Source of the DNA: Candidatus Levyibacteriota bacterium | GTDB lineage: Bacteria > Patescibacteriota > Microgenomatia > Levybacterales > UBA12049 | NCBI GenBank assembly: GCA_030651475.1 | Contig: JAUSEW010000021.1 | Span: 1,898 to 65,897, forward strand | Direction: 5' to 3' | Length of the DNA stretch: 64,000 bases | Part shown: positions 1 through 64,000 of the stretch, piece after piece | Layout: every line of letters starts with the position of its first letter | Numbering within the stretch: the first letter of the stretch is position 1 | Program-made: the position numbers and the translations under genes | Notes under the pieces: generated by a model | Databases searched by the model: none | Told to the model about the DNA's origin: nothing | What the model saw: the letters and a program-made list of their open reading frames with translations, nothing else

Positions 1-116
1 TTCATCTTCAGAAATTGTGGGAATAAGAAATTTGCCCAACTCTTCTTGACTAACTTCTATCCGGTATGAACTCTCTCTTTCTGGCAAAGTTTTTTTTTGA
101 ATGCTTTCAACCATAA
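1..116 (-). CDS. Partial CDS (N-terminal 38 codons of a gene running off the window start), hypothetical
   Basis: Manual translation of the minus strand from the ATG at 116-114 gives MVESIQKKTLPERESSYRIEVSQEELGKFLIPTISEDE... open to the window edge. It is absent from the ORF track only because fewer than 60 codons lie inside the window. Confidence 0.25.
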
Positions 117-186
117 TTAGGAGTCGATTATAACATATCTCAAATTCAACTTGACATAAAACGCAAAATAATCCAAACTAAATACA

Positions 187-1908
187 ATGAGAAAAACTGC
201 CCTCTTATTTTTTGCTTTCTTTTTATTTCTCACTTTTCATTTCTCATCTCTCATTTCTCCAACATTTGCTCAAACCAAAGCTTCTCCTAGCGCAAATGTT
301 GAAGAAAATGTTCCCAATAATCTTCACAATTGGACGCAAACTGTGATGATTGAGGTAATGAGCGCACTAACCTGCCAGCTTGCGGGTGTTGACCCAATAA
401 ATTCCAAACAATCCTGTCTTGGAATTGATCAAGCAAGCGGAAAAATTGGATTTTTACCATCTCCTCAAACGGGAGGAGCAATTGGCTTTATGGGCAATAT
501 GATCGCAACACTTTATACACCTCCTCTTCATACCGGTGACTATTTCCGAGATCTTGCTTCAAACTTTGGCATAAACAAAAAGGCATACGCGGAAAGCGCG
601 GGAACGGGATTTCAGGGACTTACTCCTCTTATTGGTATTTGGTCTGCTTTTAGAAATATTGTCTATCTTTTCTTAGTAATAGTTTTTGTGGTTATCGGAC
701 TTGCTATCATGCTTAGAGTCAAAATTGATCCGCGGACTGTAATGACGATCCAAAACCAAATTCCCAAAATTATAATAGGAATACTTGTCGTTACTTTCTC
801 CTTCGCCATCGCAGGATTTTTAATTGATTTGATGTGGGTATCTATTTATTTGATATTCGGAATCTTCAGCGGAATTCCAGGTGTAGATGTTGGCAATCTT
901 AATCCTGCTGCTATTCAAGGACAAAACGCCTTACAAGCTGTAGGATTTGATGTTTTTAAAATAACCAGCGATGCATCTGGAGGAATAAAAGACATGATTG
1001 GATCTTTTCTTGGAATTCAAGCTGGTCCAGGATTTATCTTCAATCCCCTTGCCATTATTTGGGACATTGGAGACCCAAAACGCACTGGTAATATCATTAA
1101 CTGGCTTATTGACGGCATCAGTTCTAGCGCTGGTATTGCAGCATTCCTTAATGTAGCTAAGATCCCAATCGTTAACTCTGCAATTCCCGGAATACAAGAA
1201 ATTTTTGGAATTGGTCAAACTGCAGCAAAAACAGCTGTTGGATCCGCATTCTCTCTAAGCGTATTCTCAGGCACAGAGTTTTTGCTTAGAACTGGACTAC
1301 CATGGATTCTTGCATTCTTAATAATTTTTATCGCACTTCTGACTGCTTTATTCAGACTTTGGCTTGCACTAATTATGGCTTATGTTCATATTTTGATTGA
1401 TGTTGTTCTGGCGCCTTTTTGGATTATCGGCGGCATCGTCCCGGGAAGTCCGATTAGTCTTAGCGGATGGATACGGGATCTCGTTGCAAATTTAGCTGCA
1501 TTTCCTGCAGTAATCGGAATGTTTATGCTGGGAAAAGTGTTTATGGAAGCTTTTGGAAAATGTCCGGCAACAAACCCAAATTGTACAGCAGACAATTTTG
1601 TCCCTCCTCTTATAGGAAATCCCGGAGATCCAAGCCTAATTGGATCCCTAATTGGTCTTGGTATTATTCTAATGACTCCAAATGTCGTAAATATGCTGAA
1701 AGCCGCTCTCAAAGCACCAAAGATTGACACTGGCGGAATCGGCAAGGCATTTATGCCAGGCTTGGCTGTACCTGGACGGACAGTTGGCGGAATAGCAGGA
1801 CTCGCATTAGGTACAGCATACGAAAAAGGAGCTCTTGAGAAAGGGTTACCAGCAGGAGAAAGAGCACCTCTTGGAAAATTCCTTAGATCATTTGGATTTA
1901 TGAGATAA
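187..1908 (+). CDS. Polytopic membrane protein, TrbL/VirB6-like (T4SS inner-membrane component) candidate
   Basis: N-terminal signal peptide (MRKTALLFFAFFLFLTFHFSSLISPTFAQ). A ~130-aa soluble segment is followed by at least six hydrophobic helices and a Gly-rich C-terminus. It sits in the T4SS-like cluster with VirB4 and pilins. The family assignment is inference from topology and context. Confidence 0.5.
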   Translation: MRKTALLFFAFFLFLTFHFSSLISPTFAQTKASPSANVEENVPNNLHNWTQTVMIEVMSALTCQLAGVDPINSKQSCLGIDQASGKIGFLPSPQTGGAIGFMGNMIATLYTPPLHTGDYFRDLASNFGINKKAYAESAGTGFQGLTPLIGIWSAFRNIVYLFLVIVFVVIGLAIMLRVKIDPRTVMTIQNQIPKIIIGILVVTFSFAIAGFLIDLMWVSIYLIFGIFSGIPGVDVGNLNPAAIQGQNALQAVGFDVFKITSDASGGIKDMIGSFLGIQAGPGFIFNPLAIIWDIGDPKRTGNIINWLIDGISSSAGIAAFLNVAKIPIVNSAIPGIQEIFGIGQTAAKTAVGSAFSLSVFSGTEFLLRTGLPWILAFLIIFIALLTALFRLWLALIMAYVHILIDVVLAPFWIIGGIVPGSPISLSGWIRDLVANLAAFPAVIGMFMLGKVFMEAFGKCPATNPNCTADNFVPPLIGNPGDPSLIGSLIGLGIILMTPNVVNMLKAALKAPKIDTGGIGKAFMPGLAVPGRTVGGIAGLALGTAYEKGALEKGLPAGERAPLGKFLRSFGFMR

Positions 1909-1914
1909 AATAAT

Positions 1915-4900
1915 CTACTTACTGTCTTTAAAGCTGGATTTTCCTATCATGTAAGTCTCTCCAATAGCTGATAACAATAAATAAAGAAGCAATCTAAATC
2001 CAAATCTTTTCGCAGTATCCCCGGCATTAACCTCTAAGAGATCTTCTAGATCATTGTAGAATTTATGCGATTTCTTTTCGTCTTTTTCAAGTTCTTCTCC
2101 CCACTCTTTAATTTTGTATTTTTTAAAGTCGTCCTCGGATGAATACTTTTTGGCTTCTTCCATATACTCTTCCGACAAGTCACTTTCTAAAAATGCTTTC
2201 GTTTTTTCTCGCATGTCTTCCCTTACTTTACTGATACTAGAAGACAGATATCCACGCAGATGATCAAGGTGCCCCCTTAATTCATCCCTGCTCATTGCCT
2301 TAGCTTGAGGTCCAAAGATTCTTTGAACATCAGATATCGAAACTCTACCCAAAGAAGTAGTTCCAATTATGTCCCACACCATATCCACTTTTGAAAGATT
2401 TAGAAATGTTCCTATTGTATACCTCAAACATTCAGCTTGACCTCTTGCACCAAGCCCATTATAAGATCCCGCAGAAGTAGCAAATTTTATAGCTGCGCCT
2501 GTTTTCTTTTCTATATCTTCATCTCTAATAAACTCAAGTAAAGAGTTCCCAGCCGTAGCTGCATTGCCAGTGTCATTCCATGACCTTGCCAAAGTGTCGC
2601 CGCCGGCGCCGGCTTCTCCAATCATCTTAGAAAGAGGAACATATCCAAGCTTGGATACTCCAAGCTCATCAACGCTGTCAAATTTTTCATCCTCCAATTT
2701 ATCCAGCAAAATATCGTCGATTATAATTGACCTTGTATATATATCTGCAAACTCATTATCTACTAACAAATCGTCTACGAGTTTCTTGTTGAAAATATAT
2801 TCCTGCATTTTTTTAGACAATTTTGCCAACATCTCCCCGCTCCCATTCCCTTTTATGCTATCTACCATTTTTTTCTGCTCAGTAGTCAAATCAGACAAAT
2901 TAATCTGTGTTGGTGTCTGATTGCCTTTTCCATCTTTAAGATCGAACCCTTCTTGTCTTAACAATCCAATTATTGACCCGTATTTTATTTTGAACTTATC
3001 GTAAACCGTAAGATCCCTTCCTCGCCCTCCATCTTCGCTTTCAGGTCTGTTAGCTTCCTTTTCTGTGACTGTGAGATTTAATTCGGGATCTATCCCAACC
3101 ATTTCATCGTATAGCGCCTTGACCCTGTCTCCTTTCCTTTCCCTAAATAACCTAATTATTTCTTCAGGTCTATAATTCTTAATCTTTCCCCATATTCCTT
3201 CTCGGGTTTTCCTTGTTTTATCATTCCCCTTCTCATCTTTTAAGGAAAGTTGATCTTGTCCGGAAAGCCTTAGCCTCATAAATAGAGCGAAATCTTCAGC
3301 TCTTTTTTTTGCCAAAAATATTTTCCTTCCCTGATCGGATTTTAATTGCTGATATTCCTTGAGCTCCTCCTTATTTAACAGCTCTTTATAAGGTTTTCCC
3401 TGAAAGGTCGAAGCTTCAAATCTTTGCTCCAATGCCTGAATTACTCCCTCTATGCGCCACCCAGAAGAGAAAAAGTCAGGAACAGCAAAGAGGTCTCTAA
3501 AAAGTCTTTTTCCCAAATCTATCTTTTGCTGTCTGGTAAGTTCTTTCCCGCTCTCTCCTTGAATCTTCTTTTGCTCTTTTAGATAGGTCTCCGCAATATC
3601 CAACTTTATTCTGTCAACAAATTCTTCCTGCTCAGGACTGTACATATCAAATTTCCCAAACAGCAACTCCTCCATATTGTAGACATTCAGCGGCCCTATT
3701 GGATCTGAGCGATAGCGACCGCCGTCTTTAAGTAAATATTTTCCCCTTGAAACTATAACGCCCATTCTTTGAGAAGAAACAAAAACATCATAAGCTGTTC
3801 TTACTATTCTAGTAATATCTCCATTTACTTTTTTTATCCTTTTTATCCTACCCAATCTTTCTAATTTCTTATTCGCCTCTGCCCTCTCGACATCTGTTAG
3901 TTTCCCAGCCAACGCCTCCCCTATTGTCTTTTCATCCCTCTTGATCTTTAAATCCGTCATCTCCTCATCTCGGGTTGCTGATATGAAATCAGCTTGATAC
4001 TCGGGCTTTTTCGCTATATTGCTTAGGTCATCAAAGCCTCCTTTTCCATTTTTTGCCAACTCCAACTGCTCCTCAATCAATGCTTTTTGTACTTTTAATG
4101 CGTCTTCAAGCATGACATGGTGCCTTTTGTTACTCCAAAGCCTAGTTCCTTCCAATAAATCTTGAAATCTGTTAAACATTGCCCCTACTTTACCTTGCTC
4201 CAATGCCATTCCCAATAATAGACCGTGTGCTCTAAGTTGCCCTGCCGCTCCCTTAACTTGCTCTAGGTCTTTGTACCCAATCGCCGTTCTCATTTGTAAA
4301 AGATGTAGGCGAACAGTCGACTCAGCGATAAAGGACTTTAAGTGCTCCGGATTAGAAGCATTAATAAGATCAATTGCATAAGATATTTTGTTTTGCGTAT
4401 TTTGAATCAGCGGTGAGCTTAGTTCCTGCCCCTCTTCGGCCAGCGCGTATACATGATCAAACTGCCCATTCAGCCATTCCATTGGCGTTGTCATAAGCGC
4501 ATCCATCTCCTCTTTCATAAGAGATAAGCCAAATCTGTAGGTTATATCCTGCTTTCCCTGAAATTTCGCCTGCGCCCTTTCCCCAATCTCTTTTTCCTCA
4601 ATTAGTCTTTTCTTAATTCTAGCTATGGCAATCTGCTTTTCGGCAGGATTAACACCTACGAGCTTACTGATGCTATTCAAAGCATCCAGGAACACATTCA
4701 AAGAAGGCTGTACTCCCACGTCAAGCGCATTATTCATTGCTTCCATTTCTGCAACAATTGCAGGATCACTAATTACTGCTTTATCAGCGGCATCTTCTGC
4801 TCCGGCAGGTGACACAGGAGGGGCTGGAGATTCTTCTGCACCAGGAGCATCTGCTCCCCCCATAATTGGACCAAGTCCTCTTTTGATCATTTCCCTTTTA

Positions 4901-5172
4901 ACATACTCCTCCTCAAAAGTAGGAGTTTTCCCTTTATTTGCTTCTTCCCAAGCTTTTCTAGCCACAGTTTGTCTTTCCGCAGAAACAGGTTTTTTCATGC
5001 CTGATCTTGAAGCTTGAGGGGCTTCGAAATTTGTTGGTTGTGAATTAGGAGGCGTATCGGATTTTCCTTCCATAAAAATCTTTCCATCCTTAGAATACCC
5101 TTCTCGTGCTTGTGTTGTCAACTCACGAGTTGATGCTGAGTTTTGTCGAAGCATCAAATCAAATTCTTTCAT
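1915..5172 (-). CDS. Large (1085 aa) charged/coiled-coil-rich hypothetical protein with a C-terminal hydrophobic tail anchor
   Basis: Long uninterrupted ORF, rich in K/E/D/R, with no N-terminal signal peptide. The last ~25 residues form a hydrophobic segment (FRLLLYLLLSAIGETYMI). It lies in an apparent operon with the AAA ATPase upstream. I recognise no motif. Confidence 0.55.
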   Translation of the reverse strand: MKEFDLMLRQNSASTRELTTQAREGYSKDGKIFMEGKSDTPPNSQPTNFEAPQASRSGMKKPVSAERQTVARKAWEEANKGKTPTFEEEYVKREMIKRGLGPIMGGADAPGAEESPAPPVSPAGAEDAADKAVISDPAIVAEMEAMNNALDVGVQPSLNVFLDALNSISKLVGVNPAEKQIAIARIKKRLIEEKEIGERAQAKFQGKQDITYRFGLSLMKEEMDALMTTPMEWLNGQFDHVYALAEEGQELSSPLIQNTQNKISYAIDLINASNPEHLKSFIAESTVRLHLLQMRTAIGYKDLEQVKGAAGQLRAHGLLLGMALEQGKVGAMFNRFQDLLEGTRLWSNKRHHVMLEDALKVQKALIEEQLELAKNGKGGFDDLSNIAKKPEYQADFISATRDEEMTDLKIKRDEKTIGEALAGKLTDVERAEANKKLERLGRIKRIKKVNGDITRIVRTAYDVFVSSQRMGVIVSRGKYLLKDGGRYRSDPIGPLNVYNMEELLFGKFDMYSPEQEEFVDRIKLDIAETYLKEQKKIQGESGKELTRQQKIDLGKRLFRDLFAVPDFFSSGWRIEGVIQALEQRFEASTFQGKPYKELLNKEELKEYQQLKSDQGRKIFLAKKRAEDFALFMRLRLSGQDQLSLKDEKGNDKTRKTREGIWGKIKNYRPEEIIRLFRERKGDRVKALYDEMVGIDPELNLTVTEKEANRPESEDGGRGRDLTVYDKFKIKYGSIIGLLRQEGFDLKDGKGNQTPTQINLSDLTTEQKKMVDSIKGNGSGEMLAKLSKKMQEYIFNKKLVDDLLVDNEFADIYTRSIIIDDILLDKLEDEKFDSVDELGVSKLGYVPLSKMIGEAGAGGDTLARSWNDTGNAATAGNSLLEFIRDEDIEKKTGAAIKFATSAGSYNGLGARGQAECLRYTIGTFLNLSKVDMVWDIIGTTSLGRVSISDVQRIFGPQAKAMSRDELRGHLDHLRGYLSSSISKVREDMREKTKAFLESDLSEEYMEEAKKYSSEDDFKKYKIKEWGEELEKDEKKSHKFYNDLEDLLEVNAGDTAKRFGFRLLLYLLLSAIGETYMIGKSSFKDSK

Positions 5173-5266
5173 ACGCCCGCAGTTTACCCCTTAAACATCA
5201 ATAAATCTTGACATTTCAACCTGACATTTACTAGACAGCAGAAATTAAGCAATAGGAGACTGAATT

Positions 5267-6427
5267 CTAGATGAAGTCAAAGAAATTTTCCGTAGTAATG
5301 AGTTTTACCTTTGTGCTATATTGTTTCGTAAAAGAGACCGCTCCCCGGCTGATGCGGCCGTCTGAATATTTAAACTCGTACGCGGCAAGTTTTTGACTTG
5401 GAAGGGCTTCTATGTAATCTACCTCTGCCCCGCCGTAACTTCTCCAGAAATATAAAGAAACAGGTTTTGCCTGATTTGCAAACTTTTTCATGCGTTCTAT
5501 GAAAAGGAAGTTTTCCCATAAAAAACCGACATCTCTGCGAATTGCGACAGGATTAAAATCTCCGATAAGAGCATTTCGTATACCAAGATCGGAAAAATAT
5601 ATTTTATAGTTTCTTCCTATTTCACGTCTTGGATTTTTAGAAAATGGATGCACGCGAACTATAACGAACGCTTTTTCAAGAATATCTAAATACGATACGA
5701 CTGTTTTTCTGTCAATTTTAAGCCGTGTTGCCAGCTCGTTTTCATTTACTTCCGATCCTACTTGGTAGGCAAGAGCTTTTGCGAGATCCTTTACCGCTTG
5801 TGAGTTTCTAATTCTTTGAAACGATAGAATATCTGCAAACAGGTAGCTTTCTACAATTTTCCTAAGCATAAGCTCTTTGTTCTCGGGATGATTCTCTAAA
5901 TAAATCTCGGGATAAAATCCATACAAAAGGGTTTGCGGCAAGAGAGACTGAGCATATTCTTTCTGTAAAATTTTATTTTGGGAATTCGCTGAATAAGACA
6001 AGACTTCACTAAAAGAAAGAGGAAAAAGAGTAAAGTCAATATATCTTCCCGTTAGGGCATCACTCATTTTATTTTTTAACTCAAAACTCGATGAGCCCGT
6101 AACGATAATCGTATTGTTTGGAAAATTGTCGTAGAGTATCTTGAGGGTTAGACCCGGATTCTCAAGTCTTTGCGCTTCGTCAATTAGAAGAGCTTGAGTG
6201 TTTTTCAAAAGTTTTTCAAGTAAAACTTTGGATGTGGTATTCACAGCGTTTCTCTCCTCATCACTGTCGCAATTAAGATAAAGAGTTTTCTTGCCCGATT
6301 CGGCTAATTTCTGCTGTATCTTTTTTATAATGGTTGTTTTGCCTACTTGCCGCGCACCAAGTATAAGAATAATTTTCTTAAGTTCCAGGCTCTTTAAAAT
6401 AGCTTCTTCCATTAATCTTGGGATCAT
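5267..6427 (-). CDS. AAA+ ATPase (COG1373 / DUF4143-type)
   Basis: Walker A ILGARQVGKTTI near the N-terminus, Walker B-like LLIDEAQRL and a ~390-aa length typical of this archaeal-type ATPase family. Confidence 0.75.
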   Translation of the reverse strand: MIPRLMEEAILKSLELKKIILILGARQVGKTTIIKKIQQKLAESGKKTLYLNCDSDEERNAVNTTSKVLLEKLLKNTQALLIDEAQRLENPGLTLKILYDNFPNNTIIVTGSSSFELKNKMSDALTGRYIDFTLFPLSFSEVLSYSANSQNKILQKEYAQSLLPQTLLYGFYPEIYLENHPENKELMLRKIVESYLFADILSFQRIRNSQAVKDLAKALAYQVGSEVNENELATRLKIDRKTVVSYLDILEKAFVIVRVHPFSKNPRREIGRNYKIYFSDLGIRNALIGDFNPVAIRRDVGFLWENFLFIERMKKFANQAKPVSLYFWRSYGGAEVDYIEALPSQKLAAYEFKYSDGRISRGAVSFTKQYSTKVKLITTENFFDFI

Positions 6428-6523
6428 GTTCCTATTATTAGCACTAATTTAGGAATTTGTCAAGTGCTAGTAAACAAATACCGTATACTTGCAAAAATTC
6501 CCAAAACTGTCTACGATTGAAGA

Positions 6524-7768
6524 GTGAGAAAGGTAATATTTTTATTTTCAAGCCTACTTATTTCCTTCTTATTCTTCGTATCGTGGAATAATAAAGCTTA
6601 TGCGGAGAATTGCCCTCTAAGTATTGATCGAACAACGCCATTCCCTCTTGATTTTAATGAGGACATAGTAATTAAAGGTAATTGTTTCACTAGCGGAAAA
6701 ACATACACTATCTTAGGATATCCTTCAAAGATAGACCCTTCTCCTGGAGAGTATTTTAAGTACTCCATAGATACAAGACAATATTCAGATCCAAATAGTA
6801 TTACCGCACGACTCAATCTGACAAAACCTACCTTTTACCCAATAGGTAGCCTTAATCCTGGACCGTGGATTATAAAAGTCTGCACTCAAGATGTTCTTCC
6901 CCAATGTGGAGAAACAGGTAGAATCGTAGGGACTATTAATATTAACGTTTCTGCAGTTTCTGCAGTTTCTGCACCTACTCCAACACCAATTCCATCGAAT
7001 TTACCAAAAGTTGCTATGTTTCCTTCACGATGTAAGTATCAATCTGATGAATCTTTAGAATTGACGCTCTCTGATCTTTTACCTAAAACTACATATCGTT
7101 GGTGGTGGTGGCAACCAGGAATCTTTCAAGGAGGAGATATAGCCGCAAGAGCATTTACTACATATCAACAGAACGGAACAGTGGCAAAAGCAACGATAGA
7201 AGGGAAAGAAACGCAACCAACTGGTAGCCGCACGCTTTGTGTTGATGTTGAAGGATTTGGCGTTGCTCGTTGTATTCCTGGTTCACAAAATTCAGCAACG
7301 CTACAATTTACGTTTGGTCCGCCGCCAGTTGATGGTTCTGCTTGTGTCACAACAGCAGCAGGAGGACAAGTTCCGCAGAATATACCTACTCCAACGCCCA
7401 TCATCCCAACACCTATATGCGCGAAGGGTGCCATAACTCCCATAAAAGAATCTGTAAATTCAACAAATGTTATTGGCTATACTTGTTCTGCCGTAGATAC
7501 TGGACTTGGCATTGATATCAAAACTAATCCCGAAGATTTGGTGAAGAGTGTTTTTGGAATAATTTTAAGCCTTTCCGGCGGAATTGCTTTAATTCTAATT
7601 ATTATTTCCGGCTATCAACTTATCTTTTCCCAGGGAAATCCCGAACAGGTTAAAGCAGCCCAAGAACAGCTGACTTCCGCAGTTGTCGGGCTTTTGTTTA
7701 TAATATTCTCATTGGTAATTCTACAAATAATCGGAGCAGACATTTTGAAAATCCCAGGCTTTAAGTGA
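6524..7768 (+). CDS. Secreted protein with C-terminal VirB2/TrbC-like pilin domain (pilin-ectodomain fusion)
   Basis: GTG start and a signal peptide. A ~330-aa Cys-containing N-terminal domain carries PTPTPIP linkers and a W-rich patch. The C-terminal ~70 aa (GIILSLSGGIALILIIISGYQLIFSQGNPEQVKAAQEQLTSAVVGLLFIIFSLVILQII) aligns with the four downstream pilin paralogs. Confidence 0.6.
   Translation: MRKVIFLFSSLLISFLFFVSWNNKAYAENCPLSIDRTTPFPLDFNEDIVIKGNCFTSGKTYTILGYPSKIDPSPGEYFKYSIDTRQYSDPNSITARLNLTKPTFYPIGSLNPGPWIIKVCTQDVLPQCGETGRIVGTININVSAVSAVSAPTPTPIPSNLPKVAMFPSRCKYQSDESLELTLSDLLPKTTYRWWWWQPGIFQGGDIAARAFTTYQQNGTVAKATIEGKETQPTGSRTLCVDVEGFGVARCIPGSQNSATLQFTFGPPPVDGSACVTTAAGGQVPQNIPTPTPIIPTPICAKGAITPIKESVNSTNVIGYTCSAVDTGLGIDIKTNPEDLVKSVFGIILSLSGGIALILIIISGYQLIFSQGNPEQVKAAQEQLTSAVVGLLFIIFSLVILQIIGADILKIPGFK
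6947..6973 (+). repeat. In-frame tandem repeat (GTTTCTGCA)x3 encoding VSAVSAVSA inside ORF 6524-7768
   Basis: Three exact 9-bp units seen directly. Confidence 0.9.
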
Positions 7769-7775
7769 CAACTAT

Positions 7776-7799
7776 AGCGTTTAGTTAGGGAGCGTTTAG
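7776..7799. repeat. Two direct copies of AGCGTTTAG (left arm of the inverted repeat flanking the four-helix-bundle gene)
   Basis: AGCGTTTAG lies at 7776-7784 and 7791-7799. Its reverse complement CTAAACGCT occurs twice on the other side of the gene (8189-8197 and 8212-8220). Confidence 0.7.
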
Positions 7800-7830
7800 C
7801 GGATAGTTGGGGAGCTCTTAATGTCTAGTT

Positions 7831-8199
7831 ATGGCGTATATAGCAACTTACAAAGAATTAATTGTATGGAAAAAGGCAATTGAATTAGTAAAAGAAATTT
7901 ATCTTTTGACAGAAAAATTTCCCAGATCGGAGATTTACGGAATAATTTCCCAAATGCGGCGAGCGGCTGTATCTATCCCTTCAAATATTGCCGAAGGTTA
8001 CGGGAGAAAATCCCCCAAAGAATATGCGCAATTTTATTCCATAGCCTACGGTTCTGGTCTTGAGCTTGAAACACAACTTATTATTAGCAAAGACCTTAAG
8101 TTCGTTAAATTACAAGATTTTACAAAAAGCGATAATCTATTAACAGAGGTCTTAAAAATGTTACGCTCAATGTTGTATACTATGAGAACTAAACGCTAG
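7831..8199 (+). CDS. Four-helix-bundle protein (23S rRNA intervening-sequence protein family, PF05635-like)
   Basis: 122 aa. The sequence ...ELIVWKKAIELVKEIYLLTEKFPRSEIYGIISQMRRAAVSIPSNIAEGYGRKSPKEYAQFYSIAYGSGLELETQL... matches the characteristic family motif. Confidence 0.85.
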   Translation: MAYIATYKELIVWKKAIELVKEIYLLTEKFPRSEIYGIISQMRRAAVSIPSNIAEGYGRKSPKEYAQFYSIAYGSGLELETQLIISKDLKFVKLQDFTKSDNLLTEVLKMLRSMLYTMRTKR

Positions 8200-8220
8200 A
8201 CGCTTAGAAAACTAAACGCT
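8189..8220. repeat. Two copies of CTAAACGCT (right arm, reverse complement of the left arm)
   Basis: Seen directly at 8189-8197 (overlapping the stop codon) and 8212-8220. Together with 7776-7799 they bracket a 445-bp cassette. Confidence 0.7.
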
Positions 8221-8224
8221 AATT

Positions 8225-8569
8225 ATGAAGCTTGCACAATTTTCCTTACCAGGTTACCCAGATATAAAAGTTCCGAGCGATATACAAAATTTATCAGGAG
8301 GAGCTTATGGCGGCAGTTTAATTACAACAGCCCTGGCTATCCTTTTTGTTTTTGGAATTGTTTTGACAATTATTCTTCTAATCTATTCCGGCATCCAATG
8401 GGTCACATCCGAAGGAGACAAACAGAAGATACAGGCCGCACGATCAAGGCTTATTTATACGATAGTTGGATTTTTGATAATTGCCGGTTCACTTGTTATT
8501 GTAAGTGTAATCGTAAGATTACTTGGCGGAGATCCTAAATTTTTCTTAAATACCTCAAATACCCCTTGA
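8225..8569 (+). CDS. VirB2/TrbC-like T4SS pilin paralog
   Basis: Small protein with a TM helix followed by IYSGIQWVTSEGDKQKIQAARSRLIYTIVGFLIIAGSLVIV. The motif is shared with ORFs 8602, 9068, 9578 and the C-terminus of 6524. Confidence 0.6.
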   Translation: MKLAQFSLPGYPDIKVPSDIQNLSGGAYGGSLITTALAILFVFGIVLTIILLIYSGIQWVTSEGDKQKIQAARSRLIYTIVGFLIIAGSLVIVSVIVRLLGGDPKFFLNTSNTP

Positions 8570-8601
8570 CAAATAAATAGAATCTGCTTATTATAAGGTC
8601 A

Positions 8602-9012
8602 ATGAGGAAATCTTTAGGCTTTATTAGCGCTTTATCATTATATGCTAGCTCTGCCTTTTTAGCTATAGCACAAGGAGCAGCACCTAAGGGAGATGTTTCA
8701 ATACCGATAGTAGTTCCAACTGGCGCCCTTCCCTTAGACCTAGATATCGGTAAATTACCTCAATTTATCATAACCCTTCTTTTTATAGTTGGTGTTATTA
8801 TTGCTATCGCATTTTTAATTTACGGAGGTATTAAATGGGTTATGTCAGGCGGAGACAAAGCAGGAGTTGAGGCAGCCAGAAATCATATTGTTGCAGCCAT
8901 TATCGGGTTGGTAATAATTGCAGCAGCCTTCTTTATTATTCAGGTTGTTTTTAGACTTCTTGGAACATCTCTCGACATAAGCACGCTAACCATTCCCACC
9001 CTTAAACAATAA
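8602..9012 (+). CDS. VirB2/TrbC-like T4SS pilin paralog
   Basis: Signal peptide, then LIYGGIKWVMSGGDKAGVEAARNHIVAAIIGLVIIAAAFFII. It is near-identical at nucleotide level to the next paralog over ~110 bp. Confidence 0.6.
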   Translation: MRKSLGFISALSLYASSAFLAIAQGAAPKGDVSIPIVVPTGALPLDLDIGKLPQFIITLLFIVGVIIAIAFLIYGGIKWVMSGGDKAGVEAARNHIVAAIIGLVIIAAAFFIIQVVFRLLGTSLDISTLTIPTLKQ

Positions 9013-9067
9013 GAGCGCATCTTGATTTTAATTGATTTTCGTTTCTTGATTTGCTAAAGTAGTATTT

Positions 9068-9568
9068 GTGATACCGCTACCTATTATTCCTCCTCCTGGA
9101 AGCATTATTAATGCATCTTTGGAGAATATTCCCCAATTTATTATCCAGCTTATTTTTGTAATCGGAATTATTATTGCTATAGTTTTCTTAATTTATGGCG
9201 GTATTAAATGGGTACTATCGGGTGGAGATAAAACTGCTGTTGAAGCAGCAAGAAATCATATTGTTGCAGCAATTGTCGGGTTGGTAATAATTTTAGGATC
9301 CTTCCTTATCTTCTCTTTGGTTTTCCAGCTTCTCGGAGCGCAAAACCCGATTCTTGGTCGATCTTTGTGCATCCCTACCCTTAAAGATCCATTCTGTTTC
9401 CCTGCAGTTGCACCAACCCCTTCGGCAGGCTCAGGGCAAGCCGGAACTTCCTCTGTTAACCCATCTTTAAGCCCTACGCCTGCGAAGTTTCCGACAGTTT
9501 CCGGAGGATCGAATAATTCCTCTTCTTCAAAACAAAATCAAACTGACAAAACCAAAGGAGGATTATAA
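9068..9568 (+). CDS. VirB2/TrbC-like T4SS pilin paralog with a Pro/Ser-rich C-terminal tail
   Basis: GTG start. LIYGGIKWVLSGGDKTAVEAARNHIVAAIVGLVIILGSFLIF is followed by a low-complexity PTPSAGSGQAGTSS... tail. Confidence 0.55.
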   Translation: MIPLPIIPPPGSIINASLENIPQFIIQLIFVIGIIIAIVFLIYGGIKWVLSGGDKTAVEAARNHIVAAIVGLVIILGSFLIFSLVFQLLGAQNPILGRSLCIPTLKDPFCFPAVAPTPSAGSGQAGTSSVNPSLSPTPAKFPTVSGGSNNSSSSKQNQTDKTKGGL

Positions 9569-9577
9569 TACTTAAGT

Positions 9578-9889
9578 ATGACTCTTAAGGAATGCTTTAC
9601 TGGCGTTGATAAGGTAGGAACCCTTAACTGCATCCCTTATCTTTTCGAAAATGTTGTTACCGCAGCATTTCTTTTCGCCGGCATAATTGCGCTCATTTTT
9701 ATCATTCTTTCCGGGATTAAATTTTTAATGTCAGGCGGAGATCCAAAACAGCTCGAAGGAGCCAAAAATACCTTGACTTATGCTATCTTGGGATTTATTT
9801 TAATTCTTCTTTCTTTCGCAATCCTAAATTTTATCTCCGGAATTACCGGTGTCCCCTGCATTAAAGAATTCGGTTTTGGCAATTGCTAA
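9578..9889 (+). CDS. VirB2/TrbC-like T4SS pilin paralog
   Basis: ILSGIKFLMSGGDPKQLEGAKNTLTYAILGFILILLSFAIL. The C-terminus carries two Cys residues. Confidence 0.55.
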   Translation: MTLKECFTGVDKVGTLNCIPYLFENVVTAAFLFAGIIALIFIILSGIKFLMSGGDPKQLEGAKNTLTYAILGFILILLSFAILNFISGITGVPCIKEFGFGNC

Positions 9890-9952
9890 TACTACTTTGA
9901 CCTATTTTGATAATCTTGCAATGATATTTTTCACGTTATATGCTAGTCCTAT

Positions 9953-11173
9953 ATGGAGAATCATCCTATTCCCCAGGACGTAACTGGATTTCAGTTCAAG
10001 CTGATTGGGGATATGACCATCAAACAATTCGCCTATCTTATAACCGGCGTAATTATGGCGTGGATATTTTTCAGTCTGTCGATAACGTACTTTATTAAAA
10101 TTCCCTTTGCTTTTTTCTTTGGGCTATTTGGAGTTAGTCTGGCGTTTCTACCAATTGAAGGAAGACCAATGGATGTAATGATTGGAAATTTCCTCAAAGC
10201 TCTTTCTTCCCCAACCCAATACGTTTATAAAAAAACAGGCGTTCCTGTCTGGTCTCAAATACCTATTTATAGAAAAACTTTGCAGGGTCCAAGTTTGCAA
10301 ACCGTGAAACCGCAGGCAAGAGTTTTCCTGCAAACATCAATGAACATTCCCAAAAATGATTTAGACAAAAAAGAATTGAGTTTTTTCCAGTCTCTTTTTG
10401 GTCAGCAAAACGGTTCTTTCCCGCAAGCTCCTCAAAACACTCAAGCCGGATCTCCGGTTATAATAACTATGCACGATGATTCCAAGAAAGAAGAGCCGAA
10501 AAAAGAACCCGTAGTTGCTAATACGCAAACGGAGCCTATCGCAGAAAATGTTCTTCAGGAAAAAGCAGCTCTTTTGGAACGAGAGCTTCAAGCCGCCAAA
10601 GAGCAAGAAGCAAATTTACAAAAACAAGCTGTCCCAACCCAAGCTATTCACGAAAAAACCTTGGAATTGGAGAAGCAGCTTGCAGAGGTTCTTACGCAGA
10701 AAGAGCAGCTTACCGGCCAATTGATAAACTTACAGCAAAAACTGGATCAGCAAAAAAAGCAATTTTTTACTCCGGGAGTTGTAACTTCTCCAAAGATAGA
10801 AACCAAAAATGTAAAAAGTATCCCTGGACCCATGGGCAAAAGCGTTGGTCTTCCCATAACACCAGATGTTCCAAACCTTATAACCGGAATTCTCAAAAAT
10901 CCGAGAAATATGCCATTGCCTAATATTCTGGTTGAGGTAAAAGACAGCGAGGGAAATCCTGTCCGGGCATTTAAAACCAATTCCTTAGGACAATTTGCAT
11001 CAGCTACTCCTCTTCTGAACGGCACCTATACAATGGAATTTGAAGATCCCAAAGGAGAAAATAAATTTGACTTTATAGAAATAAAAGCCAATGGTGAAAT
11101 AATCTTACCAATAGAAGTTATCTCTATTGACACACGGGAAGAATTAAGGAAATCTCTTTTCGGAGAAGTATAG
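9953..11173 (+). CDS. PrgI/VirB3-like membrane protein with long coiled-coil and C-terminal beta-rich extension
   Basis: The N-terminus FQFKLIGDMTIKQFAYLITGVIMAWIFF... plus two TM helices resembles PrgI-family (VirB3-like) proteins. It is followed by a Q/E/K/L-rich coiled coil (LQAAKEQEANLQKQ...LINLQQKLDQQKKQ). It lies immediately upstream of VirB4. Confidence 0.45.
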   Translation: MENHPIPQDVTGFQFKLIGDMTIKQFAYLITGVIMAWIFFSLSITYFIKIPFAFFFGLFGVSLAFLPIEGRPMDVMIGNFLKALSSPTQYVYKKTGVPVWSQIPIYRKTLQGPSLQTVKPQARVFLQTSMNIPKNDLDKKELSFFQSLFGQQNGSFPQAPQNTQAGSPVIITMHDDSKKEEPKKEPVVANTQTEPIAENVLQEKAALLERELQAAKEQEANLQKQAVPTQAIHEKTLELEKQLAEVLTQKEQLTGQLINLQQKLDQQKKQFFTPGVVTSPKIETKNVKSIPGPMGKSVGLPITPDVPNLITGILKNPRNMPLPNILVEVKDSEGNPVRAFKTNSLGQFASATPLLNGTYTMEFEDPKGENKFDFIEIKANGEIILPIEVISIDTREELRKSLFGEV

Positions 11174-11176
11174 TTT

Positions 11177-11812
11177 ATGAAAAAATCTGCCCAAAAGACA
11201 CAGGCAACAACGCAAAAATTCATAGAGATACAGGATATTTCGGACAATATCGCCATACTTCCTTACGGCAATGCCTGTCTTATCATTGAAGTTATTGCTA
11301 CCAATTTCTCTCTTTTTTCCAAAGAAGAGCAGAATGCTAAAATTTTTGCCTATTCAACTTTACTCAATTCACTTTCGTTTCCTATCCAAATATTTATTTT
11401 AAGTAAAAGAGTTGACATATCGTCATATATTAAACTGTTGGACTGGGAAGAGAAGAAAACACAAAATGAGAAATTAGCCCATCAAATAGGCCTTTATAAA
11501 GAATTTGTCCGGGAGCTGGTTAAGGTAAACACTGTTTTGGATAAAAAGTTTTACATAGTTATTCCCTACTCATATCTTGAAAAAGGCCCAATTCAGCAAG
11601 GATCTTTTGCCGCTCAAGCCAAAACAGCTCTTCTAAGCAAAGCCCAAGTATTGCATTCCCAGCTCGCAACACTTAATCTTCGCGCCAGAACTCTTGCCAA
11701 AGAAGAATTAATAAATCTTTATTACGAAATTTATAATGCGGACTTGGGCACATCTTCAAATCCGCAAGAAAATGTAAGTACCGTATTTGTTAAAGGAGCA
11801 AAAACAATATGA
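11177..11812 (+). CDS. Probable N-terminal (membrane-proximal) domain of VirB4/TrbE encoded as a separate ORF
   Basis: 211-aa soluble protein whose stop overlaps the VirB4 ATPase start (ATGA at 11809-11812). The combined length (211+604 aa) matches full-length VirB4 (~800 aa). Inference from size and context, not from a recognised motif. Confidence 0.4.
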   Translation: MKKSAQKTQATTQKFIEIQDISDNIAILPYGNACLIIEVIATNFSLFSKEEQNAKIFAYSTLLNSLSFPIQIFILSKRVDISSYIKLLDWEEKKTQNEKLAHQIGLYKEFVRELVKVNTVLDKKFYIVIPYSYLEKGPIQQGSFAAQAKTALLSKAQVLHSQLATLNLRARTLAKEELINLYYEIYNADLGTSSNPQENVSTVFVKGAKTI

Positions 11813-13623
11813 CACCTGTGAATAACCTTAACCCAAGAAATCTTTCTTTGGAATCTTTGGAAAAAGGGATAAATTCTTTGGCTGATATTATCGCTCCTTC
11901 TTCCGTTGAAATAGATTTTAATTTCATCAGAGTGGGAGAAAGGTTTTATAAAACCTTTTTTGTTGTCGGGTATCCCCGATTTGTTTCTTCAAACTGGCTT
12001 TCTCCGGTTATCGATTTTGATCATTCTTTAAATATTTCGATGTTCATTTATCCGACATCTTCTTCTGATGTTTTAAACGATCTTCGGCGGAAAATCGCAG
12101 AAATGGAAGCATCTATTTCTTCCGAGGTTGAGTCGGGACGATCTCCTGATCCCAAAATAGAAGCAGCCTTAGAAGATGCACTTGGACTTCAACAGGAACT
12201 TGCAAGAGGAGTTGAAAGGTTTTTTCAATTTAGTTTATACATTACTATTTCTGCCGATAGCTTAAAAGATTTGGACGAAGCAGGGAAAAAACTTAGCTCA
12301 ACACTTTCTTCTCTTCTTATAGTTCCAAAAATCGCAACTCTTCAAATGGAAGACGGGTTCAAATCTTCTGTCCCGCTTGGCATAGATAAGCTTTATATAA
12401 CCAGAAATATGGACACAACCTCTTTGGCCTCAACTTTTCCCTTTACTTCTGCCATGCTAACTCAAGACAAAGGAGTTTTGTATGGCATAAATCAGCAAAA
12501 TGGATCTTTGATTATTTTTGACAGATTCTCTTTGGAAAATGCCAATGAGGTTGTGCTGGGAAAATCCGGATCGGGAAAATCTTTCTTGATAAAACTGGAG
12601 GCAATGCGGCAATTTATGTTTGGGACAGAAATAATAATAATCGATCCCGAAGGAGAATACGAAAGCCTGACAAAAACTCTTGGCGGAGAATATGTCGCCT
12701 TTACAACATCTTCTCCCATTAAGATAAACCCGTTTGATCTTTCCGGATTATATGAAGAGGGAGAAAATGAACTCGGACTTAAAATACTATCGCTTCGCGG
12801 GCTTTTGAAAATTGCCCTTGGGGAAATGAATGCCGCGCAAGATGCGATACTGGACAGAGCTCTGGTTGAAACATACAAAAATAAAGGCATAACTACAGAT
12901 CCTGCAACGCAAAAAAAAGAGCCTCCCCTTATGGAAGATCTCTACAAAACGCTTTCCCAAATAAAAGATGACAGCTCCCATGACTTAACACTCCGTTTGG
13001 AAAAATTTATTAAGGGAAGCTTAAGCGGAATATTTAATCAGCAATCCAACTTTAATATCCAAAATCCTCTGACAATTTTCTCTCTTAAAGGGCTTGAAGG
13101 AGAACTAATGCCTATTGCCATGCACATAGTTTTGGATTTTGTCTGGACAAGGGTCAGAAAAGATCTCAAAAAAAGACTGCTTATTTTGGATGAGGCTTGG
13201 TACATAATGAAATATCAAGATTCCGCGTCTTTTGTGTACGGGGTTGCAAAAAGGGCCAGAAAATATTATCTTGCTCTTACCACAATAACGCAGGATGTTC
13301 AGGATTTCCTTACAACCGATTACGGAAAGGCAATTTTGTCTAACTCGTCTATTCAAATTCTTCTTAAACAAAGTCCTACCGAAATCGATTCTATCGCAAA
13401 AGTTTTCTATTTTTCCTTAAGAGAAAAGGAATATTTACTTGCGTCAGGCGTTGGGGAAGGATTGTTTTTCGCAGGTCTTGCCCATGTTGGGCTAAAAGTT
13501 GTTGCGGCACCATTTGAAAAAGAAATAGTCACGTCAAATCCCGAAGATCTCAAGAAAATGCAGGAAGAAATATCGCAAAAAACAACCGAGCCACCAATTG
13601 TTAATCAAACAAAGAGCGTCTAA
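11809..13623 (+). CDS. virB4: VirB4/TrbE-family conjugative/T4SS ATPase
   Basis: Walker A VLGKSGSGKSF, Walker B LLILDEAWYIM and an overall VirB4 C-terminal ATPase architecture. Confidence 0.8.
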   Translation: MTPVNNLNPRNLSLESLEKGINSLADIIAPSSVEIDFNFIRVGERFYKTFFVVGYPRFVSSNWLSPVIDFDHSLNISMFIYPTSSSDVLNDLRRKIAEMEASISSEVESGRSPDPKIEAALEDALGLQQELARGVERFFQFSLYITISADSLKDLDEAGKKLSSTLSSLLIVPKIATLQMEDGFKSSVPLGIDKLYITRNMDTTSLASTFPFTSAMLTQDKGVLYGINQQNGSLIIFDRFSLENANEVVLGKSGSGKSFLIKLEAMRQFMFGTEIIIIDPEGEYESLTKTLGGEYVAFTTSSPIKINPFDLSGLYEEGENELGLKILSLRGLLKIALGEMNAAQDAILDRALVETYKNKGITTDPATQKKEPPLMEDLYKTLSQIKDDSSHDLTLRLEKFIKGSLSGIFNQQSNFNIQNPLTIFSLKGLEGELMPIAMHIVLDFVWTRVRKDLKKRLLILDEAWYIMKYQDSASFVYGVAKRARKYYLALTTITQDVQDFLTTDYGKAILSNSSIQILLKQSPTEIDSIAKVFYFSLREKEYLLASGVGEGLFFAGLAHVGLKVVAAPFEKEIVTSNPEDLKKMQEEISQKTTEPPIVNQTKSV

Positions 13624-13640
13624 TTTATTTAATAAAAGAT

Positions 13641-13898
13641 ATGCCCGAACAAGAAGAAAAAAAACGAGGACATACTGGATTTATCAACGGAATCTTTAAT
13701 ACCCCAGGTACAGTAAAAACTGTATCGAGGTTAGGAAAAGTTATATTTAGTGCAGGTCCCGAAGTATGGATTGTTGTTGGGACTATTGTCGGAGTAGCCT
13801 TGCTCACGCTTCTAGTTTTATTTACTGTTACAGCATCCGTACCCATTCCCCAAACCCCTCCTACCCCCACAATCACTCTTCCCACACCAACCCCCTAA
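13641..13898 (+). CDS. Small membrane protein (one TM helix, Pro/Thr-rich tail), hypothetical
   Basis: 85 aa with TM segment WIVVGTIVGVALLTLLVLFTV, co-directional with and 17 bp downstream of virB4. An alternative antisense ORF 13625-13885 was rejected. Confidence 0.3.
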   Translation: MPEQEEKKRGHTGFINGIFNTPGTVKTVSRLGKVIFSAGPEVWIVVGTIVGVALLTLLVLFTVTASVPIPQTPPTPTITLPTPTP

Positions 13899-15025
13899 GC
13901 TTGAACCCTGATTGGCATTATTAGGTGAAGGAATGAATTGTCATTTTCAATTTTAAAAACCCCGGGATTAAGAGGGCCTGTCATTTCAAAAGCAATTCCT
14001 TCTTCTTCTACGTTAGACAAAATATCCAAAAGATAACGGGCGTTAAAGGCAATTTCATTTTCCTCCCCTTGCGTTTTTGCTTCTACCTCAATTGTGTTTT
14101 CCCCAACGGATGGTGTATTTGCGGAAACCACAACTTTATTCTTCAAAACGGAAATCTTAACTATACCCGCTGTTTCCTTGGAAAAAACATAACATGCTCT
14201 AACCGCCCGCAACATTTCCTCGCGGTTAAAAGAGGCCTTGGTTGAAAAATCTTGAGGAATTATCTTTTTATAATCAGGAAATTCCGCCTCGATAAGTCTT
14301 CCCACTAGCGTTATTTCCTCTTGGCAGAACATAATTTGGTTTTTCTCTTTTGAAACATAAACTTCCACATCTTCTCCATCTTTGCTAATCGAAATAATCT
14401 CCCTCACTACTCTTGCAGGAACAAGCATCGATACGCCTTCCTTAATCTTTTTAGTTTTTTCTTCTTTGGCGATATTCTTTTTTAGAGAAAGTCTATATCC
14501 ATCTGTTGCAACGAATAAAAATCCCAAACCGTCTTCTCCTACAGCGCTCTCCACCAGAACCCCTGATAGGGCTGTTCTTGATTGATCTTGACCCGCCGCA
14601 AAAACCACTTTCCCAAAATCATTAACTATATCCTCTTTTTTTATCATCATTACCTTTTCCCCTTTTTCTTCATATATTTTCGGGAACTCTTCCGAGGGAA
14701 TAGTTTGAAAAAGTGTTTTTATTTTTTCTCCCTTTAGTTCCAATCCTTCTTTTGTTGTGTTTAATGAAATTTTTCCTGAAGGTATGTTGTTCAAAAGCTC
14801 CAGGAAGGTTTTTGCGGGAACGGTTATCGATCCCTCCTCTTCTATTTTCGCCTGGATTTGTACTTCTATTCCTATTTCAAGGTCAGTAGCGCTAATATAT
14901 AGTTTCCCCTCCTTAGCTTTTATTAAAAAATTGGAAAGTATCGGTAACTGCGATCTTGTTGACGTAGCATGGCTTACCAGTCCTAATTTATTTTGCAAGT
15001 TTTCAGAAAGCAGTTGAACGATCAT
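13895..15025 (-). CDS. dnaN: DNA polymerase III beta subunit (sliding clamp)
   Basis: 376 aa. The N-terminus MIVQLLSENLQNKLGLVSHATSTRSQLPILSNFLI... is typical of DnaN. It sits immediately downstream of dnaA. Confidence 0.9.
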   Translation of the reverse strand: MIVQLLSENLQNKLGLVSHATSTRSQLPILSNFLIKAKEGKLYISATDLEIGIEVQIQAKIEEEGSITVPAKTFLELLNNIPSGKISLNTTKEGLELKGEKIKTLFQTIPSEEFPKIYEEKGEKVMMIKKEDIVNDFGKVVFAAGQDQSRTALSGVLVESAVGEDGLGFLFVATDGYRLSLKKNIAKEEKTKKIKEGVSMLVPARVVREIISISKDGEDVEVYVSKEKNQIMFCQEEITLVGRLIEAEFPDYKKIIPQDFSTKASFNREEMLRAVRACYVFSKETAGIVKISVLKNKVVVSANTPSVGENTIEVEAKTQGEENEIAFNARYLLDILSNVEEEGIAFEMTGPLNPGVFKIENDNSFLHLIMPIRVQA

Positions 15026-15108
15026 ATTGAATTAAGATTTATTTATTTGTAGTTGTAGTAGTCTATATGGAAAAGTGGAAAAAAGCAAGAGGGGGAAGCT
15101 AAATAACA

Positions 15109-15117
15109 TGTGGATAA
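15109..15117. promoter_or_regulatory. Perfect DnaA box (TGTGGATAA = reverse complement of TTATCCACA) in the dnaA-dnaN intergenic region
   Basis: Exact 9-mer seen at 15109-15117. The surrounding region is AT-rich. Confidence 0.7.
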
Positions 15118-15159
15118 CCTGTTGAAAAGAATGGGGGTAAAAGATTAAAAAAATAAAAC

Positions 15160-16527
15160 TCAAGACCGGTGTTGATAATAATCTTTTAGAGATGATGTTA
15201 TCCCCATCATTTCCTCCGAGAATTTCTTATCCTCAAGAAGTTTTTCTATTTTTCCTACACCGTGCATAATTGTAGTGTGGTCTCTCCCTCCCAGAAAGTT
15301 TCCTATCTCTACGAGACTTAAGGAAAGCTCCTTTTTTAAGAGATACATGGCAATATGGCGGGCTTTTACAAGCCTGGCGTCACGTTTTTGTCCTTTTATT
15401 TGGGTGGACTTGATGTCATAAAAGTCACAGATGTTTTCTATGATGTCGTCGGGATGAGGCTGGGATTTGTCTTTTTCTCCGTTTTTTCCCAAAACTTCCA
15501 AAATAAGGGATGGTGTGATTTCTAGCCCTCTTACTTGTGCTTCGGTAACAATTCTCAAAAGGCTTCCTTCCAATCCTCTTGCGTCCTGTTCCTTTTCCGC
15601 AATTTTCTTAGCAACATCCATTGAAAGATCCAACCCATACTTTTTTGCCTTAATAAGTACAATGGCTGTTCTTAATTCAAAATCTTGCGGTTCAATATCA
15701 ACGATAAGCCCTCCGGAGAAACGCGAGGAAAGTCTTTTCTCAATTTTTTTTATTTCAAACGGCGGTCTGTCTGAAGAAAGAACTACTTGGGCTCCTGCAT
15801 CAACAAGAATATTAAAAGTGTGGAAAAGTTCCTCCTGTACTTTTTCTTTTCCTGCGAAAAACTGAACGTCGTCAATGATAAGAAGGTCAATATTTCTGAA
15901 TTTTCTCTTCATTCTCGCCGTATCATTTGTTCTAATTGCTTCAACTATCTCATTAGTAAACTCTTCGCTGGTGATATAGATAATTTTTTTATTTGGATCT
16001 CTTTGGTAAAGATCATTGGCAATTGCTTGCATCAGATGAGTCTTTCCTACTCCAACAGGTCCGTAGATAAAAAGAGGATTGTAGGATCCCCCCATTTTTT
16101 TAGCTACAGTAGTTGCGCTAACGAAAGCTAATTGATTACTAGGAGATACTGCCATGGTTTGGAATGTATATTCAGGTCGAACTCTTGGTAAATGTCCAAC
16201 TGTAATTTCTTTTTTTGCCACATTTCCGATATTTTCAAAAAGAGGAGCATCATACTTGCGGTTTACGTTTTGATCAATGATCTTTGGGACGAAAACAATT
16301 TTCGTGTTCGCGCTCGTATGCTTATCAACGGTTTTCTTTAAAATAGCGTAAAAACGTTTTTGTATAAGGTCAATTATCATCGTTGAAGATGCGGCTATGG
16401 TCGCTACTCCGTTTTCAAATGATAAGAGTCCTGTGGTTTTAAAAAGAGTTAGGAAATTTGCTCTTGATACTTCTGTCTCTATGTCCCCTAAAACTTTTTT
16501 CCACAATTTATTGTTTTCTTCGTTCAT
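15160..16527 (-). CDS. dnaA: Chromosomal replication initiator DnaA
   Basis: AAA+ Walker A GPVGVGKTHLMQAIAN, Walker B LLIIDDVQF and a C-terminal DNA-binding domain (...KARHIAMYLLKKELSLSLVEIGNFLGGRDHTTIMHGV). Confidence 0.95.
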   Translation of the reverse strand: MNEENNKLWKKVLGDIETEVSRANFLTLFKTTGLLSFENGVATIAASSTMIIDLIQKRFYAILKKTVDKHTSANTKIVFVPKIIDQNVNRKYDAPLFENIGNVAKKEITVGHLPRVRPEYTFQTMAVSPSNQLAFVSATTVAKKMGGSYNPLFIYGPVGVGKTHLMQAIANDLYQRDPNKKIIYITSEEFTNEIVEAIRTNDTARMKRKFRNIDLLIIDDVQFFAGKEKVQEELFHTFNILVDAGAQVVLSSDRPPFEIKKIEKRLSSRFSGGLIVDIEPQDFELRTAIVLIKAKKYGLDLSMDVAKKIAEKEQDARGLEGSLLRIVTEAQVRGLEITPSLILEVLGKNGEKDKSQPHPDDIIENICDFYDIKSTQIKGQKRDARLVKARHIAMYLLKKELSLSLVEIGNFLGGRDHTTIMHGVGKIEKLLEDKKFSEEMMGITSSLKDYYQHRS

Positions 16528-16562
16528 AAAGTATTAATAAAAGGTAACAAGGAGTGTAGCTA

Positions 16563-16571
16563 TGTGGATAA
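16563..16571. promoter_or_regulatory. Perfect DnaA box (TGTGGATAA) upstream of dnaA, in the candidate oriC region
   Basis: Exact 9-mer at 16563-16571, between the dnaA start (16527) and rpmH (16660). An AT-rich tract at 16600-16659 could be a DNA-unwinding element. Confidence 0.7.
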
Positions 16572-16659
16572 CTTTTTGTCAAGAGGAGGAACTGGATACA
16601 ACCATATCTTTTTTGCCTCTTTAAACGAAATTAGAATTCTGTTATACTTTTATTCCATT

Positions 16660-16794
16660 ATGGAAAAGTTTATCAAGCTTAAAAAAGTAAAAAGGAAAAG
16701 AAAGCATGGATTTTTAAGCAGGATGCAGGAACACGGCGGAAGAAAAGTTCTCTCAAGAAGAAGGCAAAAAGGGCGAACGCGGCTAGCTGTTTAA
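16660..16794 (+). CDS. rpmH: 50S ribosomal protein L34
   Basis: MEKFIKLKKVKRKRKHGFLSRMQEHGGRKVLSRRRQKGRTRLAV matches the L34 consensus. The track ORF 16564-16794 is an upstream extension and the internal ATG at 16660 is the likely start. Confidence 0.85.
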   Translation: MEKFIKLKKVKRKRKHGFLSRMQEHGGRKVLSRRRQKGRTRLAV

Positions 16795-17124
16795 ATGCTT
16801 AAGAAAAAATATAGACTTCCCGGAACTGTAAATTTAAGAAACGCTAATTTACTCCGTTTGCCGTTTTTTTTGATAAAAATCAACAAAAACAAGCTTTTAA
16901 ATAACAGGATGGGAATTGTTGCGTCATTAAAGGTTTCGAAAAGAGCAGTTGACAGAAATAGGGCTAAACGGCTGATAAGATCTATTATGGAAGAGTTCTG
17001 GAACAAAATGATTCCCGGATATGATATACTCTTCATACTAAAAAAAGAAGCCGTAGGCAAAAAGAGAATAGATTTTTATTCGTCCATAAAAAATATATTG
17101 GCAAAAGAAGGATTAATTAGATGA
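16795..17124 (+). CDS. rnpA: RNase P protein component
   Basis: 109 aa basic protein with an RNR..KR..R motif ([14 protein letters not shown]). Conserved position after rpmH. Confidence 0.8.
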
Positions 17125-17315
17125 AGCATTTTTTACTTTTATTAATTTTAATTTATCAGAAAATATTTTCCACAGTTTTAAAAAACATTCTTGGAATTAA
17201 TAAGTTTTGCAGATTTTCCCCTACTTGCTCTCAATATGCGAAAGAATCTATTCTAAAATACGGAGCGCTAAGAGGAGGATATCTTTCTGTAACTAGGATT
17301 ATTAACTGCCGTTAA
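17121..17315 (+). CDS. yidD: Membrane protein insertion efficiency factor YidD
   Basis: 64 aa with [35 protein letters not shown], the conserved YidD core. Start overlaps the rnpA stop. Confidence 0.8.
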
Positions 17316-17320
17316 ATATT

Positions 17321-18154
17321 ATGACAGATCCATCATTTTTTAATGTTATTTTGGTTTGGCCGATATTAAATATCTTGGTTGGGGTCTATAAGATCCTTTT
17401 GCTTATTCATATTCCATACGCCCTTGGGTTTTCTATAATTGTCTTAACCGTAATAATCCGGTTTATACTTTACCCCTTAATATCGTCACAGCTTAGGGCA
17501 TCTAGGAAGATGCAGGAAGCCGCTCCCCATATATCTAAACTTAAGGAAATTCATAAAGGCGATGCGAAAAGACTTCAAGCGGAAACAATGAAGCTTTATA
17601 AAGAAAGAGGAATAAATCCTCTTGCAGGATGCTTGCCTGTAATTGTTCAGCTGCCTATCATATGGGCTTTGTATTATGTGCTTCAGCAGATAGTAGATTT
17701 AAAGCAGGATATGGTTGTTTCTCAAATTAACAAAATCGTTTACTTTAGCTGGCTAAAGCTAACTGACGGATGGAGCACTTCTTTTTTCGGTCTTCCTCTA
17801 GGCGCATCACCATCAAACCTTTTTACTACAATAGGACCGTTAGTAATAATAGTCCCGGTTCTAACCGGATTTCTTCAATTTCTGCTATCAAAAATGCTTG
17901 TAAATCCGCAGCCTCAAGAAAAAAATAAAGAAAAAGATAAGGAGAAAAAAGATGATTTCGGAAGCGCTTTTCAGGCGCAATCGATGTACATATTTCCAAT
18001 AATGATTGGGTTTTTCTCGTATACTTTCTCAATAGGATTATCTTTATACTGGAATACTTTTACGATTTTTGGTATTATCCAGCAGTATAAAATTCTAGGT
18101 CTTGGCGGTTTGGCGCCTTGGAAAAACAAAATATTTGGTCAAAATAAGATATAA
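17321..18154 (+). CDS. yidC: Membrane protein insertase YidC (short form)
   Basis: 277 aa polytopic protein with LYPL..SQ, KLYKE.G.NPLAGCLP..VQ.PI..ALY motifs of the YidC/Oxa1 family. Confidence 0.8.
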   Translation: MTDPSFFNVILVWPILNILVGVYKILLLIHIPYALGFSIIVLTVIIRFILYPLISSQLRASRKMQEAAPHISKLKEIHKGDAKRLQAETMKLYKERGINPLAGCLPVIVQLPIIWALYYVLQQIVDLKQDMVVSQINKIVYFSWLKLTDGWSTSFFGLPLGASPSNLFTTIGPLVIIVPVLTGFLQFLLSKMLVNPQPQEKNKEKDKEKKDDFGSAFQAQSMYIFPIMIGFFSYTFSIGLSLYWNTFTIFGIIQQYKILGLGGLAPWKNKIFGQNKI

Positions 18155-18157
18155 AAA

Positions 18158-18613
18158 ATGACAGCAAAAGAGAAAAAAATCATACAATCTACGTTAAAAG
18201 AGATTCTTGAACTCCTAGAAGTTAAAAGTGAATTTGAGATAGAAGAGAAAGACGATTTAATAGACATAAAATTAACTACGGAAGAAAGCGGTATTATCAT
18301 TGGATATCATGGTGACACTTTAGACGCATTGCAGTTAATATTATCTTTGGCAGTTGCTAAAAAACTGGATAAGTTTCTGCGTATATCAATAGATGTTGGA
18401 GATTACAAGAAAAATAGAGAGGATTGGCTGAAGAATCTAGCATTGGAGACTAAGGATCGTGTACTCGTTGAAGGCAAAGAGATAGTCTTGCCGCAGCTTA
18501 AATCTTGGGAGCGCCGGATTATTCATCTATTACTTCAGAATGATGACAAAGTCATCTCGCAGTCTCAAGGAGAAGGCAGGGACAGGGTTCTGGTGGTCAG
18601 CCCAAAACCTTGA
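18158..18613 (+). CDS. jag: Jag/KhpB-like RNA-binding protein (KH + R3H domains)
   Basis: 151 aa. Conserved position after yidC. The C-terminal segment ...KSWERRIIHLLLQNDDKVISQSQGEGRDRVLVV is an R3H-like motif. Confidence 0.7.
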   Translation: MTAKEKKIIQSTLKEILELLEVKSEFEIEEKDDLIDIKLTTEESGIIIGYHGDTLDALQLILSLAVAKKLDKFLRISIDVGDYKKNREDWLKNLALETKDRVLVEGKEIVLPQLKSWERRIIHLLLQNDDKVISQSQGEGRDRVLVVSPKP

Positions 18614-19883
18614 GAGATTAATTTTTTATCTTTTAATCCTGTTTTTACCCACGCAGTTAGGTAAACATTTTTGGTCTGATTTTTCTATAGTTTCCGGAAT
18701 ACGAGTAGATTATCTCTCCCCCACAATCTACGTAACTGACATATTTATTTTGTTGTTGTTTGTTTTTTCTGTTTCCTCAATAAGAATATCAAAAATAAAA
18801 TATCAAATCTCAAAAATGGTATTTGCTTATTGGAGATTGATAGTATTGGTAATATTTCTAGCAATTGGAATTTGGTTTTCCAAAAATACAATTGCGGGAG
18901 GGTATGGTCTATTAAAGTTTTTGGAATTTTTATTCCTCGGATTTTACGTTGCAACTAATTTCAAAAAATTCGGATTGAGAAATATTGTGTTGCTATTTTC
19001 AGTAGGCATTATCTTGGAATCTTTATTGGCAATCGCTCAATATTTTCAGCAGGCATCATTAGGAAGCATATTTTATTTTTTCGGAGAAAGAACATTTAGC
19101 TTAACAACTCCAGGAATCGCAAACGCATCCCTAAATGGCTTTTTAATTCTGCGTCCATACGGGACATTTTCCCACCCCAATGTTCTTGCTGGCTATTTAG
19201 TTATCGCTATGACATTAATAATTTTCAATTTCAAAAAACCTATTTTCATGGCGGCTTTAATTATTGGAACGCTTGCGCTTTTTTTAACCCTAAGCCGCGT
19301 TGCAATCCTTTTGTGGCTAATAGTTTTTGGTTCATGGTTAATAGCCCGCGGTATTAAAAAAATAAAACTCCAAGCTTCTACCTTCTACGTTCTATTTTCT
19401 ATCTTCTCGTTACTGTTAGTAGGTTTTATATTTGCAAACTCTGCTTTTCGTTACAGGTTTACCAATATTAACTTGTCCGATGAAGCAATAGTTCAGCGAG
19501 AAAGCCTTATTAACAGTTCAATATCAATGACTAAAGAGCATCCGATTTTTGGAGCTGGCCTTAATAATTTCTTAGTCAATCTCCCTTCGTATCAAACATC
19601 GCGCACTCCCCTTTTCTATCTTCAGCCGGTTCATAATATTTTTATTTTGGTCGCAGCAGAAACAGGAATAATTGGATTGGCGTTTTTCCTTTGGTTTATT
19701 ATTGTTACATATAAAAGAGTACTAAACAAAAATCAATTCTTAATTCATAATTCATTATTCATTGTTCTTTCTTCGATTTTAATTTTAGGAATGTTTGATC
19801 ATTACTTTCTTACTCTTCAGCAGGGGCAAATTCTTCTAGCGTTGGTATTTGGATTATGTTGGTCAAAGGAATATGAAGTTTGA
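18540..19883 (+). CDS. O-antigen ligase/polymerase-like (Wzy_C family) polytopic membrane protein
   Basis: About 10 TM helices. The N-terminus ...LIFYLLILFLPTQLGKHFW plus a central periplasmic loop is typical of the O-antigen ligase family. It overlaps the jag 3' end by 74 bp in another frame, so the true start may be slightly downstream. Confidence 0.6.
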   Translation: MMTKSSRSLKEKAGTGFWWSAQNLERLIFYLLILFLPTQLGKHFWSDFSIVSGIRVDYLSPTIYVTDIFILLLFVFSVSSIRISKIKYQISKMVFAYWRLIVLVIFLAIGIWFSKNTIAGGYGLLKFLEFLFLGFYVATNFKKFGLRNIVLLFSVGIILESLLAIAQYFQQASLGSIFYFFGERTFSLTTPGIANASLNGFLILRPYGTFSHPNVLAGYLVIAMTLIIFNFKKPIFMAALIIGTLALFLTLSRVAILLWLIVFGSWLIARGIKKIKLQASTFYVLFSIFSLLLVGFIFANSAFRYRFTNINLSDEAIVQRESLINSSISMTKEHPIFGAGLNNFLVNLPSYQTSRTPLFYLQPVHNIFILVAAETGIIGLAFFLWFIIVTYKRVLNKNQFLIHNSLFIVLSSILILGMFDHYFLTLQQGQILLALVFGLCWSKEYEV

Positions 19884-20027
19884 TTTTATTATTACTCTGC
19901 CCCTATTTTCATATGATCTATCCTATAAGTTTGAGCTGAAATATAAGAAAAATTTCCGAAAGAGCTAGTTTTTTTTGGCAAATAAGATTTTTTCTGTTAG
20001 AATTTTATTAGAGGAGGAAATTGAAAT

Positions 20028-20450
20028 ATGGAAGAGATTAATATTTTTACCGACGGCGGATCAAGAGGTAATCCCGGGCCCGCGGGAATTGGCGTTTATA
20101 TAACTGACAAAAATAGCAAAAAAATTGCTTCAGTCGGAAAGAGAATTGGCAATGCGACCAATAATGTTGCAGAATATAAGGCAGTTTTGGAAGCGTTATC
20201 ATGGATTTTAGCAAATAAAGAAACTTTAGACAGTAATCCAAAAATTAATTTTTTCCTTGACTCCAAGCTTGTTTATTCTCAAATCGCAGGTTTATTTAAA
20301 ATAAAAAATCCATTTCTAAGAACACTTCTGTATGAAGTAAGAGAAAAAGAAATTCAAGTCAAATCACAAATTTTTTATAATCATATCCCAAGAGAAAAAA
20401 ATACTAAGGCAGACGAAATGGTGAATAAAGCGCTAGACAACCTAATCTAA
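20028..20450 (+). CDS. rnhA: Ribonuclease HI-like
   Basis: MEEINIFTDGGSRGNPGPAGIGVYI...AEYKAVLEAL...YNHIPREKNTKADEM carries the RNase H D-E-D-D catalytic pattern. Confidence 0.85.
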   Translation: MEEINIFTDGGSRGNPGPAGIGVYITDKNSKKIASVGKRIGNATNNVAEYKAVLEALSWILANKETLDSNPKINFFLDSKLVYSQIAGLFKIKNPFLRTLLYEVREKEIQVKSQIFYNHIPREKNTKADEMVNKALDNLI

Positions 20451-20514
20451 TTCTCCTAAACTAGATTTAATGATCCTTCGATGCACTCAGGATCATATTG
20501 AGTGAAATCGAAAT

Positions 20515-23220
20515 ATGAAGAAATCTGCCTTAACCATTGAAGAACAAAAACAAAGTCTCCCAATCCTTATTCTGGATAGAATAGGAATAATAGGCGAGTT
20601 ATTGTGTGAAGAAATTGCTAAATACTCTCAAGTTGTTTTTGTAAGTTTAAAAGAACCGCAAATTTTAACCGAAAGCAGAGCCAGCGTAATTCATATCCCC
20701 TACTCTAAAAAATTTCCAATAATTCCGGATGAAAAATATTCGCATTTAATAGTTGTTGATGATAAGAGCGATACGACAAAAGAGCTGCTTCCTAAATTTT
20801 TAGAAAAGTCGGATAAAGATAATGCGGAATTTATTTTTTTGGCTAAAAAAAGCGAAGGGAAAAGCAACAATTTCTTAAAAATTTTGGATTCCTACAAAAT
20901 TGGAAAGATTATAATATATGGTGATCTTTTCGGACAAAAGGTATCTTTCTCTAGCCATCTTACATCTTTCATAAATGATTTTTTTTATCAGGTAAAGACA
21001 ACAGGCAAAATAAAAATTCCTGGAGATGGCTTGCTAAAGACTTACCCTGTTTTTATAAATGATTTCATAGCAAAAACTATAGAAATTATTTTTGGCAAAC
21101 CAACTTCTAATATTTTTTATCTTTTTCCCAAATCACCCATAACCCTTATTTCTCTTGTACATATAATACAAAAAGCAGATCCGGAAATCTCCATAGATTT
21201 TGGTGAGCACAAAAATAATATAGAAACAGAAAGCTTTGAAAGTTTACAAGGAAAATTTTTGTTAGAAGACTATTCTTTAGACGAAAGAGTCAAAAGCTTT
21301 TTCAAAGAGTATATGGCTATGCCTTTCCCCAAAGGAGAAGAAATAACAAAAGATTATGAAAAGAAAGATAAAAAATATTTCCCATTCCTAGTTTCCTTAT
21401 TCTACATTCTTGTTGTCTTGGTTATTCCTTTTTTTACAACTCTATTCTTTTCGTTGTTGGGATTTTCCGCTCTTAGTTTCTCTAAAAATGCAATTGACAG
21501 AGGCAGTCTTGGGGTTGCTCAAAGTGCTGCCAGTTTATCTAAATCATTTTTTACCGTTGCCAAACAAACATCAATTCCCCTAGCTTTGGAGGGTAAGATT
21601 TTGGGAGTTGGAAATAATTTTGCTTTTTCTAATTACATTAACTTCGGGCAGAATATTTCTTCGGCAACGCTGTATACGCTAGAAGCTTCGAATAAAATGC
21701 TTAATGTTTTCGGAAACAAAAGCACAAATCCCAAGGATGATTTCCTAAAAGGAACTAATCTTTTCAAAAACGCAGTAGTTTTACTTGAAGAGACAAAATC
21801 CATGGAAGGACTGCCAAAAGACGCATATAAAGAAATCGATAAAGTTTCTGGTATATCAAAATTGGTTTCAGGAACTATAGATGTTTTGCCAACCATCTTC
21901 GGGCTAGAGGGACAGAAAAATTATTTAGTTCTTTTCCAAAATAATATGGAGCTAAGGCCTGGAGGCGGATTTATTGGTTCCTATGGACTTTTAACATTGG
22001 ATAAGGGGAGAATTGCCGATTTCTCAATTAATGATGTTTACGATGCAGACGGTCAGTTGAAAGGACACGTAGAGCCGCCTTTTCCAATTAGGCGTTATCT
22101 TCCTTCGGTACATTGGTACTTAAGAGACAGTAATTTTGATGTTGATTTCGTAAGGGGAGCGTCTGTATCAGCATTTTTACTAAACGCAGAAACAGGGAAA
22201 ATAGTAGATGGCGTAATTGGGATAGATTTAACTTTCGTAAAGAACATTTTAAGCGTCATAGGGCCTGTATATGTTTCTGATTATAAAGAAACTGTTGGCG
22301 AGAATAATCTATTTCAGCTTGCAGAGTCACACGCAGAAAAGAATTTCTTTCCGGGATCAACGCAAAAAAAAGATTTCTTAAGAGCTTTATTTTTGGCAAT
22401 ACAACTGGAGTTTAGTTCAAGAAAAACTTTTTCCTATTTAAACCTATCGGAAGTTCTTGCAGATTCTATCTTGGAAAAACATGCAGTATTTGCTTTTAAT
22501 GATCCAAATCTCCAAAATATATTTTCCATAAACAACCTATCATCAGCCTTAGCAGATGCAAGAAAACCCGAAGAAAACTCTATAAATGATTTTTTGGGAA
22601 TTAACGAGGCAAATTTGGGAGTCAATAAGGTAAATTATTTTATTCAAAGGCTGGTTTCTTACGAAATAATTATAGACGAAAATGGCCAAATATCAGAACA
22701 GCTTAATATTAAATATGCAAATATAAATAAAAATGGGGTTTGGCCGGGGGGAGATTATAAAAATTATTTAAGATTAATCCTGCCGGCAGATGCAAAATTA
22801 TCTTCAATATCAATTGATGGGAAAGAACAAAAAATACTTACTGCCATAACAAACCCTGCTATATATGAAGCGAAAAATTTTACTAAACAAGAAGGACTAG
22901 AAGTTGATAAAGAAGAAAAGCAGGAGAAAACAATATATGGATTTCTTATAACAGTTCCTACGGATACAATTAAAACAATAACTGTAAAATACACTCTCTC
23001 TCAAAAGATATCTTTGAATAGTCCTCTTTTTTCTTATAATCTTAGAATTTTTAAACAACCAGGTATTGATAGTTACCCTTTTAATTTTAAACTTTCGTAT
23101 CCGTCTTTGTTTAGAGTGGTTAATAAGCCTGGAAATATTAAAGACGAGAATAATGTTTTAAGTTTTAAAGATTCTATTTTGACGGACAAAGACATAAGTA
23201 TAAATTTTGGAAAAAAATAA
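20515..23220 (+). CDS. Large membrane-anchored protein, DUF4012-like
   Basis: 901 aa with TM helices around residue 290-320. Segment NYLVLFQNNMELRPGGGFIGSYGLLTLDKGRI recalls the DUF4012 family found in polysaccharide loci. I recognise no catalytic motif. Confidence 0.5.
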   Translation: MKKSALTIEEQKQSLPILILDRIGIIGELLCEEIAKYSQVVFVSLKEPQILTESRASVIHIPYSKKFPIIPDEKYSHLIVVDDKSDTTKELLPKFLEKSDKDNAEFIFLAKKSEGKSNNFLKILDSYKIGKIIIYGDLFGQKVSFSSHLTSFINDFFYQVKTTGKIKIPGDGLLKTYPVFINDFIAKTIEIIFGKPTSNIFYLFPKSPITLISLVHIIQKADPEISIDFGEHKNNIETESFESLQGKFLLEDYSLDERVKSFFKEYMAMPFPKGEEITKDYEKKDKKYFPFLVSLFYILVVLVIPFFTTLFFSLLGFSALSFSKNAIDRGSLGVAQSAASLSKSFFTVAKQTSIPLALEGKILGVGNNFAFSNYINFGQNISSATLYTLEASNKMLNVFGNKSTNPKDDFLKGTNLFKNAVVLLEETKSMEGLPKDAYKEIDKVSGISKLVSGTIDVLPTIFGLEGQKNYLVLFQNNMELRPGGGFIGSYGLLTLDKGRIADFSINDVYDADGQLKGHVEPPFPIRRYLPSVHWYLRDSNFDVDFVRGASVSAFLLNAETGKIVDGVIGIDLTFVKNILSVIGPVYVSDYKETVGENNLFQLAESHAEKNFFPGSTQKKDFLRALFLAIQLEFSSRKTFSYLNLSEVLADSILEKHAVFAFNDPNLQNIFSINNLSSALADARKPEENSINDFLGINEANLGVNKVNYFIQRLVSYEIIIDENGQISEQLNIKYANINKNGVWPGGDYKNYLRLILPADAKLSSISIDGKEQKILTAITNPAIYEAKNFTKQEGLEVDKEEKQEKTIYGFLITVPTDTIKTITVKYTLSQKISLNSPLFSYNLRIFKQPGIDSYPFNFKLSYPSLFRVVNKPGNIKDENNVLSFKDSILTDKDISINFGKK

Positions 23221-23266
23221 AAACAGTTGTTGCTAATAGGCTACGTAATCAATTAAAATAACCTGT

Positions 23267-24565
23267 ATGGAAAATGGAATTATAGAGGCAGCTTACCCGA
23301 TAGATTTTAGAAAAAAAGATGCTGTAATTTTGGGACAGCTCTTGAAAGATCGTAACTCCGTTGTCTTAATAGGAATGAAAAGGGTAGGGATAAGCAATTT
23401 TCTTCGTTTTTTTCTCTATCACAAAGATGTCGTAAAAAATTACATAACGGATGGAAATTTACATTTATTTATTAAAGTTGATTTAAATGATTTGGTGGAA
23501 AGAGAAGTTTTTCCTTTTTGGATATTAACCCTAAAAAGAATTTCCGATGCGGTAGGAAAATCATCGTTAAATAAACCCATTAAAAAATATATAGAAACTT
23601 TGTTTTTGGATTGTATTCAGTCAAAAGATACTTTTTTAACAATAGAGAGCATCAGAAAAAGCCTTAGTAAAATTGTGGAGCAGAATGTTATGCCCACCAT
23701 ATTTTTTATTCGTTTTGATAGGCTTAAGGATATTGTAACTACGGATTTATTCGGAAATCTTCAAGGATTAAAAGACGCGACGAATAATAAGCTAGCTTAT
23801 GTATTTACGAGTTTCCGCGGGCTTTCATATCTTGCGCCTAGTGTTTTTAAAAAACCTTCCCTTTCTCTTTTTACGAAAGATTTATATATCAAACCGGCTG
23901 AAAAAACAGATGCAAATATTATCTTCAAAACATATACCGATCACTATAAACTTTCTATTTCCTCATCATTGGAGGGATGGCTTTTTGCAATAGTTGATGG
24001 ATACGTGCAATATCTGCAGCTGGCTTTGATTTTTCTGCACGAAACCAAAAAGGTTATTCAATCAAAGGATGAAATTTTCAATCTGCTTTCTTGCGATGAA
24101 AGAATTGGCTTGCAATCCGAAGAGCTTTGGGAAAGTTTGGGAGATTTTGAAAAAGCAACCCTTCTCAAAATAATAAGAAAAGAACCGATAGGAGAAAAAG
24201 AAAAGATGAAAGCGAAATATCTTTGGGATACGGGTTTAATAAATCAAGAAGGCAAAAGCTTTAAGCTTTTCAGTCCACTTTTGGACTATTTTGTTAGACA
24301 AAAAGATATAAGCTCCCAACTTTCAGTTGCAGATTTTACGAAAAAGGAGAACCTGCTTTTTAATTTCTTAAAAGAAAATCTAGGACAGATTTGTGAGAGA
24401 GAAAAAATAATCGAAGCGGTTTGGCCGGAAGTAGAGGAGCTGGGAGTTTCCGATTGGGCGATAGATAGGTTAGTTGCAAGAGTTAGGAGTAAATTGCTTT
24501 TGCAAAAAGCAGGTTTTGAAATTCAGACAATTAAAACAAGAGGGTATAAGCTAATTACCGTCTAG
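23267..24565 (+). CDS. Transcriptional regulator: N-terminal P-loop NTPase-like domain + C-terminal OmpR/PhoB-type winged helix
   Basis: N-terminal VVLIGMKRVGISNFLRF (P-loop-like). The C-terminus ...REKIIEAVWPEVEELGVSDWAIDRLVARVRSKLLLQKAGFEIQTIKTRGYKLI is a typical trans_reg_C wHTH. Confidence 0.55.
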   Translation: MENGIIEAAYPIDFRKKDAVILGQLLKDRNSVVLIGMKRVGISNFLRFFLYHKDVVKNYITDGNLHLFIKVDLNDLVEREVFPFWILTLKRISDAVGKSSLNKPIKKYIETLFLDCIQSKDTFLTIESIRKSLSKIVEQNVMPTIFFIRFDRLKDIVTTDLFGNLQGLKDATNNKLAYVFTSFRGLSYLAPSVFKKPSLSLFTKDLYIKPAEKTDANIIFKTYTDHYKLSISSSLEGWLFAIVDGYVQYLQLALIFLHETKKVIQSKDEIFNLLSCDERIGLQSEELWESLGDFEKATLLKIIRKEPIGEKEKMKAKYLWDTGLINQEGKSFKLFSPLLDYFVRQKDISSQLSVADFTKKENLLFNFLKENLGQICEREKIIEAVWPEVEELGVSDWAIDRLVARVRSKLLLQKAGFEIQTIKTRGYKLITV

Positions 24566-24664
24566 CCTCAATTTTAGTCAATTGTCGGGAATACATCGTT
24601 AATTCTTCGGGAATTAATTTTGCTTATGTTTATTGAAGGAATATTTAGCCCGTGCTAGAATACA

Positions 24665-26767
24665 TTGATGGATAAGGTTTATAATCACAAAGAAGTTGAG
24701 GGAGATATTTATCAAAAATGGGAAGAGCAAGGGTATTTTAAACCGGAAATTAATCCCAAAGGCAAACCTTATACGATAATTTTGCCTCCTCCAAATGCGA
24801 ACGCGCCGCTTCATTTTGGCCATGCAATGTACGTAATTGAAGATATCTTAATCCGCTATCACCGGATGAAGGGGGAAGCAGCTCTTTGGCTTCCGGGAGC
24901 AGATCATGCAGGATTTGAAACGCAATTTGTGTTTGAGAAAAAATTGCAAAAAGAAGGAAAGTCGCGTTTTGATTTTGACCGCGATGAACTTTACAAAATG
25001 ATTTGGGATTATGTGCAGAAAAATAGAGAGGGGACAGAGAACCAATTAAGAAAACTCGGATTTTCGCTAGATTGGACAAGAAAAAAATTCACCCTAGATT
25101 CTGACATTATAAAAATTGTTTATAAAACCTTTAAAAAATTATTTGACGATGGGTTACTTTATAGGGGAGATAGGCTGGTTAATTATTGCACGAAATGCGG
25201 AACAAGCTTTTCAGACTTGGAAGTAAATCACAAAGAACAAAAAGATTCCTTATATTACCTAAAATACGGGCCGTTTATTTTGGCAACAGTTCGGCCGGAA
25301 ACTGTATTTGGTGATACTGCGGTTGCTGTTAACACAAAAGACGAAAAACACAAGAATTGGGTTGGTAAAGAAATTGAGGTGCAGGGCGTGCTCGGGAAAT
25401 TTAAAGTAAAAGTTATTGCAGATGATGTAATTGATCCAAATTTTGGCACAGGTGTTGCGAAAGTAACCCCTGCTCACGACATGAAGGATTTTGAAATGGG
25501 GAAAAGACATAATCTTAATGTAGTTAGAATTATAGACTTTGATGGGAAATTAAATGAAAAGGCAGGGAAGTATAAAGGATTGTATGTGAAACAAGCAAGG
25601 AAAATTGTGGCAGAAGATATGCAAAAAATGGGACTTATAGAAAAAATAGATGAAAATTACACGCACACAATTGAAGTTTGTTATAAATGCGGGACAACTA
25701 TCGAGCCAATGCTTTTGCCGCAATGGTTTATAAGAATGGAAAGCTTAGCGAAACCCGCAATTGACGCAGTTAAGAAAGGCGAAATTAAGATTTATCCTCA
25801 AAGATTTGAGAAAACTTATCTAGACTTTTTGGAAAATATCAGAGATTGGAATATTTCCAGACAAATTGTTTGGGGAATTAGAATTCCCGCATGGCAATGC
25901 CAGGATTGTAGCAAATGGGTGGTTACAGCAGGAGAAGCTCCAAACAATTGTAGTAAATGTAAGTCTAAAAATTTAGAACAAGATGGGGACACTTTTGATA
26001 CTTGGTTTTCTTCTGCTCAATGGCCGTTTGCAACTTTGCAGGCAACAAAGTCTGAAAATTTTTACCCGACATCTGTTATGGAAACAGGATATGATATTTT
26101 ACGTTGGTGGGTGGCAAGAATGGTAATGGTTGGGATTTATGTAACAGGGAAAGTACCATTTAAAAATATTGTTCTCCACGGTTTGGTAAATGATCCGTTG
26201 GGAAAGAAAATGAGTAAATCCAAAGGAAATGTTATCGACCCATTAGAATTAGTTGAGCAATATGGCGCTGACGCAGTACGTTTCGCTCTGGTGTATGGTA
26301 CGGCTTTTGGTAATGATCAATCCCTTTCTTACCCCAAACTGGAAGCGGCGAGAAAATTTACCAATAAACTTTGGAATATGGCGCGGTTCATAGAAATGAA
26401 GAAAATAAGGATTAATGATGAAGGATTAATGATGAAGGATTTGGAAAATATGGCGAAAAACGAGAATGATAAGGAGATGGTTAAGAAAACCAAACAATTA
26501 AGCAAGGAACTAACTAACAACATAGATTCCTACCAGTTCAATTACGCTGCGGAAGCTTTGTATGAATTTGTGTGGCACGAATTTGCAGACAAATACATAG
26601 AAGACGTAAAAAACAGAATCAATCAAAATTCATCTTTAATTCTTAATTCATTATTCATAATTCTTCTCAAGCTTTTGCATCCGTTTATGCCATTTATTAC
26701 GGAAGAAATTTACAAAAGATTAACCAACAGCAACAGATCGATTATGATTGAATCCTGGCCGCAATAA
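24665..26767 (+). CDS. valS: Valyl-tRNA synthetase (compact form lacking the C-terminal coiled coil)
   Basis: Class I aaRS HIGH (PPPNANAPLHFGHAM) and KMSKS (KMSKSKGN) motifs. DTWFSS and ...LLHPFMPFITEEIY are characteristic of ValRS. Confidence 0.75.
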   Translation: MMDKVYNHKEVEGDIYQKWEEQGYFKPEINPKGKPYTIILPPPNANAPLHFGHAMYVIEDILIRYHRMKGEAALWLPGADHAGFETQFVFEKKLQKEGKSRFDFDRDELYKMIWDYVQKNREGTENQLRKLGFSLDWTRKKFTLDSDIIKIVYKTFKKLFDDGLLYRGDRLVNYCTKCGTSFSDLEVNHKEQKDSLYYLKYGPFILATVRPETVFGDTAVAVNTKDEKHKNWVGKEIEVQGVLGKFKVKVIADDVIDPNFGTGVAKVTPAHDMKDFEMGKRHNLNVVRIIDFDGKLNEKAGKYKGLYVKQARKIVAEDMQKMGLIEKIDENYTHTIEVCYKCGTTIEPMLLPQWFIRMESLAKPAIDAVKKGEIKIYPQRFEKTYLDFLENIRDWNISRQIVWGIRIPAWQCQDCSKWVVTAGEAPNNCSKCKSKNLEQDGDTFDTWFSSAQWPFATLQATKSENFYPTSVMETGYDILRWWVARMVMVGIYVTGKVPFKNIVLHGLVNDPLGKKMSKSKGNVIDPLELVEQYGADAVRFALVYGTAFGNDQSLSYPKLEAARKFTNKLWNMARFIEMKKIRINDEGLMMKDLENMAKNENDKEMVKKTKQLSKELTNNIDSYQFNYAAEALYEFVWHEFADKYIEDVKNRINQNSSLILNSLFIILLKLLHPFMPFITEEIYKRLTNSNRSIMIESWPQ

Positions 26768-26770
26768 GAT

Positions 26771-27130
26771 ATGTTTAAATTCCCGAAGATTTACCTAAGA
26801 ATCCCCGATAAAATAAAATACATTTTCGCAGGAGGACTGTGTTTGGTATTGTTTTTAACAGCTATTACAGCAGGATTAAGCCTTTTTAGTCATTTGCAGC
26901 AAAAGGAAGATTTGAACAATAAAAAGTCCACGATATTATCCCAAATACAAGTTTGGCAGGAAATTGTTGGGAAATACAAAGATTACAGGGATGGATACTT
27001 GACTCTTTCCATATTGGAATACAGGCTAGGGGATAATGACAAAGCAAGATTTTATTTACAAAAGACTTTATCTATTGATCCGAATTTTGAAAAGGCAAGA
27101 GATTTAGAAAAAATTCTTCGTTTCTATTAA
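26771..27130 (+). CDS. Small membrane-anchored protein with TPR-like helical repeat, hypothetical
   Basis: 119 aa with an N-terminal TM helix and a C-terminal ...ARFYLQKTLSIDPNFEKARDLEKIL TPR-like helical pair. Confidence 0.35.
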   Translation: MFKFPKIYLRIPDKIKYIFAGGLCLVLFLTAITAGLSLFSHLQQKEDLNNKKSTILSQIQVWQEIVGKYKDYRDGYLTLSILEYRLGDNDKARFYLQKTLSIDPNFEKARDLEKILRFY

Positions 27131-27867
27131 GCTGCTTTTGGAGCTTCTTTAGCTTTCTCTTGAGGCTTTGGTTCTGTTTTACCTGTTTCTGCTGTTGCAG
27201 GAGTTTCAGTTGTTGGCGCGCCTTCTTCTGCTGTTCCTGTTTCCGCTGTCGTGGCTGCTTTCGCTGCTTCCGATGCTGCTTGTTCGGCTGCTGCTTGGGC
27301 TTGAGCTTCTTTACTAACCAGCTCTCCAATTTTTACTACCACTTGAGATGGATCAGTAACCATGGTAACGCCTTTTGGAGCTTTTATTTCGCCAATTGTT
27401 ATTTGCTGTCCTACTTCTGCCAAAGCTTCGACATTAACTTCAATTTTTTCCGGTAAGTCTTCAGGCAATGCTTCTACTTCAATTTGAGATAATGGCTGGA
27501 GCAAAAGTCCCAATTTATCTACAACCGCTTTTGCTTGCCCAACGATAAACAAAGGTACCATGGTTTTTACTTTTTGGGTAAGGTCTACTTTATAGAAGTC
27601 AGCGTGAATATAAAATTTCTGAACAGGATCTTTTTGGACATTGTGGATAAGAACAGGAATTATCTTACCTTTCAAATCGATATCAACAAGACCTGTTTCT
27701 CCTGCCTCGTTATAGGCTTTTTCGAAATCTTTATCTTTGACCTGAACAGAAATGGATTTTATATTTTTGCCATAGACATTTGCCGGCAAAATACCCTCTC
27801 TTCTTAATTTTTTAACTTTTTTTCCGGTAATTTTTCTCTCTTCAACAGCTAGCTTAACTCTTTTCAT
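27127..27867 (-). CDS. rplY: 50S ribosomal protein L25 / general stress protein Ctc
   Basis: MKRVKLAVEERKITGKKVKKLRREGILPANVYGK... followed by a long acidic/Ala-rich tail typical of Ctc-form L25. The likely start is the internal ATG at 27867. The track ORF extends to 27885. Confidence 0.85.
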   Translation of the reverse strand: MKRVKLAVEERKITGKKVKKLRREGILPANVYGKNIKSISVQVKDKDFEKAYNEAGETGLVDIDLKGKIIPVLIHNVQKDPVQKFYIHADFYKVDLTQKVKTMVPLFIVGQAKAVVDKLGLLLQPLSQIEVEALPEDLPEKIEVNVEALAEVGQQITIGEIKAPKGVTMVTDPSQVVVKIGELVSKEAQAQAAAEQAASEAAKAATTAETGTAEEGAPTTETPATAETGKTEPKPQEKAKEAPKAA

Positions 27868-27917
27868 TATTTGGATATTGTACATTAAATAGTTAAATAT
27901 TACAATACGATTGATTT

Positions 27918-28415
27918 ATGAGAATACTTGGGATTGATCCGGGAATTGCAAGGTGCGGGTGGTCAATAGTTCAAAGTGAAAAGTTCAAAGTGAAAAGCTT
28001 AAACTACGGGTGCGTGGAGACGAAGAATGGTTTGCCGATTGAATTAAGATTAAAAACAGTTTACGAGCAAATTACAGAAATTATTGAAAAAGAAAAACCC
28101 GACGTTTTGGCAATAGAGGAGTTGTTTTTTAATACCAATGCGAAAACAGCTTTTATGGTAGGACAGGCAAGGGGAGTGGTTCTTTTAACAGCTGCTCAAA
28201 ATAAAATTCCCGTTGCAATTTATACTCCTTTGCAAGTTAAAGTAGCGGTAACAGGATATGGAAAAGCGGAAAAAATTCAGGTTGGGAAGATGGTAAAAGC
28301 TTTATTAAAGCTTAAGGAAATTCCCAAGCCCGATGACGTGACAGATGCATTGGCAATCGCCCTCACCCACGCCTTCTCAAGTAAATTCAATTCTATAAAA
28401 CAACCTTCTTTTTGA
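27918..28415 (+). CDS. ruvC: Holliday junction resolvase RuvC
   Basis: MRILGIDPGIARCGWSIV...EELFFNTNAKTA...VTGYGKAEKIQV...DALAIAL carries the RuvC catalytic pattern. Confidence 0.85.
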   Translation: MRILGIDPGIARCGWSIVQSEKFKVKSLNYGCVETKNGLPIELRLKTVYEQITEIIEKEKPDVLAIEELFFNTNAKTAFMVGQARGVVLLTAAQNKIPVAIYTPLQVKVAVTGYGKAEKIQVGKMVKALLKLKEIPKPDDVTDALAIALTHAFSSKFNSIKQPSF

Positions 28416-28427
28416 TATAATGACGTC

Positions 28428-29759
28428 GTGAAAGAGAGAGGCAATACAATTCTAATCGTGGATGGAGGAGGAAGGGGAACTGCGCTTGTTGATAAATATT
28501 CTCAAAGTCCGCATGTAGATAAAATACTAGCAGTTCCGGGAAATGACTGGATGTCAAGGGTATCAAGAAAGCCTGTTCAAATTTTTCCAGAAATAAAAAC
28601 TTCGGATGTTGTAAGAATAGCAGCGCTCGCTAATAAATTTGGAGTTAATTTGGTGGACATAGCACAAGAAGATGCAGTTAAAGAGGGCCTTGTTGATATG
28701 CTAAGACGTTTTAAAGTACCTGCAGTAGGACCAACACAATCTGCAGGCAGGCTTGAGTGGGATAAAAATTATGCTAGGTCTTTTGGGCAATTTTGGAAAT
28801 TACCTCAGCCCAGATATGATGCGCTTAATAGGGAAGACCAAGTAGGAAAATTTCTTGACTCTCAAGAAAATACCAGATGGTTTGTGAAAGCTTCAGGACT
28901 AGCAGAAGGAAAAGGGGCAATTCCCGCAACATCAAAACAGGAAGTTTTAGATGCAATAAAATGGCTTAAAAAAGAATATCCGGAAGCAACAAAAGTATTT
29001 TTAATTGAGCAATGGCTTGAAGGAGAAGAATTTTCTGCCTTCGCAATTTCTGATAGCAGAAACTTTAGAATTTTGGGATATGCTCAAGATCATAAAAGAG
29101 AATACGATGGGGATAAAGGTGACAACACAGGAGGGATGGGAGCGGTAAGTCATCCTCTGCTTACGAATGATTTAGAGCTTCAAAGAGAAGTTGAAAACAT
29201 CTTCACGAAAACTATTAAGGCAAAGCCTGGCGGAGGATATAGGGGAATATTATACTTAGGAGGAATGGCAGTTAAAGCAAATGGCAAGCTTGATCCCTAC
29301 GTTATAGAATTTAACGCTAGATGGGGAGATCCGGAAGCTCAAGCTATAGTTCCAGGACTCAAAGTTGATTTATTTGAAATGGGAATGGAAGCAGCAAAAG
29401 GCACATTGAGAAGGATAAAGGTTTCAGATGATGGAAAGGTAAGAGTTGCTGTTGCCGGAGTTGCGAAAGGATATCCTCGATCGTCGGAATATTCACAAGC
29501 AAAAGGAAAACAGATATTTGGATTAGACGATGCTGAAAAATTAGATAACGTGATAGTTTATGGAGCAGGAGTCGCGGTGCAAGATGGAAAACACTATGTA
29601 AACGGAGGTAGACTTTTCTATATTGTTGGGACAGGAAAAGATGTTCTTCAAGCCAGAGATAAGGCTTATGAGGCAATGGAAAAAGTGAGAATCGAGGGGA
29701 ATAATTTACATTTTCGAACAGATATTGGGCTGAGAGATGCTGCCAGATTAAGAAAATAG
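28428..29759 (+). CDS. purD: Phosphoribosylamine--glycine ligase (PurD)-like ATP-grasp enzyme
   Basis: N-domain ILIVDGGGRGTALVDKYSQSPHVDKILAVPGN. The ATP-grasp core FVKASGLAEGKGA...FLIEQWLEGEEFSAFAI...QDHKREYDGDKGDNTGGMGA aligns closely with PurD. Confidence 0.6.
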   Translation: MKERGNTILIVDGGGRGTALVDKYSQSPHVDKILAVPGNDWMSRVSRKPVQIFPEIKTSDVVRIAALANKFGVNLVDIAQEDAVKEGLVDMLRRFKVPAVGPTQSAGRLEWDKNYARSFGQFWKLPQPRYDALNREDQVGKFLDSQENTRWFVKASGLAEGKGAIPATSKQEVLDAIKWLKKEYPEATKVFLIEQWLEGEEFSAFAISDSRNFRILGYAQDHKREYDGDKGDNTGGMGAVSHPLLTNDLELQREVENIFTKTIKAKPGGGYRGILYLGGMAVKANGKLDPYVIEFNARWGDPEAQAIVPGLKVDLFEMGMEAAKGTLRRIKVSDDGKVRVAVAGVAKGYPRSSEYSQAKGKQIFGLDDAEKLDNVIVYGAGVAVQDGKHYVNGGRLFYIVGTGKDVLQARDKAYEAMEKVRIEGNNLHFRTDIGLRDAARLRK

Positions 29760-29762
29760 ATT

Positions 29763-30800
29763 TTAGGAGGCGAGGATTTTTTTAAGGTTTTCTACCATAT
29801 CAACCGGCGTTGGGTCTTGTCCATATTCAAGTGCCAGATAATATGAAGTCCAGTCTGCAAGATTAATACTGGAAAACATTTTATAAAAAACATCCGTTCC
29901 TTCCAGATCTAAAATTTCAGTTTCTATTCCTTTTTCTCTTAACAAACGTGCCGTAGGTTCATATCTGCGTTTGTTTCTCTCATGATCTTCCGGGTTTTTG
30001 AGCATGATGATAAAAAACTTGGCCTGCGGATTTGTAAACCCGACCATTTCGTTGTGATTTGCTTCCGATAAGAAATTCCAAAACGCCGGAGTTTTGGCAT
30101 TTTCATTTATTTTAATTTTCCAAACCATTGCAACCGCTTTGTATTTGGAAGAAGCATATATCACAGGAGTTTTTCCTTTTAATTTTCGAGCCAATTCCAT
30201 GCCTTTTCTTTCAGAGTTTACCATTTGGCTATTTAATTTTTTGGCAAGGGAAAGGATTTCACTTGTAGTATCAGGTACAAGATTTTGATTAACAAGCAAT
30301 TGAAACATTGCCCCAAAGAAATATCCCGTACCCATTCTTGGCTGAAAATTAGGATAGGGAACAGGAAGTTTGATATGCGGAACTTTATATTTTTTACATA
30401 ATTCTTCCACTTTCCCACCACTTGATAAGCCTAAAAAAGGAAGATTAGCATGATATGCTTCTTCAAGCGAACTGATGGTTTCTTCGGTAGTTCCCGAATA
30501 TGAAGAGATAATGTTTAGAGAATTTGCACTATAACTTTGCCGGGGCAGAGAATAAGATCTGTTAATGTAAATCTCAAATGGTTTATATTTGGGATAACTT
30601 TTCAATAGGCTGTCGCAGTAGATCTTTAAAAGATTTGTTGGCAAAGCTGATCCGCCCATTCCGGAAACAATAATATTTTGAAAATCCCCTTTAATTTTTA
30701 TTTTCTTGGCCAAAGACATTCCTACTTCAAACTGCGATGGAGAATCTGCGATAAATTGCCTGAAGTTAGATTTATCCAATTTTTTCAGTTCTAAATTCAT
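29763..30800 (-). CDS. SIS-domain sugar-phosphate isomerase, bifunctional phosphoglucose/phosphomannose isomerase-like
   Basis: 345 aa. GDFQNIIVSGMGGSALP and a second SIS-like half. Its size and architecture resemble the archaeal-type PGI/PMI family (my inference). Confidence 0.55.
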   Translation of the reverse strand: MNLELKKLDKSNFRQFIADSPSQFEVGMSLAKKIKIKGDFQNIIVSGMGGSALPTNLLKIYCDSLLKSYPKYKPFEIYINRSYSLPRQSYSANSLNIISSYSGTTEETISSLEEAYHANLPFLGLSSGGKVEELCKKYKVPHIKLPVPYPNFQPRMGTGYFFGAMFQLLVNQNLVPDTTSEILSLAKKLNSQMVNSERKGMELARKLKGKTPVIYASSKYKAVAMVWKIKINENAKTPAFWNFLSEANHNEMVGFTNPQAKFFIIMLKNPEDHERNKRRYEPTARLLREKGIETEILDLEGTDVFYKMFSSINLADWTSYYLALEYGQDPTPVDMVENLKKILAS

Positions 30801-30865
30801 TACTCTATTGTAACCTAAGTTTCAAGGCTTGACAAACCATAGGGCGATACCCTACACTTCTAATT

Positions 30866-31888
30866 ATGGCAAACCATAAGGTATCAGGAGTGGATGATTT
30901 ATTAAAAAGATTGACAGAAAAGAAGAAGAAATTAGACGGTTTTAGACCGTTATCTTCAGCATTGGCTATTAACCTTGGAGAATGGTTTAAGGTAGAGCTG
31001 ACCTACACATCTAATGCAATAGAAGGTAACACTTTAACGAGAAAAGAGACGGCGCTTGTGGTTGAGGAAGGTATAACAGTAAGAGGTAAGACGCTTAAAG
31101 AACACTTGGAAGCGATAAATCACGCAGAAGCATTGGATTTTATAAAAGAGCTTGTTAGTAAAAAACGAAAAGATTTAACAAGACGAGAGGTTTTAGATAT
31201 TCACGCTCTAATACTTAAAAAAATTGACGATGATAATGCGGGACGATACAGAAGCATAGAAGTACGAATTAGCGGGTCAAATATTATATTGCCTGACCCT
31301 ATAAAAGTGCCAGAGCTTATGGAAGGTTTTTTTAAATGGCTTCATTCAAAAAACATAGACCATCCTGCAAAAATAGCGGCTGATGCGCATTTTAAGTTGG
31401 TTTCGGTACATCCTTTTTCTGACGGTAACGGTAGAACTGCACGGCTTCTTTTGAACTTACTTTTGATGCAAAAGGGCTATCCGCCAGCTCTTGTAAGAAA
31501 AGAGGACAGAGATTTATATATAAATAGCATTGAAAAAGCACAACTTAGTGGAGATTTTGACGATTATTACATAGTTATCTACAGAGCCATTGACCGCTCG
31601 TTTGATATTTATCTGGAGGCAGTAAAGAGAAAAACGCTTAAGACCTCTTCTGTCGTGCAAAAAAGATTGCTTAGGATAGGGGAACTGGCAAAAGAGACAG
31701 GAGCGACATTAAATGCGATACGGCATTGGACTGAAAAAGGGTTAATTGAAGTAGCGGAGCATACATCGGCGGGCTATCAGTTATTCGACCGTTCTATGGC
31801 TGAGAGAATAAAAGAGATAAGACGATTGCAAAAAGAAGAGCGGCTGACTATAGCTGAGATTAAAAGAAAATTGGACAGTGTGCTATAA
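30866..31888 (+). CDS. Fic/Doc-family protein fused to a C-terminal MerR-like HTH
   Basis: Canonical Fic motif HPFSDGNGRTARLL. The C-terminal RIGELAKETGATLNAIRHWTEKGLIEVAEHTSAGYQLFD resembles a MerR-type HTH. Confidence 0.75.
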   Translation: MANHKVSGVDDLLKRLTEKKKKLDGFRPLSSALAINLGEWFKVELTYTSNAIEGNTLTRKETALVVEEGITVRGKTLKEHLEAINHAEALDFIKELVSKKRKDLTRREVLDIHALILKKIDDDNAGRYRSIEVRISGSNIILPDPIKVPELMEGFFKWLHSKNIDHPAKIAADAHFKLVSVHPFSDGNGRTARLLLNLLLMQKGYPPALVRKEDRDLYINSIEKAQLSGDFDDYYIVIYRAIDRSFDIYLEAVKRKTLKTSSVVQKRLLRIGELAKETGATLNAIRHWTEKGLIEVAEHTSAGYQLFDRSMAERIKEIRRLQKEERLTIAEIKRKLDSVL

Positions 31889-32479
31889 TTGGCCTCGAAA
31901 AGTATGATTGGGTTTTTGAAAGGGGAAGTTTTTTTAAGAGAAGGTAATTCTATTATTCTTGATGTAAAAGGAGTTGGGTACAAAGTGCTGGCGGCAAGTG
32001 ATGTTTTGGCGAGAGCAAATAAAGGCGTTTCTTTAGAACTTTTTATTTACACTCATGTTAGGGAAGACAATATTTCCCTCTTCGGTTTTTTGGAATCCTT
32101 AGATCTAAAACTTTTTGAAAATCTAATTGGGATTTCCGGAATTGGACCTAAAACCGCAATGGCTATATTTTCTACAGGTACGAGAAATACGATTACTAAT
32201 GCGATTATAAAAGGAGATGTTGATTTTTTCACTTCTGTTCCCAGGCTTGGTCACAAAAATGCCCAAAAAATTATCATTGAACTGAAAAACAAGTTTGGCG
32301 GAGATGGAGAAATAGATTTATTGGGATACGACTCGAAAGACAATAAGGAAATAATTAGCGGCCTGGAGTCTTTCGGTTTTTCCAAAAAAGAAGCGATAAA
32401 TGCGATAAGAGAGATAGATAAGAAGGACGGCAGTGTTGAGGAAAAAATAAGATTAGCCCTAAAGTTTTTAGGACGGTAG
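31889..32479 (+). CDS. ruvA: Holliday junction branch-migration protein RuvA
   Basis: MIGFLKGEV...GVGYKV...ISGIGPKTA helix-hairpin-helix and the C-terminal domain. The probable true start is the ATG at 31904. Confidence 0.85.
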
Positions 32480-32492
32480 AGATTTTGAGGAT

Positions 32493-33536
32493 ATGACAGA
32501 TAAATTAGTAAAAACCAAAATTAAAAAAGAGAAAGAAGTTGAAAATCCCGAAGAGGAAATTCTTTTTACTTCTCTTCGTTCTAAGTCCTGGGTAGAGTTC
32601 TATGGGCAAAAGCAAATCAAAGAGTCTTTGCGAATTACCATAGAAGCTGCGAAAAAAAGAAAAGAGGCAATTGAGCATATACTTCTGTACGGGCCTCCGG
32701 GACTTGGCAAGACAACCCTTTCTTATTTAATTGCCAAAGGCATGGGAAGTAATATTAGGGTTACATCCGGTCCTGCGATTGAGAGGGCAGGGGATCTGGC
32801 GTCAATTCTTACCAATCTGGAAAAAGGAGATATACTTTTTATTGACGAAATTCATAGGCTTAACAAAGTCGTTGAGGAAACGCTTTATCCAGCGATGGAA
32901 GAATATGCCTTGGATATGATTTTGGGAAAAGGCCCATCTGCCAGAACGCTTCGGCTGGAACTGGCGCCTTTTACGATTATCGGTGCTACGACCAGAATAG
33001 GTCTTTTGTCAGCGCCATTGCGAGATAGATTTGGAGTAGTCCATAGATTAAGTTTTTATAATCCCAAAGATTTGGAGGGAATTGTTGCTTCCGCTGCCAA
33101 AAAACTCAACGTCCCAATTGACGAAGAAAGCATCAAAGAAATAGCCAAAAGAGCCAGAGGGACACCTAGAATTGCTTTAAAACTTCTGAAAAGAACCAGA
33201 GATTTTGCGCAAGTGGAAGGAAAAGGAAAAATCACCAAAGAAATAACCAAAGAAGCTTTGGATATGCTGGAAGTTGACATTCTGGGGCTTGATGGAGTAG
33301 ACAGGCGTTTTATAAAAGCAATTATTGAAAAGCATAGCGGAGGACCGGTTGGCATAGAAACAATTGCGGCAAGTATCTCGGAAGATATTGGAACAATAGA
33401 GGAAGTAATCGAACCGTTTCTGCTCCAAATTGGTTTTCTGAAAAGAACCAATCGGGGGAGAGTGGTTACCAAAATAGCCTACGATCACTTCGGAAAAAAG
33501 TTTAAGGAAGATAAAAAACAGCAAAAATTGTTATAA
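32493..33536 (+). CDS. ruvB: Holliday junction DNA helicase RuvB
   Basis: AAA+ Walker [15 protein letters not shown], Walker [11 protein letters not shown] and a RuvB C-terminal winged helix. Confidence 0.9.
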
Positions 33537-33766
33537 TAAGGCTCATGAACATTTTTCTTACATTGCTTGGTTTTTTTTAGTTTATTGTGGTGTTTGTGCA
33601 ATAAAGTTTCGCAGAATATACGGAATATTTCGATTTGAAAATGGAATGCTTTATAAGGGTAAATGGGCTATTTTTGAAGGAATATTTCTATTGATTTTTG
33701 GACTATTTATCTTGTGGCTCATTTATCTCAGGCAATAAAAAACGAGGAATCTTATTTGTGTTTAAA

Positions 33767-36127
33767 TTAAAAGCCGAGGTGGAAGATGGTTTGGAAGAAG
33801 GGGGTAAAGGTTATTACAGCCTGAATAACTAAAGTTATAGCAACTCCTATTATAAGAAATTTATTAACTTTAAACATTAATTTTCCCCGAATCAAGAAAG
33901 CAAGAATCATATGGGAAACAACAAGGAGATTGAATACAATTGTTCTGGCTAGGGTTTCAGAAAAAATTCCCAAAAACAATTTAAAAACAGCCAGTAAAAT
34001 AAAGGCTAAAGAAAGTCCTGTAATTAAAATAAAGGCAAGGCGGTGGTTGCTTAAGATTGGCGCATTTGGATTTCTGGGCTTAAGCCTTAATACTTCATGA
34101 TCTTTATTGTCGTTGGCAAGGGCCATGGCCGGTAAGCCATCCGTGACTAGGTTTATCCAAAGAATTTGCGTTGGGAGAAGCGGGTTTGGCATGCCAAAAA
34201 GCACAGCAAAAAATATGAGCGCAATCTCTGAAAGATTGCCTGTGATAAGATAGGTTGTAGCTTTGGCAATGTTATTGTAAATTGTTCTTCCTTCCTCAAT
34301 AGCTCCAACCAGTGTTGAGAAATTGTCATCGGTTAAAACAATATCGCTTGCTTCTTTGGCAACATCAGTGCCTTTTTCGCCCATTGCTATACCAACATCG
34401 GCTTTTTTAAGCGCTAATGCATCATTTACTCCGTCTCCCGTAACTCCCACCACATAGCCCAGTTTTTTTAGAACCGTTACTAAACGAAGCTTGTCTTCGG
34501 GTTTATTTCTGGCGAAAATACGGGTTTTTAAAATGATTTTTTCCAGTTCTTCGTCCGAAAGTTTTTCAACCTCATCTCCTGTTATAACATCTTCGTCTTT
34601 GTCAACCAAACCAACTTCTTTTGCCACCGCAAGAGCGGTTAATTCATTATCTCCGGTTATCATGATGGTTTTAATTCCCGCCAGTTTTGCTTTCTCAACT
34701 GCTATTTTTGCTTCCGGACGCGGCGGATCATACATACCGATAAAGCCCAGAAATTTAAGATTTTTTTCTAAGTGCTCTCTTTTTGGATTACTATGGCTTT
34801 CTGTTTTTGTGCCAAATCCGATAATGCGCAATCCCTGTTTCGCATAGTCTTCAAAAAGATTGGTGATGCGTTTTTTTTCATCTTCCGTAAGCTTGCTTTC
34901 CGCAAGGATAATTTCCGGAGCGCCCCTCACAAACACATATTTTTTGTAGTTTTGTTCAAAAACCGTAGTTACTGTTTTTCTGTCCGGATCAAAAGAGAAT
35001 TCATCAATTACTTTCCCTTCATTTTTTATTTTTTCAATATCTCCCAGCTTTTCTTTCGCAAAAAGAAGCAATGCTCCGTCTGTTTTTCCTCCCACTACGT
35101 CAAAGGAGTTTTTATCAGCCTTTTGGATTAAGGATGCAGTATTTCCCAAAATACACGTCTTAAGAAGAGAAGGCAATGATTCCTTATCTTTTAACCAGAT
35201 TTTTTTTACTCTTTGATTATTTTGCGTTAGAGTTCCTGTTTTATCAACTAGAAGTATCTGTATGGCTCCTAGTGTTTCAACAGAGGCCATTTTCCTAACA
35301 ATTGCGCGCTTTTTTGCCATTCTTACCATTCCAATAGCCAGAGCGATAATTACAACTATAGGAAGACTCGTCGGAACTGCAGCAATACCAATGCTGATTG
35401 CTAGAATTGTCATCGAGAATAATTCTTTTCTTTGCAAAAGACCGATTGTAATAATAGAAATGGAAATGGCAATTACTATAAAGGTTAGTGTTTTTCCTAA
35501 GCCATCAAGACGTTTTTGAAGAGGAGTTTTTTCTGATGTCAGAGTGGATAATGTTTGTGCAATTTTTCCAAAACGGGTCTGCATGCCTGTATTTTCAACA
35601 AGCATGCGCCCGCGGCCGCTTATAAGAAGAGTTCCTAAAAAAACCTCTTCATTTTTATTCTTAACAACAGGGATAGATTCTCCGGTTAAAACAGATTCGT
35701 CGATTTCAATCGAGCTGCCTAAAATAATCTTGCCATCGGCTGGAATACGGATACCTGGGGAAAGACGTACCACGTCTCCCGGAACTAAGTCTGTCGTTTG
35801 AACTTCGATATCCTTATCGTTTCTGATAACGCGAGCTAATGGTTTTATATAGTCTTTTAGCTTCTGTAATGATTTTTCCGCCTTATATTCCTGCACAAAG
35901 CTAACAACAGAGTTCATTATAATAACAGTCATTATGAATACGCTGTCAATGTAATTGCCTATGGCAAAAGAGAGAATAGAAGCCCCTGTGAGGATTGCGT
36001 TAAAAAGGGTTGGGAATTGGGAGAAAAAAAGAGAGATGGGCGCGAGCCTTTCCTCTTTTGAAATCTCATTCTTGCCAAAGGTATTGAGTCTTCTTTGTGC
36101 TTCTTGTGATGTTAAACCTTTTTCCAT
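33767..36127 (-). CDS. P-type cation-transporting ATPase (P2-type, Ca2+/Mg2+-like)
   Basis: DKTGTLT phosphorylation motif, TGDN, GDGVNDA hinge motif and 8-10 TM helices. The track ORF extends to 36178. The internal start MEKGLTSQEAQ (36127) avoids overlap with comM. Confidence 0.88.
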   Translation of the reverse strand: MEKGLTSQEAQRRLNTFGKNEISKEERLAPISLFFSQFPTLFNAILTGASILSFAIGNYIDSVFIMTVIIMNSVVSFVQEYKAEKSLQKLKDYIKPLARVIRNDKDIEVQTTDLVPGDVVRLSPGIRIPADGKIILGSSIEIDESVLTGESIPVVKNKNEEVFLGTLLISGRGRMLVENTGMQTRFGKIAQTLSTLTSEKTPLQKRLDGLGKTLTFIVIAISISIITIGLLQRKELFSMTILAISIGIAAVPTSLPIVVIIALAIGMVRMAKKRAIVRKMASVETLGAIQILLVDKTGTLTQNNQRVKKIWLKDKESLPSLLKTCILGNTASLIQKADKNSFDVVGGKTDGALLLFAKEKLGDIEKIKNEGKVIDEFSFDPDRKTVTTVFEQNYKKYVFVRGAPEIILAESKLTEDEKKRITNLFEDYAKQGLRIIGFGTKTESHSNPKREHLEKNLKFLGFIGMYDPPRPEAKIAVEKAKLAGIKTIMITGDNELTALAVAKEVGLVDKDEDVITGDEVEKLSDEELEKIILKTRIFARNKPEDKLRLVTVLKKLGYVVGVTGDGVNDALALKKADVGIAMGEKGTDVAKEASDIVLTDDNFSTLVGAIEEGRTIYNNIAKATTYLITGNLSEIALIFFAVLFGMPNPLLPTQILWINLVTDGLPAMALANDNKDHEVLRLKPRNPNAPILSNHRLAFILITGLSLAFILLAVFKLFLGIFSETLARTIVFNLLVVSHMILAFLIRGKLMFKVNKFLIIGVAITLVIQAVITFTPFFQTIFHLGF

Positions 36128-36131
36128 ATTT

Positions 36132-37664
36132 TTAAATATTATCAGCCCTTGGCCTGTATTGCAAAGCTTCGGCAACATGATTTGGCGCTATATTTTTACA
36201 CTCTTCCAAATCGGCAATAGTTCTGGCAAGTTTTACAGTTCTGTAATAAGATCTTGCCGATAAACTCATTCTGACAACCGCCAGACGCAGAAGTTCCCGG
36301 CATTCATTGGAAAGTTCCAAAAGTTCTTTCACGTCCTTACTGATCATTTCGGAATTTGAGGCTATTTTTCTTCCTTTGAAGCGTTTGGTTTGGATATCTC
36401 TGGCTTTCTGTACTCTTTTTCTAATCTGCAAAGAATTTTCCGCAAGTCTTCCCTTATCATCTTCGGTTAATTTATCAAGTTTTACCGCAGGAACATCCAA
36501 GTGAATATCAATTCTGTCAATCACAGGGCCGGAAACACGTTTTTGATAACGCAGTATTTGTCCGGGCATGCATTTACATTCGTGAGTCGGATCGCCGAAG
36601 TAGCCGCAGGGACAGGGATTTTGCGCAGCGACAAGCATAAATTTGGCAGGAAACATCACCCGTCCTTGGGCTCTGGAAATAGTGACAAATCCATCTTCCA
36701 TGGGCTGACGTAAAACTTCCAAAACGTGCCTTGGAAATTCTGCAAATTCATCCAAAAACAAAACTCCTCGATGCGCCAAAGATATTTCCCCTGGTTTTGG
36801 CACTGTTCCTCCGCCGATAATTCCGATATGGGAAGTTGTATGATGAGGAGCCCTAAATGGCCTTTGAGTGATGATAGATTCTCTGTCCAAAAGTCCGGAA
36901 ATGCTGTAAATTTTGGTTACTTCCAAGGCTTCGTCGAAAGTTAGTTTTGGCAAAATTGAAGGAAGAGTTCTGGCAAGCAAAGTTTTTCCTGCTCCCGGCG
37001 GGCCTTTGAGAAGTATATTGTGGTTTCCTGCTGCTGCAATTTCCATAGCTCTTTTGGCTTTTTCCTGACCTTTAATATCTTCCATATCGAAATCAAATTT
37101 TTCGGTTTTGGCGTATTCCGCAAGCGGAATATGCTTTTGAGGTTTTATTTCCTTAACTTTTGTTAAATGCTGAAAAAGTTCCAATAATGTTGAAGTAGGA
37201 TAGATTTTAATTCCTTGTAATACTGCCGCTTCTTTGGCATTAACCAAAGGCAGAAAAATTCTTTTTAATTTTTCTTCTTTTGCGAGAATTGCTTGCGGCA
37301 AAACGCCGTTGGTATAGCGCAGTCTTCCATCCAAAGACAGCTCTCCCATAAAAAGCGCATCATCAATGTCTTCTTTTAATTGTCCGGAGGCGATAAGAAT
37401 TCCCAGGGCAATCGGCAGATCATAGGAAGGTCCTTCTTTGGGCAAGTCCGCAGGAGCCAAATTTACCGTAATTCTTTTGGACGGAAAATCGCTTCCTGTA
37501 TTTTTAATAGCACTTCTGACTCTTTCTTTTGATTCTTCCACTGCCTTATCCGGAAGACCGACAATGGTAAAAGAGGGAAGGCCTTGAGAAGCAATATCAA
37601 TTTCCACTTCAACAGGAACCGCATTAAGACCAACAACAGCTGAAGAATTCACTTTCGCCAACAT
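36132..37664 (-). CDS. comM: Mg-chelatase-like AAA ATPase YifB/ComM
   Basis: N-terminal Lon-like domain, Walker A LLKGPPGAGKTLLA, Walker B VLFLDEFAEF and a C-terminal Mg-chelatase subunit ChlI-like region. Confidence 0.85.
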   Translation of the reverse strand: MLAKVNSSAVVGLNAVPVEVEIDIASQGLPSFTIVGLPDKAVEESKERVRSAIKNTGSDFPSKRITVNLAPADLPKEGPSYDLPIALGILIASGQLKEDIDDALFMGELSLDGRLRYTNGVLPQAILAKEEKLKRIFLPLVNAKEAAVLQGIKIYPTSTLLELFQHLTKVKEIKPQKHIPLAEYAKTEKFDFDMEDIKGQEKAKRAMEIAAAGNHNILLKGPPGAGKTLLARTLPSILPKLTFDEALEVTKIYSISGLLDRESIITQRPFRAPHHTTSHIGIIGGGTVPKPGEISLAHRGVLFLDEFAEFPRHVLEVLRQPMEDGFVTISRAQGRVMFPAKFMLVAAQNPCPCGYFGDPTHECKCMPGQILRYQKRVSGPVIDRIDIHLDVPAVKLDKLTEDDKGRLAENSLQIRKRVQKARDIQTKRFKGRKIASNSEMISKDVKELLELSNECRELLRLAVVRMSLSARSYYRTVKLARTIADLEECKNIAPNHVAEALQYRPRADNI

Positions 37665-37668
37665 TAAT
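37613..37668. repeat. Direct repeat copy 1 (~56 bp; covers comM start codon and first 17 codons)
   Basis: caggaaccGCATTAAGACCAACAACAGCTGAAGAATTCACTTTCGCCAACATTAAT. The 48-bp core (37621-37668) is identical to 38887-38934. Confidence 0.9.
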
Positions 37669-37800
37669 TAATAATAGCATTATTATAAAATTAAAACTGC
37701 GCAACAAAACCGGCACTTGACCCATTCGGCTTGGCTCAGGCCGTTCGAGGCTCTGAGGAGCCCTCAGGCTCTGAACGAGGTCTTGACAAATCGTCTCAAA

Positions 37801-38874
37801 ATGATACGATTAGTATATATGAATGATTCGATTCTAACCCCAAGACAAAAATATATTCTGAATTTAATTAGCCAATCAGAGGGGCTGTTGCGTGAGCAAA
37901 TCCAAAATGAAATTCAAGAAATCTACCCTTCTTCAAAACCAACCTTGGTGAGGGACCTAAACATTCTTTTAAAATACGGTTTTATTAAATTCGAAGGTAA
38001 GGCAAGAGCGACAAAATATTTGCCTAAAGTATTAAACCGACTTCTTCGTAAGTTTGACACTGAAAGATATTTTGCCGATGATCCGGATAAACGTATAGGA
38101 GCAAGAAAAACTTTCGACTTTAAAATACTTGAAGACTTGCATGATCTTTTTTTGCAAGACGAAATGGAAGTTCTCAAGAAAATATGTCGCAGTTTTAAAC
38201 AGCAAACATCTAAGTTAAATCCGGATCTTTTAAAACGGGAGCTTGAAAGATTTGCGATTGAATTGTCATGGAAATCTTCAAAAATTGAAGGTAATACATA
38301 CACTCTTTTAGAGACAGAATCTTTAATTAAAGAGCAAAAGGAGGCTGTTGGAAAAACCAAAGAAGAAGCAATAATGATATTAAATCATAAAATTGCTTTT
38401 GAAGAAATATTGAAAAATAAAGATGATTTTAGTGTTATTTCTATTACGCAAATTAACCAATTGCATAATATTTTAATTAAAGACTTAAATGTTACAAGCG
38501 GCATTAGGAAGCAGGCGGTTGGGATTACGGGCACAGCATATCAGCCGTTAGATAATGAACACCAAATAAGAGAAGTTTTTGAAAAAACAATAAGTATTAT
38601 AAATAGAACTAAAAACCCATTTGAAAAAGCGTTAATCGCTCAATTTATGATTGCGTACATTCAGCCATATTCTGATGGTAACAAGAGAACAGCAAGAATG
38701 TTTACAAATGCAATTTTATTAGCCCATGACCTATACCCTTTATCTTATCGGAGCGTAGATGAAGATAGTTTTAAAAAAGGTTTAATTCTATTCTACGAGC
38801 AAAGCAGCATCTGTGAAATAAAACAGTTATTTATTGAACAAGTCATATTTGCCAATGAAACATATTTTAGATAA
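37801..38874 (+). CDS. Fic-family protein (variant Fic motif), carried on an inserted segment
   Basis: Fic motif QPYSDGNKRTARMF (HxFx(D/E)GNGR variant with Q/Y). The track ORF starts at 37717, but the extension overlaps a GC-rich structured leader. The probable start is ATG 37801 or 37819. Confidence 0.7.
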   Translation: MIRLVYMNDSILTPRQKYILNLISQSEGLLREQIQNEIQEIYPSSKPTLVRDLNILLKYGFIKFEGKARATKYLPKVLNRLLRKFDTERYFADDPDKRIGARKTFDFKILEDLHDLFLQDEMEVLKKICRSFKQQTSKLNPDLLKRELERFAIELSWKSSKIEGNTYTLLETESLIKEQKEAVGKTKEEAIMILNHKIAFEEILKNKDDFSVISITQINQLHNILIKDLNVTSGIRKQAVGITGTAYQPLDNEHQIREVFEKTISIINRTKNPFEKALIAQFMIAYIQPYSDGNKRTARMFTNAILLAHDLYPLSYRSVDEDSFKKGLILFYEQSSICEIKQLFIEQVIFANETYFR

Positions 38875-38877
38875 CTG

Positions 38878-38934
38878 CAGGGAACTGCATTAAGACCAAC
38901 AACAGCTGAAGAATTCACTTTCGCCAACATTAAT
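38878..38934. repeat. Direct repeat copy 2 (~57 bp; duplicate of the comM 5' end, immediately after the Fic stop codon)
   Basis: cagggaactGCATTAAGACCAACAACAGCTGAAGAATTCACTTTCGCCAACATTAAT. One indel and one mismatch at the 5' edge, then 48/48 identical to copy 1. Confidence 0.9.
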
Positions 38935-39011
38935 CTATGATATCATTTTTTCTCTAATGAAAATATTTTGTAATTTGTAATTCCTGATTTTATTTCTTAT
39001 AATCCTTCTAT

Positions 39012-39479
39012 ATGCAACAAGCGCTACAGGTAAAAATTAGATTTTATAAAAACAGCGATTATGATAAGGTGAAAAAGCTGTATATAGAGGGCGGAATATA
39101 TTACGAAGGTACGGATTCCTACGGAAATATCAAAAGAAAAATTTCAAGAGATCCAAAATCCATTTTCGTGGCAATTGAAGGAAAGGAAATTGCCGGAACA
39201 GTTTCGATAACTGAAGATGGGAGAATGACGCTTATCTCAAGGCTTGCGGTTTCTTGGAAATTTAGAGATAGGGGAATTGGTAAAGCTTTGATGAAGAAAG
39301 CCGAAGAAGAATTGTCTGCCAGAGGATGTGATAAATTCAATATTTTAGTCAGAGAGGAAAATAAAAATTTGCAAAAATATTATGAGAAGCAAAGCTATGA
39401 AAAAGGCAATATCTATAGATGGATGGAAAAAAAAGAAAAAATAGCCTCTAGAATAGAAATTAATGAAGCTGTACGGTAA
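39012..39479 (+). CDS. GNAT-family N-acetyltransferase
   Basis: 155 aa with acetyl-CoA binding motif RDRGIGKALMKKAEEEL (R/Q-x-x-G-x-G/A). Confidence 0.7.
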   Translation: MQQALQVKIRFYKNSDYDKVKKLYIEGGIYYEGTDSYGNIKRKISRDPKSIFVAIEGKEIAGTVSITEDGRMTLISRLAVSWKFRDRGIGKALMKKAEEELSARGCDKFNILVREENKNLQKYYEKQSYEKGNIYRWMEKKEKIASRIEINEAVR

Positions 39480-39732
39480 GCTTATAACCCATTACAGAGG
39501 CTATTCTATCTAGAAACTCTAGCGTATGGTTTGTCATACCGCCTTCAAGCCTTGCGATGGCGGATTGTTTTGTGCCCACTTTTTGCGCAAGCTCTTTTTG
39601 CGTAATCCCTTTCTTGAGACGAGCGGCAATAAGTTGCGAAATTACTGCGTAACGAGGAGCGAGTTTTTCATACTCTCGTCTAGTTGCGCCATCTCTTAAT
39701 AAATCTTTTTTTACTTTTTCCCAATTTCTCAT
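39460..39732 (-). CDS. XRE-family HTH DNA-binding protein (HigA-like antitoxin-type)
   Basis: 90 aa with ...LKKGITQKELAQKVGTKQSAIARLEGG... XRE helix-turn-helix. It overlaps the GNAT 3' end convergently by 20 bp. Confidence 0.7.
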   Translation of the reverse strand: MRNWEKVKKDLLRDGATRREYEKLAPRYAVISQLIAARLKKGITQKELAQKVGTKQSAIARLEGGMTNHTLEFLDRIASVMGYKLTVQLH

Positions 39733-39843
39733 AGTATATTCCTAACATCTGATCAATTTTAATATAACTGCCCATTCCATAATAGTTATTATATCAAAAG
39801 GCAATTTCTAGCCTCAAATTTCGCTTTCTGATATAATTATCTC

Positions 39844-40308
39844 ATGACAACGGAAGAATTTAATAATATTATTTCCTACATAGTTGAAAATTGTGCAGAG
39901 TTGAAAAATAAGTATATTAATGAGAATTTAGAAATTGATTACATATGTATTTTTTCTCATACCCAACAAGAATATAATGAACTTCTTAAACAAGCTGGGA
40001 AAATAGGGAAAATAGCCGATGAAACACCGACAGGCCCTGTTTTTGAATTCAATTCTCCGCCAAAAACAATCATAGGGAACCCTAAGTTACTAAAAATTAG
40101 AAAGCCTGATGAAACTAGGCCTCAAAGAGGAAATGTAGACTTTAATTCGGATTATGAAAACTTCAAAAAGAAGCACCTTGATGGCAGGAGATTTACTTTA
40201 ATAAAAAGAGAGAACTTCGAGATGCTTGAATTGAGAGATGATGCATTTGATGTTCTTGTCTATTTCTCCAGCAGTCCTCTAAGCAAACAGTTGGGAGTAA
40301 CAGAATAA
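39844..40308 (+). CDS. Hypothetical protein (154 aa)
   Basis: ORF divergent from the XRE regulator with a 111-bp shared upstream region. I recognise no motif. Confidence 0.4.
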   Translation: MTTEEFNNIISYIVENCAELKNKYINENLEIDYICIFSHTQQEYNELLKQAGKIGKIADETPTGPVFEFNSPPKTIIGNPKLLKIRKPDETRPQRGNVDFNSDYENFKKKHLDGRRFTLIKRENFEMLELRDDAFDVLVYFSSSPLSKQLGVTE

Positions 40309-40377
40309 ATTCTTGCATTTTTATTTTGCGAATCATCTATTTTTAACCCATCTTTTTCTTTCTGATATACTAAAGAC

Positions 40378-41571
40378 ATGAGTAAATCCCTTATTGTTAA
40401 GAACTCAACGATTTTCAATGGCGTTAATTCCTCTTTATTAAAAAACACAGATATTCTTTTGGAAAAGAACAAAATACAGAAAATAGGAAAGAATATCGTA
40501 TCGGATGGAACAACAAAAGTTATCGATGGATCAAAATTTACAGTTATTCCCGGTCTCATTGATTGTCATACCCATTTTGGTTCTTGGATGCCTCCATTAT
40601 TTTTTCAATTTGGCGTAACAACTATTCGAGATGTTGGCAGCGATCCCGATTGGATTATTGCCTTGCGAGAAAAAGAAAAAAATGGAGACAATTCACTTCC
40701 TCGTATTGTTTGTTATGGTCCGCTTTTGGATGGCGTTCCGGCATTTTGGGGAACTTCCAAAGGTTCAATTGAGTTAGATTCTCTTGCAGCAACGCGAAAA
40801 GTTACAGCTTCTCTTATAAAAAAAGGGGTAGATGGTTTGAAAACATACATGGGTTTATCGAAAGAATTGATGGAAGAAGTTGTAAAAATTGCCCATAAAG
40901 CAAACATTCCTGTAGCATCAGATCTATGGAGTGTTTCAGCTTGGGATGCAGCAGAAATGGGAATTTCTTCTATCGAGCATGCCAACGGCATTCTTTTTCC
41001 CATACCACCCGAAAAATTATCATGGTGTATAAATCTATTGCTAAAGCACAATGTTTATATTGACCCAACTTTTATGGTTAATGAGATAGGCGCATATATT
41101 GAAACTGTTGGCAATGAAAAGTATCCTAATCTTAATTTAGTTCCCGAAAAAGATAAAAGATGGTGGTTAAACTGGAGAACAGAAACTTGGCATAAGGGTA
41201 TAAAGAAATCTCGTTACAAGAAAATGCAGAAAAATGAATTGGATAGAGCAAAATTTGTTGTTGCTTTTCATAAAGCAGGAGGAAAAATAGTTGCAGGATC
41301 TGACACGCCCAATCCATTTATTATTCCGGGTTTTAGTCTTCATCAGGAAATAAAAAAAATGGTAGAAATTGGATTAACACCGATAGAAGCCTTGAGAGCT
41401 GCCACAAGTACTGCGGCGCAACTATTAAGAAGAAAAGATATTGGAGTAATTAAGGAAGGAAACCTTGCCGATCTTGTTTTGATTGAAGGATATCCAACAG
41501 ATGATATCTCTCAATTAAGCAATATAAGCATTGTTATTAAAAATGGTTCGATAGTTTATAAAACCAATTAA
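40378..41571 (+). CDS. Amidohydrolase-family metal-dependent hydrolase
   Basis: VIPGLIDCHTHF (HxH metal-binding motif) and downstream conserved His/Asp positions (GSDTPN). Confidence 0.75.
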   Translation: MSKSLIVKNSTIFNGVNSSLLKNTDILLEKNKIQKIGKNIVSDGTTKVIDGSKFTVIPGLIDCHTHFGSWMPPLFFQFGVTTIRDVGSDPDWIIALREKEKNGDNSLPRIVCYGPLLDGVPAFWGTSKGSIELDSLAATRKVTASLIKKGVDGLKTYMGLSKELMEEVVKIAHKANIPVASDLWSVSAWDAAEMGISSIEHANGILFPIPPEKLSWCINLLLKHNVYIDPTFMVNEIGAYIETVGNEKYPNLNLVPEKDKRWWLNWRTETWHKGIKKSRYKKMQKNELDRAKFVVAFHKAGGKIVAGSDTPNPFIIPGFSLHQEIKKMVEIGLTPIEALRAATSTAAQLLRRKDIGVIKEGNLADLVLIEGYPTDDISQLSNISIVIKNGSIVYKTN

Positions 41572-41583
41572 TATAATCATTTT

Positions 41584-42141
41584 GTGAAAAGAAAAGTAGT
41601 TTGGGAAGGATTATCAAAAAAAGGCAATAAAATTGTTATTTGCTATCCAGCAAAAGATGATGCGCAGATATTTTGTGATTATATTAATGCGCTTTCAAAA
41701 GAAAAAACTTTTGTCCGTTTTCAGGGGGAAGAAGTAGGTCTTGAAAATGAAACAAAATACCTTAACAGCCAACTTGAAAGGGTAGCTAAAAAACAATCAG
41801 TTGAGCTTCTGGTTTTCTGCAATAACAAGCTTATTGGTATTTCCGGAATTGACATGAAGGATAAAACCGAAAGTCATGAAGGCGTATTTGGCATATCTAT
41901 TGCTAAAGAATATAGAGGAGAAGGAATAGGTAGAAAATTTATGCAAATGGTTTTAGAGGAAGCAGAGAAAAATATGCCGCAACTTCGTATCGTTACTCTC
42001 GGGATTTTTAGCAATAACACGCTGGCTAAAAGGATGTATGAAAGATTTGGATTTAGGGAATATGGAAGACTGCCTTTAGGCAGTCTTCATAACGGGAGAT
42101 ATGTAGACCATATTTATATGTATAAGAATGTTAGAGGATAA
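41584..42141 (+). CDS. GNAT-family N-acetyltransferase
   Basis: GTG start. IAKEYRGEGIGRKFMQMVLEEA is an acetyl-CoA binding motif. Confidence 0.7.
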   Translation: MKRKVVWEGLSKKGNKIVICYPAKDDAQIFCDYINALSKEKTFVRFQGEEVGLENETKYLNSQLERVAKKQSVELLVFCNNKLIGISGIDMKDKTESHEGVFGISIAKEYRGEGIGRKFMQMVLEEAEKNMPQLRIVTLGIFSNNTLAKRMYERFGFREYGRLPLGSLHNGRYVDHIYMYKNVRG

Positions 42142-42167
42142 TTTGTAGTTTTTTATCATAATTTGGA

Positions 42168-44156
42168 TTATGGGGTTGGGGAGGAGATTACGCTAGGAGG
42201 AACATAAATGCAGTTGACGGAATTTTCTGTGCCTTTAAGAAAATATTCAATTCTGCCAATGCAGGGTTTTGCGATAACATCATAAGGCATTGCAAATTTT
42301 TCATCTTTAGAATTTATTAAAAGACTTATCATAATTCTATTCCAAATCGGAGCAGCTCCTGTAATTCCGGAAGCTAAAGTTGGGCTCATCGGACTATTAT
42401 CATTATTCCCAACCCAAACCGCCACAACATAATTTGGCGTATAGCCAATAGTCCAGTTATCTCTTTTGTCATCAGAAGTTCCTGTTTTAACCGAAACCGT
42501 GTGATTGGGTATCAAAAGCGGAGAATTTATGCCAAATTCTTCTGACCTGGCAGTATTATCAGCCAAAATATCAGAAATAATAAAAGCAATTCCGGGATCT
42601 ACAACTTGCGTTTCCTTAAGTTTACTTTTTTCTTCAAGAATATTTCCCATAGGATCTGTAATCTTCAAAATAGGATTAATATCAACTCTTTTTCCTTCAT
42701 TTGCCAAAACTCCATAAACACTAACCATATCAATCATTTTTATATCTGCTCCGCCAAGAGTAATTGAAAGACCGTAATTACCTGGATCATTCCAGGTAGT
42801 AATACCCATTTTTTTACCAAGATCAATCATTGCTGGAATTCCTATTTTATTAAGAGTTTTTACAGCGGGAATATTAAAAGAATTTGCAAAAGCTTTTCTT
42901 AAAGATACGGAACCGTGAAATCTGCCGTCATAGTTAACAGGCGTATAACTTTCCGATCCTGGACTATTAAAAGTTATAGGTGAATCATTTAGGAAAGTTG
43001 CTGGAGTAAACCCATTAGCTAATGCCGCAGCATAAGTCACAACTTTTATAGACGATCCGGGCTGTCTTAAGGCTAAAGTTGTATTTACATTTCCCCCATT
43101 TTGATCTGCATAATCCCAGCCCCCAACCATTGCCAGAATATCTCCGTTTTTAGGATTAGTGATAAGAGCGGCTCCATTGGTAAGATTAAGATAACTGTTG
43201 TTTCGCACTTCTTCTTTAACTATATCTTGTGTTTGTTCCTGCAATTGCAGATCAAGACTTGTTTTTACATTTAATCCTCCTTTTTCAACCGCTGCCAAAC
43301 CATACCTTTTTACCAACAAATCCTTAATATACATCACGAAATGGGGCGCATAAAGCGGTATTTGCGGAGGGTTGAAATTCAGCTCTTCTTTTTCGGCATC
43401 CTCTTTGCCGGCTTTACTGATAAAACCCAAAGTTACCATTTGAGCTAAAACCTCTTTTTGTCTCTGCTTCCAAAGATTTGGAGTTTCTCCATAGGGAGAA
43501 TAGACTGACGGAGCTTGCGGTAAACCTGCCAAAAAAGCACTCTCTGCCAAATCCAAATCCGATGCCTTTTTGCCGAAATAAACTTGAGAGGCAGCCTCAA
43601 CTCCCCAAGAAGTTCCTCCGTATGGAACTTGATTAAGATACATCTCCAAAACCTCACCCTTTTTGTATATACTATTAGCCCAGACAGATAAGATAATCTC
43701 TTTAATTTTTCTCTGTACTGTCGGTTCTGGAGTTAAAAGGGTTGATTTTATAAGCTGTTGGGTAATTGTTGATCCTCCCTGAAAAGATTTACCTGATAAA
43801 TCTGCGACTGCCGCTCTTACAATTGCCACTAAATCAAATCCGGAGTTAGAATAGAAATTTTTGTCTTCTATAGCGATAGTTGCGTTTCTTAGGGATTGAG
43901 GGATGGATGAAAGAGGAATAGCAGTTCTATTTTCCGTTGCATATATTTGATAAAGAAGCTTGTTGTTCCGGTCGTATATTTTTGTTGCCTGCGGATATTG
44001 TCCGAAGCGAAGCAAATTTGGATTGGGAAGTTCCGAAAGGAAAATGACAAATAATAGCGGCAAGAAAACAAAAACCAAAGAAAAAACAACTCCTAGAGAA
44101 AAATATTTAAACTTTAAAGAAAAGGGAGGAGGAAAAATTTTTATAGCTTTTTTCAT
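42168..44156 (-). CDS. Class A penicillin-binding protein (PBP1A-type, transglycosylase + transpeptidase)
   Basis: N-terminal TM, glycosyltransferase motifs (EDKNFY, GGSTITQQL, RKIKE) and transpeptidase motifs (SSIK, SVKTG...KTGT-like). Confidence 0.85.
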   Translation of the reverse strand: MKKAIKIFPPPFSLKFKYFSLGVVFSLVFVFLPLLFVIFLSELPNPNLLRFGQYPQATKIYDRNNKLLYQIYATENRTAIPLSSIPQSLRNATIAIEDKNFYSNSGFDLVAIVRAAVADLSGKSFQGGSTITQQLIKSTLLTPEPTVQRKIKEIILSVWANSIYKKGEVLEMYLNQVPYGGTSWGVEAASQVYFGKKASDLDLAESAFLAGLPQAPSVYSPYGETPNLWKQRQKEVLAQMVTLGFISKAGKEDAEKEELNFNPPQIPLYAPHFVMYIKDLLVKRYGLAAVEKGGLNVKTSLDLQLQEQTQDIVKEEVRNNSYLNLTNGAALITNPKNGDILAMVGGWDYADQNGGNVNTTLALRQPGSSIKVVTYAAALANGFTPATFLNDSPITFNSPGSESYTPVNYDGRFHGSVSLRKAFANSFNIPAVKTLNKIGIPAMIDLGKKMGITTWNDPGNYGLSITLGGADIKMIDMVSVYGVLANEGKRVDINPILKITDPMGNILEEKSKLKETQVVDPGIAFIISDILADNTARSEEFGINSPLLIPNHTVSVKTGTSDDKRDNWTIGYTPNYVVAVWVGNNDNSPMSPTLASGITGAAPIWNRIMISLLINSKDEKFAMPYDVIAKPCIGRIEYFLKGTENSVNCIYVPPSVISSPTP

Positions 44157-44210
44157 AGTACTCTTTGTGGGGATTATACTCTGGGAGCCTTATTTTTGGA
44201 ATAGGGAACT

Positions 44211-46379
44211 TTAGGGAGCAGGCGTTTCTATGGGATGAGGACAGGTTAGGCAGTAACTGTCGCCCATTGGATCAGTAACGATTATTTCTCCTCTTTGCTC
44301 GACATTATCTGTTTGTCCTTTGGCTGCCAGATCATTTGTTGTTTTGTCGATTGAAACCAATTGTGTCCCGGGATCAATCCGATTTGGCTCGGTTCCTGTT
44401 ATGAAATATTCAAGTCTTGTTGGGCACCTGTTCGGAGTGCCTTGCGGGGGAGGAATAAGGCCTGAAGTTGAGCAAATTTGCTTTTGGATAATATTTGGAG
44501 GCCGTTGTAAAGAATGGGGGGGCTTATCATCGATAAGATGAGCCATAATGTTATGCCAAATTGGAGCAGCTCCTGTAATTCCGGAAACAAGACCGCTCAT
44601 TTGGGAATTATCATTATTTCCCACCCAAACTGCCACTACATAAGAAGGTGTATATCCGATAGTCCAATTGTCTCTGAAATCATTAGTTGTACCTGTTTTG
44701 ACAGCAACAGGAAAATCTTTTATTCGAAGCGGAGAATTTTCCCCAAACGCCATAATTCTTGCGCCATTATCGGATAATATATTGGTAATAATATATGCGA
44801 CTCCTTCTGGTAAAACTTTTTTTCCAAAAATAGGAGAGGGTAAAAGCTTAAAAGATTTTATTTCTTTTCCATTCTTATCTATGACTTTAAGGATTGGATT
44901 TAAATTAACTCTGTATCCGCCATTTGCAAAAACTCCATAAGCAGTTGCCATATCAAGCATGGTGACTTCTCCGGACCCAAGAGCCAAAGACAAACCATAG
45001 TCACTGGTATTATTAAAAGTTGTTATTCCCATAGCTTCGGCAGTTGTTATCATTGCTGAAACCCCGTTAACTTTTAGCATTTTAACAGCAGGTATATTGA
45101 CGGAGTTTGCCAGAGCAAAGCGCATTTGCACAATCCCATGCCATTTTTCGTCATAATTTATAGGGCAATATGGAGGTTTGCCTCCCGGATTCGGAAAACA
45201 GATTTTTTGATCTGCGAATGGTGTTGCCGCGGTATATCCATTCATCAGTCCCAAAGCATAATTAATAGGTTTTATTGAAGAACCTGGCTGTCTAAGAGCC
45301 AGAGTAACATTTACGTTTCCATCATTTTTTTCATCAAAATAATCCCAACTTCCGACCATTGCCAAAATTTCTCCGGTTCCCGGATTTGTGACAAGGGAAG
45401 CTCCATTGGAAACATTGTAGGATTTAAGTTTGGCCACTTCCGTAGCAACTGCATCTTGAGTAAATTGCTGAATCGAATAATCAAGACTTGTTATTACTTT
45501 TAATCCTCCCTGTTCTACTATTTCAGTTCCGTAGAGTTTGGATAAAAGGTCTTTTACGTAGAAGACAAAATGCGGAGCTTTTATTCCAGTTAATGCATTT
45601 TGGTATTTTAAAGGTTCGCTTAAGGCTTTATCGGCTTCATTTTTCTTGATGTAATTTTGGTCAAGCATTGCTTTTATGACAAAAGACTGCCGTTTTTTCG
45701 CAAGTTCCGGATGCGATCCAAACGGAGAAAGAGTGGTTGGCGATTCAGGCAAACCTGCAAGCAGTGCGCTTTCCGCCAAATCCAAATCCTTGGCGTGTTT
45801 GCCAAAATACGTTTGAGCAGCAGCTTCTATGCCATAAGCTGTTCCCCCATATGGGATTTGATTAAGATACATTTCCAAGATTCTACTTTTTGGATATAAA
45901 AGTTCTGTTGCGAAAGAAAGCATACCTTCCTTAACTTTTCTGGTAATAGTTCTTTCCGGAGTAAGCAGGCTGTTTTTAACTAATTGCTGCGTAATTGTTG
46001 ATCCGCCTTGCAGTTCGCGGTGAAAAATAATTGAAACAAGAGAACGCGCAATGCCTCTTAAATCTATTGGGCCATGGATGTAGAAATCTTTATCTTCAAT
46101 TGCAATCGTTGCCTCCTGAACAGTTTTGGGAATAGAAGACAAAGGGATAAATGTTTGATTTTTCTGCGTGTATATGGTGTAGAGAAGTACGCCGTTTCTA
46201 TCGAGTATTTGAGTTGATTGGGGAAGACTGCTGCTTGTTAATTTCGTAGGAGAAGGAAGATCCTTAAGTATATATAAAAAACCGGTCAAAAGAATTAAAA
46301 TTAAACCGATAATACTAAACAATTTCCAGCGTTTTATCTTTTTTATTCTCTTGCGGATAGTTTTTAGGAAATGATGCAC
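44211..46379 (-). CDS. Class A penicillin-binding protein (second PBP1A-type paralog)
   Basis: Same motif set (EDKDFY, GGSTITQQL, SSIKP, KTGTT). Tandem to the previous gene, sharing an identical EYF-x-xGTE stretch near the C-terminus. Confidence 0.85.
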   Translation of the reverse strand: MHHFLKTIRKRIKKIKRWKLFSIIGLILILLTGFLYILKDLPSPTKLTSSSLPQSTQILDRNGVLLYTIYTQKNQTFIPLSSIPKTVQEATIAIEDKDFYIHGPIDLRGIARSLVSIIFHRELQGGSTITQQLVKNSLLTPERTITRKVKEGMLSFATELLYPKSRILEMYLNQIPYGGTAYGIEAAAQTYFGKHAKDLDLAESALLAGLPESPTTLSPFGSHPELAKKRQSFVIKAMLDQNYIKKNEADKALSEPLKYQNALTGIKAPHFVFYVKDLLSKLYGTEIVEQGGLKVITSLDYSIQQFTQDAVATEVAKLKSYNVSNGASLVTNPGTGEILAMVGSWDYFDEKNDGNVNVTLALRQPGSSIKPINYALGLMNGYTAATPFADQKICFPNPGGKPPYCPINYDEKWHGIVQMRFALANSVNIPAVKMLKVNGVSAMITTAEAMGITTFNNTSDYGLSLALGSGEVTMLDMATAYGVFANGGYRVNLNPILKVIDKNGKEIKSFKLLPSPIFGKKVLPEGVAYIITNILSDNGARIMAFGENSPLRIKDFPVAVKTGTTNDFRDNWTIGYTPSYVVAVWVGNNDNSQMSGLVSGITGAAPIWHNIMAHLIDDKPPHSLQRPPNIIQKQICSTSGLIPPPQGTPNRCPTRLEYFITGTEPNRIDPGTQLVSIDKTTNDLAAKGQTDNVEQRGEIIVTDPMGDSYCLTCPHPIETPAP

Positions 46380-46409
46380 AGGCTTTATGATATCATTTAA
46401 ATATTACTT

Positions 46410-47408
46410 ATGGCAAACTTAAATTTTCTGACCGGATTTAATTGGGTAGACGGAATAATTCTTGTTGTAGTTCTAGTTTATATTATTCAAGGATTATCTT
46501 TGGGTTTTCTGCAATCAATAATAGATTTTTCTGGCTTTGTTTTTTCATTCATTGCCGGACTTAAGTTCTATGGATTAATTTCTGCTCTTTTAACCAAATT
46601 TATTGCCATGCCTTCGGGTTTTAGCAAGGCTTTAGGTTTTTTAATCGCAGCCATCATTAGTGAAATAATTATAAGTTTTATTTTAAAAACAATAATTAAT
46701 GTAGCGTTTAGTAATCCTTCCAAAGTGCCGGAATTTATAAAGAAAACAAACAGCGTTTTGGGAATAATTCCCTCAGTTGCATCGGTACTTGTGCTTTTGT
46801 CTTTTATTCTCTCCTTGATCATATCTTTTCCCTTCTCGCCATTTCTTAAAAATTCCGTTTCCTCTTCAAAAATAGGCAGTGTTCTTGTGCAAAAAACCCA
46901 AGGATTTGAAAGCGATATTCAAAAGGTTTTTGGCGGCGCATTGAACGAGACGCTGAATTTCTTAACTGTTGAACCGCAAGATAATTCAATTGTTAAGCTT
47001 CAATTCCAAACAAATAATTTGAAAACAGACGAAGTTTCGGAGCGCAAAATGATTGCAATGGTAAATCAAGAAAGAGTTTCAAGAGGGCTGCCTTCTTTGG
47101 ATTTGGATACAAATCTTAGAGATGCTGGACGAAATCATTGTACGGATATGTTCCAACGAGGATATTTTTCTCACTATACGCCTGAAGGATTATCTCCGTT
47201 TGACAGAATGGCGAAATTTGACATCTCTTTTACTTATGCAGGAGAAAATTTAGCTTTTTCCCCAAGCGTAGAGCTGGCAATGCAGGGACTGATGCAAAGC
47301 CCCGGACACAAAGCTAATATTCTTTCTCCGAATTTTGGTAAGATTGGAATTGGAGTAATCGACGGCGGAATTTACGGCGAAATGTTCTGTCAGGAGTTTA
47401 CGGATTAA
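46410..47408 (+). CDS. CvpA-like membrane domain fused to a CAP/SCP (YkwD-like) domain
   Basis: The N-terminal four TM helices begin MANLNFLTGFNWVDGIILVV (CvpA-like). The C-terminal ...HCTDMFQRGYFSHYTPEG...GENLAF...GHKANIL carries CAP-domain signatures. Confidence 0.6.
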   Translation: MANLNFLTGFNWVDGIILVVVLVYIIQGLSLGFLQSIIDFSGFVFSFIAGLKFYGLISALLTKFIAMPSGFSKALGFLIAAIISEIIISFILKTIINVAFSNPSKVPEFIKKTNSVLGIIPSVASVLVLLSFILSLIISFPFSPFLKNSVSSSKIGSVLVQKTQGFESDIQKVFGGALNETLNFLTVEPQDNSIVKLQFQTNNLKTDEVSERKMIAMVNQERVSRGLPSLDLDTNLRDAGRNHCTDMFQRGYFSHYTPEGLSPFDRMAKFDISFTYAGENLAFSPSVELAMQGLMQSPGHKANILSPNFGKIGIGVIDGGIYGEMFCQEFTD

Positions 47409-47989
47409 ATCTGCTTATAATCAATTTTCGTAATTAGGGAGTTTTGTTTTTGCAATTTTGAGTTTCTAATTTTTTCTCTATAATGTTTGCCCACAGTAAT
47501 TTTTTTGTAATCCGTGACTTTCTCCATAAATTCAATCCCCATTAGGTGATCATATTCATGCTGAATAACTCTGGCTAAAATTCCATCACATCTTAATTTG
47601 AATTTAATTCCGTTTTCATCAATTGCCTCTACTTCAATTTCTTTGGGCCTAGATACCGGGCCAAATAAATCTCCGTTAACAACACTTCCGCATCCTTCAT
47701 AAATTAGGTTTTTTTGCCGCGATTTATACGTTATTTTTGGATTGATATAAACTCTTAATTTATCTGTTTTGCCCAGTTTTCTTGCTTTTGTATTTCTTGG
47801 GTAAGTTACGAAAATCAGATAGTTTTCGGCTATTTGAGGCGCTGCTATGCCAATTAAACCTGTTTTGTGCATCGTGTCTATTAAGTCTTTACGCAATTTT
47901 TTAAATTTAGGAGAATTTACATTTTCAATTTCTTTATTTTGCTTTTTTAATTTAAGATGACCTGCTTGAATAACTATTTTTACTGCCAT
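47405..47989 (-). CDS. def: Peptide deformylase
   Basis: Motifs GIGIAAPQI, EGCGSV and HEYDHLMG. The track ORF extends to 48067. The internal start MAVKIV (47989) gives a typical ~195-aa PDF. Confidence 0.8.
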   Translation of the reverse strand: MAVKIVIQAGHLKLKKQNKEIENVNSPKFKKLRKDLIDTMHKTGLIGIAAPQIAENYLIFVTYPRNTKARKLGKTDKLRVYINPKITYKSRQKNLIYEGCGSVVNGDLFGPVSRPKEIEVEAIDENGIKFKLRCDGILARVIQHEYDHLMGIEFMEKVTDYKKITVGKHYREKIRNSKLQKQNSLITKIDYKQI

Positions 47990-48039
47990 AGCGAGGGGAA
48001 TTATATCATAAGGATACGCATTTTGTGTATAATAAAAAT

Positions 48040-49203
48040 ATGCAGCTGCCAAATTTAAAAGACGCAAAAATTGAAGGGAAGAGGGTTTTGTTGCGGTTGG
48101 ATTTGGATGTTCCTGTCCAAAATGGCGTGATTAAAGACGATTCAAGATTGAAAGCTGGATTGCCGACTTTGGAATTTCTTTTGAAAAGTGGGGCAAAGGT
48201 AATTATCGCCGGACATTTGGGAAGACCAACTCCGTTGAATAATGAATCAAGAATCAAGAATCCCTTCGACTTCGTTCAGGGCAGGCAAGAATTAAGTTTA
48301 AAACCGGTAGCGCTGTGGTTTGCAAAAAAAATTAGTAACGTCCATAATTCATCATTCATAATTCATAATTCTAACCTCGGCGGGTTTGATGGGCGGAAAT
48401 TAACGAAAAATCTTTTTCTTCTGGAAAATTTAAGATTTTATAAAGGCGAAGAGGAAAATCCTTCGACAAATTCAGGACAAGTTTTTGCAAAAAAGTTAGC
48501 GGCTCTTGCGGATATTTATGTTAATGACGCATTCGCAGTTTCCCATAGAAATAATGCGTCAATCGTTGGGGTGACCAAATTTTTGCCTCATTTTGCCGGC
48601 TTTCAATTGCAAAAAGAAGTAGAAGTTTTGTCAGGAATTTTAGAAAATCCGAAGCGTCCGCTGGTAGTTATTATTGGAGGTGCAAAATTGGAAACAAAAC
48701 TTCCTTTAGTTGAAAAAATGCACCATATCGCAGATTACGTTTTAGTTGGCGGAAAATTAGCCGGAGATGTAAAAACATTGCTTAAGGTTCAACATGAGAA
48801 AATTAAAGGCAGAAAATCAGTATTGCTGGTTGCGGATTTAAATGAAGAGGGTATAGATATTACGCCAAAAAGTGCAGAAAATTTTTTGCAAATCATAAGT
48901 CTGGCTAAAACAGCGGTATGGAACGGGCCAATGGGAAAAATTTCAGACAGCAAATCAGAAATAATCAAAAGCGAAGAGGGGAGCAAGAAGTTGGCAGAAG
49001 GATTAATAAAAAGCAGTGCTTATACAGTTGTTGGCGGAGGAGATACGGTAGGATTTTTGGATAAAATTTGCCTGTTGGATAATTTTGCCTGTATGCCCAA
49101 AAACAGATGTTTCCTTTCAACAGGCGGAGGAGCCATGCTGGCATTTTTATCCGGTGAAACCCTCCCCGGCATAGAGGCGTTATTAAAAGTTACAGTGCGC
49201 TGA
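48040..49203 (+). CDS. pgk: Phosphoglycerate kinase
   Basis: ...KRVLLRLDLDVPV...AKVIIAGHLGRP...LLENLRF. Probable start MQLPNL at 48040. Confidence 0.9.
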   Translation: MQLPNLKDAKIEGKRVLLRLDLDVPVQNGVIKDDSRLKAGLPTLEFLLKSGAKVIIAGHLGRPTPLNNESRIKNPFDFVQGRQELSLKPVALWFAKKISNVHNSSFIIHNSNLGGFDGRKLTKNLFLLENLRFYKGEEENPSTNSGQVFAKKLAALADIYVNDAFAVSHRNNASIVGVTKFLPHFAGFQLQKEVEVLSGILENPKRPLVVIIGGAKLETKLPLVEKMHHIADYVLVGGKLAGDVKTLLKVQHEKIKGRKSVLLVADLNEEGIDITPKSAENFLQIISLAKTAVWNGPMGKISDSKSEIIKSEEGSKKLAEGLIKSSAYTVVGGGDTVGFLDKICLLDNFACMPKNRCFLSTGGGAMLAFLSGETLPGIEALLKVTVR

Positions 49204-49812
49204 CATTTCTGCGTCTGAAGGACGAGAAGATGGCAGATGTTGAGCCATAGGATGTTGAAGGGCTTGTTGAAAAGCGATGGTCCACTTGTCTGCATTTTCT
49301 ATAGTTACAACATCTTTAAATGTTGTTTTTGCACCCTCTATCATAAGTACTTTTTCAGAAGAATAGGATACCATTACAGTTTTCAGTGGTATCATATACT
49401 CTTCCCTATATAATCCAAATGAAGTAGTATCATTGTTTATCCAAATCCTTAAAGTTGGGTCCAAAGATCCATCCTCTCTTTGTCTAGGGTTGAATATTCC
49501 TCCTTGCCATTTTTGGTTAAGCGTTCCAAACCACAGCCTATTTACCTTTTCCTGATCCATATATGTCGTAATTCCTGGTTTTGATTGTTTTGGTGTTTCT
49601 CTGCTTACTTGTGGTTTTTTAGGCATTTCAATGGGCAGAATTTTATCTGGTTCAATCATTTTATCAATCATATCGATTACTCCGATTGCCCTAAGATCTT
49701 CGAATAATCCTTGCTGTATCTTAAGCGCAGCGGGAAGTTCTTGTATATACAATTGTTCGCGAGCTAGTGTTGTTGGATCTTGTGGTGGTCGTTCTCCCTC
49801 AATTTTTTTCAT
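49183..49812 (-). CDS. Hypothetical protein (209 aa)
   Basis: ORF convergent with pgk and overlapping its last 21 bp. I recognise no motif. Confidence 0.4.
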   Translation of the reverse strand: MKKIEGERPPQDPTTLAREQLYIQELPAALKIQQGLFEDLRAIGVIDMIDKMIEPDKILPIEMPKKPQVSRETPKQSKPGITTYMDQEKVNRLWFGTLNQKWQGGIFNPRQREDGSLDPTLRIWINNDTTSFGLYREEYMIPLKTVMVSYSSEKVLMIEGAKTTFKDVVTIENADKWTIAFQQALQHPMAQHLPSSRPSDAEMSAHCNF

Positions 49813-49908
49813 ACGTCGATTATACAGCGCTGTTTCTTCTTGTCAAGCAACAAAATCAAATTAAAAATTTCCCCTTGATGAATTTTAGTTCAATGGTATA
49901 CTAATAGT

Positions 49909-50934
49909 ATGATAAGGGTTGCGATTAATGGCTACGGAAGAATAGGAAGAGTGGCCCATAGGGTTATTTTGGAAAAATATGCATCCGAAATTGAAGTAGT
50001 TGCGATAAACGCCGGTTCCTCAACAGATGCAAAAGGCTGGAGCTATCTTCTCAAATACGATACGGTGTACGGTCATTTGGATTCAAAATTCAAAGTTGCC
50101 AGTTCAGAGGCGGCAATCATCATCAACGGCAAACAGATTCCGCTTTTTTCCCAGAAAGATCCTACTCTTTTGCCATGGCGCGATTTAAATGTTGATGTTG
50201 TTATTGAATCAACAGGACATTTTACCACTGAAGAAAAATTAAAAGCCCATTTAACAGCCGGTGCCAAGAAGGTAGTTTTATCAGCGCCAATTAAGGAGGG
50301 AGATGTTGCAACCTACGTTTTATCAGTCAACGACAAGGACTATAAAGGCGAAAATCTTATCAACAATGCTTCCTGCACGACAAATTGTATAACTCCGGTT
50401 GCCAAAATTATGCTGGATAATTTTGGCATTGAAAAAGCAATGATGACAACAATTCACGGATATACTTCTGATCAAAGGCTTCAGGACGGAGGACATAAAG
50501 ATTACAGGCGCGCCAGAGCTGCGGGACAAAATATAGTTCCGACCTCAACCGGCGCAACTATTGCCGCCGGAAAAGCCTTGCCAAAACTTGAAGGAATATT
50601 CAGCGGTTTGGCAATTAGAGTTCCGGTTGCTATTGGATCTTTGTCGGACTTTACCTTCCTTCTTTCCAAAAACACCACGAAAGAAGAGATAAATGAAGTT
50701 TTCAAAAAAGAAGCGGAAAATCCAATATACAAAGGTATTGTTGAAATAACAGAAGATCCGATTGTGTCAAGCGATATTATTGGCAATTCCCATTCGGCAA
50801 TAGTTGATTTGTCTTTAACTCAAGTTGTCTCTGGAAATTTGGTAAAAGTAATTGCTTGGTATGACAATGAATATGGTTATGCCAATAGATTAGTTGAGGA
50901 AGTAATAATGGTTGGTTCTGCAAAGCAGAATTAA
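49909..50934 (+). CDS. gap: Glyceraldehyde-3-phosphate dehydrogenase
   Basis: MIRVAINGYGRIGR NAD-binding fold and ASCTTNC catalytic Cys motif. Confidence 0.9.
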   Translation: MIRVAINGYGRIGRVAHRVILEKYASEIEVVAINAGSSTDAKGWSYLLKYDTVYGHLDSKFKVASSEAAIIINGKQIPLFSQKDPTLLPWRDLNVDVVIESTGHFTTEEKLKAHLTAGAKKVVLSAPIKEGDVATYVLSVNDKDYKGENLINNASCTTNCITPVAKIMLDNFGIEKAMMTTIHGYTSDQRLQDGGHKDYRRARAAGQNIVPTSTGATIAAGKALPKLEGIFSGLAIRVPVAIGSLSDFTFLLSKNTTKEEINEVFKKEAENPIYKGIVEITEDPIVSSDIIGNSHSAIVDLSLTQVVSGNLVKVIAWYDNEYGYANRLVEEVIMVGSAKQN

Positions 50935-50947
50935 GTCATTTAAGATT

Positions 50948-51532
50948 ATGGAAAAACAGGCAGAGCTTACGAATATCAAAAATATTACTGTTTCAGGGAA
51001 AATTGGTGCGGGCGCAACATCTTTGGCCAAGGGTTTATCTAAAGTTTTGGGTTGGGATTTTTTGGAAGGCGGAGATTTATTTGAAAAGATTCATAAGGAA
51101 CTAAAACTTAGTCAGGCAATGGTTAATAGCAGGCCGGACCATTTCGATCTTGAATATGAAAAAAAAGTTAAAAGCATGCTTAAAAATGAGAACAAGCATA
51201 TTATCCAAAGCCATCTCGCAGGATTTGATGCCCAAGGTATAGATGGAGTATTTAAAATACTGGTTATATGTGAGGATAGCCACGGAAACGATAAAGAAGA
51301 TATTCGCATAGACCGCTTAATTAATAGGGATAAAATTTCGATTGAAGAGGCGAAAGAAGAGGTTTTGGAAAGAGAAAAGCAACATTTGGAAAAATTCAGA
51401 AGACTTTATGTAAACAATGATCAGAACTGGGTTTATTGGGATAAAAAATATTATGATTTAGTAGTCAATACTTACGATCATAATCAAGACGAAACCCTAA
51501 AACTCGCCCTGGAGACAATAGGATATAAGTAG
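50948..51532 (+). CDS. P-loop nucleoside-monophosphate kinase-like protein (archaeal-type cytidylate kinase-like)
   Basis: ITVSGKIGAGATSLAKGLSKVLGW resembles the N-terminus of COG1102-type (d)CMP kinases. Start chosen at ATG 50948 to avoid overlap with gap. Confidence 0.5.
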   Translation: MEKQAELTNIKNITVSGKIGAGATSLAKGLSKVLGWDFLEGGDLFEKIHKELKLSQAMVNSRPDHFDLEYEKKVKSMLKNENKHIIQSHLAGFDAQGIDGVFKILVICEDSHGNDKEDIRIDRLINRDKISIEEAKEEVLEREKQHLEKFRRLYVNNDQNWVYWDKKYYDLVVNTYDHNQDETLKLALETIGYK

Positions 51533-51537
51533 TTTTA

Positions 51538-52638
51538 CTAGGAGCTCTTTCCGGATTGTTCTAAAAGAGCCTGTACTTCTTCGGGGTGAAGATCTGCCAC
51601 TGCCAATTTTGCTTTCTTTATTTCATTCTCTCTTTTTCCCTCAATAAAATACTTAATTATCTCATCTCTTATTTCAGGAGTGGCTGACGCTATAAAAAAT
51701 TGTACGTCTTCCTTATTTTTGTTGCGGGTTGGATCAAAGTTATACTCCTCATATGCTCCGGTTTCGGGATCTACACTAACTATTGTACATCCTGCTGTTT
51801 TTGCGAGAGCAAGTCCTGGATCTATTTCCGTACGAGGTTCTTTAAGCATAATATAGGCATCTATTTTCCCTGCTGCAAGAAGAGCATAAATAAACGCTCC
51901 TCCTTCTGGGTAAATCATTGTTTTCCTTTGGAGAGATTCGATCAGTTTAGGGAAACTGCGGAAAAAAGGCAGATTATATTCGTTCTCTCCTAAGAAAGTT
52001 GCTAACGTTGCGTTTGGGTCACTTAAAGTTTTTCGTTGAGAGCGAGTGATTTCCTCTGTTTTTACAGTCTTTGCTATTAGTCTTTTTTCCTGAGTTTTTT
52101 CATCTGTTTCTTCAACGATTTCATAAGTAACGAGAGTATTTTTTCCTTCAAGGCTCATATATGCTTTTTTTGCTTTTATATCAATTACGACTCCTCCTAT
52201 CGGTTTCCCATCTTCGTGATAAGCACTGAGTACGCTAAAAACAGAAGTGGGTAAATCTCTCTTATGTTGAGAAGTGTTGTCAAAAGGATCATGTGCAAAT
52301 ATTACTTTGTTTTTATGACCATTTGCGACATGAGTCTCGTTATGTTCGCCTAAGATAATAGCGGGTAATTCATTTTCTCTTATGGTATTCGTAAGTCTTT
52401 CTTGGCCAACAGCATCGATAAGAAGTTGTTGTTCTCCAGGTCTACCTGGGACAGGACCCAATTCTTGCTTTCCTCCTCGATCCAGTACCATTTGATGAAG
52501 AATTGGAAGAACCTTTTCGACATATTGAGTCAAAACAAGAGTTGCTTTTTTTGCAAGCTCTAATTCGGATAACTCTTTTGGTATATTTATTCCTAATTCG
52601 CCTTGTGATGGGCGAGGGCCTTCATTAAGATTAGTCAT
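51538..52638 (-). CDS. FBPase/IMPase-superfamily sugar phosphatase candidate
   Basis: FAHDPFDNTSQH resembles the DP(I/L)DGT metal-binding motif of the inositol-monophosphatase/FBPase family. It lies in a glycolytic neighbourhood (pgk, gap). Assignment is tentative. Confidence 0.45.
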   Translation of the reverse strand: MTNLNEGPRPSQGELGINIPKELSELELAKKATLVLTQYVEKVLPILHQMVLDRGGKQELGPVPGRPGEQQLLIDAVGQERLTNTIRENELPAIILGEHNETHVANGHKNKVIFAHDPFDNTSQHKRDLPTSVFSVLSAYHEDGKPIGGVVIDIKAKKAYMSLEGKNTLVTYEIVEETDEKTQEKRLIAKTVKTEEITRSQRKTLSDPNATLATFLGENEYNLPFFRSFPKLIESLQRKTMIYPEGGAFIYALLAAGKIDAYIMLKEPRTEIDPGLALAKTAGCTIVSVDPETGAYEEYNFDPTRNKNKEDVQFFIASATPEIRDEIIKYFIEGKRENEIKKAKLAVADLHPEEVQALLEQSGKSS

Positions 52639-52751
52639 AATACTTTATCTTTCTATACTTATACTAATTATAGTATACGGGTATTTTGGCAAAATACTAT
52701 AACATATTGCTTGATATTTAGCAAGTTTGGTGGTAAAGTAAAGGCGATTAC

Positions 52752-53363
52752 ATGTCTTTAAAAAATACTTTAAATTATCTTCAATTCTTCAAGGAGGTTG
52801 GAAAGTCAAAAAGACTACCTCGTAGCGGATGGGTTAGGGAGAGAATCAAAGATCCGGAAAGTGTTGCGGAGCATTCATTTAGGATTGGAGCTTTGGTAAT
52901 GGTTTTATCCGATAAATTCGGATACAAACTTGACAAAGAAAAATTATTAAAAATGGCTCTTCTTGTTGCTTTAGGAGAACTTGCGACTGGAGACGTTGTT
53001 ACAGGGCGTGGAGAGTATATTGATATCAAAAAAAGAGATGAAATGGAACGGCAAGAAAGAGGAGGTATAAAGGAGATGTTCGATAAGATAGGAGATAGCG
53101 AAGAATATAGTGCTATTTATGATGAAATGATAGGTAGAGTTACACCAGAGGCAAAAGCATTTTGGCAATTAGATAGAATCGAAATGGCTTTACAAGCCCT
53201 TGAATATGAAGAAGAGCAGGGAAAAAAATTGGAAGAGTTTTTTATAAACACAAGTTTATACTTAAAAGAACCTTTATTGAAAGAAATCCTTGGAAAAATT
53301 ATGAGAAGCAGAAAAAAAGAATATCAAAAAAGTTTGCGAGAAAAGTTGGAGGGTAAAATATGA
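52752..53363 (+). CDS. HD-domain phosphohydrolase (YfbR-like 5'-deoxynucleotidase family)
   Basis: ESVAEHSFRIGALVMVL...LVALGELATGDV (H...HD...D pattern). Confidence 0.7.
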   Translation: MSLKNTLNYLQFFKEVGKSKRLPRSGWVRERIKDPESVAEHSFRIGALVMVLSDKFGYKLDKEKLLKMALLVALGELATGDVVTGRGEYIDIKKRDEMERQERGGIKEMFDKIGDSEEYSAIYDEMIGRVTPEAKAFWQLDRIEMALQALEYEEEQGKKLEEFFINTSLYLKEPLLKEILGKIMRSRKKEYQKSLREKLEGKI

Positions 53364-54622
53364 AAGTAGCTGATGTAATGGCGCGACACGTTGAATTTGT
53401 ATCTGTAGATACGAAAGTTAAAGATGTGGTAACGCTTATTTTTGGACGCGGTATCAACGGACTTCCTGTTTGCAAAGACAGAAAAGTTGTAGGTTTTATC
53501 ACAGAACGCGATATTCTTGCTCAATTTTATCCCTCAATGCAGGATTACGTAGAAGATCCATTTCGATCAGCTGATTTTGAAAATATGGAGAAAAAAGTTG
53601 ATGAGATCTTCGAGATGACTGCAGAAAAGATAATGAGTAAAAATGTTACGACTGTAACAGAAGATACGCCTCTTTTGAGAGCCCAGTCGTTGATGTTTAT
53701 AGAAAAAGTTGGAAGACTTCCTGTAGTAAATGACAAAGGCAAATTGATCGGTATTATTTCTAAAGGAGATATCTTTAAAGCAGTAGTTGGAGACAGGATA
53801 TTTTTTACAGAAGATAAAGATTATAACGATTGGCTTTCAAAAACCTATTATCGGGCAGTTGATACTAAAGATAGACTAGAGCACGAGATGCCGGATCTTT
53901 TGAAGATTTTTTCTCAAAACCACGTAGCAAAAATCCTGGATATTGGTTGTGGGACAGGAGATCATGCAATAGAACTTGCCAAGAAGGGATTTACGGTAAT
54001 AGGTACTGATAGGAGTTTGGAAATGGTAAAAGAAGCAAACAGAAGAAAGCAAGTTCTTTCGGAAGAAACAAGAGCAAGAGTCAAATTTTTTTATGGAGAA
54101 ACAGAAGCGATCCTGGAAAAATTAAACATCAATTTCGATGTAGTACTTTTTATGGGCAATACAATTTCTCATAATCCATACAACATTAAGGATTTAATAA
54201 AACACGTTTCAAGTTATCTTACGCAAAGAGGAATAATGATACTTCAGATTACAAATTTCGAAAAAGTAATCAAAGTTCATGAAAGACTTCTAAGCTTTAA
54301 ATTTGCGAAGTTAGAAGATGGCATAGAACACGAATACGCTTTCTTGGAATTCTATGATCCGCCAAATATGCAAGAAAAAACCATACTTAAAACATTTGGG
54401 ATATTAAGATCTGATGTTAAAAGGTGGAAATGGTTGGGAATTAGAAATAGCATTTTGGCTTATACGGATGAAGAAATTATGACAAATATTCTAAAGAAAA
54501 ACGATTTCAAAAAAATAAGTTTTTACGGAGGAGTTTTTGATGGAAGAAAATGGGATTATCTTTTCAGAAAGCCATTTAAGCCTTTGGAAAGCGATTGGCT
54601 AAATGTGGTAGCGGTAAAATAA
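53360..54622 (+). CDS. Tandem CBS domains fused to a class I SAM-dependent methyltransferase
   Basis: Two CBS repeats (VADVMARHVEFVS..., ...AEKIMSKNVTTVTEDTPL...) followed by ILDIGCGTGDHAIELAKKGFTVIGTD (SAM-binding GxGxG) and a downstream methyltransferase fold. Confidence 0.7.
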   Translation: MKVADVMARHVEFVSVDTKVKDVVTLIFGRGINGLPVCKDRKVVGFITERDILAQFYPSMQDYVEDPFRSADFENMEKKVDEIFEMTAEKIMSKNVTTVTEDTPLLRAQSLMFIEKVGRLPVVNDKGKLIGIISKGDIFKAVVGDRIFFTEDKDYNDWLSKTYYRAVDTKDRLEHEMPDLLKIFSQNHVAKILDIGCGTGDHAIELAKKGFTVIGTDRSLEMVKEANRRKQVLSEETRARVKFFYGETEAILEKLNINFDVVLFMGNTISHNPYNIKDLIKHVSSYLTQRGIMILQITNFEKVIKVHERLLSFKFAKLEDGIEHEYAFLEFYDPPNMQEKTILKTFGILRSDVKRWKWLGIRNSILAYTDEEIMTNILKKNDFKKISFYGGVFDGRKWDYLFRKPFKPLESDWLNVVAVK

Positions 54623-54632
54623 AATATACAAT

Positions 54633-55193
54633 ATGAAATTAAGAATCTTTATTGCTATAATCATAATTTTTATATTTTTTCCTCAAGTTGTTTTTGCGGA
54701 AACAATGTCTCTTAAGGAAATTCCATTATCTCCAAGTCCTAAGCAAGCTATCGGTTATGAGCTCGCATATCCTGGTCTTTTGCCGGACAGTCCTTTATAT
54801 TTCCTAAAAGTTGCTCGCGATAAGGCAATTAGTTTATTAACATCAGATCCTCTTAAAAAAGCGGAATTTGATTTATTAACTTCTGATAAGCGATTGAACT
54901 CCGCAGTCTATCTCTTCAAAAAAGGAGCAAATAAGTATGTTTTGGCAGAACAAACTATTTCAAAAGGGGAGAACTATTTTGAGGACGCAATAAAACAAGT
55001 AGAGCTTGCCAAAACACAAGGATTGTCGGTTTCGGATACCTTGTCAAATCTTTATTTAGCGTCGCAAAAACATGAGGAAGTAATAAAATCTTTGGTAAAC
55101 CAAACATCAGGGGGAATTAAAGACAATCTAATTATAGATGAAAAAAGAGTACAGGGTTTGCAGCAAAAGGTTAATGCGTTAATGTCTAAATAA
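54633..55193 (+). CDS. Secreted hypothetical protein with signal peptide
   Basis: MKLRIFIAIIIIFIFFPQVVFA signal peptide, then a helical 160-aa region. Confidence 0.45.
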   Translation: MKLRIFIAIIIIFIFFPQVVFAETMSLKEIPLSPSPKQAIGYELAYPGLLPDSPLYFLKVARDKAISLLTSDPLKKAEFDLLTSDKRLNSAVYLFKKGANKYVLAEQTISKGENYFEDAIKQVELAKTQGLSVSDTLSNLYLASQKHEEVIKSLVNQTSGGIKDNLIIDEKRVQGLQQKVNALMSK

Positions 55194-55352
55194 TAAGAGA
55201 AACTCCTTTGTTTGAGAATATTTTTTCTTCTTAAGTTTTAAGCAGACCCATTTCACAAAAACCATTTTAGGTATTATCTATTTTTGAGGTCGAAAGAATA
55301 ATGAAACGAGGCTAACGAAAAAGATGACTGTTTTTGATATAGAAATTGATAG

Positions 55353-55404
55353 TTGACACGATAGATTTAGCGTTCTAATATTGCTTTAGCACTATCAGTA
55401 GCGC
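55353..55404 (+). promoter_or_regulatory. Candidate nrdR promoter (TTGACA-17-TAATAT) with two NrdR-box-like palindromic 16-mers ~33 bp apart
   Basis: TTGACA at 55353-55358 and TAATAT at 55376-55381. Box-like sequences ACACGATAGATTTAGCGT (55356-55373) and GCACTATCAGTAGCGC (55389-55404) partially match the NrdR box consensus acaCwAtATaTwGtgt. Confidence 0.35.
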
Positions 55405-55427
55405 TGGGAACCTTTAAAACGAAGCTT

Positions 55428-55877
55428 ATGAAATGTCCTTATTGCGGGTCAAAAGACTCGGAAGTGGTTGAAACCAGAGACAGCGAAGACTTAGATACTA
55501 TAAGAAGAAGAAGGGAATGTCTGAAGTGCGAAAAACGATTTACCACATACGAAAGAGTAGAAAATGCCAATTTAATAGTAATAAAAAAAGACGGAAAACG
55601 AGAGCAATTTAATAGAGATAAATTAAAAAACGGAATAATCAGATCATGCGAAAAGACAACGGTTTCTTTAGAGACAATAGATAAACTGGTTACGGATATA
55701 GAAAGAGAATTGCGCGGTGAAGATTCAGTAGAAATCGAAAGTAAAAAAATCGGACAAATGGTAGCGGCAAGACTAAAAAAGCTTGACAAGGTTGCATATA
55801 TTAGATTTTCAAGTGTATTTAAAAGATTTGTTGACATAGAAGATTTTGAAGAAGAAGTTAAAAAATTACTAAAATAA
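55428..55877 (+). CDS. nrdR: Transcriptional repressor NrdR
   Basis: MKCPYCGSKDSEVVETRDSEDLDTIRRRRECLKCEKRFTTYERVE (zinc ribbon) plus a downstream ATP-cone. Confidence 0.9.
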   Translation: MKCPYCGSKDSEVVETRDSEDLDTIRRRRECLKCEKRFTTYERVENANLIVIKKDGKREQFNRDKLKNGIIRSCEKTTVSLETIDKLVTDIERELRGEDSVEIESKKIGQMVAARLKKLDKVAYIRFSSVFKRFVDIEDFEEEVKKLLK

Positions 55878-55880
55878 ATT

Positions 55881-58295
55881 ATGAAACTTGATGGAATAAG
55901 AGAAAAAGTTTTTTTAGATAGATATGCCCTAAAAGGCGTAAAGGGAGAGCTTTTGGAGCATACTCCGGAGGAAATGTGGAAAAGAGTTGCGTGGGGTATT
56001 GCCAAAAACGAAAAGCCAAGGAATAGAAAAATTTGGGAAAAAAGATTTTACGGCGCTATGGAAGACTTTAAGTTTGTTCCAGGCGGCCGCATACTTTCAG
56101 GTGCGGGTACAAATTATCAAGTAACCTACTTTAACTGTTTCGTTATTCCGTCCCCGAAAGATTCAAGGGAAGGAATTTTGGATTCTTTAAAGCAATTAGT
56201 TGAAATTCAGTCAAGATCCGGAGGAGTAGGGTTGAATCTTTCATCTCTAAGACCAAGAGGCGCCAGAGTTAAGAAAGTTAACGGCACATCATCAGGTCCA
56301 ATTACTTGGGCAGGACTTTTTTCTTACGCCACGCATGACGTGGTTCAGCAGGGAGGAACCAGACGCGGCGCAACAATGCTGATGCTTTGGGACTGGCATC
56401 CTGACATAGAGGAATTTATCACAGTTAAACAGGATCTTTCCAAAATTAACGGCGCTAATCTTTCGGTTTGTATCTCCGATGCTTTCATGGAAGCTGTTAA
56501 AAAAGATAAAGATTGGAATCTTATTTTCCCGGATTTGGATGATCCAAAATACGACACCAAATGGAACGGGGAAATAGATGATTGGAAGAAAATTGGCGGG
56601 AAAACAAAAGTTCACAAAACTATCAAAGCGCGGTATCTTTGGAATTTAATTTGTGAAGCCGCCTGGCGTTCTGCCGAACCGGGATTACACTTTTTGGACA
56701 GAAGCAATAAAAGAAGCAACACCTGGTATTTTGAAAAATTAATAGCGACAAATCCCTGCGGAGAACAGCCTCTTGGGGCCTGGGCAGTCTGTAATCTTGG
56801 GGCAATGAATTTGGCAGCTTATGTTAAAAATGGAAAATTTGACTACGAAAGTTTTGGAAAAGACGTCAGGGTAGCAATGAGATTTATGGATAATGTTATC
56901 GATCAAACCTATTATTTCTACAAAGAAAATGAAAAAGTTGCAAAAGATATACGCCGCACCGGTCTTGGCATTATGGGTTTGGGAGACGCTCTTATCAAAA
57001 TGAAAGTTCGTTACGGATCAAAAGAGGGAATGCCAATTGTTGATAAAATTTTCAAAACCTTAAGGGATAATGCGTATGAAGCATCAGCTGATATCGCGAA
57101 AGAGAAGGGTGCATTTCCTAAATTTAACAAAGCAAAATATTTGGAAGGGTATCATATTAAAAGACTGCCAAAAGATTTGCAGAAAAAAATTGCCAAACAA
57201 GGGATAAGGAATGCAGTCCTTCTTACAATCGCTCCTACAGGAACAACTTCATTGGTTGTAGGAGTTACTTCGGGCATAGAACCTGTTTATGAATTCACTT
57301 TTATAAGAAAAGATAGAACAGGTGAGCATATAATGTACCATCCTCTTTTTGAACAATGGAAAAAGGAGAATCCCAAGGCAGAAAAGCCGGAATATTATGT
57401 CAGCGCCAATGATCTAACTCCTCTCGAACATGCGAACGTCCAGGCAGTTGCCCAGGAATATATAGATGCCTCAATTTCAAAGACTGTTAATGCGCCAAAT
57501 TCCCACACAATTGAAGACGTAAAAACGCTTTATATGGCAGCATACGATTTGGGTCTTAAGGGAGTTACCTACATGAGGGAAGGTTCCAGGGAAGGAGTTT
57601 TATCCAGAATAGAAGAAAAGCCAAAAGAGGTAATAAAACCGAAAGAAGTGGTATTTAAAGAACCTGTAACACCTCGCCCAATGCAGCTTGAAGGAGTAAC
57701 TTATCAGGTTGAAAGCCCGGTTGGTAAGACTTATATTACAATTAACCGAAATCAAAACGGAGAACCATTTGAGGTGTTTTTGACTATTGGAAAAAGCGGT
57801 TCTGATGTTGCAGCTATGGCTGATGCTCTTGGCAGAATGATCTCTCTAAATCTTAGGCTTTCCGGCGGCTTATCCCCGAGAGAGAAGATGAAGCAGGTTG
57901 TTGCACAGCTTGTAGGGATTGGCGGAGCAAGAAGCATTGGTTTTGGCAAAGATAAAGTGCGTTCTCTTCCGGATGCGGTTGCGAAAGTTTTGGCAATGCA
58001 TTACGGATTTGCTGTAAATGGAAATGTGGTAGATAAAGTAGTTTTGAGCAATGGAAACGGACACACTTTGGGTAATGGTAATGGAACAAACGGCAGCGGT
58101 AGGAAAATAGAACAAACTGAAGAATATATAGATGTTGTAAAACTGCAGCAACTAGCGCTGGTCGGAGGAGCAACTGGCGTAATGAATGATCCTGTAACTG
58201 GGCTTTATGATATTTGTCCTGATTGCGGAAGCGGAAGTTTGGCATATGAAGAAGGCTGCAGGAAATGCTATAGCTGCGGCTACTCCGAATGCTAG
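55881..58295 (+). CDS. nrdJ: Class II (adenosylcobalamin-dependent) ribonucleotide reductase
   Basis: 804 aa. ...FVPGGRILSGAGT...NPCGEQPL...active-site Cys loops are typical of NrdJ. C-terminal zinc ribbon CPDCGSGSLAYEEGCRKCYSCGYSEC. Confidence 0.85.
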   Translation: MKLDGIREKVFLDRYALKGVKGELLEHTPEEMWKRVAWGIAKNEKPRNRKIWEKRFYGAMEDFKFVPGGRILSGAGTNYQVTYFNCFVIPSPKDSREGILDSLKQLVEIQSRSGGVGLNLSSLRPRGARVKKVNGTSSGPITWAGLFSYATHDVVQQGGTRRGATMLMLWDWHPDIEEFITVKQDLSKINGANLSVCISDAFMEAVKKDKDWNLIFPDLDDPKYDTKWNGEIDDWKKIGGKTKVHKTIKARYLWNLICEAAWRSAEPGLHFLDRSNKRSNTWYFEKLIATNPCGEQPLGAWAVCNLGAMNLAAYVKNGKFDYESFGKDVRVAMRFMDNVIDQTYYFYKENEKVAKDIRRTGLGIMGLGDALIKMKVRYGSKEGMPIVDKIFKTLRDNAYEASADIAKEKGAFPKFNKAKYLEGYHIKRLPKDLQKKIAKQGIRNAVLLTIAPTGTTSLVVGVTSGIEPVYEFTFIRKDRTGEHIMYHPLFEQWKKENPKAEKPEYYVSANDLTPLEHANVQAVAQEYIDASISKTVNAPNSHTIEDVKTLYMAAYDLGLKGVTYMREGSREGVLSRIEEKPKEVIKPKEVVFKEPVTPRPMQLEGVTYQVESPVGKTYITINRNQNGEPFEVFLTIGKSGSDVAAMADALGRMISLNLRLSGGLSPREKMKQVVAQLVGIGGARSIGFGKDKVRSLPDAVAKVLAMHYGFAVNGNVVDKVVLSNGNGHTLGNGNGTNGSGRKIEQTEEYIDVVKLQQLALVGGATGVMNDPVTGLYDICPDCGSGSLAYEEGCRKCYSCGYSEC

Positions 58296-58374
58296 TTCAA
58301 AGTTCAAAGTGCAAAGTTAAAAGTTAGTTAAAATTTTTCACTTTTCACTTTTAATTTTTAATTTATTGAGATCT

Positions 58375-58495
58375 GTATGTAGGTAAACATCGTGAAAGTC
58401 GATGGAAGAGCCGCTACTGTAATATCCAGAAAACTACATACACGAAGGTTTCCCGAGCTGGAGTTTTTTTGTTATCCTCTGGAGACCTTCAGTAT
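58375..58495 (+). ncRNA. Candidate cobalamin-riboswitch-like leader upstream of the adenosyltransferase gene
   Basis: 8-bp helix GTATGTAG (58375-58382) / CTACATAC (58434-58441) encloses a hairpin CATCG-TGAAAGT-CGATG (GGTGAAA.TCC-like P3 loop). GCCGCTACTGTAAT follows (compare riboswitch CCGCCACTGTAAT). Downstream CTCTGGAGACCTTCAG resembles the B12 box (AGGAGACCTGCC) just before the RBS of the PduO-type gene. Confidence 0.3.
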
Positions 58496-58509
58496 TTTTA
58501 TTTAATAAT

Positions 58510-59058
58510 ATGCCGATTTATACGCGGACAGGGGATAAAGGATATACCTCTTTTTTTAATGGCCAGAGGATTTCAAAATCAGATTCAAGAGTGGATGTTT
58601 ATGGGACGATTGATGAGCTTAATTCGGCAATTGGTATGGCGATTGCTGAATTAATAAGGATTAAGGATAAAGGATTAAGTATTAAAAGTGAATTGGAACG
58701 GATTCAGAATGATTTGCTGGATATTGGATCTGCGTTAGCAAATCCAGCCTCAAAACCTTTAAATTATTTGGAAAAGAGAGTGAAGGAATTCGAGGATTTT
58801 ATAGACCAAATGACCAAGCAAATGCCGATTTTGAAAAATTTCATCTTACCCGGCGGAGGGAAAACCGGCGCCTTACTTCATTTCGCCAGAACGGTTTGTA
58901 GGAGAGCGGAAAGAAATTTGGTCAAACTATCGGAAAACGGAAAAATAGATAACAATATAATCATTTATATAAATAGACTTTCGGACTTGCTTTTTACCAT
59001 GGCTCGCTTTGCAAATTTTAAAGAAAAGAAAAAAGAAATAATTTGGTTCAAAAAATAA
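58510..59058 (+). CDS. PduO-type ATP:cob(I)alamin adenosyltransferase
   Basis: MPIYTRTGDKGYTSFFNGQRISKSDSRVDVYGTIDELNSAIG is the hallmark N-terminus of the PduO/MMAB family. Confidence 0.85.
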   Translation: MPIYTRTGDKGYTSFFNGQRISKSDSRVDVYGTIDELNSAIGMAIAELIRIKDKGLSIKSELERIQNDLLDIGSALANPASKPLNYLEKRVKEFEDFIDQMTKQMPILKNFILPGGGKTGALLHFARTVCRRAERNLVKLSENGKIDNNIIIYINRLSDLLFTMARFANFKEKKKEIIWFKK

Positions 59059-59173
59059 TTGTTTGGGTGAATCTAGTGTAATTCTAGAACTGTGCCGCAA
59101 CTGTATTTCAGCTCAAAGCTGAAGAGTCAGAGCCCCCTTAAAAGCCTTCCGAGCTAGAAGCAATTTTTTTGTT

Positions 59174-59198
59174 TCTCCTCGGAATGAGGAGTTTTTTT
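59174..59198 (+). terminator. Rho-independent terminator-like hairpin
   Basis: TCTCCTC-ggaat-GAGGAG followed by TTTTTTT (59192-59198). Confidence 0.5.
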
Positions 59199-59241
59199 AT
59201 GCCCGTTCAGCAGGCTTAGGGCATACTAAAGAATTTAAAGT

Positions 59242-60300
59242 ATGGTTGAACGACAATCCTTGGCATTTAGACACGAATTTTACGAAGAGGCAAAAGAACA
59301 CCAAATAAGAGACGATCTTGTTTCTTATCTTGGAGAGTATAGGTTTGAGGTATCGGAATTCAATTATAGGCTAGGTATCTCTAACGGGATTTTGGTAGAT
59401 CCAAATACAGGTGAATCAATGAGTCTGAAAGCAAAAAGGGCAATAGAATTCAAAAGAAGACGCGGTTTAAATACCTCAAGAGAAGAAGCAGAATTTGAGG
59501 GATTTATTAATCTTGAGCAAGGCCTTTCTAAAAAACCTTTTGGTGTTGCTGTTTGGCTTAGTCCGCCTGGTCAAAAAGCAGAAGGTTGTGGTGATTATGG
59601 TTTCGCATTCGTTGGCAAAAGAAATGGTAACGAATTAGAGATGACGGCAATAAGGCTCGAAAATCCAACAATTAACGATTTTAATAAGGCTGCAAATGCT
59701 TTGTGGGGCGAAAAAGGGTACGAAAAAGTAGAGGATTTGTTAAGACAGCCAATGGTAATAGATATCTCTTTGGACAAAGTTAAAGAATTTATTCACGGAA
59801 ATTTTGAGATAAAAGATGAGCAAAGCAAAACAATTTTTGGAAAAGCCTTGGATAAATTGAGCGGAATAATCGATGAGGTAGCTCTAATTATTAAAACCGG
59901 AACTTCGGAACAAAAACAAAAAGCATTTCATACACTAGAAAATTTAGCGATTGAGCTTAAAGAAAGATTAGGGGCTCTTTTTAAAGAAAATGTTATTTTT
60001 ATGTCGGATTATAGAATATCCAAGCTTGCTACTTTTATGGGAATAGATAGATATACAAACAAGCCTAAGCTAGTTGCGGGAAGCTGCGGAAGCACATCAG
60101 ACAGAAACTCATTGAATAGTAGCAATGTCTTTTCTAAATATTCTTCTTTAAATGGTTTATTGTCATTATCAGAAGATAATGAATGGTTTACTTGTCCGAA
60201 GTGTAATTATAAAGCAACCGGTCCTGTTGGAGATGAATGCCCTAAGTGTCACATTACTAAAGAAGAATTTGCAGAATCAGGCGCAGAAGTTTGTGATTGA
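59242..60300 (+). CDS. Hypothetical protein with C-terminal zinc ribbon
   Basis: 352 aa. The C-terminal CPKCNYKATGPVGDECPKCH is a C4 zinc ribbon. The N-terminal 300 aa has no motif I recognise. Confidence 0.45.
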   Translation: MVERQSLAFRHEFYEEAKEHQIRDDLVSYLGEYRFEVSEFNYRLGISNGILVDPNTGESMSLKAKRAIEFKRRRGLNTSREEAEFEGFINLEQGLSKKPFGVAVWLSPPGQKAEGCGDYGFAFVGKRNGNELEMTAIRLENPTINDFNKAANALWGEKGYEKVEDLLRQPMVIDISLDKVKEFIHGNFEIKDEQSKTIFGKALDKLSGIIDEVALIIKTGTSEQKQKAFHTLENLAIELKERLGALFKENVIFMSDYRISKLATFMGIDRYTNKPKLVAGSCGSTSDRNSLNSSNVFSKYSSLNGLLSLSEDNEWFTCPKCNYKATGPVGDECPKCHITKEEFAESGAEVCD

Positions 60301-60734
60301 TACCTCTATTTTTAAATGTGCTATCATTATGTTGTATGGTAGACAATACAAATTCTGCGCAAAAAACAACTGTAAGTTCGGATCAGACAAATTATAGTCC
60401 TGCTTCAGGTTCAATGGTGAAAGAAGCGGAGCCTGCAATAATTTCGGCTCCGGAAGCTAAAGCACAGCCGGAAATTCCACCAAGTCTTGAAGCAGAACTT
60501 GAGAAAGCAAAAGAAAGTGTTTCCGCGCAACCACCAGCAAATCAGCAGGGAGTTATAAAAACATCTAGAGATGAAATTTTGCCTCAACAAGAATCTTCTG
60601 AAATTGAAGAATCAAGGAGAAGATTACAGCAAATTGAGAGTACTAAGAAAACAAGCAGTACCAGCGATTCAGTATATTGGCTGCACAAACTATTGAAAAA
60701 ATTTTTTGAACAGCTTGGTTTAAAAGACAAATAA
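60297..60734 (+). CDS. Hypothetical low-complexity (S/T/E/P/Q-rich) protein
   Basis: 145 aa. Start overlaps the upstream stop (ATGA). Probably disordered. Confidence 0.35.
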   Translation: MIPLFLNVLSLCCMVDNTNSAQKTTVSSDQTNYSPASGSMVKEAEPAIISAPEAKAQPEIPPSLEAELEKAKESVSAQPPANQQGVIKTSRDEILPQQESSEIEESRRRLQQIESTKKTSSTSDSVYWLHKLLKKFFEQLGLKDK

Positions 60735-60741
60735 TTAATAT

Positions 60742-63114
60742 ATGCAAACATCTTCTTTTGGTAATTTAGGCAGTCTTTTGACCTCTTTGGTGCTTGGAAT
60801 TATAGGTGCGGTAGTTCTTGTGATAGGTATTTATTGGGGATTTTATCTATTATTCCTTTGGATTAAGCACCGAAACCGCGAAAAAGAATCTCTGAATTCA
60901 GTTCTTTTGCAAGTTGCAGTGCCACGAGACAATGAGATTAAAATTGATGCGGCAGAGCAACTTTTCTCCGCTTTAGCATCAATAAGAAAAGGAGGAAGAT
61001 TTTCTTCTTTAAGTCCCCAACCTCAATTATCATTTGAAATAGTAGGTCTTCCGGGAAGTATCCGTTTTTTTGTCCATACGCCAAAAAATCTTCAGGATTT
61101 GATTGAAAAACAAATAAACGGCGTTTATCCGGATGCAGAAATAAAAATTATCGAGGATAAAGATTTTGGGCAAAAGCAATTTCTGGTAGGCAATGAATAT
61201 AATATTTTCTCCGAAAATGGAAGAGTTGCCTTCGCGTCTTTGAAACTAAAGTCCTTAGATTATCAGCCGATAAAAGTTTTCAAAGATTTGCCGGTTGATC
61301 CGCTTTCCTCAATTACTTCCATACTTGCCAAAATGATAGAAGGGGAAGGAGCGGCGATACAAATAATGGTGAGTCCTGCAGATGATCAGTGGAAAAAGGC
61401 AGGACGCGCGCATATTACTAAAGTCAAAAAAGCCGAAGCTAATCCGGAAACTGCCAAATATTCCGCTGACCCCAAAGAATTGGAGGCAATAGAGAATAAA
61501 ATTTCCAAGCCCGGTTTTAATGTTGTTGTCAGAATGGTTGTTTCCTCAAGTACGATTGAATCTGCGAAAGCCCACCTTAGCAATATCAAAAGCGCATTTA
61601 GCCAATTTAACGGCATAAATTCATTTACCAGCAATAAGCATATCTTTAAAGGCGCGTTCGCCAATGACTTTATCTATCGATATATGCCAATGCGGGGCCA
61701 AACTTCGATTTTGACAAGCGAAGAGCTAGCGACGATTTTCCATTTTCCCAACAAAGCGATTACAACTCCGCATATACTTTGGATTACTTCCAAAAGAGCG
61801 CCGGCTCCTATGCAGACTCCAACCAGCGGACTTTATTTGGGTAAAAGTACATATCGGGGACTGGCGAAGCCTGTGTATATGAGTTTGGATGATCGAAGAA
61901 GACATATGTATATCATTGGGAAAACAGGTACCGGGAAAAGCGAGTTTCTAAAAGCGATGATTATGCAGGATATTAAAAACGGAGAAGGGTTGGCTGTTAT
62001 CGACCCTCATGGAGATTTAATCGAAGATATGCTGCCGCTTATTCCTCCAAGCCGGGCAGAAGATGTCATACTTTTTGATCCATCGGACACCGCCAGACCA
62101 ATGGGTTTAAATATGCTTGAAGCCCAAACAGAAGAACAAAAGCACTATGTTGTTTCTTCGATTATAGGGCTTATGTACAAGCTTTTTGATCCGAATAAAA
62201 CAGGTATCATCGGTCCTCGTTTTGAGCATGCGATAAGAAATGCTATGTTAACGGTTATGTATGAAGAGGGAAGTACTTTCGTTGAGGTAGTAAGAATTTT
62301 AACGGATGCAAATTTCGTACAAGAACTTCTGCCAAAAGTTTTAGATCCGATTGTGAGACGTTACTGGACAGATCAAATTGCCCAAACATCTGATTTTCAT
62401 AAGTCCGAAGTCCTGGATTACATCGTTTCCAAGTTTGGCAGATTTGTTACGAATAAAATGATTAGGAATATCATTGGACAATCTTTAAGCTCTTTTAACT
62501 TCAGGAAAGTTATGGATGAAAAGAAAATATTGCTGATTAATTTATCGAAAGGAAAAATTGGAGAAGAGAACTCAAACTTCTTAGGACTTGTAATTGTTCC
62601 GAAGATTTTAGTTGCGGCAATGTCAAGGCAGGATATGCCAATGGCGAGCCGGCGTGATTTCTTTCTTTATGTTGATGAGTTCCAGAATTTCGCGACTCCT
62701 GATTTCGCCCAGATTCTTTCAGAAGCCCGTAAATACAGACTTAATTTAATTGTTGCGAATCAGTTTATAGGGCAAATGGAAGAGGAAGTAAAAAATGCCA
62801 TTTTTGGCAATATCGGAACTCTGGCTTCCTTTAGAGTCGGAGTAACGGATGCAAATTATCTACAGCATGAATTTCAGCCTGTATTTGCGGAAGCGGATTT
62901 AATAAATGTTGAAAGATACAATACATATGTAAAAACAATTGTTAACGGCGAGCCGGTTACGCCATTTTCTATGGATTTGACTCGGGATATGAGTAAGGAA
63001 AAGGCCCTAGCAAATCCTCGAGTTGCGGAATTAGTTCGGGAATTATCGCGCCTTAAATATGGAAAAGATGCAGCCGCAGTTGAAGCAGTAATCTCTCAAC
63101 GCGCGAGGCTCTAA
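60742..63114 (+). CDS. Membrane-anchored P-loop ATPase, VirD4/TraG-type coupling-protein-like (FtsK/HerA superfamily)
   Basis: N-terminal TM pair (LVLGIIGAVVLVIGIYWGFYLLFLWI), Walker A IIGKTGTGKSEF and Walker B LYVDEFQNFATP. Downstream ARKYRLNLIVANQFIGQM (R-finger/Q motif) is typical of T4 coupling proteins and DUF87/HerA-like ATPases. Confidence 0.55.
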   Translation: MQTSSFGNLGSLLTSLVLGIIGAVVLVIGIYWGFYLLFLWIKHRNREKESLNSVLLQVAVPRDNEIKIDAAEQLFSALASIRKGGRFSSLSPQPQLSFEIVGLPGSIRFFVHTPKNLQDLIEKQINGVYPDAEIKIIEDKDFGQKQFLVGNEYNIFSENGRVAFASLKLKSLDYQPIKVFKDLPVDPLSSITSILAKMIEGEGAAIQIMVSPADDQWKKAGRAHITKVKKAEANPETAKYSADPKELEAIENKISKPGFNVVVRMVVSSSTIESAKAHLSNIKSAFSQFNGINSFTSNKHIFKGAFANDFIYRYMPMRGQTSILTSEELATIFHFPNKAITTPHILWITSKRAPAPMQTPTSGLYLGKSTYRGLAKPVYMSLDDRRRHMYIIGKTGTGKSEFLKAMIMQDIKNGEGLAVIDPHGDLIEDMLPLIPPSRAEDVILFDPSDTARPMGLNMLEAQTEEQKHYVVSSIIGLMYKLFDPNKTGIIGPRFEHAIRNAMLTVMYEEGSTFVEVVRILTDANFVQELLPKVLDPIVRRYWTDQIAQTSDFHKSEVLDYIVSKFGRFVTNKMIRNIIGQSLSSFNFRKVMDEKKILLINLSKGKIGEENSNFLGLVIVPKILVAAMSRQDMPMASRRDFFLYVDEFQNFATPDFAQILSEARKYRLNLIVANQFIGQMEEEVKNAIFGNIGTLASFRVGVTDANYLQHEFQPVFAEADLINVERYNTYVKTIVNGEPVTPFSMDLTRDMSKEKALANPRVAELVRELSRLKYGKDAAAVEAVISQRARL

Positions 63115-63215
63115 AAAAAACGAAAAATCTTAATTATCAGTGGGGGAAAGTCTAAGAAATTAATTTAAAATAAAAGAGTTCTAGTTTGTTCTAACTTCTT
63201 AACTACCGATTTGCC

Positions 63216-63848
63216 TTAATACCATTCTATTTCCCCGCTGGTTGATCTAGCTGGAGTCTTAGCATATAACTCACCAAGAAACTTATCCATACGTCCTGGT
63301 ATCTTTAATTCTTGCGTTTTAAGTTTGGTTGCATGAGAAGGATAATCTTTAGGATAATCTTGGTAAGAAAACATACGGGTCGACATACCGCCTATTTCTT
63401 CAGGATTGGAACAACCCAGTATAATAACGTTACTTATGCCATGATAATCATATCTAGGTTTTTTAAAAGGCGTACCTTTAGTTCCCACAGTCCAAAAATT
63501 ATATCTAAATATTAAGAAAGCTGTAGGCAAAACCCTATTTCTGTCTTCTATATAAGAATTCTTTTCTATCTCTCCTATTGCAATTTCCTTAATGGGATTT
63601 TCCCGATCTGTTTTAACAAGCGTTTTAGCAGCTGCAACATTCGCAACAATCAAGGTTTTATCTAATCTAATTTTATTCTCTGACCCCTGTCGTAGAATAG
63701 GATTTGCTAAAATAGATTGTCTAAGCTGTTCAAACAATTGTACCGCTCCACTTGCAACCAGTGTCCCCATAAGTTCCTTGCCCTTCTCCCATTCTGTTGG
63801 ATCAGGACGCTCATTATTATTCTTTGATATAAATTCAGTCAATCCCAT
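63216..63848 (-). CDS. Hypothetical protein (210 aa)
   Basis: ORF with no motif I recognise. Confidence 0.4.
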   Translation of the reverse strand: MGLTEFISKNNNERPDPTEWEKGKELMGTLVASGAVQLFEQLRQSILANPILRQGSENKIRLDKTLIVANVAAAKTLVKTDRENPIKEIAIGEIEKNSYIEDRNRVLPTAFLIFRYNFWTVGTKGTPFKKPRYDYHGISNVIILGCSNPEEIGGMSTRMFSYQDYPKDYPSHATKLKTQELKIPGRMDKFLGELYAKTPARSTSGEIEWY

Positions 63849-64000
63849 ATGGTGGTATTATACATCTTATAGTCAATGAATTACAAGTTAATATATTTTA
63901 TTGGACCAGTTTTTAAATGACTTAATTTTTTGAGGTTTTAAGGATGAATCTTGATTCCAATTTCCTCCGCTTTTTCATGTTCTTTAACTGCTCCAGGGGC

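Follow-up and report, generated by a model that had tools for sequence, protein, structure and literature searches.

How did a single Fic-family gene come to lie between two copies of the 5′ end of comM? The window, which is the whole 64,000-nt stretch of Candidatus Levyibacteriota DNA analysed here, holds a 48-nt sequence in two exact copies, at 37621-37668 and 38887-38934. Their starts are 1266 nt apart, as the earlier note had reported, and the Fic gene is the one gene between them. With the near-identical flank described for each copy the repeat grows, without gaps, to 54 nt that differ at a single position (C/T, 37620/38886), and beyond this the copies are about 65% identical over some 16 nt more on the upstream side of the comM ATG. 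A third copy is absent from the window when up to three mismatches are allowed, and the 48-nt repeat never arises in 100 dinucleotide-preserving shuffles. The window has 53 non-overlapping ORFs with a length of 100 aa or more, and direct repeats flank just one of them, the Fic ORF (score 52, runner-up 14).

The insertion in front of comM

The features of the locus are listed in Table 1. One repeat copy is the real start of comM and the other is an orphan behind the Fic gene, both as first proposed. Their coding parts differ at two positions, both synonymous (GCG/GCA and CCT/CCC). A short ORF that starts at the orphan comM start and runs antisense into the 3′ end of the Fic gene is probably not a gene.

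Table 1. Features of the comM-Fic-GNAT region, in window coordinates.
Feature	Position	Strand	Basis or remark
comM / yifB, 510 aa, intact	36132..37664	-	5′ end is repeat copy 1
Direct repeat copy 1	37615..37668		functional comM: 4 nt upstream plus codons 1-17
Insert-side DNA, now upstream of comM	37669..37715		alignments, flank comparison
GC-rich (61%) 66-nt segment plus duplicated CTTGAC (37716-37721, 37782-37787)	37716..37787		window lineage only
Predicted Fic promoter and operator	37783..37811	+	promoter scan, 10 of 12 with TG
Fic-family gene, 351 aa	37819..38874	+	Pfam Fic, E=6.7e-14
45-aa ORF, probably not a gene	38793..38930	-	starts at the orphan comM start
Direct repeat copy 2	38881..38934		orphan comM 5′ fragment; begins 7 nt past the Fic stop
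Native upstream region of comM, with the divergent GNAT promoter	38935..39011		insert now separates region from comM
GNAT acetyltransferase, original divergent comM neighbour	39012..39479	+	Pfam Acetyltransf_1, 4e-16; GNAT|comM adjacency in L086

Comparison loci are given by L numbers. L086, whose ComM is 96% identical, has an empty site in which GNAT and comM adjoin and the repeat is present in a single copy. Its upstream flank matches that beside the orphan in the window, and both of its flanks can be aligned to the sequences outside the two window copies. Because L086 joins GNAT to comM with one copy and an orphan-like flank, the Fic segment is a genuine insertion; the earlier note had suggested an island-like insertion and had asked for just such an empty site. 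A second relative, L085, also lacks the Fic gene, and its comM has a dS of just 0.17 to that of the filled locus L084. The filled site, with the same junctions, occurs in at least five other Levybacteria assemblies (L084, L167, L168, L169 and L176), and the stretch upstream of comM varies between close relatives. A cassette of about 1.2 kb, consisting of one gene with its own promoter and operator, was inserted at the comM 5′ end, either in an ancestor of this Levybacteria genome, which belongs to the candidate phyla radiation (CPR), or in a donor to it. Both sides carry the target, which spans about -25 to +51 of comM. The comM-linked copy keeps that gene intact, and the orphan keeps the former upstream region, which matches the single-copy upstream region of L086 and carries a promoter-like site for GNAT at 38975-39003, together with the GNAT neighbour.

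The product of comM matches Mg_chelatase (7e-95), ChlI (1e-46) and Mg_chelatase_C (4e-28) in Pfam and equals in length its homologues at 95-97% identity. comM is a DNA-uptake gene, and it is kept intact despite the insertion in front of it.

The insert-side DNA now upstream of comM is common to all five of the other filled sites, and its first 25 nt or so are homologous to native comM leaders but diverged from them (AATGCTATTATTA...). The GC-rich segment that follows is missing from L084, L167, L169 and L176, and L168 has another insert at the same point, so it is a small, secondary insertion at the Fic promoter's -35 box. It has no Rfam match, folds no better than shuffled sequences (37690-37800, z=-0.97) and has no other copy in the comparison loci searched for it. 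An Rfam scan of 37400-39200 with E up to 1 returned a chance snoRNA-like match alone (21.6 bits, gathering score 55), and no intrinsic terminators were found around the cassette. The window contains no tRNA or tmRNA gene, and the Fic segment is therefore no tRNA-linked island.

The Fic gene and its product

The Fic ORF scores 52.9 bits against Pfam PF02661 (cut-off 24), which places it in the Fic/DOC superfamily. Its predicted promoter has a -35 box TTGACA (37783-37788), a 16-nt spacer and a TG-extended -10 box TACGAT (37805-37810) ahead of the ATG at 37819, and is overlapped by the imperfect palindrome AATCGTCTCAAAATGATACGATT (37789-37811). This promoter/operator stretch is 100% conserved in L001 and L002 and near-identical in L003, and perfect palindromes occupy the equivalent position in L023 and L019. 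The protein combines a winged-helix part with a class II Fic domain, and its N-terminus has a three-helix, HTH-like region with its helices within residues 8-52. This region probably represses the gene's own promoter at the palindrome, a predicted autoregulation.

The active-site loop is Q282-PYSDGNKRTA-R293 (38662-38697). It includes the non-canonical motif QPYSDGNKR noticed earlier (residues 282-290, 38662-38688), in place of the canonical H-x-F-x-(D/E)-G-N-G-R-x-x-R with its catalytic His; the full reading is Q282-P-Y-S-D-G-N-K289-R-T-A-R. The pattern Q-P-[FY]-x-D-G-N-K-R, including the Gln and the Lys, is kept in 160 of the 161 family proteins examined. A class II inhibitory motif, S153-SKI-E157-G (38275-38295), aligns to T-V-A-I-E-G of FICD, and SSKIEG is found in 109 of 120 close homologues. 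The protein matches FICD with phmmer (1e-10), and its AlphaFold model (pLDDT 85.8) matches FICD in Foldseek (E=1.6e-9, TM 0.52-0.59). The gene has a dN/dS of about 0.08 and is under purifying selection.

Doc, of the phd-doc system, is a Fic-fold kinase with a D-G-N-K-R motif, in which Lys replaces the second Gly, a catalytic His and a Phd antitoxin partner. The window protein shares the Lys of this motif, whereas it has Gln for the His, is three times larger, carries an HTH and an inhibitory helix, and has no partner gene, there being no second ORF within the 1266-nt unit. With FICD/HYPE class II AMPylases and SoFic it shares the Fic fold and the inhibitory (S/T)xxxE(G/N) helix before the core; it differs from them in the Gln for His, the Lys for the second Gly, and a DNA-binding domain that is N-terminal rather than C-terminal. 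SoFic-type Fic proteins are single-gene anti-phage systems (PMC12249575), and the cassette resembles them in being a single-gene unit of patchy distribution. The score against the SoFic equivalog NF046030 of NCBIfam is 20.3 bits, far under the cut-off of 550, and the protein is therefore not a SoFic orthologue. The PADLOC profiles SoFic and PDC-S04 match it at 1.3e-18 and 1e-16, the former over the core only.

These features suggest that the protein is most likely a putative selfish or defence-type Fic enzyme, autoinhibited because the inhibitory Glu is present. Its chemistry is probably other than classical AMPylation, since Gln stands in place of the catalytic His and, as in Doc, Lys in place of the second Gly. 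In viral contigs the relatives found are at most 34% identical, which gives no hint of a phage vehicle.

Related cassettes at other sites

A search for the same cassette elsewhere, as the earlier note had advised, found related cassettes at many sites. Cassettes whose protein is 72-88% identical sit at CvpA|PGK, at PBP|MTHFR and beside copies of a tRNA-Asn end, and more distant ones (44-54% identical) at the ends of pilin, UDP-glucose dehydrogenase and uvrA genes. The flanking duplication is a different one at each of these sites. comM is thus not a specific target of the cassette. The analogy drawn with AbaR islands of Acinetobacter falls away. These are Tn7-like, carry tni genes, interrupt comM and make a 5-bp duplication; the window's element is like them only in having comM as neighbour or target, and differs in that comM is intact, the duplication is at least 54 nt, transposition genes are absent and the cargo is a single Fic ORF.

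Some cassettes are 92-95% identical in nucleotides in unrelated contexts of three lineages. Their identity begins 60-90 nt before the ATG and ends 4-6 nt past the stop, and no conserved termini beyond the promoter were found among the cassettes compared. The mobile unit is therefore recurrently promoter plus ORF alone. With neither an integrase nor any other gene inside the segment, as had been noted, it is a minimal, non-autonomous-looking element; "minimal" was apt in the first description, "decayed" was not. At no locus inspected is a recombinase gene present within or next to the cassette. This promoter-plus-ORF unit moves between lineages and sites without encoding a recombinase.

Flanking duplications are visible at about 13 of about 110 loci (roughly 1 in 8), range from 16 to 240 bp and are mutually unrelated in sequence; about 85% of loci show no flanking repeat. 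The lengths are 88 bp in L023, 41 bp in L019, 34 bp in L031, about 25 bp in L002, 17 bp in L037, 53 bp in L079, 75 bp in L163, 46 bp in L141, 36 bp in L106, 22 bp in L098, 241 bp in L094 and at least 14 bp in L177. Most are the ends of neighbouring genes and leave these neighbours intact. Such repeats flank about 9 of about 48 Fic genes, compared with about 9 of about 330 other ORFs of the same loci. The same signature occurs with other cargo, namely AAA_14-DUF4143 and SoFic-type Fic genes. L008, L009 and L011 are bordered by a copy of the tRNA-Asn 3′ end, to which the three L003 repeats, by contrast, have no significant similarity.

Two candidate duplications were rejected. The flanking repeat of L069 is a second promoter/operator copy, and those of L077 belong to the palindromic repeat elements of a Rickettsiales genome. 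Nor did a rule hold by which the orphan would always lie downstream of the Fic gene, because it lies upstream in L163 and L141.

The two copies as different alleles

Between paired copies, 43 differing codons are synonymous and 12 are non-synonymous (p=4e-15 against the 27% expected). The 14 codons that differ in L023 do so synonymously without exception, and the changes extend to both ends of the repeat, stop codon included; this repeat is 86% identical with a longest identical run of 11 nt. Since the differences are almost only synonymous, paired copies often appear to be different functional alleles and not a decaying fresh duplication. Perfectly identical pairs also exist (48/48 in the window, 22/22 in L098 and 17/17 in L037). 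At comM, the orphan of L084 has window-like alleles from codon 5 on, and its functional copy has L085-like alleles.

Mechanism of insertion

We infer, with a probability of about one half, an integrase-free insertion with long target duplication, for which host recombination via a travelling copy of the gene end would be the most likely route. The cassette would travel with a copy of the target gene end, and host functions would recombine through that copy. Loop-out between the two repeats, which would also yield empty sites, would be followed by uptake into a related cell, where the cassette would loop in at the homologous gene end. Such a route would account for the different functional alleles usually seen in a pair and for the switch of the L084 polymorphisms near the ATG. 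Several points weigh against this reading. About 85% of the loci lack a flanking repeat. Repeats like that of L023 are poor substrates for RecA-type recombination, perfectly identical pairs resemble a fresh staggered-cut duplication, and repeated overwriting of orphans by empty-site strains could also give synonymous-only differences. Circular forms or excision junctions were sought as terminal overlaps of short Logan contigs (1.15-1.33 kb), and none was seen; the contigs of L167-L169 and L176 lack terminal overlap, and the 14-nt terminal direct repeat of the L177 contig fits a flanking repeat, not a circle.

The closest precedent is the insertion with long target duplication reportedly described by Nobusato and colleagues in 2000 for restriction-modification (RM) gene units. 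Furuta et al. (2010) found short RM units, free of integrase and transposase, flanked by variable direct repeats of more than 30 bp that duplicate a single-copy target, which often overlaps a gene end, in hosts that are mostly naturally competent or proficient in DNA uptake (PMC2853133). Judged by their definition, the event type fits: the repeat aligns to a single-copy target in L086, is 54 nt long (>30 bp), bounds a 1.2-kb insert (<20 kb) and encloses no mobility genes. The cargo class does not fit, for there is a Fic gene only in place of R and M. The two kinds of unit share the lack of an integrase, variable repeats derived from a single-copy target, the overlap with gene ends, a selfish or defence-type cargo and hosts that for the most part can take up DNA. 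They differ in the single Fic gene, the many heteroallelic pairs and the inclusion of CPR hosts. The link proposed for RM units, to DNA breaks made by restriction, is inapplicable to such a cargo. A literature search for Fic- or DUF4143-specific insertions with such duplications found none.

A fresh long target-site duplication is a possible alternative, though one to which we give distinctly less weight. Two nicks 16-90 nt apart would be filled in and joined to a linear promoter-plus-Fic fragment, and the copies, identical at first, would later be altered, either of them, by homologous recombination with the alleles of other strains, for instance when empty-site strains overwrite the orphan from its flank. 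Variable repeat lengths without common sequence, and the perfectly identical pairs, are consistent with this, as is the position of the most diverged parts of the orphans in the window, L084 and L167, which adjoin the cassette, as expected if the orphan is refreshed from the outer flank inwards. It also resembles the picture for RM genes, for which Furuta et al. suggest double-strand breakage (PMC2853133). However, synonymous-only differences that reach both ends of the L023 repeat are hard to obtain from patches ending inside the homology, and a Fic protein is not known to supply staggered breaks.

Site-specific integration through a recombinase of the tyrosine or serine type, acting in trans, is unlikely. 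Here the cassette would be an att-flanked remnant or satellite like a CIME, and the repeats would be the attL and attR that the earlier note saw in them. CIMEs are flanked by att sites, lack recombination genes and share the att site of a cognate ICE/IME integrase (ICEberg 2.0, PMC6323972; PMC5704250). The likeness extends to attL/attR-like direct repeats with no integrase between them, to possible movement in trans, and to the tRNA-Asn 3′-end copies bordering some Fic cassettes, a classical integrase target. The repeats overlap gene ends and reconstitute the gene, the junction positions are constant across six comM-site genomes, and the allele switch of L084 near the ATG resembles a defined crossover. 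A CIME, however, has the att site of its cognate integrase, whereas closely related Fic cassettes use unrelated repeats of 16-240 bp without a shared core, one repeat being common to the comM-site clade only. Such varied sequences and lengths argue against one dedicated integrase, no cognate integrase or neighbouring recombinase gene was found at the loci inspected, and AAA_14-DUF4143 and SoFic-type Fic cargo show the same signature.

An ancestral arrangement, with one old event at comM, no current mobility, and empty sites made by secondary deletion between the repeats, is improbable. The window, L084, L167-L169 and L176 have homologous junctions on both sides and a homologous insert-side comM leader, and the Fic genes have diverged as much as comM or more. 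Between the window and L084 the junctions are shared despite a Fic dS of 0.97, so an old, single, vertically inherited insertion is possible for the comM clade. Against this, the orphans have decayed too little for neutral DNA of such an age, those of the window and L084 differing at 1 of the first 42 nt against a comM dS of 0.46. In addition, filled L084 and empty L085 are closely related, near-identical cassettes occur in unrelated contexts elsewhere, and L001 and L002, from other sites, fall among the comM-site copies in the Fic tree, which is poorly resolved.

Still less probable is a Fic protein that is itself the mobility enzyme, its HTH binding the cassette end and its Q/NKR site acting on DNA or on one of the host's factors for recombination or repair. 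It is the sole gene inside the mobile unit, its unusual active-site motif is invariant across phyla, and a DNA-binding domain is paired with a palindrome at the left end of the cassette. Yet the protein lacks the catalytic His, the same flanking signature accompanies unrelated single genes, the cassette termini are not conserved beyond the promoter, and we know of no precedent. A mis-joined or duplicated repeat in this metagenome-assembled genome is barely credible even with a repeat length (54) near common k-mer sizes, since the same architecture with diverged copies recurs in six or more independent assemblies, which stem from different samples and were made with different assemblers, and the two window copies differ at one position and in their flanks.

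Implications

Integrase-free mobility with long duplications has so far been described mainly for restriction-modification genes. If the pattern seen here holds, insertion with long target duplication is not confined to RM genes but mobilises further selfish or defence modules of a single gene, and this mode of insertion therefore cannot rest on restriction cuts. A large, cross-phylum and uncharacterised Fic subfamily with an invariant Gln and Lys and an HTH would then behave as a mobile gene. Heteroallelic repeats would provide a handle on the mechanism, namely the host-derived and the donor-derived arm of each repeat.

Candidate cargoes for mobility by gene-end mimicry are the Q-x-NKR Fic family, AAA_14-DUF4143 (PDC-S01) and SoFic-type Fic. 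Only tentatively do we extend the idea to a general, homology-programmed mobility in the CPR and beyond, in which one-gene candidates for toxins or defence systems may spread as cassettes that lack a recombinase and carry a mimic of a host gene end, which guides integration and is resampled in each cycle of excision and integration. If true, this would extend the RM-only precedent to a mobility independent of DNA cleavage by the cargo. CPR genomes, which have few classical mobile elements, would, if the pattern holds, gain and lose genes at gene boundaries without an integrase and with their neighbours intact.

The Fic cassette at comM

The Fic gene of the window lies between two direct repeats, one of which is the functional 5' end of comM (Table). 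Copy 1 consists of 4 nt of upstream sequence and codons 1-17 of comM; the window ComM is full length, equal to its 95-97% identical homologues. Copy 2 starts 7 nt past the Fic stop codon and opens an ORF of merely 45 aa, which agrees with its description in an earlier note as an orphan duplicate of the comM 5' end. The same note reported no integrase, and indeed the Fic ORF is the only one between the repeats. At its inner end the repeat differs at two nucleotides between the copies; read in the comM frame, both changes are synonymous. No third copy of the 48-nt repeat occurs in the window at ≤3 mismatches, and none was seen in 100 shuffles. The Fic ORF is alone among the 53 non-overlapping ORFs ≥100 aa of the window in having flanking direct repeats. 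The window belongs to a Candidatus Levybacteria MAG, and the Fic protein is identical to an NCBI entry from a 112-kb contig.

The 3' end of comM shares 47 nt (36132-36178) with the annotated start of the next ORF downstream, a P-type ATPase (33767-36178, minus strand), and the relative L086 has the same overlap. Directly upstream of the Fic -35 box, a 66-nt segment of 61% GC lies between two CTTGAC copies (37716-37721 and 37782-37787). It is missing from L084, L167, L169 and L176; in L168, another insert, ~50 nt long, occupies exactly this point. The segment (37716-37787) has no Rfam match and no significant fold.

Features of the window and of related loci (L numbers denote relatives' loci or metagenome contigs)
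Locus	Set	Feature	Coordinates	Strand	Length	Remarks
Window		comM/YifB ORF	36132-37664	-	510 aa	Pfam Mg_chelatase, ChlI, Mg_chelatase_C
Window		Fic ORF	37819-38874	+	351 aa	Pfam Fic; sole ORF between repeats
Window		Exact repeat	37621-37668, 38887-38934		48 nt	Two copies
Window		Extended repeat	37615-37668, 38881-38934		54 nt	One mismatch; spacing 1266 nt
Window/L084	First	Repeat			54-69 bp	comM 5' end
L023	First	Repeat			88 bp	Last 30 codons and stop of pilin-like gene
L019	First	Repeat			41 bp	Last 12 codons of UDP-glucose dehydrogenase-like gene, including ATGA overlap with next gene's start
L031	First	Repeat			34 bp	Intergenic
L002	First	Repeat			~25 bp	
L037	First	Repeat			17 bp	
L079	First	Repeat			53 bp	Intergenic
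L163	Independent metagenome	Repeat			75 bp	uvrA 5' end; orphan upstream of Fic
L141	Independent metagenome	Repeat			46 bp	
L106	Independent metagenome	Repeat			36 bp	
L098	Independent metagenome	Repeat			22 bp	
L094	Independent metagenome	Repeat			241 bp	Two paralogous small genes
L177		Repeat	1-14, 1151-1164		≥14 bp	1164-bp contig
L003		Near-identical cassette	5700-7400			
L009		Near-identical cassette	3700-5400			
L008		Near-identical cassette	3296-4996			
L003		tRNA-Asn gene	2683-2757			
L009		tRNA-Asn gene	1149-1221			
L010		AAA_14-DUF4143 gene	1207-2373			Repeat-flanked
L033		AAA_14-DUF4143 gene	744-2087			Repeat-flanked; also in L032
L066		SoFic-type Fic gene	2613-3797			Fic_N+Fic+SoFic_C; repeat-flanked
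L026		ORF	5674-6210			No Pfam match; repeat-flanked
L054		ORF	6780-7313			No Pfam match; repeat-flanked
L011		ORF	3154-3798		214 aa	No Pfam match; repeat-flanked

Empty and filled sites

The contexts of the closest ComM homologues were fetched for comparison with the window. The site is empty in L086 (ComM 96% identical), where the GNAT-comM gap measures 81 nt and holds a single repeat copy and no Fic gene; this bears out the reading of the segment as an insertion. The 80 nt upstream in L086 align with the flank of window copy 2 and fail to match what at present precedes comM in the window. L085 (ComM 97% identical) also has no Fic gene and has a different neighbour. The site is filled in L084 (ComM 97% identical), whose Fic, 86% identical, has comM on one side and an orphan comM 5' fragment on the other; its repeat has 69 nt, 86% identity and a spacing of 1183 nt, and the window and L084 inserts are homologous end to end. 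The same two junctions are present in four further short contigs from other samples (L167, L168, L169 and L176). The comM dS between one empty-site genome and a filled one is only 0.17. Of the two outcomes the earlier note had set against each other, an ancestral syntenic arrangement and empty sites in relatives, empty sites were found, and the arrangement is also syntenic in several relatives. Recurrence of the arrangement in independent assemblies, whose repeat copies have diverged, excludes an assembly artefact.

Gene content upstream of comM varies locally. Between comM and the amidohydrolase the window carries Fic, GNAT, an HTH gene and an ORF of unassigned function; in L084 the region holds Fic together with a methyltransferase/Mrr-like gene and a Bro-N gene; in L085 the amidohydrolase is the immediate upstream neighbour. 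In L084 (1961-3800) the position taken by GNAT in the window is occupied by an HTH gene, the methyltransferase/Mrr-like (NA-iREase) gene and the Bro-N gene, which begin 23 nt upstream of the ATG of the orphan comM copy. This boundary has thus received several different insertions. The proposed analogy with AbaR islands at a comM hotspot fails, because AbaR islands rely on another machinery, break up comM and leave a 5-bp duplication; here comM is intact, and cassettes are also found at other sites. The reading of the cassette as the remnant of a decayed larger island is likewise unsupported, since the unit is recurrently minimal.

Mobility and promoter of the cassette

In close relatives the cassette is found at CvpA/CAP-PGK (L001), PBP-MTHFR (L002) and with an amidase and a second Fic gene as neighbours (L003). 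Conservation among these loci is limited to the promoter, the ORF and roughly 10 nt past the stop codon. The clearest case is that of L003 (labelled Microgenomates), L009 (labelled Daviesbacteria) and L008 (labelled Levybacteria), whose cassettes are 92-95% identical in nucleotide sequence and have unrelated flanks; identity begins 60-90 nt before the ATG and ends 4-6 nt after the TAA. This suggests that the cassette was recently transferred across distant CPR lineages. L001 and L002 group with the comM-site copies in the Fic tree, although this tree is star-like. No close Fic relatives were found on viral contigs. Judged by these sequence comparisons, the cassette is mobile and not comM-specific.

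At the CvpA/CAP-PGK junction, L001 and L002 bear the Fic cassette and the window bears a peptide deformylase gene on the opposite strand (47405-48067). The sequence TAATTAGGGAGTTTTGTTTTT, single in the window, is duplicated around Fic in L002, so for that insertion the window represents an empty site, or one filled differently (window 47412-47450; L001 5860-6000; L002 5911-5937 and 7074-7100).

The Fic promoter is near consensus (TTGACA-16-TG-TACGAT), and an imperfect palindrome, AATCGTCTCAAAATGATACGATT, overlaps it. L001 and L002 share this stretch at 100% identity and L003 has it in near-identical form, even though the proteins are just 72-88% identical. The palindrome is perfect in L023 and L019, and other members have different palindromes at the same place. 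Autoregulation by the HTH of the protein at the palindrome would be a natural inference; the candidate HTH-binding operator is AATCGTCTCAnnnTGAGACGATT. In L069 an exact 29-nt copy of the promoter/operator, TTGACTATTCGTAACAAAAATGTTACGTA, is found just downstream of Fic (3928-3956 and 5052-5080), and could belong to a tandem cassette or a second regulated gene.

Flanking duplications at other loci

For all usable loci, the 450 nt upstream of the Fic ORF were aligned with the 450 nt downstream. Significant direct repeats are found close to the ORF (Table): upstream copies lie 45-140 nt from the ATG, and downstream copies -2 to 40 nt past the stop codon. Apparent repeats in L069 and L077 were rejected as something other than target duplications, which leaves about 13 of ~110 Fic loci flanked by repeats. 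As a control, all ORFs ≥150 aa in the first locus set were compared: repeats flank ~9 of ~48 Fic genes and only ~9 of ~330 other ORFs. No sequence is common to the repeats, and beyond promoter and stop codon the cassette termini are not conserved.

Several of the other repeat-flanked genes are themselves single-gene defence candidates, among them the SoFic-type Fic of L066. The single AAA_14-DUF4143 genes of L010 and L033 (PADLOC PDC-S01, E=1e-102) have direct repeats of 49 bp at ~86% identity and 233 bp, the same signature as that of the Fic cassettes. The single ORFs of L066, L026, L054 and L011, with repeats of 26-63 bp, may be further one-gene cassettes of this kind.

The L177 contig is made up of one Fic cassette with the 14-nt CCGACTTTTTCTCC at both ends; either it is circular, or the contig breaks off within a further flanking duplication. 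The 3' end of tRNA-Asn with its downstream flank (GGGAGCCAAGTGGCACTTAAT) is copied at the left borders of the L008 (~3500-3555) and L009 (~3927-3947) cassettes, and the repeats around the L011 ORF (3080-3140 and 3820-3880) are copies of the same region. This suggests that arrays of small cassettes accumulated downstream of tRNA-Asn. In L011, a tRNA-Asn-like gene (2820-2850 and 3058-3100), not called by ARAGORN, seems to be interrupted close to its anticodon loop by ~207 nt, which may be an intron or an insertion.

Heteroallelic repeat copies

Nine repeat pairs overlap coding sequence; together they contain 43 synonymous and 12 non-synonymous codon differences (p=4e-15 versus 27%). All 14 codon changes are synonymous in L023, including AGT to TCC (Ser to Ser), as are 8/9 in L169 and 7/8 in L163, which also has an in-frame codon indel. 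Only the L106 orphan, with a nonsense codon, is clearly decayed. The copies are thus usually different functional alleles. A neutral relic as old as its functional twin would change at all codon positions, so the orphans either are recent copies of functional genes that came from diverged lineages or are refreshed by recombination. The L084 orphan has window-like synonymous alleles from codon 5 on, and its functional comM has those of the close empty relative L085; this switch looks like a crossover near the ATG. The window repeat is identical at 48/48 positions from -4 to +44 and only ~65% identical further upstream, a sharp boundary that points to recombination, not uniform drift.

Mechanism of insertion

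An integrase-free one-gene cassette is polymorphic for presence at a single-copy target. Long duplications of unrelated targets recur and keep the neighbouring genes intact, the repeat copies are heteroallelic, and a bare promoter-ORF unit moves horizontally. By analogy, these events would be "insertion with long target duplication", as described for restriction-modification units. Those insertions have repeats of 46-423 bp, lack mobility genes and occur mostly in competent hosts, and a link to DNA breakage by the cargo has been suggested (Furuta et al. 2010, PMC2853133).

The favoured route is that a gene-end copy travels with the cassette and that host recombination functions act through it: the cassette would loop out between the repeats and loop in at the homologous gene end in a related cell. 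This would account for the heteroallelic copies, the L084 allele switch, the empty sites, and the fact that the comM clade keeps constant junctions even though its Fic genes have diverged. Confidence in this specific route is moderate because diverged repeats, such as those of L023, are poor RecA substrates. No circular cassette forms were found among the short contigs checked. The main rival is duplication by staggered breaks at insertion, with orphans later refreshed by recombination from empty-site strains. A further rival is a CIME-like recombinase acting in trans, at which the tRNA-Asn-end borders of L008, L009 and L011 hint. That the Fic protein itself drives insertion is unlikely, because unrelated cargo genes have the same repeat signature.

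The Fic protein

The structure model (pLDDT 85.8) has three N-terminal helices (residues 8-18, 25-35 and 40-52), and its best structural matches are FICD/HYPE, BT_2513 and SoFic. The N-terminus has winged-helix character in some homologues (Pfam PF03965 matches). A class II inhibitory motif, S153-S-K-I-E157-G-N, is present. The core loop reads Q282-P-Y-S-D-G-N-K-R-T-A-R, versus H-P-F-I-D-G-N-G-R-T-S-R in FICD, which confirms the non-canonical motif first noticed in the window: Gln replaces the catalytic His and Lys the second Gly in 160/161 family proteins encoded in the fetched loci. The D-G-N-K-R part is like that of Doc, but Doc keeps the His. Loci of the family span CPR groups, Alphaproteobacteria, Verrucomicrobia and Bacteroidota. 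The Fic gene is under strong purifying selection (dN/dS ~0.08). Together with the invariance of the motif, this argues that Q/K is a conserved trait of a distinct uncharacterised subfamily, not decay. NCBIfam profiles gave only sub-threshold matches to the protein, PADLOC profiles matched the core (SoFic, 1e-18; candidate PDC-S04, 1e-16), and the PHROGs matches have no assigned function.

Significance

The feature in the window is real and well delimited. It is an instance of a kind of gene mobility that is known but has received little study, here carrying an uncharacterised, widespread Fic subfamily. Its chief interest is that the pattern extends to many loci and several types of cargo, and that it offers a testable handle on an integrase-free insertion mechanism.

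Follow-up and report, generated by a model that had tools for sequence, protein, structure and literature searches.

Introduction

Cobalamin riboswitches are assigned to class I (Cbl-I; RF00174 or RF01482 type) when a P2 loop-stem-loop lies between P1 and P3 and P6 carries a long extension (P7-P11). The class-II riboswitch env8HyCbl (PDB 4FRN), of the HOCbl/MeCbl-selective subclass Cbl-IIa, is the structural prototype for RF01689 (formerly AdoCbl-variant). It has a P3-P6 junction, a T-loop in L4, a short P6 without P7-P11 and a GCC..ACUG core, as well as a bulged J1/3 T-loop which contacts J6/3. Its P13 hairpin links the aptamer to expression through an L5-L13 kissing loop with an unpaired L13 purine; such kissing loops follow the rule that at least one nucleotide is left unpaired (PMC5028336). 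In env8, translation is controlled through a ribosome binding site (RBS) located in L13. In the AdoCbl-selective Cbl-IIb riboswitches, only a short segment of J1/3 is left, paired or mismatched, and P6 has a small extension (PMC7367189, PMC6158498). The eut-associated AdoCbl riboswitch of Enterococcus faecalis is one example.

The corrinoid riboswitch of Priestia megaterium metE, a class I element with UCCCG in L5, is repressing. Its P13 is stabilized by a kissing loop and its alternative pairing engages the 5' strand of the terminator, according to a P13 / antiterminator / terminator rule (PMC10327014). Activation by a corrinoid was first reported, as of 2023, for the Alkalihalobacillus halodurans cobT riboswitch, whose ligand is cobinamide. 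In this case, P13 and the terminator are mutually exclusive, as established experimentally, and activation has been shown by mutagenesis (PMC10327014).

We have analyzed a stretch of 64,000 nt from a Levybacteria genome, which we call the window. The leader of its pduO gene is a riboswitch of a known kind. It is unusual only in its remodelled output hairpin, which may make it an ON switch.

Results

The aptamer and its family

The leader lies between nrdJ, the gene for a B12-dependent ribonucleotide reductase, and a pduO-type adenosyltransferase gene. The proteins encoded around it (NrdR, NrdJ and PduO) have been confirmed with Pfam and NCBIfam; the last two were already correctly named in a first-pass annotation of the sequence. 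The same annotation placed a possible riboswitch at 58375-58509. These limits are about right, but the element is slightly wider on the 5' side: it extends from about 58369 to about 58503. The aptamer and its kissing-loop partner, hairpin P13, occupy positions 58369-58462. All features are given in Table 1.

Table 1. Predicted features of the pduO leader, in window coordinates.
Feature	Position	Strand	Sequence or pairing	Remarks
P1-extension, 5' strand (putative helix)	58369-58374	+	AGAUCU	Pairs with AGGUUU, 58446-58451
P3, 5' strand	58375-58382	+	GUAUGUAG	Closing helix of the four-way junction; pairs with 58434-58441
P4 and L4	58388-58404	+	CAUCG/CGAUG, 7-nt L4 UGAAAGU	GNGNAANUC T-loop signature; RF01689 P4/L4 positions
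P5 and L5	58407-58415 (L5 58409-58413)	+	A-U and G-C, closing L5 AGCCG	Aptamer half of the kissing loop
P6 and L6	58417-58429	+	CUG/CAG, short L6 UAAUAUC	99.4% paired
B12-box equivalent	58424-58439	+	AUCCAGAAAACUACAU	P6 3' strand, J6/3 AAAA (58430-58433), start of P3 3' strand
P3, 3' strand	58434-58441	+	CUACAUAC	Covariation in family alignment
Hairpin H	58444-58490	+	Lower stem GAAGGUUUCC (58444-58453) / GGAGACCUUC (58481-58490)	
P1-extension, 3' strand (putative helix)	58446-58451	+	AGGUUU	Also in the 5' strand of hairpin H
P13 mini-hairpin	58451-58462 (L13 58454-58459)	+	Stem UCC/GGA, 6-nt L13 CGAGCU	Covariation
U7 run	58464-58470	+		Straight after P13; apical loop of hairpin H
U-rich tract	58491-58503	+	AGUAUUUUUAUUU	After H; candidate termination site, predicted only
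pduO-type ATP:cob(I)alamin adenosyltransferase gene	58510-59058	+	Start ATG at 58510	PF01923 (3.7e-59); NCBIfam TIGR00636, 196.6 bits (cut-off 108)

A scan of the whole window with Rfam at the curated gathering threshold gives no match. Within clan CL00101, the best match to the leader is RF01689 (AdoCbl-II), one of the families suggested in the first-pass annotation. It aligns over the full model (1-81) with 34.7 bits and an E-value of 1.1e-6, but this is 1.8 bits short of the gathering threshold of 36.5 bits. Sixteen relatives, from the one batch of 20 loci that was scanned, lie over this cut-off, with 37-58 bits. We have also built a family covariance model (R1) from 85 metagenomic relatives, leaving out the window. 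It gives 87.1 bits (E 2.4e-18) for the window copy, which is mid-range among the 120 family matches. A core pattern of 24 bases is found once in the window and in none of 100 shuffles.

The family was collected by searching metagenomes with the core pattern, which gave at least 120 loci. Besides the Rfam scan, the first-pass annotation had proposed to look for covariation in homologous loci and for the leader upstream of orthologous adenosyltransferase genes, and both turned out in favor of the riboswitch. The helices and the L5-L13 kissing loop covary over about 120 relatives (119 distinct). Paired cells amount to 88%, compared with 70% in shuffles and 33-43% when the partner is slid; two-sided changes are seen in 21 of the 28 pairs, and none of 500 shuffles reaches the covariation score of 0.431 (0.127 in shuffles). 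All nine pairs of P3 show two-sided changes, and five of the six pairs of P4 covary. For the outer pair of P5, 87 relatives have U-A and 31 have A-U, and 99.6% of cells are paired. The P1-extension, a putative helix proposed from the sequence, is the weakest: six pairs are possible, two of them G-U, and the duplex has an energy of -1.9 kcal/mol. Relatives in the subclade have an equivalent pairing, ACCU/AAGGU.

The leader is also found upstream of the orthologous pduO on 34 other metagenomic contigs, and in genomes of Candidate Phyla Radiation (CPR) bacteria. Among the loci sampled, relatives are found only in CPR bacteria, and the PduO relatives of the Levybacteria genome are all on CPR-type contigs. 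In the collection of papers that we searched, no cobalamin riboswitches are described for CPR or Patescibacteria. Family copies precede pduO (35 cases), DUF4430, DUF6580 and genes for an uncharacterized zinc-ribbon protein; DUF4430 and DUF6580 have a putative role in B12 binding or uptake. In 48 of 112 copies, the leader is located 16-140 nt past the stop codon of nrdJ, measured to the conserved GTG of L4.

From the blank default scan and the Rfam score under the threshold, one might suspect that AT-rich intergenic DNA happens to look like a cobalamin riboswitch here. Such a chance resemblance is extremely improbable, being already refuted by the family model, the covarying helices and the orthologous positions of the leader, and the core pattern is absent from the shuffles. 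The family model, the RF01689 score and the covariation agree with the compact cobalamin riboswitch controlling pduO which the first-pass annotation had suggested. Judging from its sequence, we consider it almost certain that a class-II cobalamin riboswitch of the AdoCbl-II (RF01689) type occupies 58369-58503 in the pduO leader; pduO, the B12-related gene downstream in cis, is the gene predicted to be regulated.

Several parts of the aptamer had been noticed in the first-pass annotation. Its 8-bp closing helix is P3, in which GTATGTAG (58375-58382) pairs with CTACATAC (58434-58441), and the core-like GCCGCTACTGTAAT is indeed present at 58410-58423. The hairpin CATCG-TGAAAGT-CGATG is found at 58388-58404, but in the standard numbering of cobalamin riboswitches it corresponds to P4/L4 and not to P3, as had been supposed. 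The B12 box had been looked for in the wrong place: GGAGACCT, present at 58481-58488, was taken for a B12 box at the RBS, but it belongs to hairpin H, on the 3' side, and 22 nt separate its end from the start codon. According to Rfam and the family alignments, the B12-box equivalent is ATCCAGAAAACTACAT (58424-58439), which aligns to the CcGAGcGCCaCc segment of RF01689. Since CAGAAAAC is part of our search pattern, the fact that it never varies in the family cannot be counted as separate evidence.

The four-way junction P3-P6, the L4 T-loop hairpin and the GCC(N)C(N)ACUG / CAG-J6/3 core are all present in the window, as in env8HyCbl; the junction, with the L4 T-loop and J6/3 AAAA, would form the corrinoid pocket. 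The Cbl-I features are missing: there is no P2, and P6 has only 3 bp and a loop of 7 nt, its lack of an extension being a class-II feature. Unlike env8HyCbl, the window copy has AAAA as J6/3 and no bulged J1/3 T-loop. The P1-extension and P3 are continuous on the 5' strand, and the internal-loop positions of RF01689 are occupied by paired or mismatched bases. As there is no J1/3 bulge, the architecture appears closest to the AdoCbl-selective Cbl-IIb subclass, with which it shares the class-II core, the reduced J1/3 and the small P6 (PMC7367189, PMC6158498). AdoCbl selectivity would suit feedback control of an adenosyltransferase. The likeness is by description only: a short P6 hairpin is typical of Cbl-IIb, whereas P6 in the window ends in a plain loop; short hairpin inserts are found in some relatives. 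The E. faecalis element also works from another kind of RNA, a trans-acting sRNA instead of an mRNA leader.

The P13 hairpin and the kissing loop

The kissing-loop partner of L5, which links the aptamer to gene expression, had been missed in the first-pass annotation. It is a minimal hairpin, a 6-nt L13 of the form CGAGC(A/U) on a 3-bp stem, which differs from that of env8HyCbl and has no RBS. Five pairs join the two loops (A58409-U58459, G58410-C58458, C58411-G58457, C58412-G58455 and G58413-C58454), and A58456 is bulged, in agreement with the unpaired-nucleotide rule and with the unpaired L13 purine of env8HyCbl. Although absent from the search pattern, the P13/L13 motif is found in about 110 of the 119 relatives. 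All three pairs of the stem covary (CC/GG, CU/AG, UU/AA, CA/UG). The kissing loop is 97.5% paired, and the first base of L5 covaries with the last base of L13: U-A (97 cases) is swapped to A-U (9 cases) in the subclade of the window. L165 has this swap as well, in a different P5/L5 context. We had considered CCCGAGCAGGA as a single-stranded kissing partner or antiterminator strand only; it was replaced by the P13 mini-hairpin, as the flanking bases covary.

When cobalamin is bound, L5 would dock onto the P13 loop by its five pairs around the bulged A, and this docking would hold P13 and the P1-extension in place. The dependence of docking on the ligand is suggested by analogy with env8 and P. 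megaterium metE. It is very probable that the kissing loop couples the aptamer to expression.

A CTGGAG-T7 motif had been read as terminator-like, at 58460-58471. The motif exists (CTGGAG 58458-58463, T7 58464-58470), about two bases away from those coordinates, and consists of the last bases of L13, the 3' strand of P13 and the U-run. It is not an intrinsic terminator: the sole stem before it is the 3-bp P13, with only -0.6 kcal/mol by itself. The polymerase may pause at the U7 run, which all five leaders of the type described below share with some of the canonical relatives.

Hairpin H and the direction of control

In the minimum-free-energy fold, the P13 region forms a different structure, hairpin H (-16.9 kcal/mol). 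Above the lower stem, the P13 sequence pairs with UCCUC (58475-58479). H takes positions 58444-58461, that is, the whole 5' strand and loop of P13 and most of its 3' strand, so it is mutually exclusive with the P1-extension and with P13. H is homologous to the antiterminator of canonical relatives (L084, L106, L136, L161). In the window copy and four relatives (L205, L093, L211 and L206), which we call H-variants, the 3' strand of the terminator is missing and pduO has no Shine-Dalgarno sequence.

Most relatives linked to pduO (about 29 of 35) have a P13 / antiterminator / terminator platform, with the same three-hairpin logic as P. megaterium metE (PMC10327014), from which an OFF switch is predicted. 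In these relatives, the antiterminator would compete with a terminator that hides the Shine-Dalgarno sequence, and cobalamin would turn pduO off. When J1/13 and P13 are sequestered, canonical relatives still form a hairpin (-12.6 to -14.5 kcal/mol) with U6-7 and the ATG straight after it, whereas the five H-variants only reach -1.3 to -5.1 kcal/mol, with no terminator. Their leaders, folded freely, form H at -17 to -20 kcal/mol.

Over five relatives, 83% of cells preserve the pairing of H, compared with 41-58% for slid partner strands. There is no significant covariation in H, the score being equal to that of shuffles; with five sequences there are too few, and they resemble each other too closely. 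AUUUUU follows H in four of the five H-variant leaders, L206 having no U-tract. As a terminator H has some defects: a 13-nt loop, internal mismatches and an interrupted U-tract which begins 3-4 nt past the stem. A consensus terminator scan does not call it.

The loss of the terminator 3' strand and of the Shine-Dalgarno sequence, with H beside a U-tract, makes an inverted output the most likely one: the window switch would be ON with cobalamin, unlike its relatives, a reading to which we give a little less than an even chance. In the absence of ligand, 58444-58461 would pair with 58475-58490 to form H, with AGUAUUUUUAUUU next to it, and H would terminate transcription. Cobalamin would block H, allowing RNA polymerase to read into pduO. 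The terminator function of H and the U-tract is a prediction from folding models. Comparing secondary-structure energies, the H state is favored over the bound-like state by 15.7 kcal/mol, so the switch would have to be kinetic.

The exclusion of P13 by H agrees with what is known of activating switches. As in A. halodurans cobT, P13 excludes the only terminator-like hairpin, and a stabilized P13 would be the antiterminator (PMC10327014); no other terminator is found when P13 is held. The two systems differ in aptamer class, ligand and gene. The terminator candidate in the window also overlaps the P1-extension, its U-tract is suboptimal, and activation is only predicted.

The riboswitch is probably transcribed within an nrdR-nrdJ-pduO message. 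Between nrdJ and the riboswitch we have found no convincing promoter: a consensus scan is blank and there are just weak -10-like hexamers (TAATTT). This, together with a long AT-rich hairpin after nrdJ (58299-58358), makes the source of the transcript uncertain. A second copy of the riboswitch is found at 59052-59199, predicted to sense cobalamin and gate the gene after pduO.

Discussion

The explanation which we favor combines a class-II riboswitch, coupling by the kissing loop and an ON output based on H; as a whole, it has about an even chance of being correct. The same riboswitch might still repress pduO, as in its relatives, which we consider unlikely. Cobalamin could free the 3' strand of H, exposing a single strand to Rho or RNase, or P13 locked by the ligand, with the U7 run (58451-58470), could stop or pause the polymerase. 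OFF-type platforms predominate among pduO-linked relatives, and a physiological reason would be needed for turning the same gene ON. The simplest physiology is that AdoCbl, the product of the adenosyltransferase, represses it. The aptamer also looks Cbl-IIb-like (PMC7367189), and a U7-8 run directly follows P13 in all five H-variants. Nevertheless, the 3-bp stem of P13 is far weaker than known intrinsic terminators, and U-runs after P13 are also found in relatives with a separate, proper terminator. The freed strand offers only about 16 nt before AU-rich sequence begins, a poor Rho loading site, and nothing occludes the start codon in the bound-like fold.

It is also conceivable, but quite unlikely, that the aptamer is intact and the expression platform broken: loss of the terminator 3' strand would have left an antiterminator-like hairpin that is permanently formed, and cobalamin would not control pduO, which would just be expressed along with nrdJ. 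The missing terminator strand and Shine-Dalgarno sequence agree with this, as does L206, which has H but no U-tract. The control appears dispensable in a close relative, L212, in which nrdJ is followed by 8 nt and then pduO, with no riboswitch. On the other hand, the window and L205 are 100% identical (121/121) in the block 58372-58492, which includes the aptamer, P13 and H, compared with 65-89% in adjacent coding and non-coding DNA. The pduO genes of both are 78% identical (65% at third codon positions), and the flanking leader is rich in indels; after the block there is one mismatch and then the conserved AUUUUU. The identity of the block may be a sign of selection. In addition, the variant persists in five leaders which differ in the sequence of L5/L13 and in the P6 insertion, and which score 75-89 bits with R1. 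Such persistence and identity are not expected of a dead element.

If cobalamin does activate pduO in the window, a simple origin may be proposed: loss of the 3' half of the terminator would have put the former antiterminator beside the old U-tract. We tentatively suggest that the window copy, L205, L093, L211 and L206 could be natural sign-flipped class-II cobalamin riboswitches, a possibility that we hold as rather less than even.

In summary, a B12 riboswitch is missed in genome annotation at the standard Rfam threshold. The Levybacteria genome is predicted to gate a B12 adenosyltransferase directly downstream of a B12-dependent ribonucleotide reductase. A class-II lineage is documented across CPR bacteria, with a very small P13/L13 module, and the uncharacterized zinc-ribbon protein family in its regulon is a candidate for a new B12-related function. 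If the ON reading is true, control of the same gene, pduO, within the nrdJ-pduO operon would have changed from B12-repressed to B12-activated. Only one natural kind of corrinoid riboswitch that activates, A. halodurans cobT (PMC10327014), would precede it, and none in class II or in CPR bacteria. Sister lineages would have kept OFF forms of the ancestral type and ON forms of the derived type, providing close relatives for direct comparison, and the loss of half a terminator would be a simple natural route to flip the sign of regulation.

Identity of the riboswitch

The leader between nrdJ and pduO carries a class-II cobalamin riboswitch, which we call riboswitch 1 (window 58369-58503, approximately). 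Its flanking genes are those named in the first-pass annotation, as the profile matches to TIGR02504 (nrdJ) and to PF01923 and TIGR00636 (pduO) establish. The window belongs to a Candidatus Levybacteria genome, within the Candidate Phyla Radiation, and its PduO protein is 100% identical to an NCBI protein from a Levybacteria MAG. The features of this region are collected in the Table.

Rfam in its default gathering mode gives no matches in the entire window. When 58250-58600 is searched in E-value mode, RF01689, the AdoCbl-II model, gives a full-length match at 58365-58444 with 34.7 bits (E 1.1e-6), while the curated cut-off is 36.5 bits: it is a near miss rather than a negative. R1, a family covariance model which we built from 85 metagenomic relatives, leaving out the window, scores 87.1 bits (E 2.4e-18, span 58368-58466), in the middle of the range of 120 family hits. 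On both counts the compact cobalamin riboswitch proposed in the first-pass annotation is right, and riboswitch 1 is a further AdoCbl-II (Cbl-II) member, narrowly below the Rfam cut-off. All the sequence elements listed there are found in it, some under other names. The TGAAAGT hairpin is P4/L4, not P3, and what was taken for a terminator, CTGGAG-T7, consists of the final bases of L13, the P13 3' strand and a run of U. GGAGACCT is not the B12 box: RF01689 and R1 both align the equivalent of this box to ATCCAGAAAACTACAT (58424-39). As a ribosome binding site GGAGACCT was also rejected; it ends 22 nt 5' of the ATG.

A PduO-based retrieval, limited to a single genome for each species, showed this leader 5' of pduO in three Candidate Phyla Radiation (CPR) genomes (L001, L006 and L007); it is absent from other CPR loci. 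A pattern of 24 bases, taken solely from the L4-L5-P6-J6/3 core, matches once in the window, never in 100 shuffles, and at least 120 times in metagenomes, counted as loci. Together with the earlier loci, these gave 119 non-redundant copies. When 20 such loci were scanned with Rfam, 16 copies reached the RF01689 cut-off (37-58 bits), so the lineage is already within the known family; four longer copies were assigned to RF00174 or RF01482. In a set of 80 PduO loci spanning the bacteria, the family recognized by R1 is carried by CPR loci alone, the sole exception being a hit in a Streptococcus locus (27 bits, opposite strand).

Features of the nrdJ-pduO region (window positions)
Feature	Position	Remarks
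nrdR	55428-55877	TIGR00244, 191 bits
nrdJ	55881-58295	TIGR02504, 591 bits
Leader between nrdJ and pduO		214 nt
P1 extension	58369-74 / 58446-51
P3	58375-82 / 58434-41	GTATGTAG / CTACATAC, closing helix of the first-pass annotation
P4/L4	58388-58404	CATCG-TGAAAGT-CGATG hairpin
P5	58407-08 / 58414-15
L5	58409-13
Riboswitch core of the first-pass annotation	58410-23	GCCGCTACTGTAAT
P6/L6	58417-29
J6/3	58430-33	AAAA
P13	58451-53 / 58460-62
L13	58454-59
CTGGAG, then T7	58458-63, then 58464-70
GGAGACCT	58481-88
pduO (PduO-type adenosyltransferase)	58510-59058	PF01923, 3.7e-59; TIGR00636, 197 bits
Spacer after pduO		183 nt
Riboswitch 2, class II	59052-59199	Between pduO and the next ORF
Riboswitch 2 terminator	59175-59198	CUCCUCGGAAUGAGGAG-U7
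Uncharacterised ORF	59242-60300	3' of the pduO spacer

Secondary structure and kissing loop

Covariation was analyzed in an R1-based alignment of 119 distinct sequences. Standard pairs occupy 88.1% of the pair cells; the figure is 70.0% for shuffles and 33-43% for slid partners. Both sides change in 21 of the 28 pairs, and the covariation score (0.431, against 0.127 for shuffles) is matched by none of 500 shuffles. Covariation is seen in P3, P4 and P5; the invariance of P6 is imposed by the search pattern.

About 110 of the 119 copies have a motif (U)CC-CGAGCA-GG(A) 3' of the aptamer, outside the search pattern. Its flanks covary (CC/GG, CU/AG, CUU/AAG, UCA/UGA) around six near-invariant bases, so it is a mini-hairpin, P13, whose loop L13 has 6 nt. 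L5, UGCCG, is complementary to CG(A)GCA in L13, with five pairs and one bulged A. The first base of L5 and the last of L13 are U-A in 97 copies, A-U in nine and U-G in three; the A-U swap occurs in the subclade of the window and in L165, a relative in which the sequence context is unlike that of this subclade. This pairing is the L5-L13 kissing loop, the defining element of signalling in cobalamin riboswitches. In env8 and the wider clan, the kissing loop is presented by a stem-loop and has at least one unpaired nucleotide (PMC5028336). Aptamer and kissing-loop module are ordinary for the lineage in the window copy.

Riboswitch 1 belongs to class II, since it has neither a P6 extension nor P2. 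Unlike Cbl-IIa, it lacks the defining bulged J1/3 T-loop: the 5' strand of the P1 extension is continuous into P3. A paired or mismatched J1/3 is a hallmark of the AdoCbl-selective Cbl-IIb (PMC7367189; PMC6158498), and because the bulge is absent we infer that the window copy is probably an AdoCbl-type sensor.

Expression platforms and direction of the switch

Of 30 copies 5' of an unknown Cys4-ribbon protein, 26 are translational: GGA(G) on the 3' side of P13 serves as the Shine-Dalgarno sequence, at a distance of 5-9 nt from the ATG. In about 29 of the 35 copies linked to pduO, three hairpins compete: P13, an antiterminator (CCCGAG(C)AGGA paired with UCCU(U)CUCGGG) and a terminator (UCCUUCUC...GAGAAGGA-U6-8), whose 3' strand holds the Shine-Dalgarno sequence and reaches directly to the ATG. 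If J1/13 and P13 are made unavailable, a terminator of -12.6 to -14.5 kcal/mol is left in canonical relatives. The repressing logic which their folds predict has been demonstrated for P. megaterium metE (PMC10327014).

The window leader and four relatives (L205, L093, L211 and L206) lack the terminator 3' strand and the Shine-Dalgarno sequence. In the window the antiterminator homologue is lengthened downward, GAAGGUUUCC (58444-53) pairing with GGAGACCUUC (58481-90), and the resulting hairpin H (58444-58490, -16.9 kcal/mol) dominates the minimum-free-energy fold. Among canonical relatives, the nearest (L084, L106, L136 and L161) have an equivalent lower stem, GGUUUCCC/GGGAAACC, within the antiterminator, so H is homologous to an antiterminator. 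Covariation of H is not significant in the five sequences. AGUAUUUUUAUUU directly follows H in the window, and AUUUUU follows it in four of the five variants; the U-tract begins 3-4 nt past the stem and is missing in L206.

H takes up the P1-extension 3' strand and almost the whole of P13 and is therefore incompatible with the ligand-bound fold. With these bases held, the most stable structures left downstream in the five leaders reach only -1.3 to -5.1 kcal/mol. A switch whose antiterminator is P13 itself has been shown experimentally to activate in A. halodurans cobT (PMC10327014). Because this rule is applied to the exclusivity of P13 and H, our tentative prediction is an ON switch: without cobalamin, H would form and transcription would terminate, while with cobalamin P13 would be held, H blocked and pduO reached by read-through. 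A platform which turns pduO OFF by another mechanism seems unlikely to us, and one which does not regulate at all slightly more so. Besides the covariation and the U-tract of H, two points call for caution. By secondary-structure energies the H state is more stable than the bound-like state by 15.7 kcal/mol, so the switch would need kinetic control. In L212, a close relative, no riboswitch separates nrdJ from pduO, which begins 8 nt after the nrdJ stop (L212:1557-1564); L212 retains the second riboswitch after pduO, and its downstream ORF is 78% identical to that of the window. Riboswitch 1 is therefore evolutionarily labile. On the other side, 121 nt (58372-58492) covering aptamer, P13 and H are identical between the window and L205, followed by one mismatch and the conserved AUUUUU. 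The flanks have diverged: pduO is 78% identical (65% at third codon positions), nrdJ is 89% identical over its last 600 nt, and the remaining leader is indel-rich. This argues against a decaying remnant. The ON switch stays our tentative reading; the platform of the window copy is a derived variant, perhaps inverting the response.

The second riboswitch

Riboswitch 2 scores 40.7 bits with R1 at 59052-59162 and 27.8 bits, below the cut-off, with RF01689. Its P6 carries an insertion, its P13-like element is CUUC-CGAGCUA-GAAG, and its antiterminator and terminator (59175-59191, then T7) are canonical. Many loci have two copies, and in many related loci a tandem pair flanks pduO. Between the riboswitch 2 terminator and the start of the ORF there is a small palindromic insert, ATGCCCGTTCAGCAGGCTTAGGGCAT (59200-59225). 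Its core, TTCGRCARGCTCAG, is shared by inserts at other CPR loci (L106, L126, L184, L193 and L201), which lie in P6 loops, in the loops of terminators or likewise after the terminator. They look like a miniature repeat element which tolerates or prefers riboswitch loops.

Gene context

The genes 3' of the 119 copies code for PduO (35, window included), an uncharacterised protein of 320-430 aa with a C-terminal Cys4 ribbon (30), DUF4430 proteins (22) and DUF6580 or ECF-S-like membrane proteins (6). A DUF5667 protein is encoded at 54633-55193. At 60742-63114, just 3' of the B12 gene cluster, lies the gene for a VirD4/TraG-like type IV coupling ATPase, which is also a neighbour in the relative L213.

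A long AT-rich imperfect inverted repeat (58299-58358), with arms of about 26 bp and a U-rich run after it, lies directly 3' of the nrdJ stop. It may serve as a terminator for nrdJ or as a site of processing. The matching region of L205 has only CAAAA repeats resembling the left arm, without the hairpin. We found no convincing sigma-70-type promoter between nrdJ and riboswitch 1, and in many relatives the riboswitch begins right after nrdJ. Its transcript more likely arises by read-through from nrdJ. In the family, the nrdJ stop codon lies 16-140 nt before 48 of 112 copies, measured to the conserved GTG of L4, and many nrdJ-adjacent copies leave no space for a promoter. The riboswitch is often an attenuator within an nrdJ operon. 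An intercistronic gate, between the gene for a B12-dependent reductase and genes for B12 uptake or activation, is a common role of the family copies (L081-L200; window 58295-58375).

Follow-up and report, generated by a model that had tools for sequence, protein, structure and literature searches.

Coupling proteins of the VirD4/TrwB/TraD type (T4CPs) are built from an N-terminal membrane anchor, which in canonical members consists of two hydrophobic helices, and a P-loop domain in the cytoplasm that has helices inserted between the Walker A and Walker B motifs. A related architecture is that of VirB4 (TrwK of R388; Thermoanaerobacter VirB4 C-domain, PDB 4ag5), which has two parts, an N-terminal domain and a C-terminal ATPase. 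The superfamily also includes FtsK and SpoIIIE, ring ATPases anchored in the membrane. A 2025 survey (PMC12102498) found T4CP homologues in 2,918 of 3,035 genomes and VirB4 in 2,417, and only 148 of 5,713 T4CP homologues in Patescibacteria lay near virB4. The excess over VirB4 suggests that many genomes may carry such an ATPase without a T4SS, with genome incompleteness as a confounder. The ATPase family described below was detected in that survey by the CONJScan t4cp1 profile and counted among the T4CP homologues.

Within the window, by which we mean the whole 64,000-nucleotide stretch analyzed here, an ORF scan recovered three genes on the + strand exactly as originally predicted, near oriC on a Candidatus Levybacteria (CPR/Patescibacteria) chromosome. 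These are a Zn-ribbon protein gene (ORF1, 59242-60300, 352 aa), a small partner gene (ORF2, 60297-60734, 145 aa), and a gene for a DUF8128/VirD4-VirB4-type membrane ATPase (ORF3, 60742-63114, 790 aa, NCBI MDO8621057.1). The genes had been described as overlapping or adjacent; they do share one direction, but ORF1 and ORF2 overlap, by 4 nt, only with a TTG start at 60297. In the public annotation of the identical contig, ORF2 instead begins at an ATG at 60336 (60336-60734, 132 aa), so that 35 nt separate it from ORF1. A terminator-like hairpin (CTCCTCG-GAA-TGAGGAG plus T7; 59175-59197, hairpin 59175-59191, + strand), assigned by consensus match only, lies between the PduO gene and ORF1 and parts the NrdR-NrdJ-PduO genes from the trio. 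A hairpin-T7 match is thus present where a terminator had been proposed, but sites of this kind are not above chance in the scanned region (4 found versus 4.6 expected from shuffled sequence). GC content is unremarkable, and the window genes surrounding it are housekeeping only.

The ATPase begins with a hydrophobic helix (aa 9-41, nt 60766-60864, + strand). Where a pair of transmembrane segments had been expected, we observed one 33-residue hydrophobic stretch, and AlphaFold2 gives a single helix at aa 8-43, directly followed by the basic stretch KHRNREKE. The domain originally set down as an unknown region of ~330 aa is Pfam DUF8128 (PF26449; aa ~53-335, nt 60898-61746, + strand), a CPR-specific domain, according to precomputed annotation of a 100%-identical protein. 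The P-loop domain (aa 364-745, nt 61831-62976, + strand) contains the Walker A, Walker B, and post-Walker-B motifs that had been foreseen, namely GKTGTGKS (aa 393-400, nt 61918-61941), FFLYVDEFQNF (aa 640-650, nt 62659-62691), and ANQFIGQ (aa 672-678, nt 62755-62775), all on the + strand. An all-helical insertion (aa 464-592, nt 62131-62517, + strand) is unusually conserved, with K564, F568, and Q580 invariant, and conserved C-terminal helices (aa 750-788, nt 62989-63105, + strand) complete the protein.

Consistent with its prediction as a VirD4-like ATPase, the P-loop sequence is nearest to VirD4/TraD coupling proteins. Pfam models PF10412, PF02534, and PF12696 score over cut-off on this domain, TrwB_AAD_bind is one of the best sequence matches, T4CP families score best among the NCBIfam models (SXT_TraD, 1.7e-14; CD1115 VirD4-like, 5.9e-13, aa 380-694), and the closest PDB sequence matches are TrwB and DotL. 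Every score against the NCBIfam T4CP equivalog models is well under cut-off. By fold, the P-loop domain is nearest VirB4, TrwB, and HerA, and the top Foldseek matches of the ATPase are full-length TrwK/VirB4 (~880 columns, E 2.6e-16). With hhalign, the family profile aligned to the VirB4 of the window over aa 242-718 (VirB4 127-540; probability 84%, E 8e-6), which places the last third of DUF8128 (aa 242-335) on the end of the VirB4 N-terminal domain (127-220). We found no match for the first two-thirds of DUF8128, the ORF at the TrsD position of the T4SS cluster included. The Pfam CagE_TrbE_VirB and TraG P-loop models did not match the ATPase, and TIGR00929 gave 16.8 bits against a cut-off of 643. 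FtsK is clearly more distant by fold, and PF01580 (FtsK) reaches 22.5 bits, under its cut-off of 24, across 33 residues only. Nor is the ATPase of an unrecognized type, as had been entertained, since NCBI annotates the protein, Pfam includes its N-terminal domain, and its family figures in PMC12102498. Together, these data make it well supported that the ATPase is a membrane-anchored, presumably ring-forming member of the VirD4/VirB4/HerA branch of the FtsK-HerA superfamily.

Homologues of the ATPase number >7,800, and the Levybacteria copies are 76-82% identical, with apparently one gene of the family in Levybacteria. DUF8128 alone retrieves 2,107 representatives at 50% clustering and is always N-terminal in proteins of ~790-1,100 aa. 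At least 600 ATPase loci were matched in genomes, and we kept 80 species-level loci, one assembly each, covering all major CPR classes. A neighbor-joining tree of the family tracks CPR taxonomy. A CPR-wide distribution is therefore well supported, with inheritance that is apparently vertical. Neighboring genes encode an xerC-like recombinase and divIC in Microgenomates, dnaX in Parcubacteria, and gyrBA in Saccharibacteria; the recombinase gene is near the ATPase gene in 20 loci, on the opposite strand.

Examining neighborhood conservation, as the original prediction had proposed, separated the small ORF, which is kept beside the ATPase gene, from the Zn-ribbon gene, which is not. A same-strand ORF of 90-320 aa lies <200 nt upstream of the ATPase gene in 52 of the 72 evaluable species-level loci, compared with 32% of control genes (Fisher p 2e-10), and the disorder-type residue fraction of these upstream ORFs is 0.72 versus 0.56 in controls (p 3e-20). 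We conclude, with good support, that the small disordered protein and the ATPase form a conserved two-gene CPR module and that the trio does not. The ORF2 protein, in which S, E, K, A, Q, and P are abundant, is for a long stretch low in complexity and of disorder type, and then ends in an amphipathic helix (SVYWLHKLLKKFFEQLGL, nt 60669-60722, + strand) and a basic tail. It belongs to the "WL-helix" family of Microgenomates ORFs found immediately 5' of the ATPase gene, in which pairwise conservation is confined to the C-terminus. We did not detect homology among the four partner families. The C-terminal module, LPhTxEE...S.RWLxxhhxRhhKK, is common to separate small ORFs and to the N-termini of the ATPases of L040 and L042, two lineages in which the helix module is fused in place of the membrane helix and in which we found no hydrophobic helix. 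It is thus well supported that the ORF2 product is a fast-evolving partner whose short C-terminal module ends in a Trp-containing amphipathic helix, and gene order and the two fusions point to a putative physical contact between partner and ATPase.

In the Zn-ribbon protein, aa 12-190 (nt 59275-59811) make up an alpha/beta domain and aa 194-249 a long hairpin of helices, the G-S-C-G at aa 280-283 (nt 60079-60090) is invariant, and the C-terminus carries, as foreseen from its CxxC...CxxC, a Cys4 rubredoxin-like knuckle (CPKC-x11-CPKC, aa 318-336, nt 60193-60249); all of these lie on the + strand. Its family has 103 detectable relatives and is confined to some Microgenomates. The original prediction of one three-gene unit, in which the Zn-ribbon protein would be an integral, cotranscribed component, for example a nucleic-acid- or metal-binding accessory of the ATPase, now appears improbable. 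The three genes do run in one direction with short gaps and a terminator-like site only 5' of the first, and six Levybacteria-type loci (the window, L004, L006, L088, L089, and L091) keep the Zn-ribbon gene, the small ORF, and the ATPase gene in that order. However, iterative profile searches found the family in only 5 of 80 species-level ATPase loci, 3 of them with the gene upstream on the same strand (L008, L010, and L012, with divergent homologues at position -2 or -3 in the latter two); the others have it on the opposite strand, two genes upstream of the ATPase gene in L025 and ten genes away in L021. The slot after PduO is variable, being empty in L009, L019, and L027, where the small ORF follows PduO directly, and filled by unrelated proteins of 632 and 662 aa in L013 and L014. 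In Roizmanbacteria-like genomes (L002 and L090), the Zn-ribbon gene still adjoins a WL-helix small ORF, but the ATPase gene is not adjacent. The most constant neighbor of the Zn-ribbon gene is the PduO adenosyltransferase gene rather than the ATPase gene, and it directly follows PduO in the window and in seven further loci (L004, L006, L010, L025, L088, L089, and L090). A somewhat better but still unlikely proposal is that the Zn-ribbon protein works with NrdR, NrdJ (B12-dependent ribonucleotide reductase), and PduO, speculatively in electron transfer of the rubredoxin type or in cobalamin handling, and sits beside the ATPase pair by inherited order. The resemblance of its Cys4 domain to the rubredoxin domain of rubrerythrin and nigerythrin fits this role, as does a thioredoxin gene 3' of the Zn-ribbon/small-ORF pair in L002 and L090. 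Arguing against it are the hairpin between PduO and ORF1 in the window, the position and strand of the L021 gene, a large N-terminal domain for which we found no fold or family match, and a basis in synteny inside one clade. What is well supported is that the Zn-ribbon protein is a lineage-specific, non-core neighbor occupying a variable slot between PduO and the two-gene module.

The window also contains a chromosomal CPR-type T4SS cluster (6524-13623, + strand), a candidate partner of the ATPase in trans, which comprises four T4SS_pilin genes, a PrgI/VirB3-like gene, a 211-aa ORF at the position where the 2025 survey has TrsD, and VirB4 (11809-13623), 47 kb from the ATPase gene as predicted. 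We found no coupling ATPase within the cluster and no relaxase gene in the window. A protein 79% identical to the window ATPase (P0037) carries accessions KKQ28445.1 and KKQ42894.1, which are the only T4CP matches in two Levybacteria genomes whose T4SS clusters contain no T4CP (Table S3, PMC12102498). The suggestion that the ATPase is the missing coupling protein is thus reasonable, and the leading reading, as a VirD4-like product of the sole T4CP-type gene in two genomes whose clusters have none, although the gene is unlinked to the T4SS. We give an even chance to the pair being an adaptor-assisted coupling or translocation ATPase, encoded in trans, for the chromosomal CPR T4SS, whose cluster has no coupling ATPase of its own. 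The ATPase would reside in the cytoplasmic membrane with DUF8128 and the P-loop domain on the cytoplasmic side, an orientation suggested by the KHRNREKE stretch after the helix. The helix of the partner may dock on the membrane-proximal N-terminus of the ATPase, because the fusions exchange the membrane helix for this helix in two lineages, and the disordered arm could recruit or regulate a substrate or another machine component. ATP hydrolysis would then deliver or pull a polymer, either protein or DNA, through the CPR T4SS.

The one experimental datum on the family comes from Candidatus Southlakia epibionticum ML1, the sole CPR species tested genetically, in which SEML1_0141 (139 aa) and SEML1_0142 (1,019 aa) are both essential by Tn-seq (Wang et al. 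2023, PMC10633639). The T4SS cluster of this strain is likewise called essential, and a second paralogue, SEML1_0293, is nonessential (PMC10633639). The gene order in L071 ([115 aa], [145-aa small ORF], [991-aa DUF8128 ATPase], 189 and 631 aa on the opposite strand, gyrB, gyrA) matches SEML1_0140 to SEML1_0146 gene for gene, and the order from 0140 to gyrA is as in ML1 throughout the Saccharibacteria clade of L066, L071, L077, and L086. By synteny, SEML1_0141/0142 represent the Saccharibacteria branch of the family.

A T4SS-independent role for the pair is possible, if on balance doubtful: a CPR-specific housekeeping membrane motor merely descended from conjugation ATPases, serving chromosome segregation, dimer resolution or repair (possibly with the XerC-like neighbor), or another essential envelope process. 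The core gene is strongly conserved and apparently inherited vertically, occurs in more genomes than VirB4 and almost never beside virB4, and is recurrently syntenic with the xerC-like gene, divIC, dnaX, and gyrBA; exaptation to other functions was raised in PMC12102498 itself, and the invariant insertion residues suggest that the ligand is conserved and not the relaxosome of a particular plasmid. However, S. epibionticum already has a canonical essential FtsK (SEML1_0096; 4TM, alpha, motor, and gamma), ftsK is annotated in TM7x as well, and the ATPase fold is nearer VirB4/TrwB. Housekeeping neighbors are also to be expected wherever a genome of <1 Mb keeps its gene order, the xerC-like gene and the ATPase gene are on opposite strands, and deletion of comEC is viable in ML1, so that DNA uptake alone would not explain the essentiality of SEML1_0142. 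A defense system, which the original prediction had allowed, or the relic of a mobile element, conjugative or prophage, is so improbable that we rejected both. PADLOC mad8 (2e-15), weak HerA and DndH matches, phrog_5156 (aa 247-786, E 2.9e-89), and the downstream tyrosine recombinase gene of related loci might suggest them. However, the PADLOC matches are limited to the generic P-loop domain, the partner genes of those systems are absent, the ORF1 and ORF2 proteins match nothing in PADLOC or PHROGs, and no relaxase, integrase, or phage genes surround the trio in the window. In addition, the GC content and the housekeeping surroundings noted above give no sign of such an element, the kept loci all come from different assemblies, the gene tree follows taxonomy, a scan of viral contigs gave only distant P-loop-level relatives, and the recombinase gene is the conserved chromosomal xerC-like one.

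The coupling ATPase that we favor shares with T4CPs the order of anchor, P-loop domain, and helical insertion, and its Walker A region and post-Walker-B motif align with the Walker A region and Q-x3-Q motif of TrwB. It differs in having one hydrophobic helix, a ~280-aa DUF8128 between anchor and P-loop domain that has no counterpart in canonical T4CPs, a highly conserved insertion, and a chromosomal, core, apparently vertical gene without a relaxase or neighboring T4SS genes. The two-part layout of N-terminal domain and C-terminal ATPase recalls VirB4, but a bona fide VirB4 is already encoded 47 kb away, beside PrgI/VirB3-like and TrsD-position genes. The likeness to FtsK/SpoIIIE extends to the nearby xerC-like gene in related genomes, whereas the 4TM, alpha, and gamma domains are absent. 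SEML1_0141/0142 show the arrangement of the window, a small disordered same-strand ORF and then a DUF8128 plus P-loop ATPase, but the Saccharibacteria ATPases are ~39% identical to the window ATPase, have a ~200-aa C-terminal extension, are missed by Pfam T4CP models, and have a partner of another sequence family ("DDPY" type). ML1 moreover has two paralogues where Levybacteria apparently have one gene, and it is SEML1_0293 that, like the window ATPase, T4CP profiles detect. T4CPs paired with a small accessory protein are known in Cagbeta-CagZ (H. pylori, PDB 8dol), TrwA-TrwB (R388), and TraM-TraD (F). Unlike CagZ, TrwA, and TraM, the small partner in the window is mostly disordered, and the fusions suggest that it would dock at the membrane-proximal N-terminus of its ATPase rather than on a helical domain or C-terminal tail.

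The locus is a variant of the T4SS ATPases with a small partner, not a new three-gene system: the VirD4-like ATPase of the original prediction stood, and its three-gene unit did not. A six-frame ORF scan reproduced the trio at 59242-60300 (352 aa), 60297-60734 (145 aa), and 60742-63114 (790 aa), with all three ORFs co-directional on the plus strand as predicted. The genes are indeed adjacent, but the proposed overlap is less secure. The 145-aa form of the middle ORF uses a TTG start, and the public gene call on an identical contig begins this gene at an ATG at 60336 to yield a 132-aa protein, so the 4-nt overlap of the first two ORFs is not certain. The terminator placed before the first gene corresponds to a hairpin with a T7 run at 59175-59191 (plus strand), found in a window-wide scan whose total did not exceed the shuffled expectation. 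The 352-aa protein ends in CPKC-x11-CPKC, as expected from the predicted C-terminal CxxC pairs. The middle protein is rich in S, E, and P as described; K, A, and Q are also abundant. We also recovered the motifs expected in the 790-aa protein, a Walker A sequence (GKTGTGKS, aa 393-400), a Walker B sequence (FFLYVDEFQNF, aa 640-650), and a Q-type motif (ANQFIGQ, aa 672-678).

The architecture of the ATPase differed from that first proposed. An AlphaFold2 model (pLDDT 87.7, from a 57-sequence alignment) and hydrophobicity across 83 family members gave a layout of an N-terminal hydrophobic helix followed by DUF8128 and then the P-loop domain. What had been read as a pair of transmembrane segments is a single 33-residue hydrophobic stretch modeled as one helix (aa 8-43), and the supposedly unknown domain of about 330 aa is the catalogued Pfam domain DUF8128 (PF26449), modeled as an alpha/beta domain at approximately aa 53-335. 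PF26449 is present in the precomputed Pfam annotation of P0001, a protein 100% identical to the window ATPase, and in that of 120 of the 120 homologues listed. The RecA-like domain spans aa 364-745 in the model and contains an eight-helix, all-alpha insertion at aa 464-592. A positive-inside stretch after the helix (KHRNREKE) suggests that the ATPase domains face the cytoplasm.

As judged by sequence profiles, the P-loop domain is nearest to coupling proteins. It scored above the Pfam cut-offs for PF10412 (TrwB_AAD_bind; 34.5 versus 20.5, but with only profile positions 10-98 of 387 covered), PF02534 (T4SS-DNA_transf; 25.8 versus 20.1), and PF12696 (TraG-D_C; 24.8 versus 22). NCBIfam matches included SXT_TraD (1.7e-14) and CD1115 VirD4-like (5.9e-13 over aa 380-694), and the protein fell far under every NCBIfam equivalog cut-off (for example, 53 versus 366 for TIGR03743 and 48.5 versus 250 for NF045973). 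The closest PDB sequence matches were TrwB and DotL. By fold, the top Foldseek matches were to full-length TrwK/VirB4, with approximately 880 aligned columns. In a profile comparison, aa 242-718 of the ATPase aligned with residues 127-540 of the window VirB4 at 84% probability, indicating that the final third of DUF8128 is similar to the closing part of the VirB4 N-domain. We looked for homology between DUF8128 and the ORF of 211 aa at the TrsD position of the window's T4SS cluster and found none. These findings strongly support an ATPase of the VirD4/VirB4 branch that mixes traits of both T4SS ATPases.

The ATPase has more than 7,800 homologues, with Levybacteria copies 76-82% identical. Searching with the N-terminal 370 residues alone returned 2,107 representatives (50% clustering), in which this region was always N-terminal and the proteins were approximately 790-1,100 aa. 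Scanning one genome per species, we found at least 600 ATPase loci and kept the best 80, from 80 different assemblies. These came from Levy-, Woese-, Davies-, Roizman-, Shapiro-, and Dojkabacteria, WWE3, and Sacchari-, Berkel-, Uhr-, Magasanik-, Falkow-, Staskawicz-, and Peribacteria, and a neighbor-joining tree of the ATPases followed CPR taxonomy. Many metagenome-assembled records among the related loci (L008, L010, L013, L014, L017, L033, L051, and others) carry the title 'uncultured Gammaproteobacteria', 'Bathyarchaeia', 'Limisphaerales', or 'Methylomirabilota'; titles of third-party-assembled records carrying this CPR-specific ATPase are unreliable taxonomy. P0037, a homologue 79% identical to the window ATPase, carries accessions KKQ28445.1 and KKQ42894.1, which are the only 'T4CP (t4cp1), not near virB4' entries (T4CP, type IV coupling protein) for two Levybacteria genomes in a 2025 survey of Patescibacteria T4SSs (Table S3, PMC12102498). 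In the survey, 2,918 of 3,035 genomes contained such homologues, 5,713 in all, of which just 148 lay near virB4; their exaptation to other functions was left open (PMC12102498). Given its listing in both Pfam and the survey, the ATPase is of a catalogued, though uncharacterized, kind.

The Zn-ribbon gene does not belong to a conserved module with the ATPase. With the first profile, very few ATPase loci proved to contain it, and an iterated search added the divergent homologues in L010, L012, and L025, so that 5 of the 80 species-level loci contained it. In three of these (L008, L010, and L012) it lies upstream of the ATPase on the same strand; in the other two it is on the opposite strand, either two genes upstream (L025) or ten genes away (L021). 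We therefore rejected the Zn-ribbon protein as a conserved partner because so few ATPase loci contain it even after iteration. The trio is kept in other Levybacteria loci, and the wider Microgenomates block runs RNR, PduO, a variable slot, a small ORF, the ATPase, an xerC-like gene on the opposite strand, and divIC. In the window this slot is occupied by the Zn-ribbon gene, and in L010 and L012 by larger homologues rich in Cys. L013 and L014 have unrelated proteins there (632 aa, L013:5643-7541; 662 aa, L014:5504-7492), which the Zn-ribbon profile did not match, and the slot is empty in L009, L019, and L027, where PduO is followed by the small ORF. In the Roizmanbacteria-like loci L002 and L090, the Zn-ribbon gene and small ORF follow PduO and the ATPase lies elsewhere. 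This slot variability and patchy occurrence indicate that the three-gene arrangement is clade-level synteny. As separate observations, the L013 and L014 slot proteins share a C-terminal hydrophobic motif ('W.LL.II..L..IREQGM'), and the class II ribonucleotide reductase upstream of the module in a Levybacteria relative (L088:1271-4849) has an intein with a LAGLIDADG endonuclease domain.

The Zn-ribbon family has 103 detectable relatives. In an alignment of 77 homologues, E32-Y33-R34, S107 (in SPPG), R138, and G280-S281-C282 were invariant, as were C318, C321, and C336 of the Cys4 site, with C333 at least 90% conserved. The two CxxC pairs form a predicted metal knuckle of the rubredoxin/rubrerythrin type; profile searches matched the Cys4 domain weakly to rubrerythrin and nigerythrin (rubredoxin domain), and outside it the protein matched no family. 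In a confident AlphaFold2 model (pLDDT 83), an alpha/beta domain leads into a long hairpin of helices, followed by a flexible GSCG linker and the knuckle. Since the steadiest neighbor of the gene is PduO, from the B12-dependent RNR cluster, a function related to redox or cobalamin could be imagined, but this is speculative and we consider it quite improbable.

In contrast to the Zn-ribbon gene, a small upstream ORF recurs with the ATPase. We called ORFs in all ATPase loci and clustered the neighbors. In 52 of 72 evaluable species-level loci, a same-strand ORF of 90-320 aa precedes the ATPase gene by less than 200 nt, versus a control rate of 32% for other genes of the same loci (Fisher p 2e-10), and disorder-type residues make up 0.72 of these upstream ORFs versus 0.56 in controls (p 3e-20). 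The upstream ORFs form at least four sequence families: a 'WL-helix' type in Microgenomates/Dojkabacteria, a 'WLKxIPGVNxFFxEQEAKIKTDKI' type in Parcubacteria, a 'DPYILD' type, and a 'DDPY' type in Saccharibacteria. Profile alignment with hhalign detected no similarity among these four families (all probabilities <2%). Each is built of a long low-complexity stretch and, after it, a short helical module at the C-terminus. The middle protein of the window is of the WL type, with SVYWLHKLLKKFFEQLGL followed by a basic tail.

Further evidence for a partnership came from ATPase genes in two independent genomes (L040:233-2773 and L042:7521-10262) that are without the N-terminal hydrophobic helix. Their products start with a disordered stretch and an 'LxPE(D/E)...RWLxxhhERxxKK' module, as in the small upstream protein, with the module fused in frame approximately 25 residues before DUF8128 at the usual place of the membrane helix. 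These fusions are Rosetta-stone evidence for a joint function of the small protein and the ATPase, and their arrangement suggests that the partner helix may act at the membrane-proximal N-terminus of the ATPase.

We then related the family to essentiality data for ML1 (Candidatus Southlakia epibionticum), the only CPR organism with genome-wide essentiality data. ML1 has two core, Patescibacteria-enriched T4CP-like genes, SEML1_0293 (921 aa, non-essential) and SEML1_0142 (1,019 aa, no Pfam match, essential), and the essential 139-aa SEML1_0141 lies 13 bp upstream of SEML1_0142 (Wang et al. 2023, PMC10633639). In L071, a related locus with the order [115 aa]-[145-aa 'DDPY' ORF]-[991-aa ATPase]-(189, opposite)-(631, opposite)-gyrB-gyrA, the gene sizes and orientations at 7155-18110 fit SEML1_0140 to SEML1_0146, and the same order occurs in L066, L077, and L086. 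The first gene of this order encodes a small transmembrane protein. The Saccharibacteria ATPase clade of the L071 type carries PF26449. No ML1 protein was among the top 120 matches listed for the L071 ATPase search, and the link is drawn by synteny, by which the SEML1_0141/0142 pair belongs to the DUF8128 family. This synteny together with the Tn-seq data indicates that at least one family branch, with its partner, is essential in ML1.

The window ATPase's 80 best relatives included the 0142-type clade and no 0293-like locus. T4CP profiles detect the Levybacteria protein and SEML1_0293 but not SEML1_0142, and the 2025 survey discusses only the non-essential ML1 homologue (PMC12102498). We dropped an equation of the L042-type fusion with SEML1_0293, as the published P-loop of the latter at approximately aa 402 does not fit the fusion length. 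In the literature searched, we found nothing on DUF8128, SEML1_0141, SEML1_0142, or SEML1_0293 beyond the Tn-seq tables, and the partner, the anchor-replacing fusions, and the family membership of SEML1_0141/0142 were not described.

The window is part of a Candidatus Levybacteria (CPR/Patescibacteria) chromosome; a 112-kb Levybacteria MAG contig encodes proteins that match its ATPase and Zn-ribbon protein at 100% identity. The genes dnaA and dnaN lie on the minus strand at 13895-16527, yidC is also in this region, and the cumulative GC skew reaches its minimum at 14-16 kb; the position of dnaN/dnaA and this minimum indicate that the window spans the replication origin region. Beside dnaN/dnaA and the origin, a Pfam scan of ORFs identified a CPR-type T4SS cluster (6524-13623). 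Four of its genes encode T4SS_pilin proteins, one of which is 414 aa long and has the T4SS_pilin domain at its C-terminus; the cluster also contains a gene for a PrgI/VirB3-like protein fused to a CarboxypepD_reg domain, an ORF of 211 aa at the TrsD position, and VirB4. No coupling ATPase was found within this cluster, and the trio ATPase lies 47 kb from VirB4, as claimed. The pilin genes are separated by one that encodes a 23S-rRNA-IVP/bAvd-like four-helix protein (7831-8199). Two large ORFs flanking the cluster (187-5172 and 5267-6427; 573 aa on the plus strand and 1,085 aa on the minus strand) had no Pfam match, and an AAA_14/DUF4143 ATPase adjoins them.

NrdR, class II RNR, and PduO genes lie directly upstream of the trio, and other window ORFs scanned are housekeeping genes (ruvABC, PBPs, and glycolysis genes). 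Two Fic-domain proteins are encoded at 30866-31888, where the protein is fused to a MerR-type HTH, and at 37717-38874; ruvA, ruvB, a P-type ATPase, and a YifB-like Mg-chelatase ATPase lie between them. Convergent with the ATPase gene is a 210-aa ORF (63216-63848, minus strand) with no Pfam, NCBIfam, PADLOC, or PHROG match, the position of which is occupied by an xerC-like recombinase in related loci. No tRNA or Rfam family was detected in the window.

These findings allow a model in which the ATPase would form a ring at the membrane, the amphipathic helix of the partner would dock beside the anchor or in its place, and the disordered arm of the partner would recruit or regulate cargo or machine components. 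The pair would thus be a coupling or energizing unit for the chromosomal T4SS, acting in trans. We give a T4SS-coupling function close to an even chance. We favor it because the family supplies the only T4CP-type gene recorded for two Levybacteria genomes, the T4SS cluster is without one, and essentiality runs parallel in ML1, in which the T4SS cluster is essential and is said to lack recognizable coupling and relaxase proteins (PMC10633639). A T4SS-independent role could account for other features of the family, which occurs in more genomes than VirB4, is almost never near T4SS genes, has replication and division genes as neighbors, and has a very conserved helical domain in the ATPase; we consider such a role less likely than coupling. 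As deletion of comEC is viable in ML1, DNA uptake alone would not explain the essentiality of SEML1_0142. The stronger form of the coupling proposal, that the pair is an essential, trans-encoded, and so far unrecognized coupling or energizing unit of the Patescibacteria T4SS, is possible, if somewhat doubtful.

The CPR, or Patescibacteria, account for much of bacterial diversity, and a life attached to other cells is assumed for most of them. A two-gene unit core to CPR, consisting of a VirD4/VirB4-type ATPase with a CPR-only domain and its partner, is a candidate T4SS loader or motor, tied to the published essentiality of SEML1_0141/0142 and directly testable in S. epibionticum, the single CPR species open to genetics. 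If the proposal is true, the argument that CPR T4SSs cannot move DNA for want of a coupling protein would fall, and the pair would represent a new T4CP architecture with a VirB4-like N-domain and a disordered adaptor able to replace the membrane anchor. Our analysis also removes the Zn-ribbon gene as a false lead for a module component.

Other identities for the region were rejected. The original prediction would have been weakened by a grouping with housekeeping FtsK/SpoIIIE, and the ATPase is not FtsK by Pfam score (the FtsK model is under cut-off and covers 33 residues) or by fold ranking; moreover, a CPR organism, ML1, has a distinct canonical FtsK, SEML1_0096, which is essential (Tn-seq/annotation tables, PMC10633639). 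The suggestion of a defense module was likewise not borne out, with PADLOC matches confined to the generic P-loop (mad8 over aa 373-685 only, 2e-15; HerA and DndH over approximately 40 residues) and the neighboring proteins matching nothing there. A mobile element or prophage was dismissed given normal GC content, the absence of relaxase, integrase, and phage genes among the window ORFs scanned with Pfam, and viral contigs offering only distant relatives. The IMG/VR contigs (L092-L103) were P-loop-level relatives at 23-36% identity, with one full-length match at 23% (L096). The profile phrog_5156 (824 positions, function unknown) matches aa 247-786 of the ATPase (E 2.9e-89). It is strongly supported that the region is not FtsK, a defense island, or a mobile element. 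The gene and its domain were already catalogued.

Compared with known systems, the ATPase resembles the T4CPs VirD4, TrwB, and TraD in having an all-alpha domain inserted in the nucleotide-binding domain, but differs from them by the DUF8128 of approximately 280 aa between the anchor and the P-loop domain and by its lack of linkage to relaxase or mating-pair-formation genes. Unlike VirB4, it has no PF03135 or PF19044 match (the true VirB4 of the window matches PF19044 at 3.8e-29), and it scores 16.8 bits with TIGR00929 against a cut-off of 643. It also differs from FtsK/SpoIIIE, having no above-cut-off motor domain with alpha and gamma domains and no multi-TM N-terminus. Among known kinds, the VirD4/TrwB coupling proteins are nearest in sequence, and VirB4 is nearest in fold and in the arrangement of two domains; the description that suits the family best is a T4SS ATPase variant specific to CPR rather than a member of either VirD4 or VirB4.
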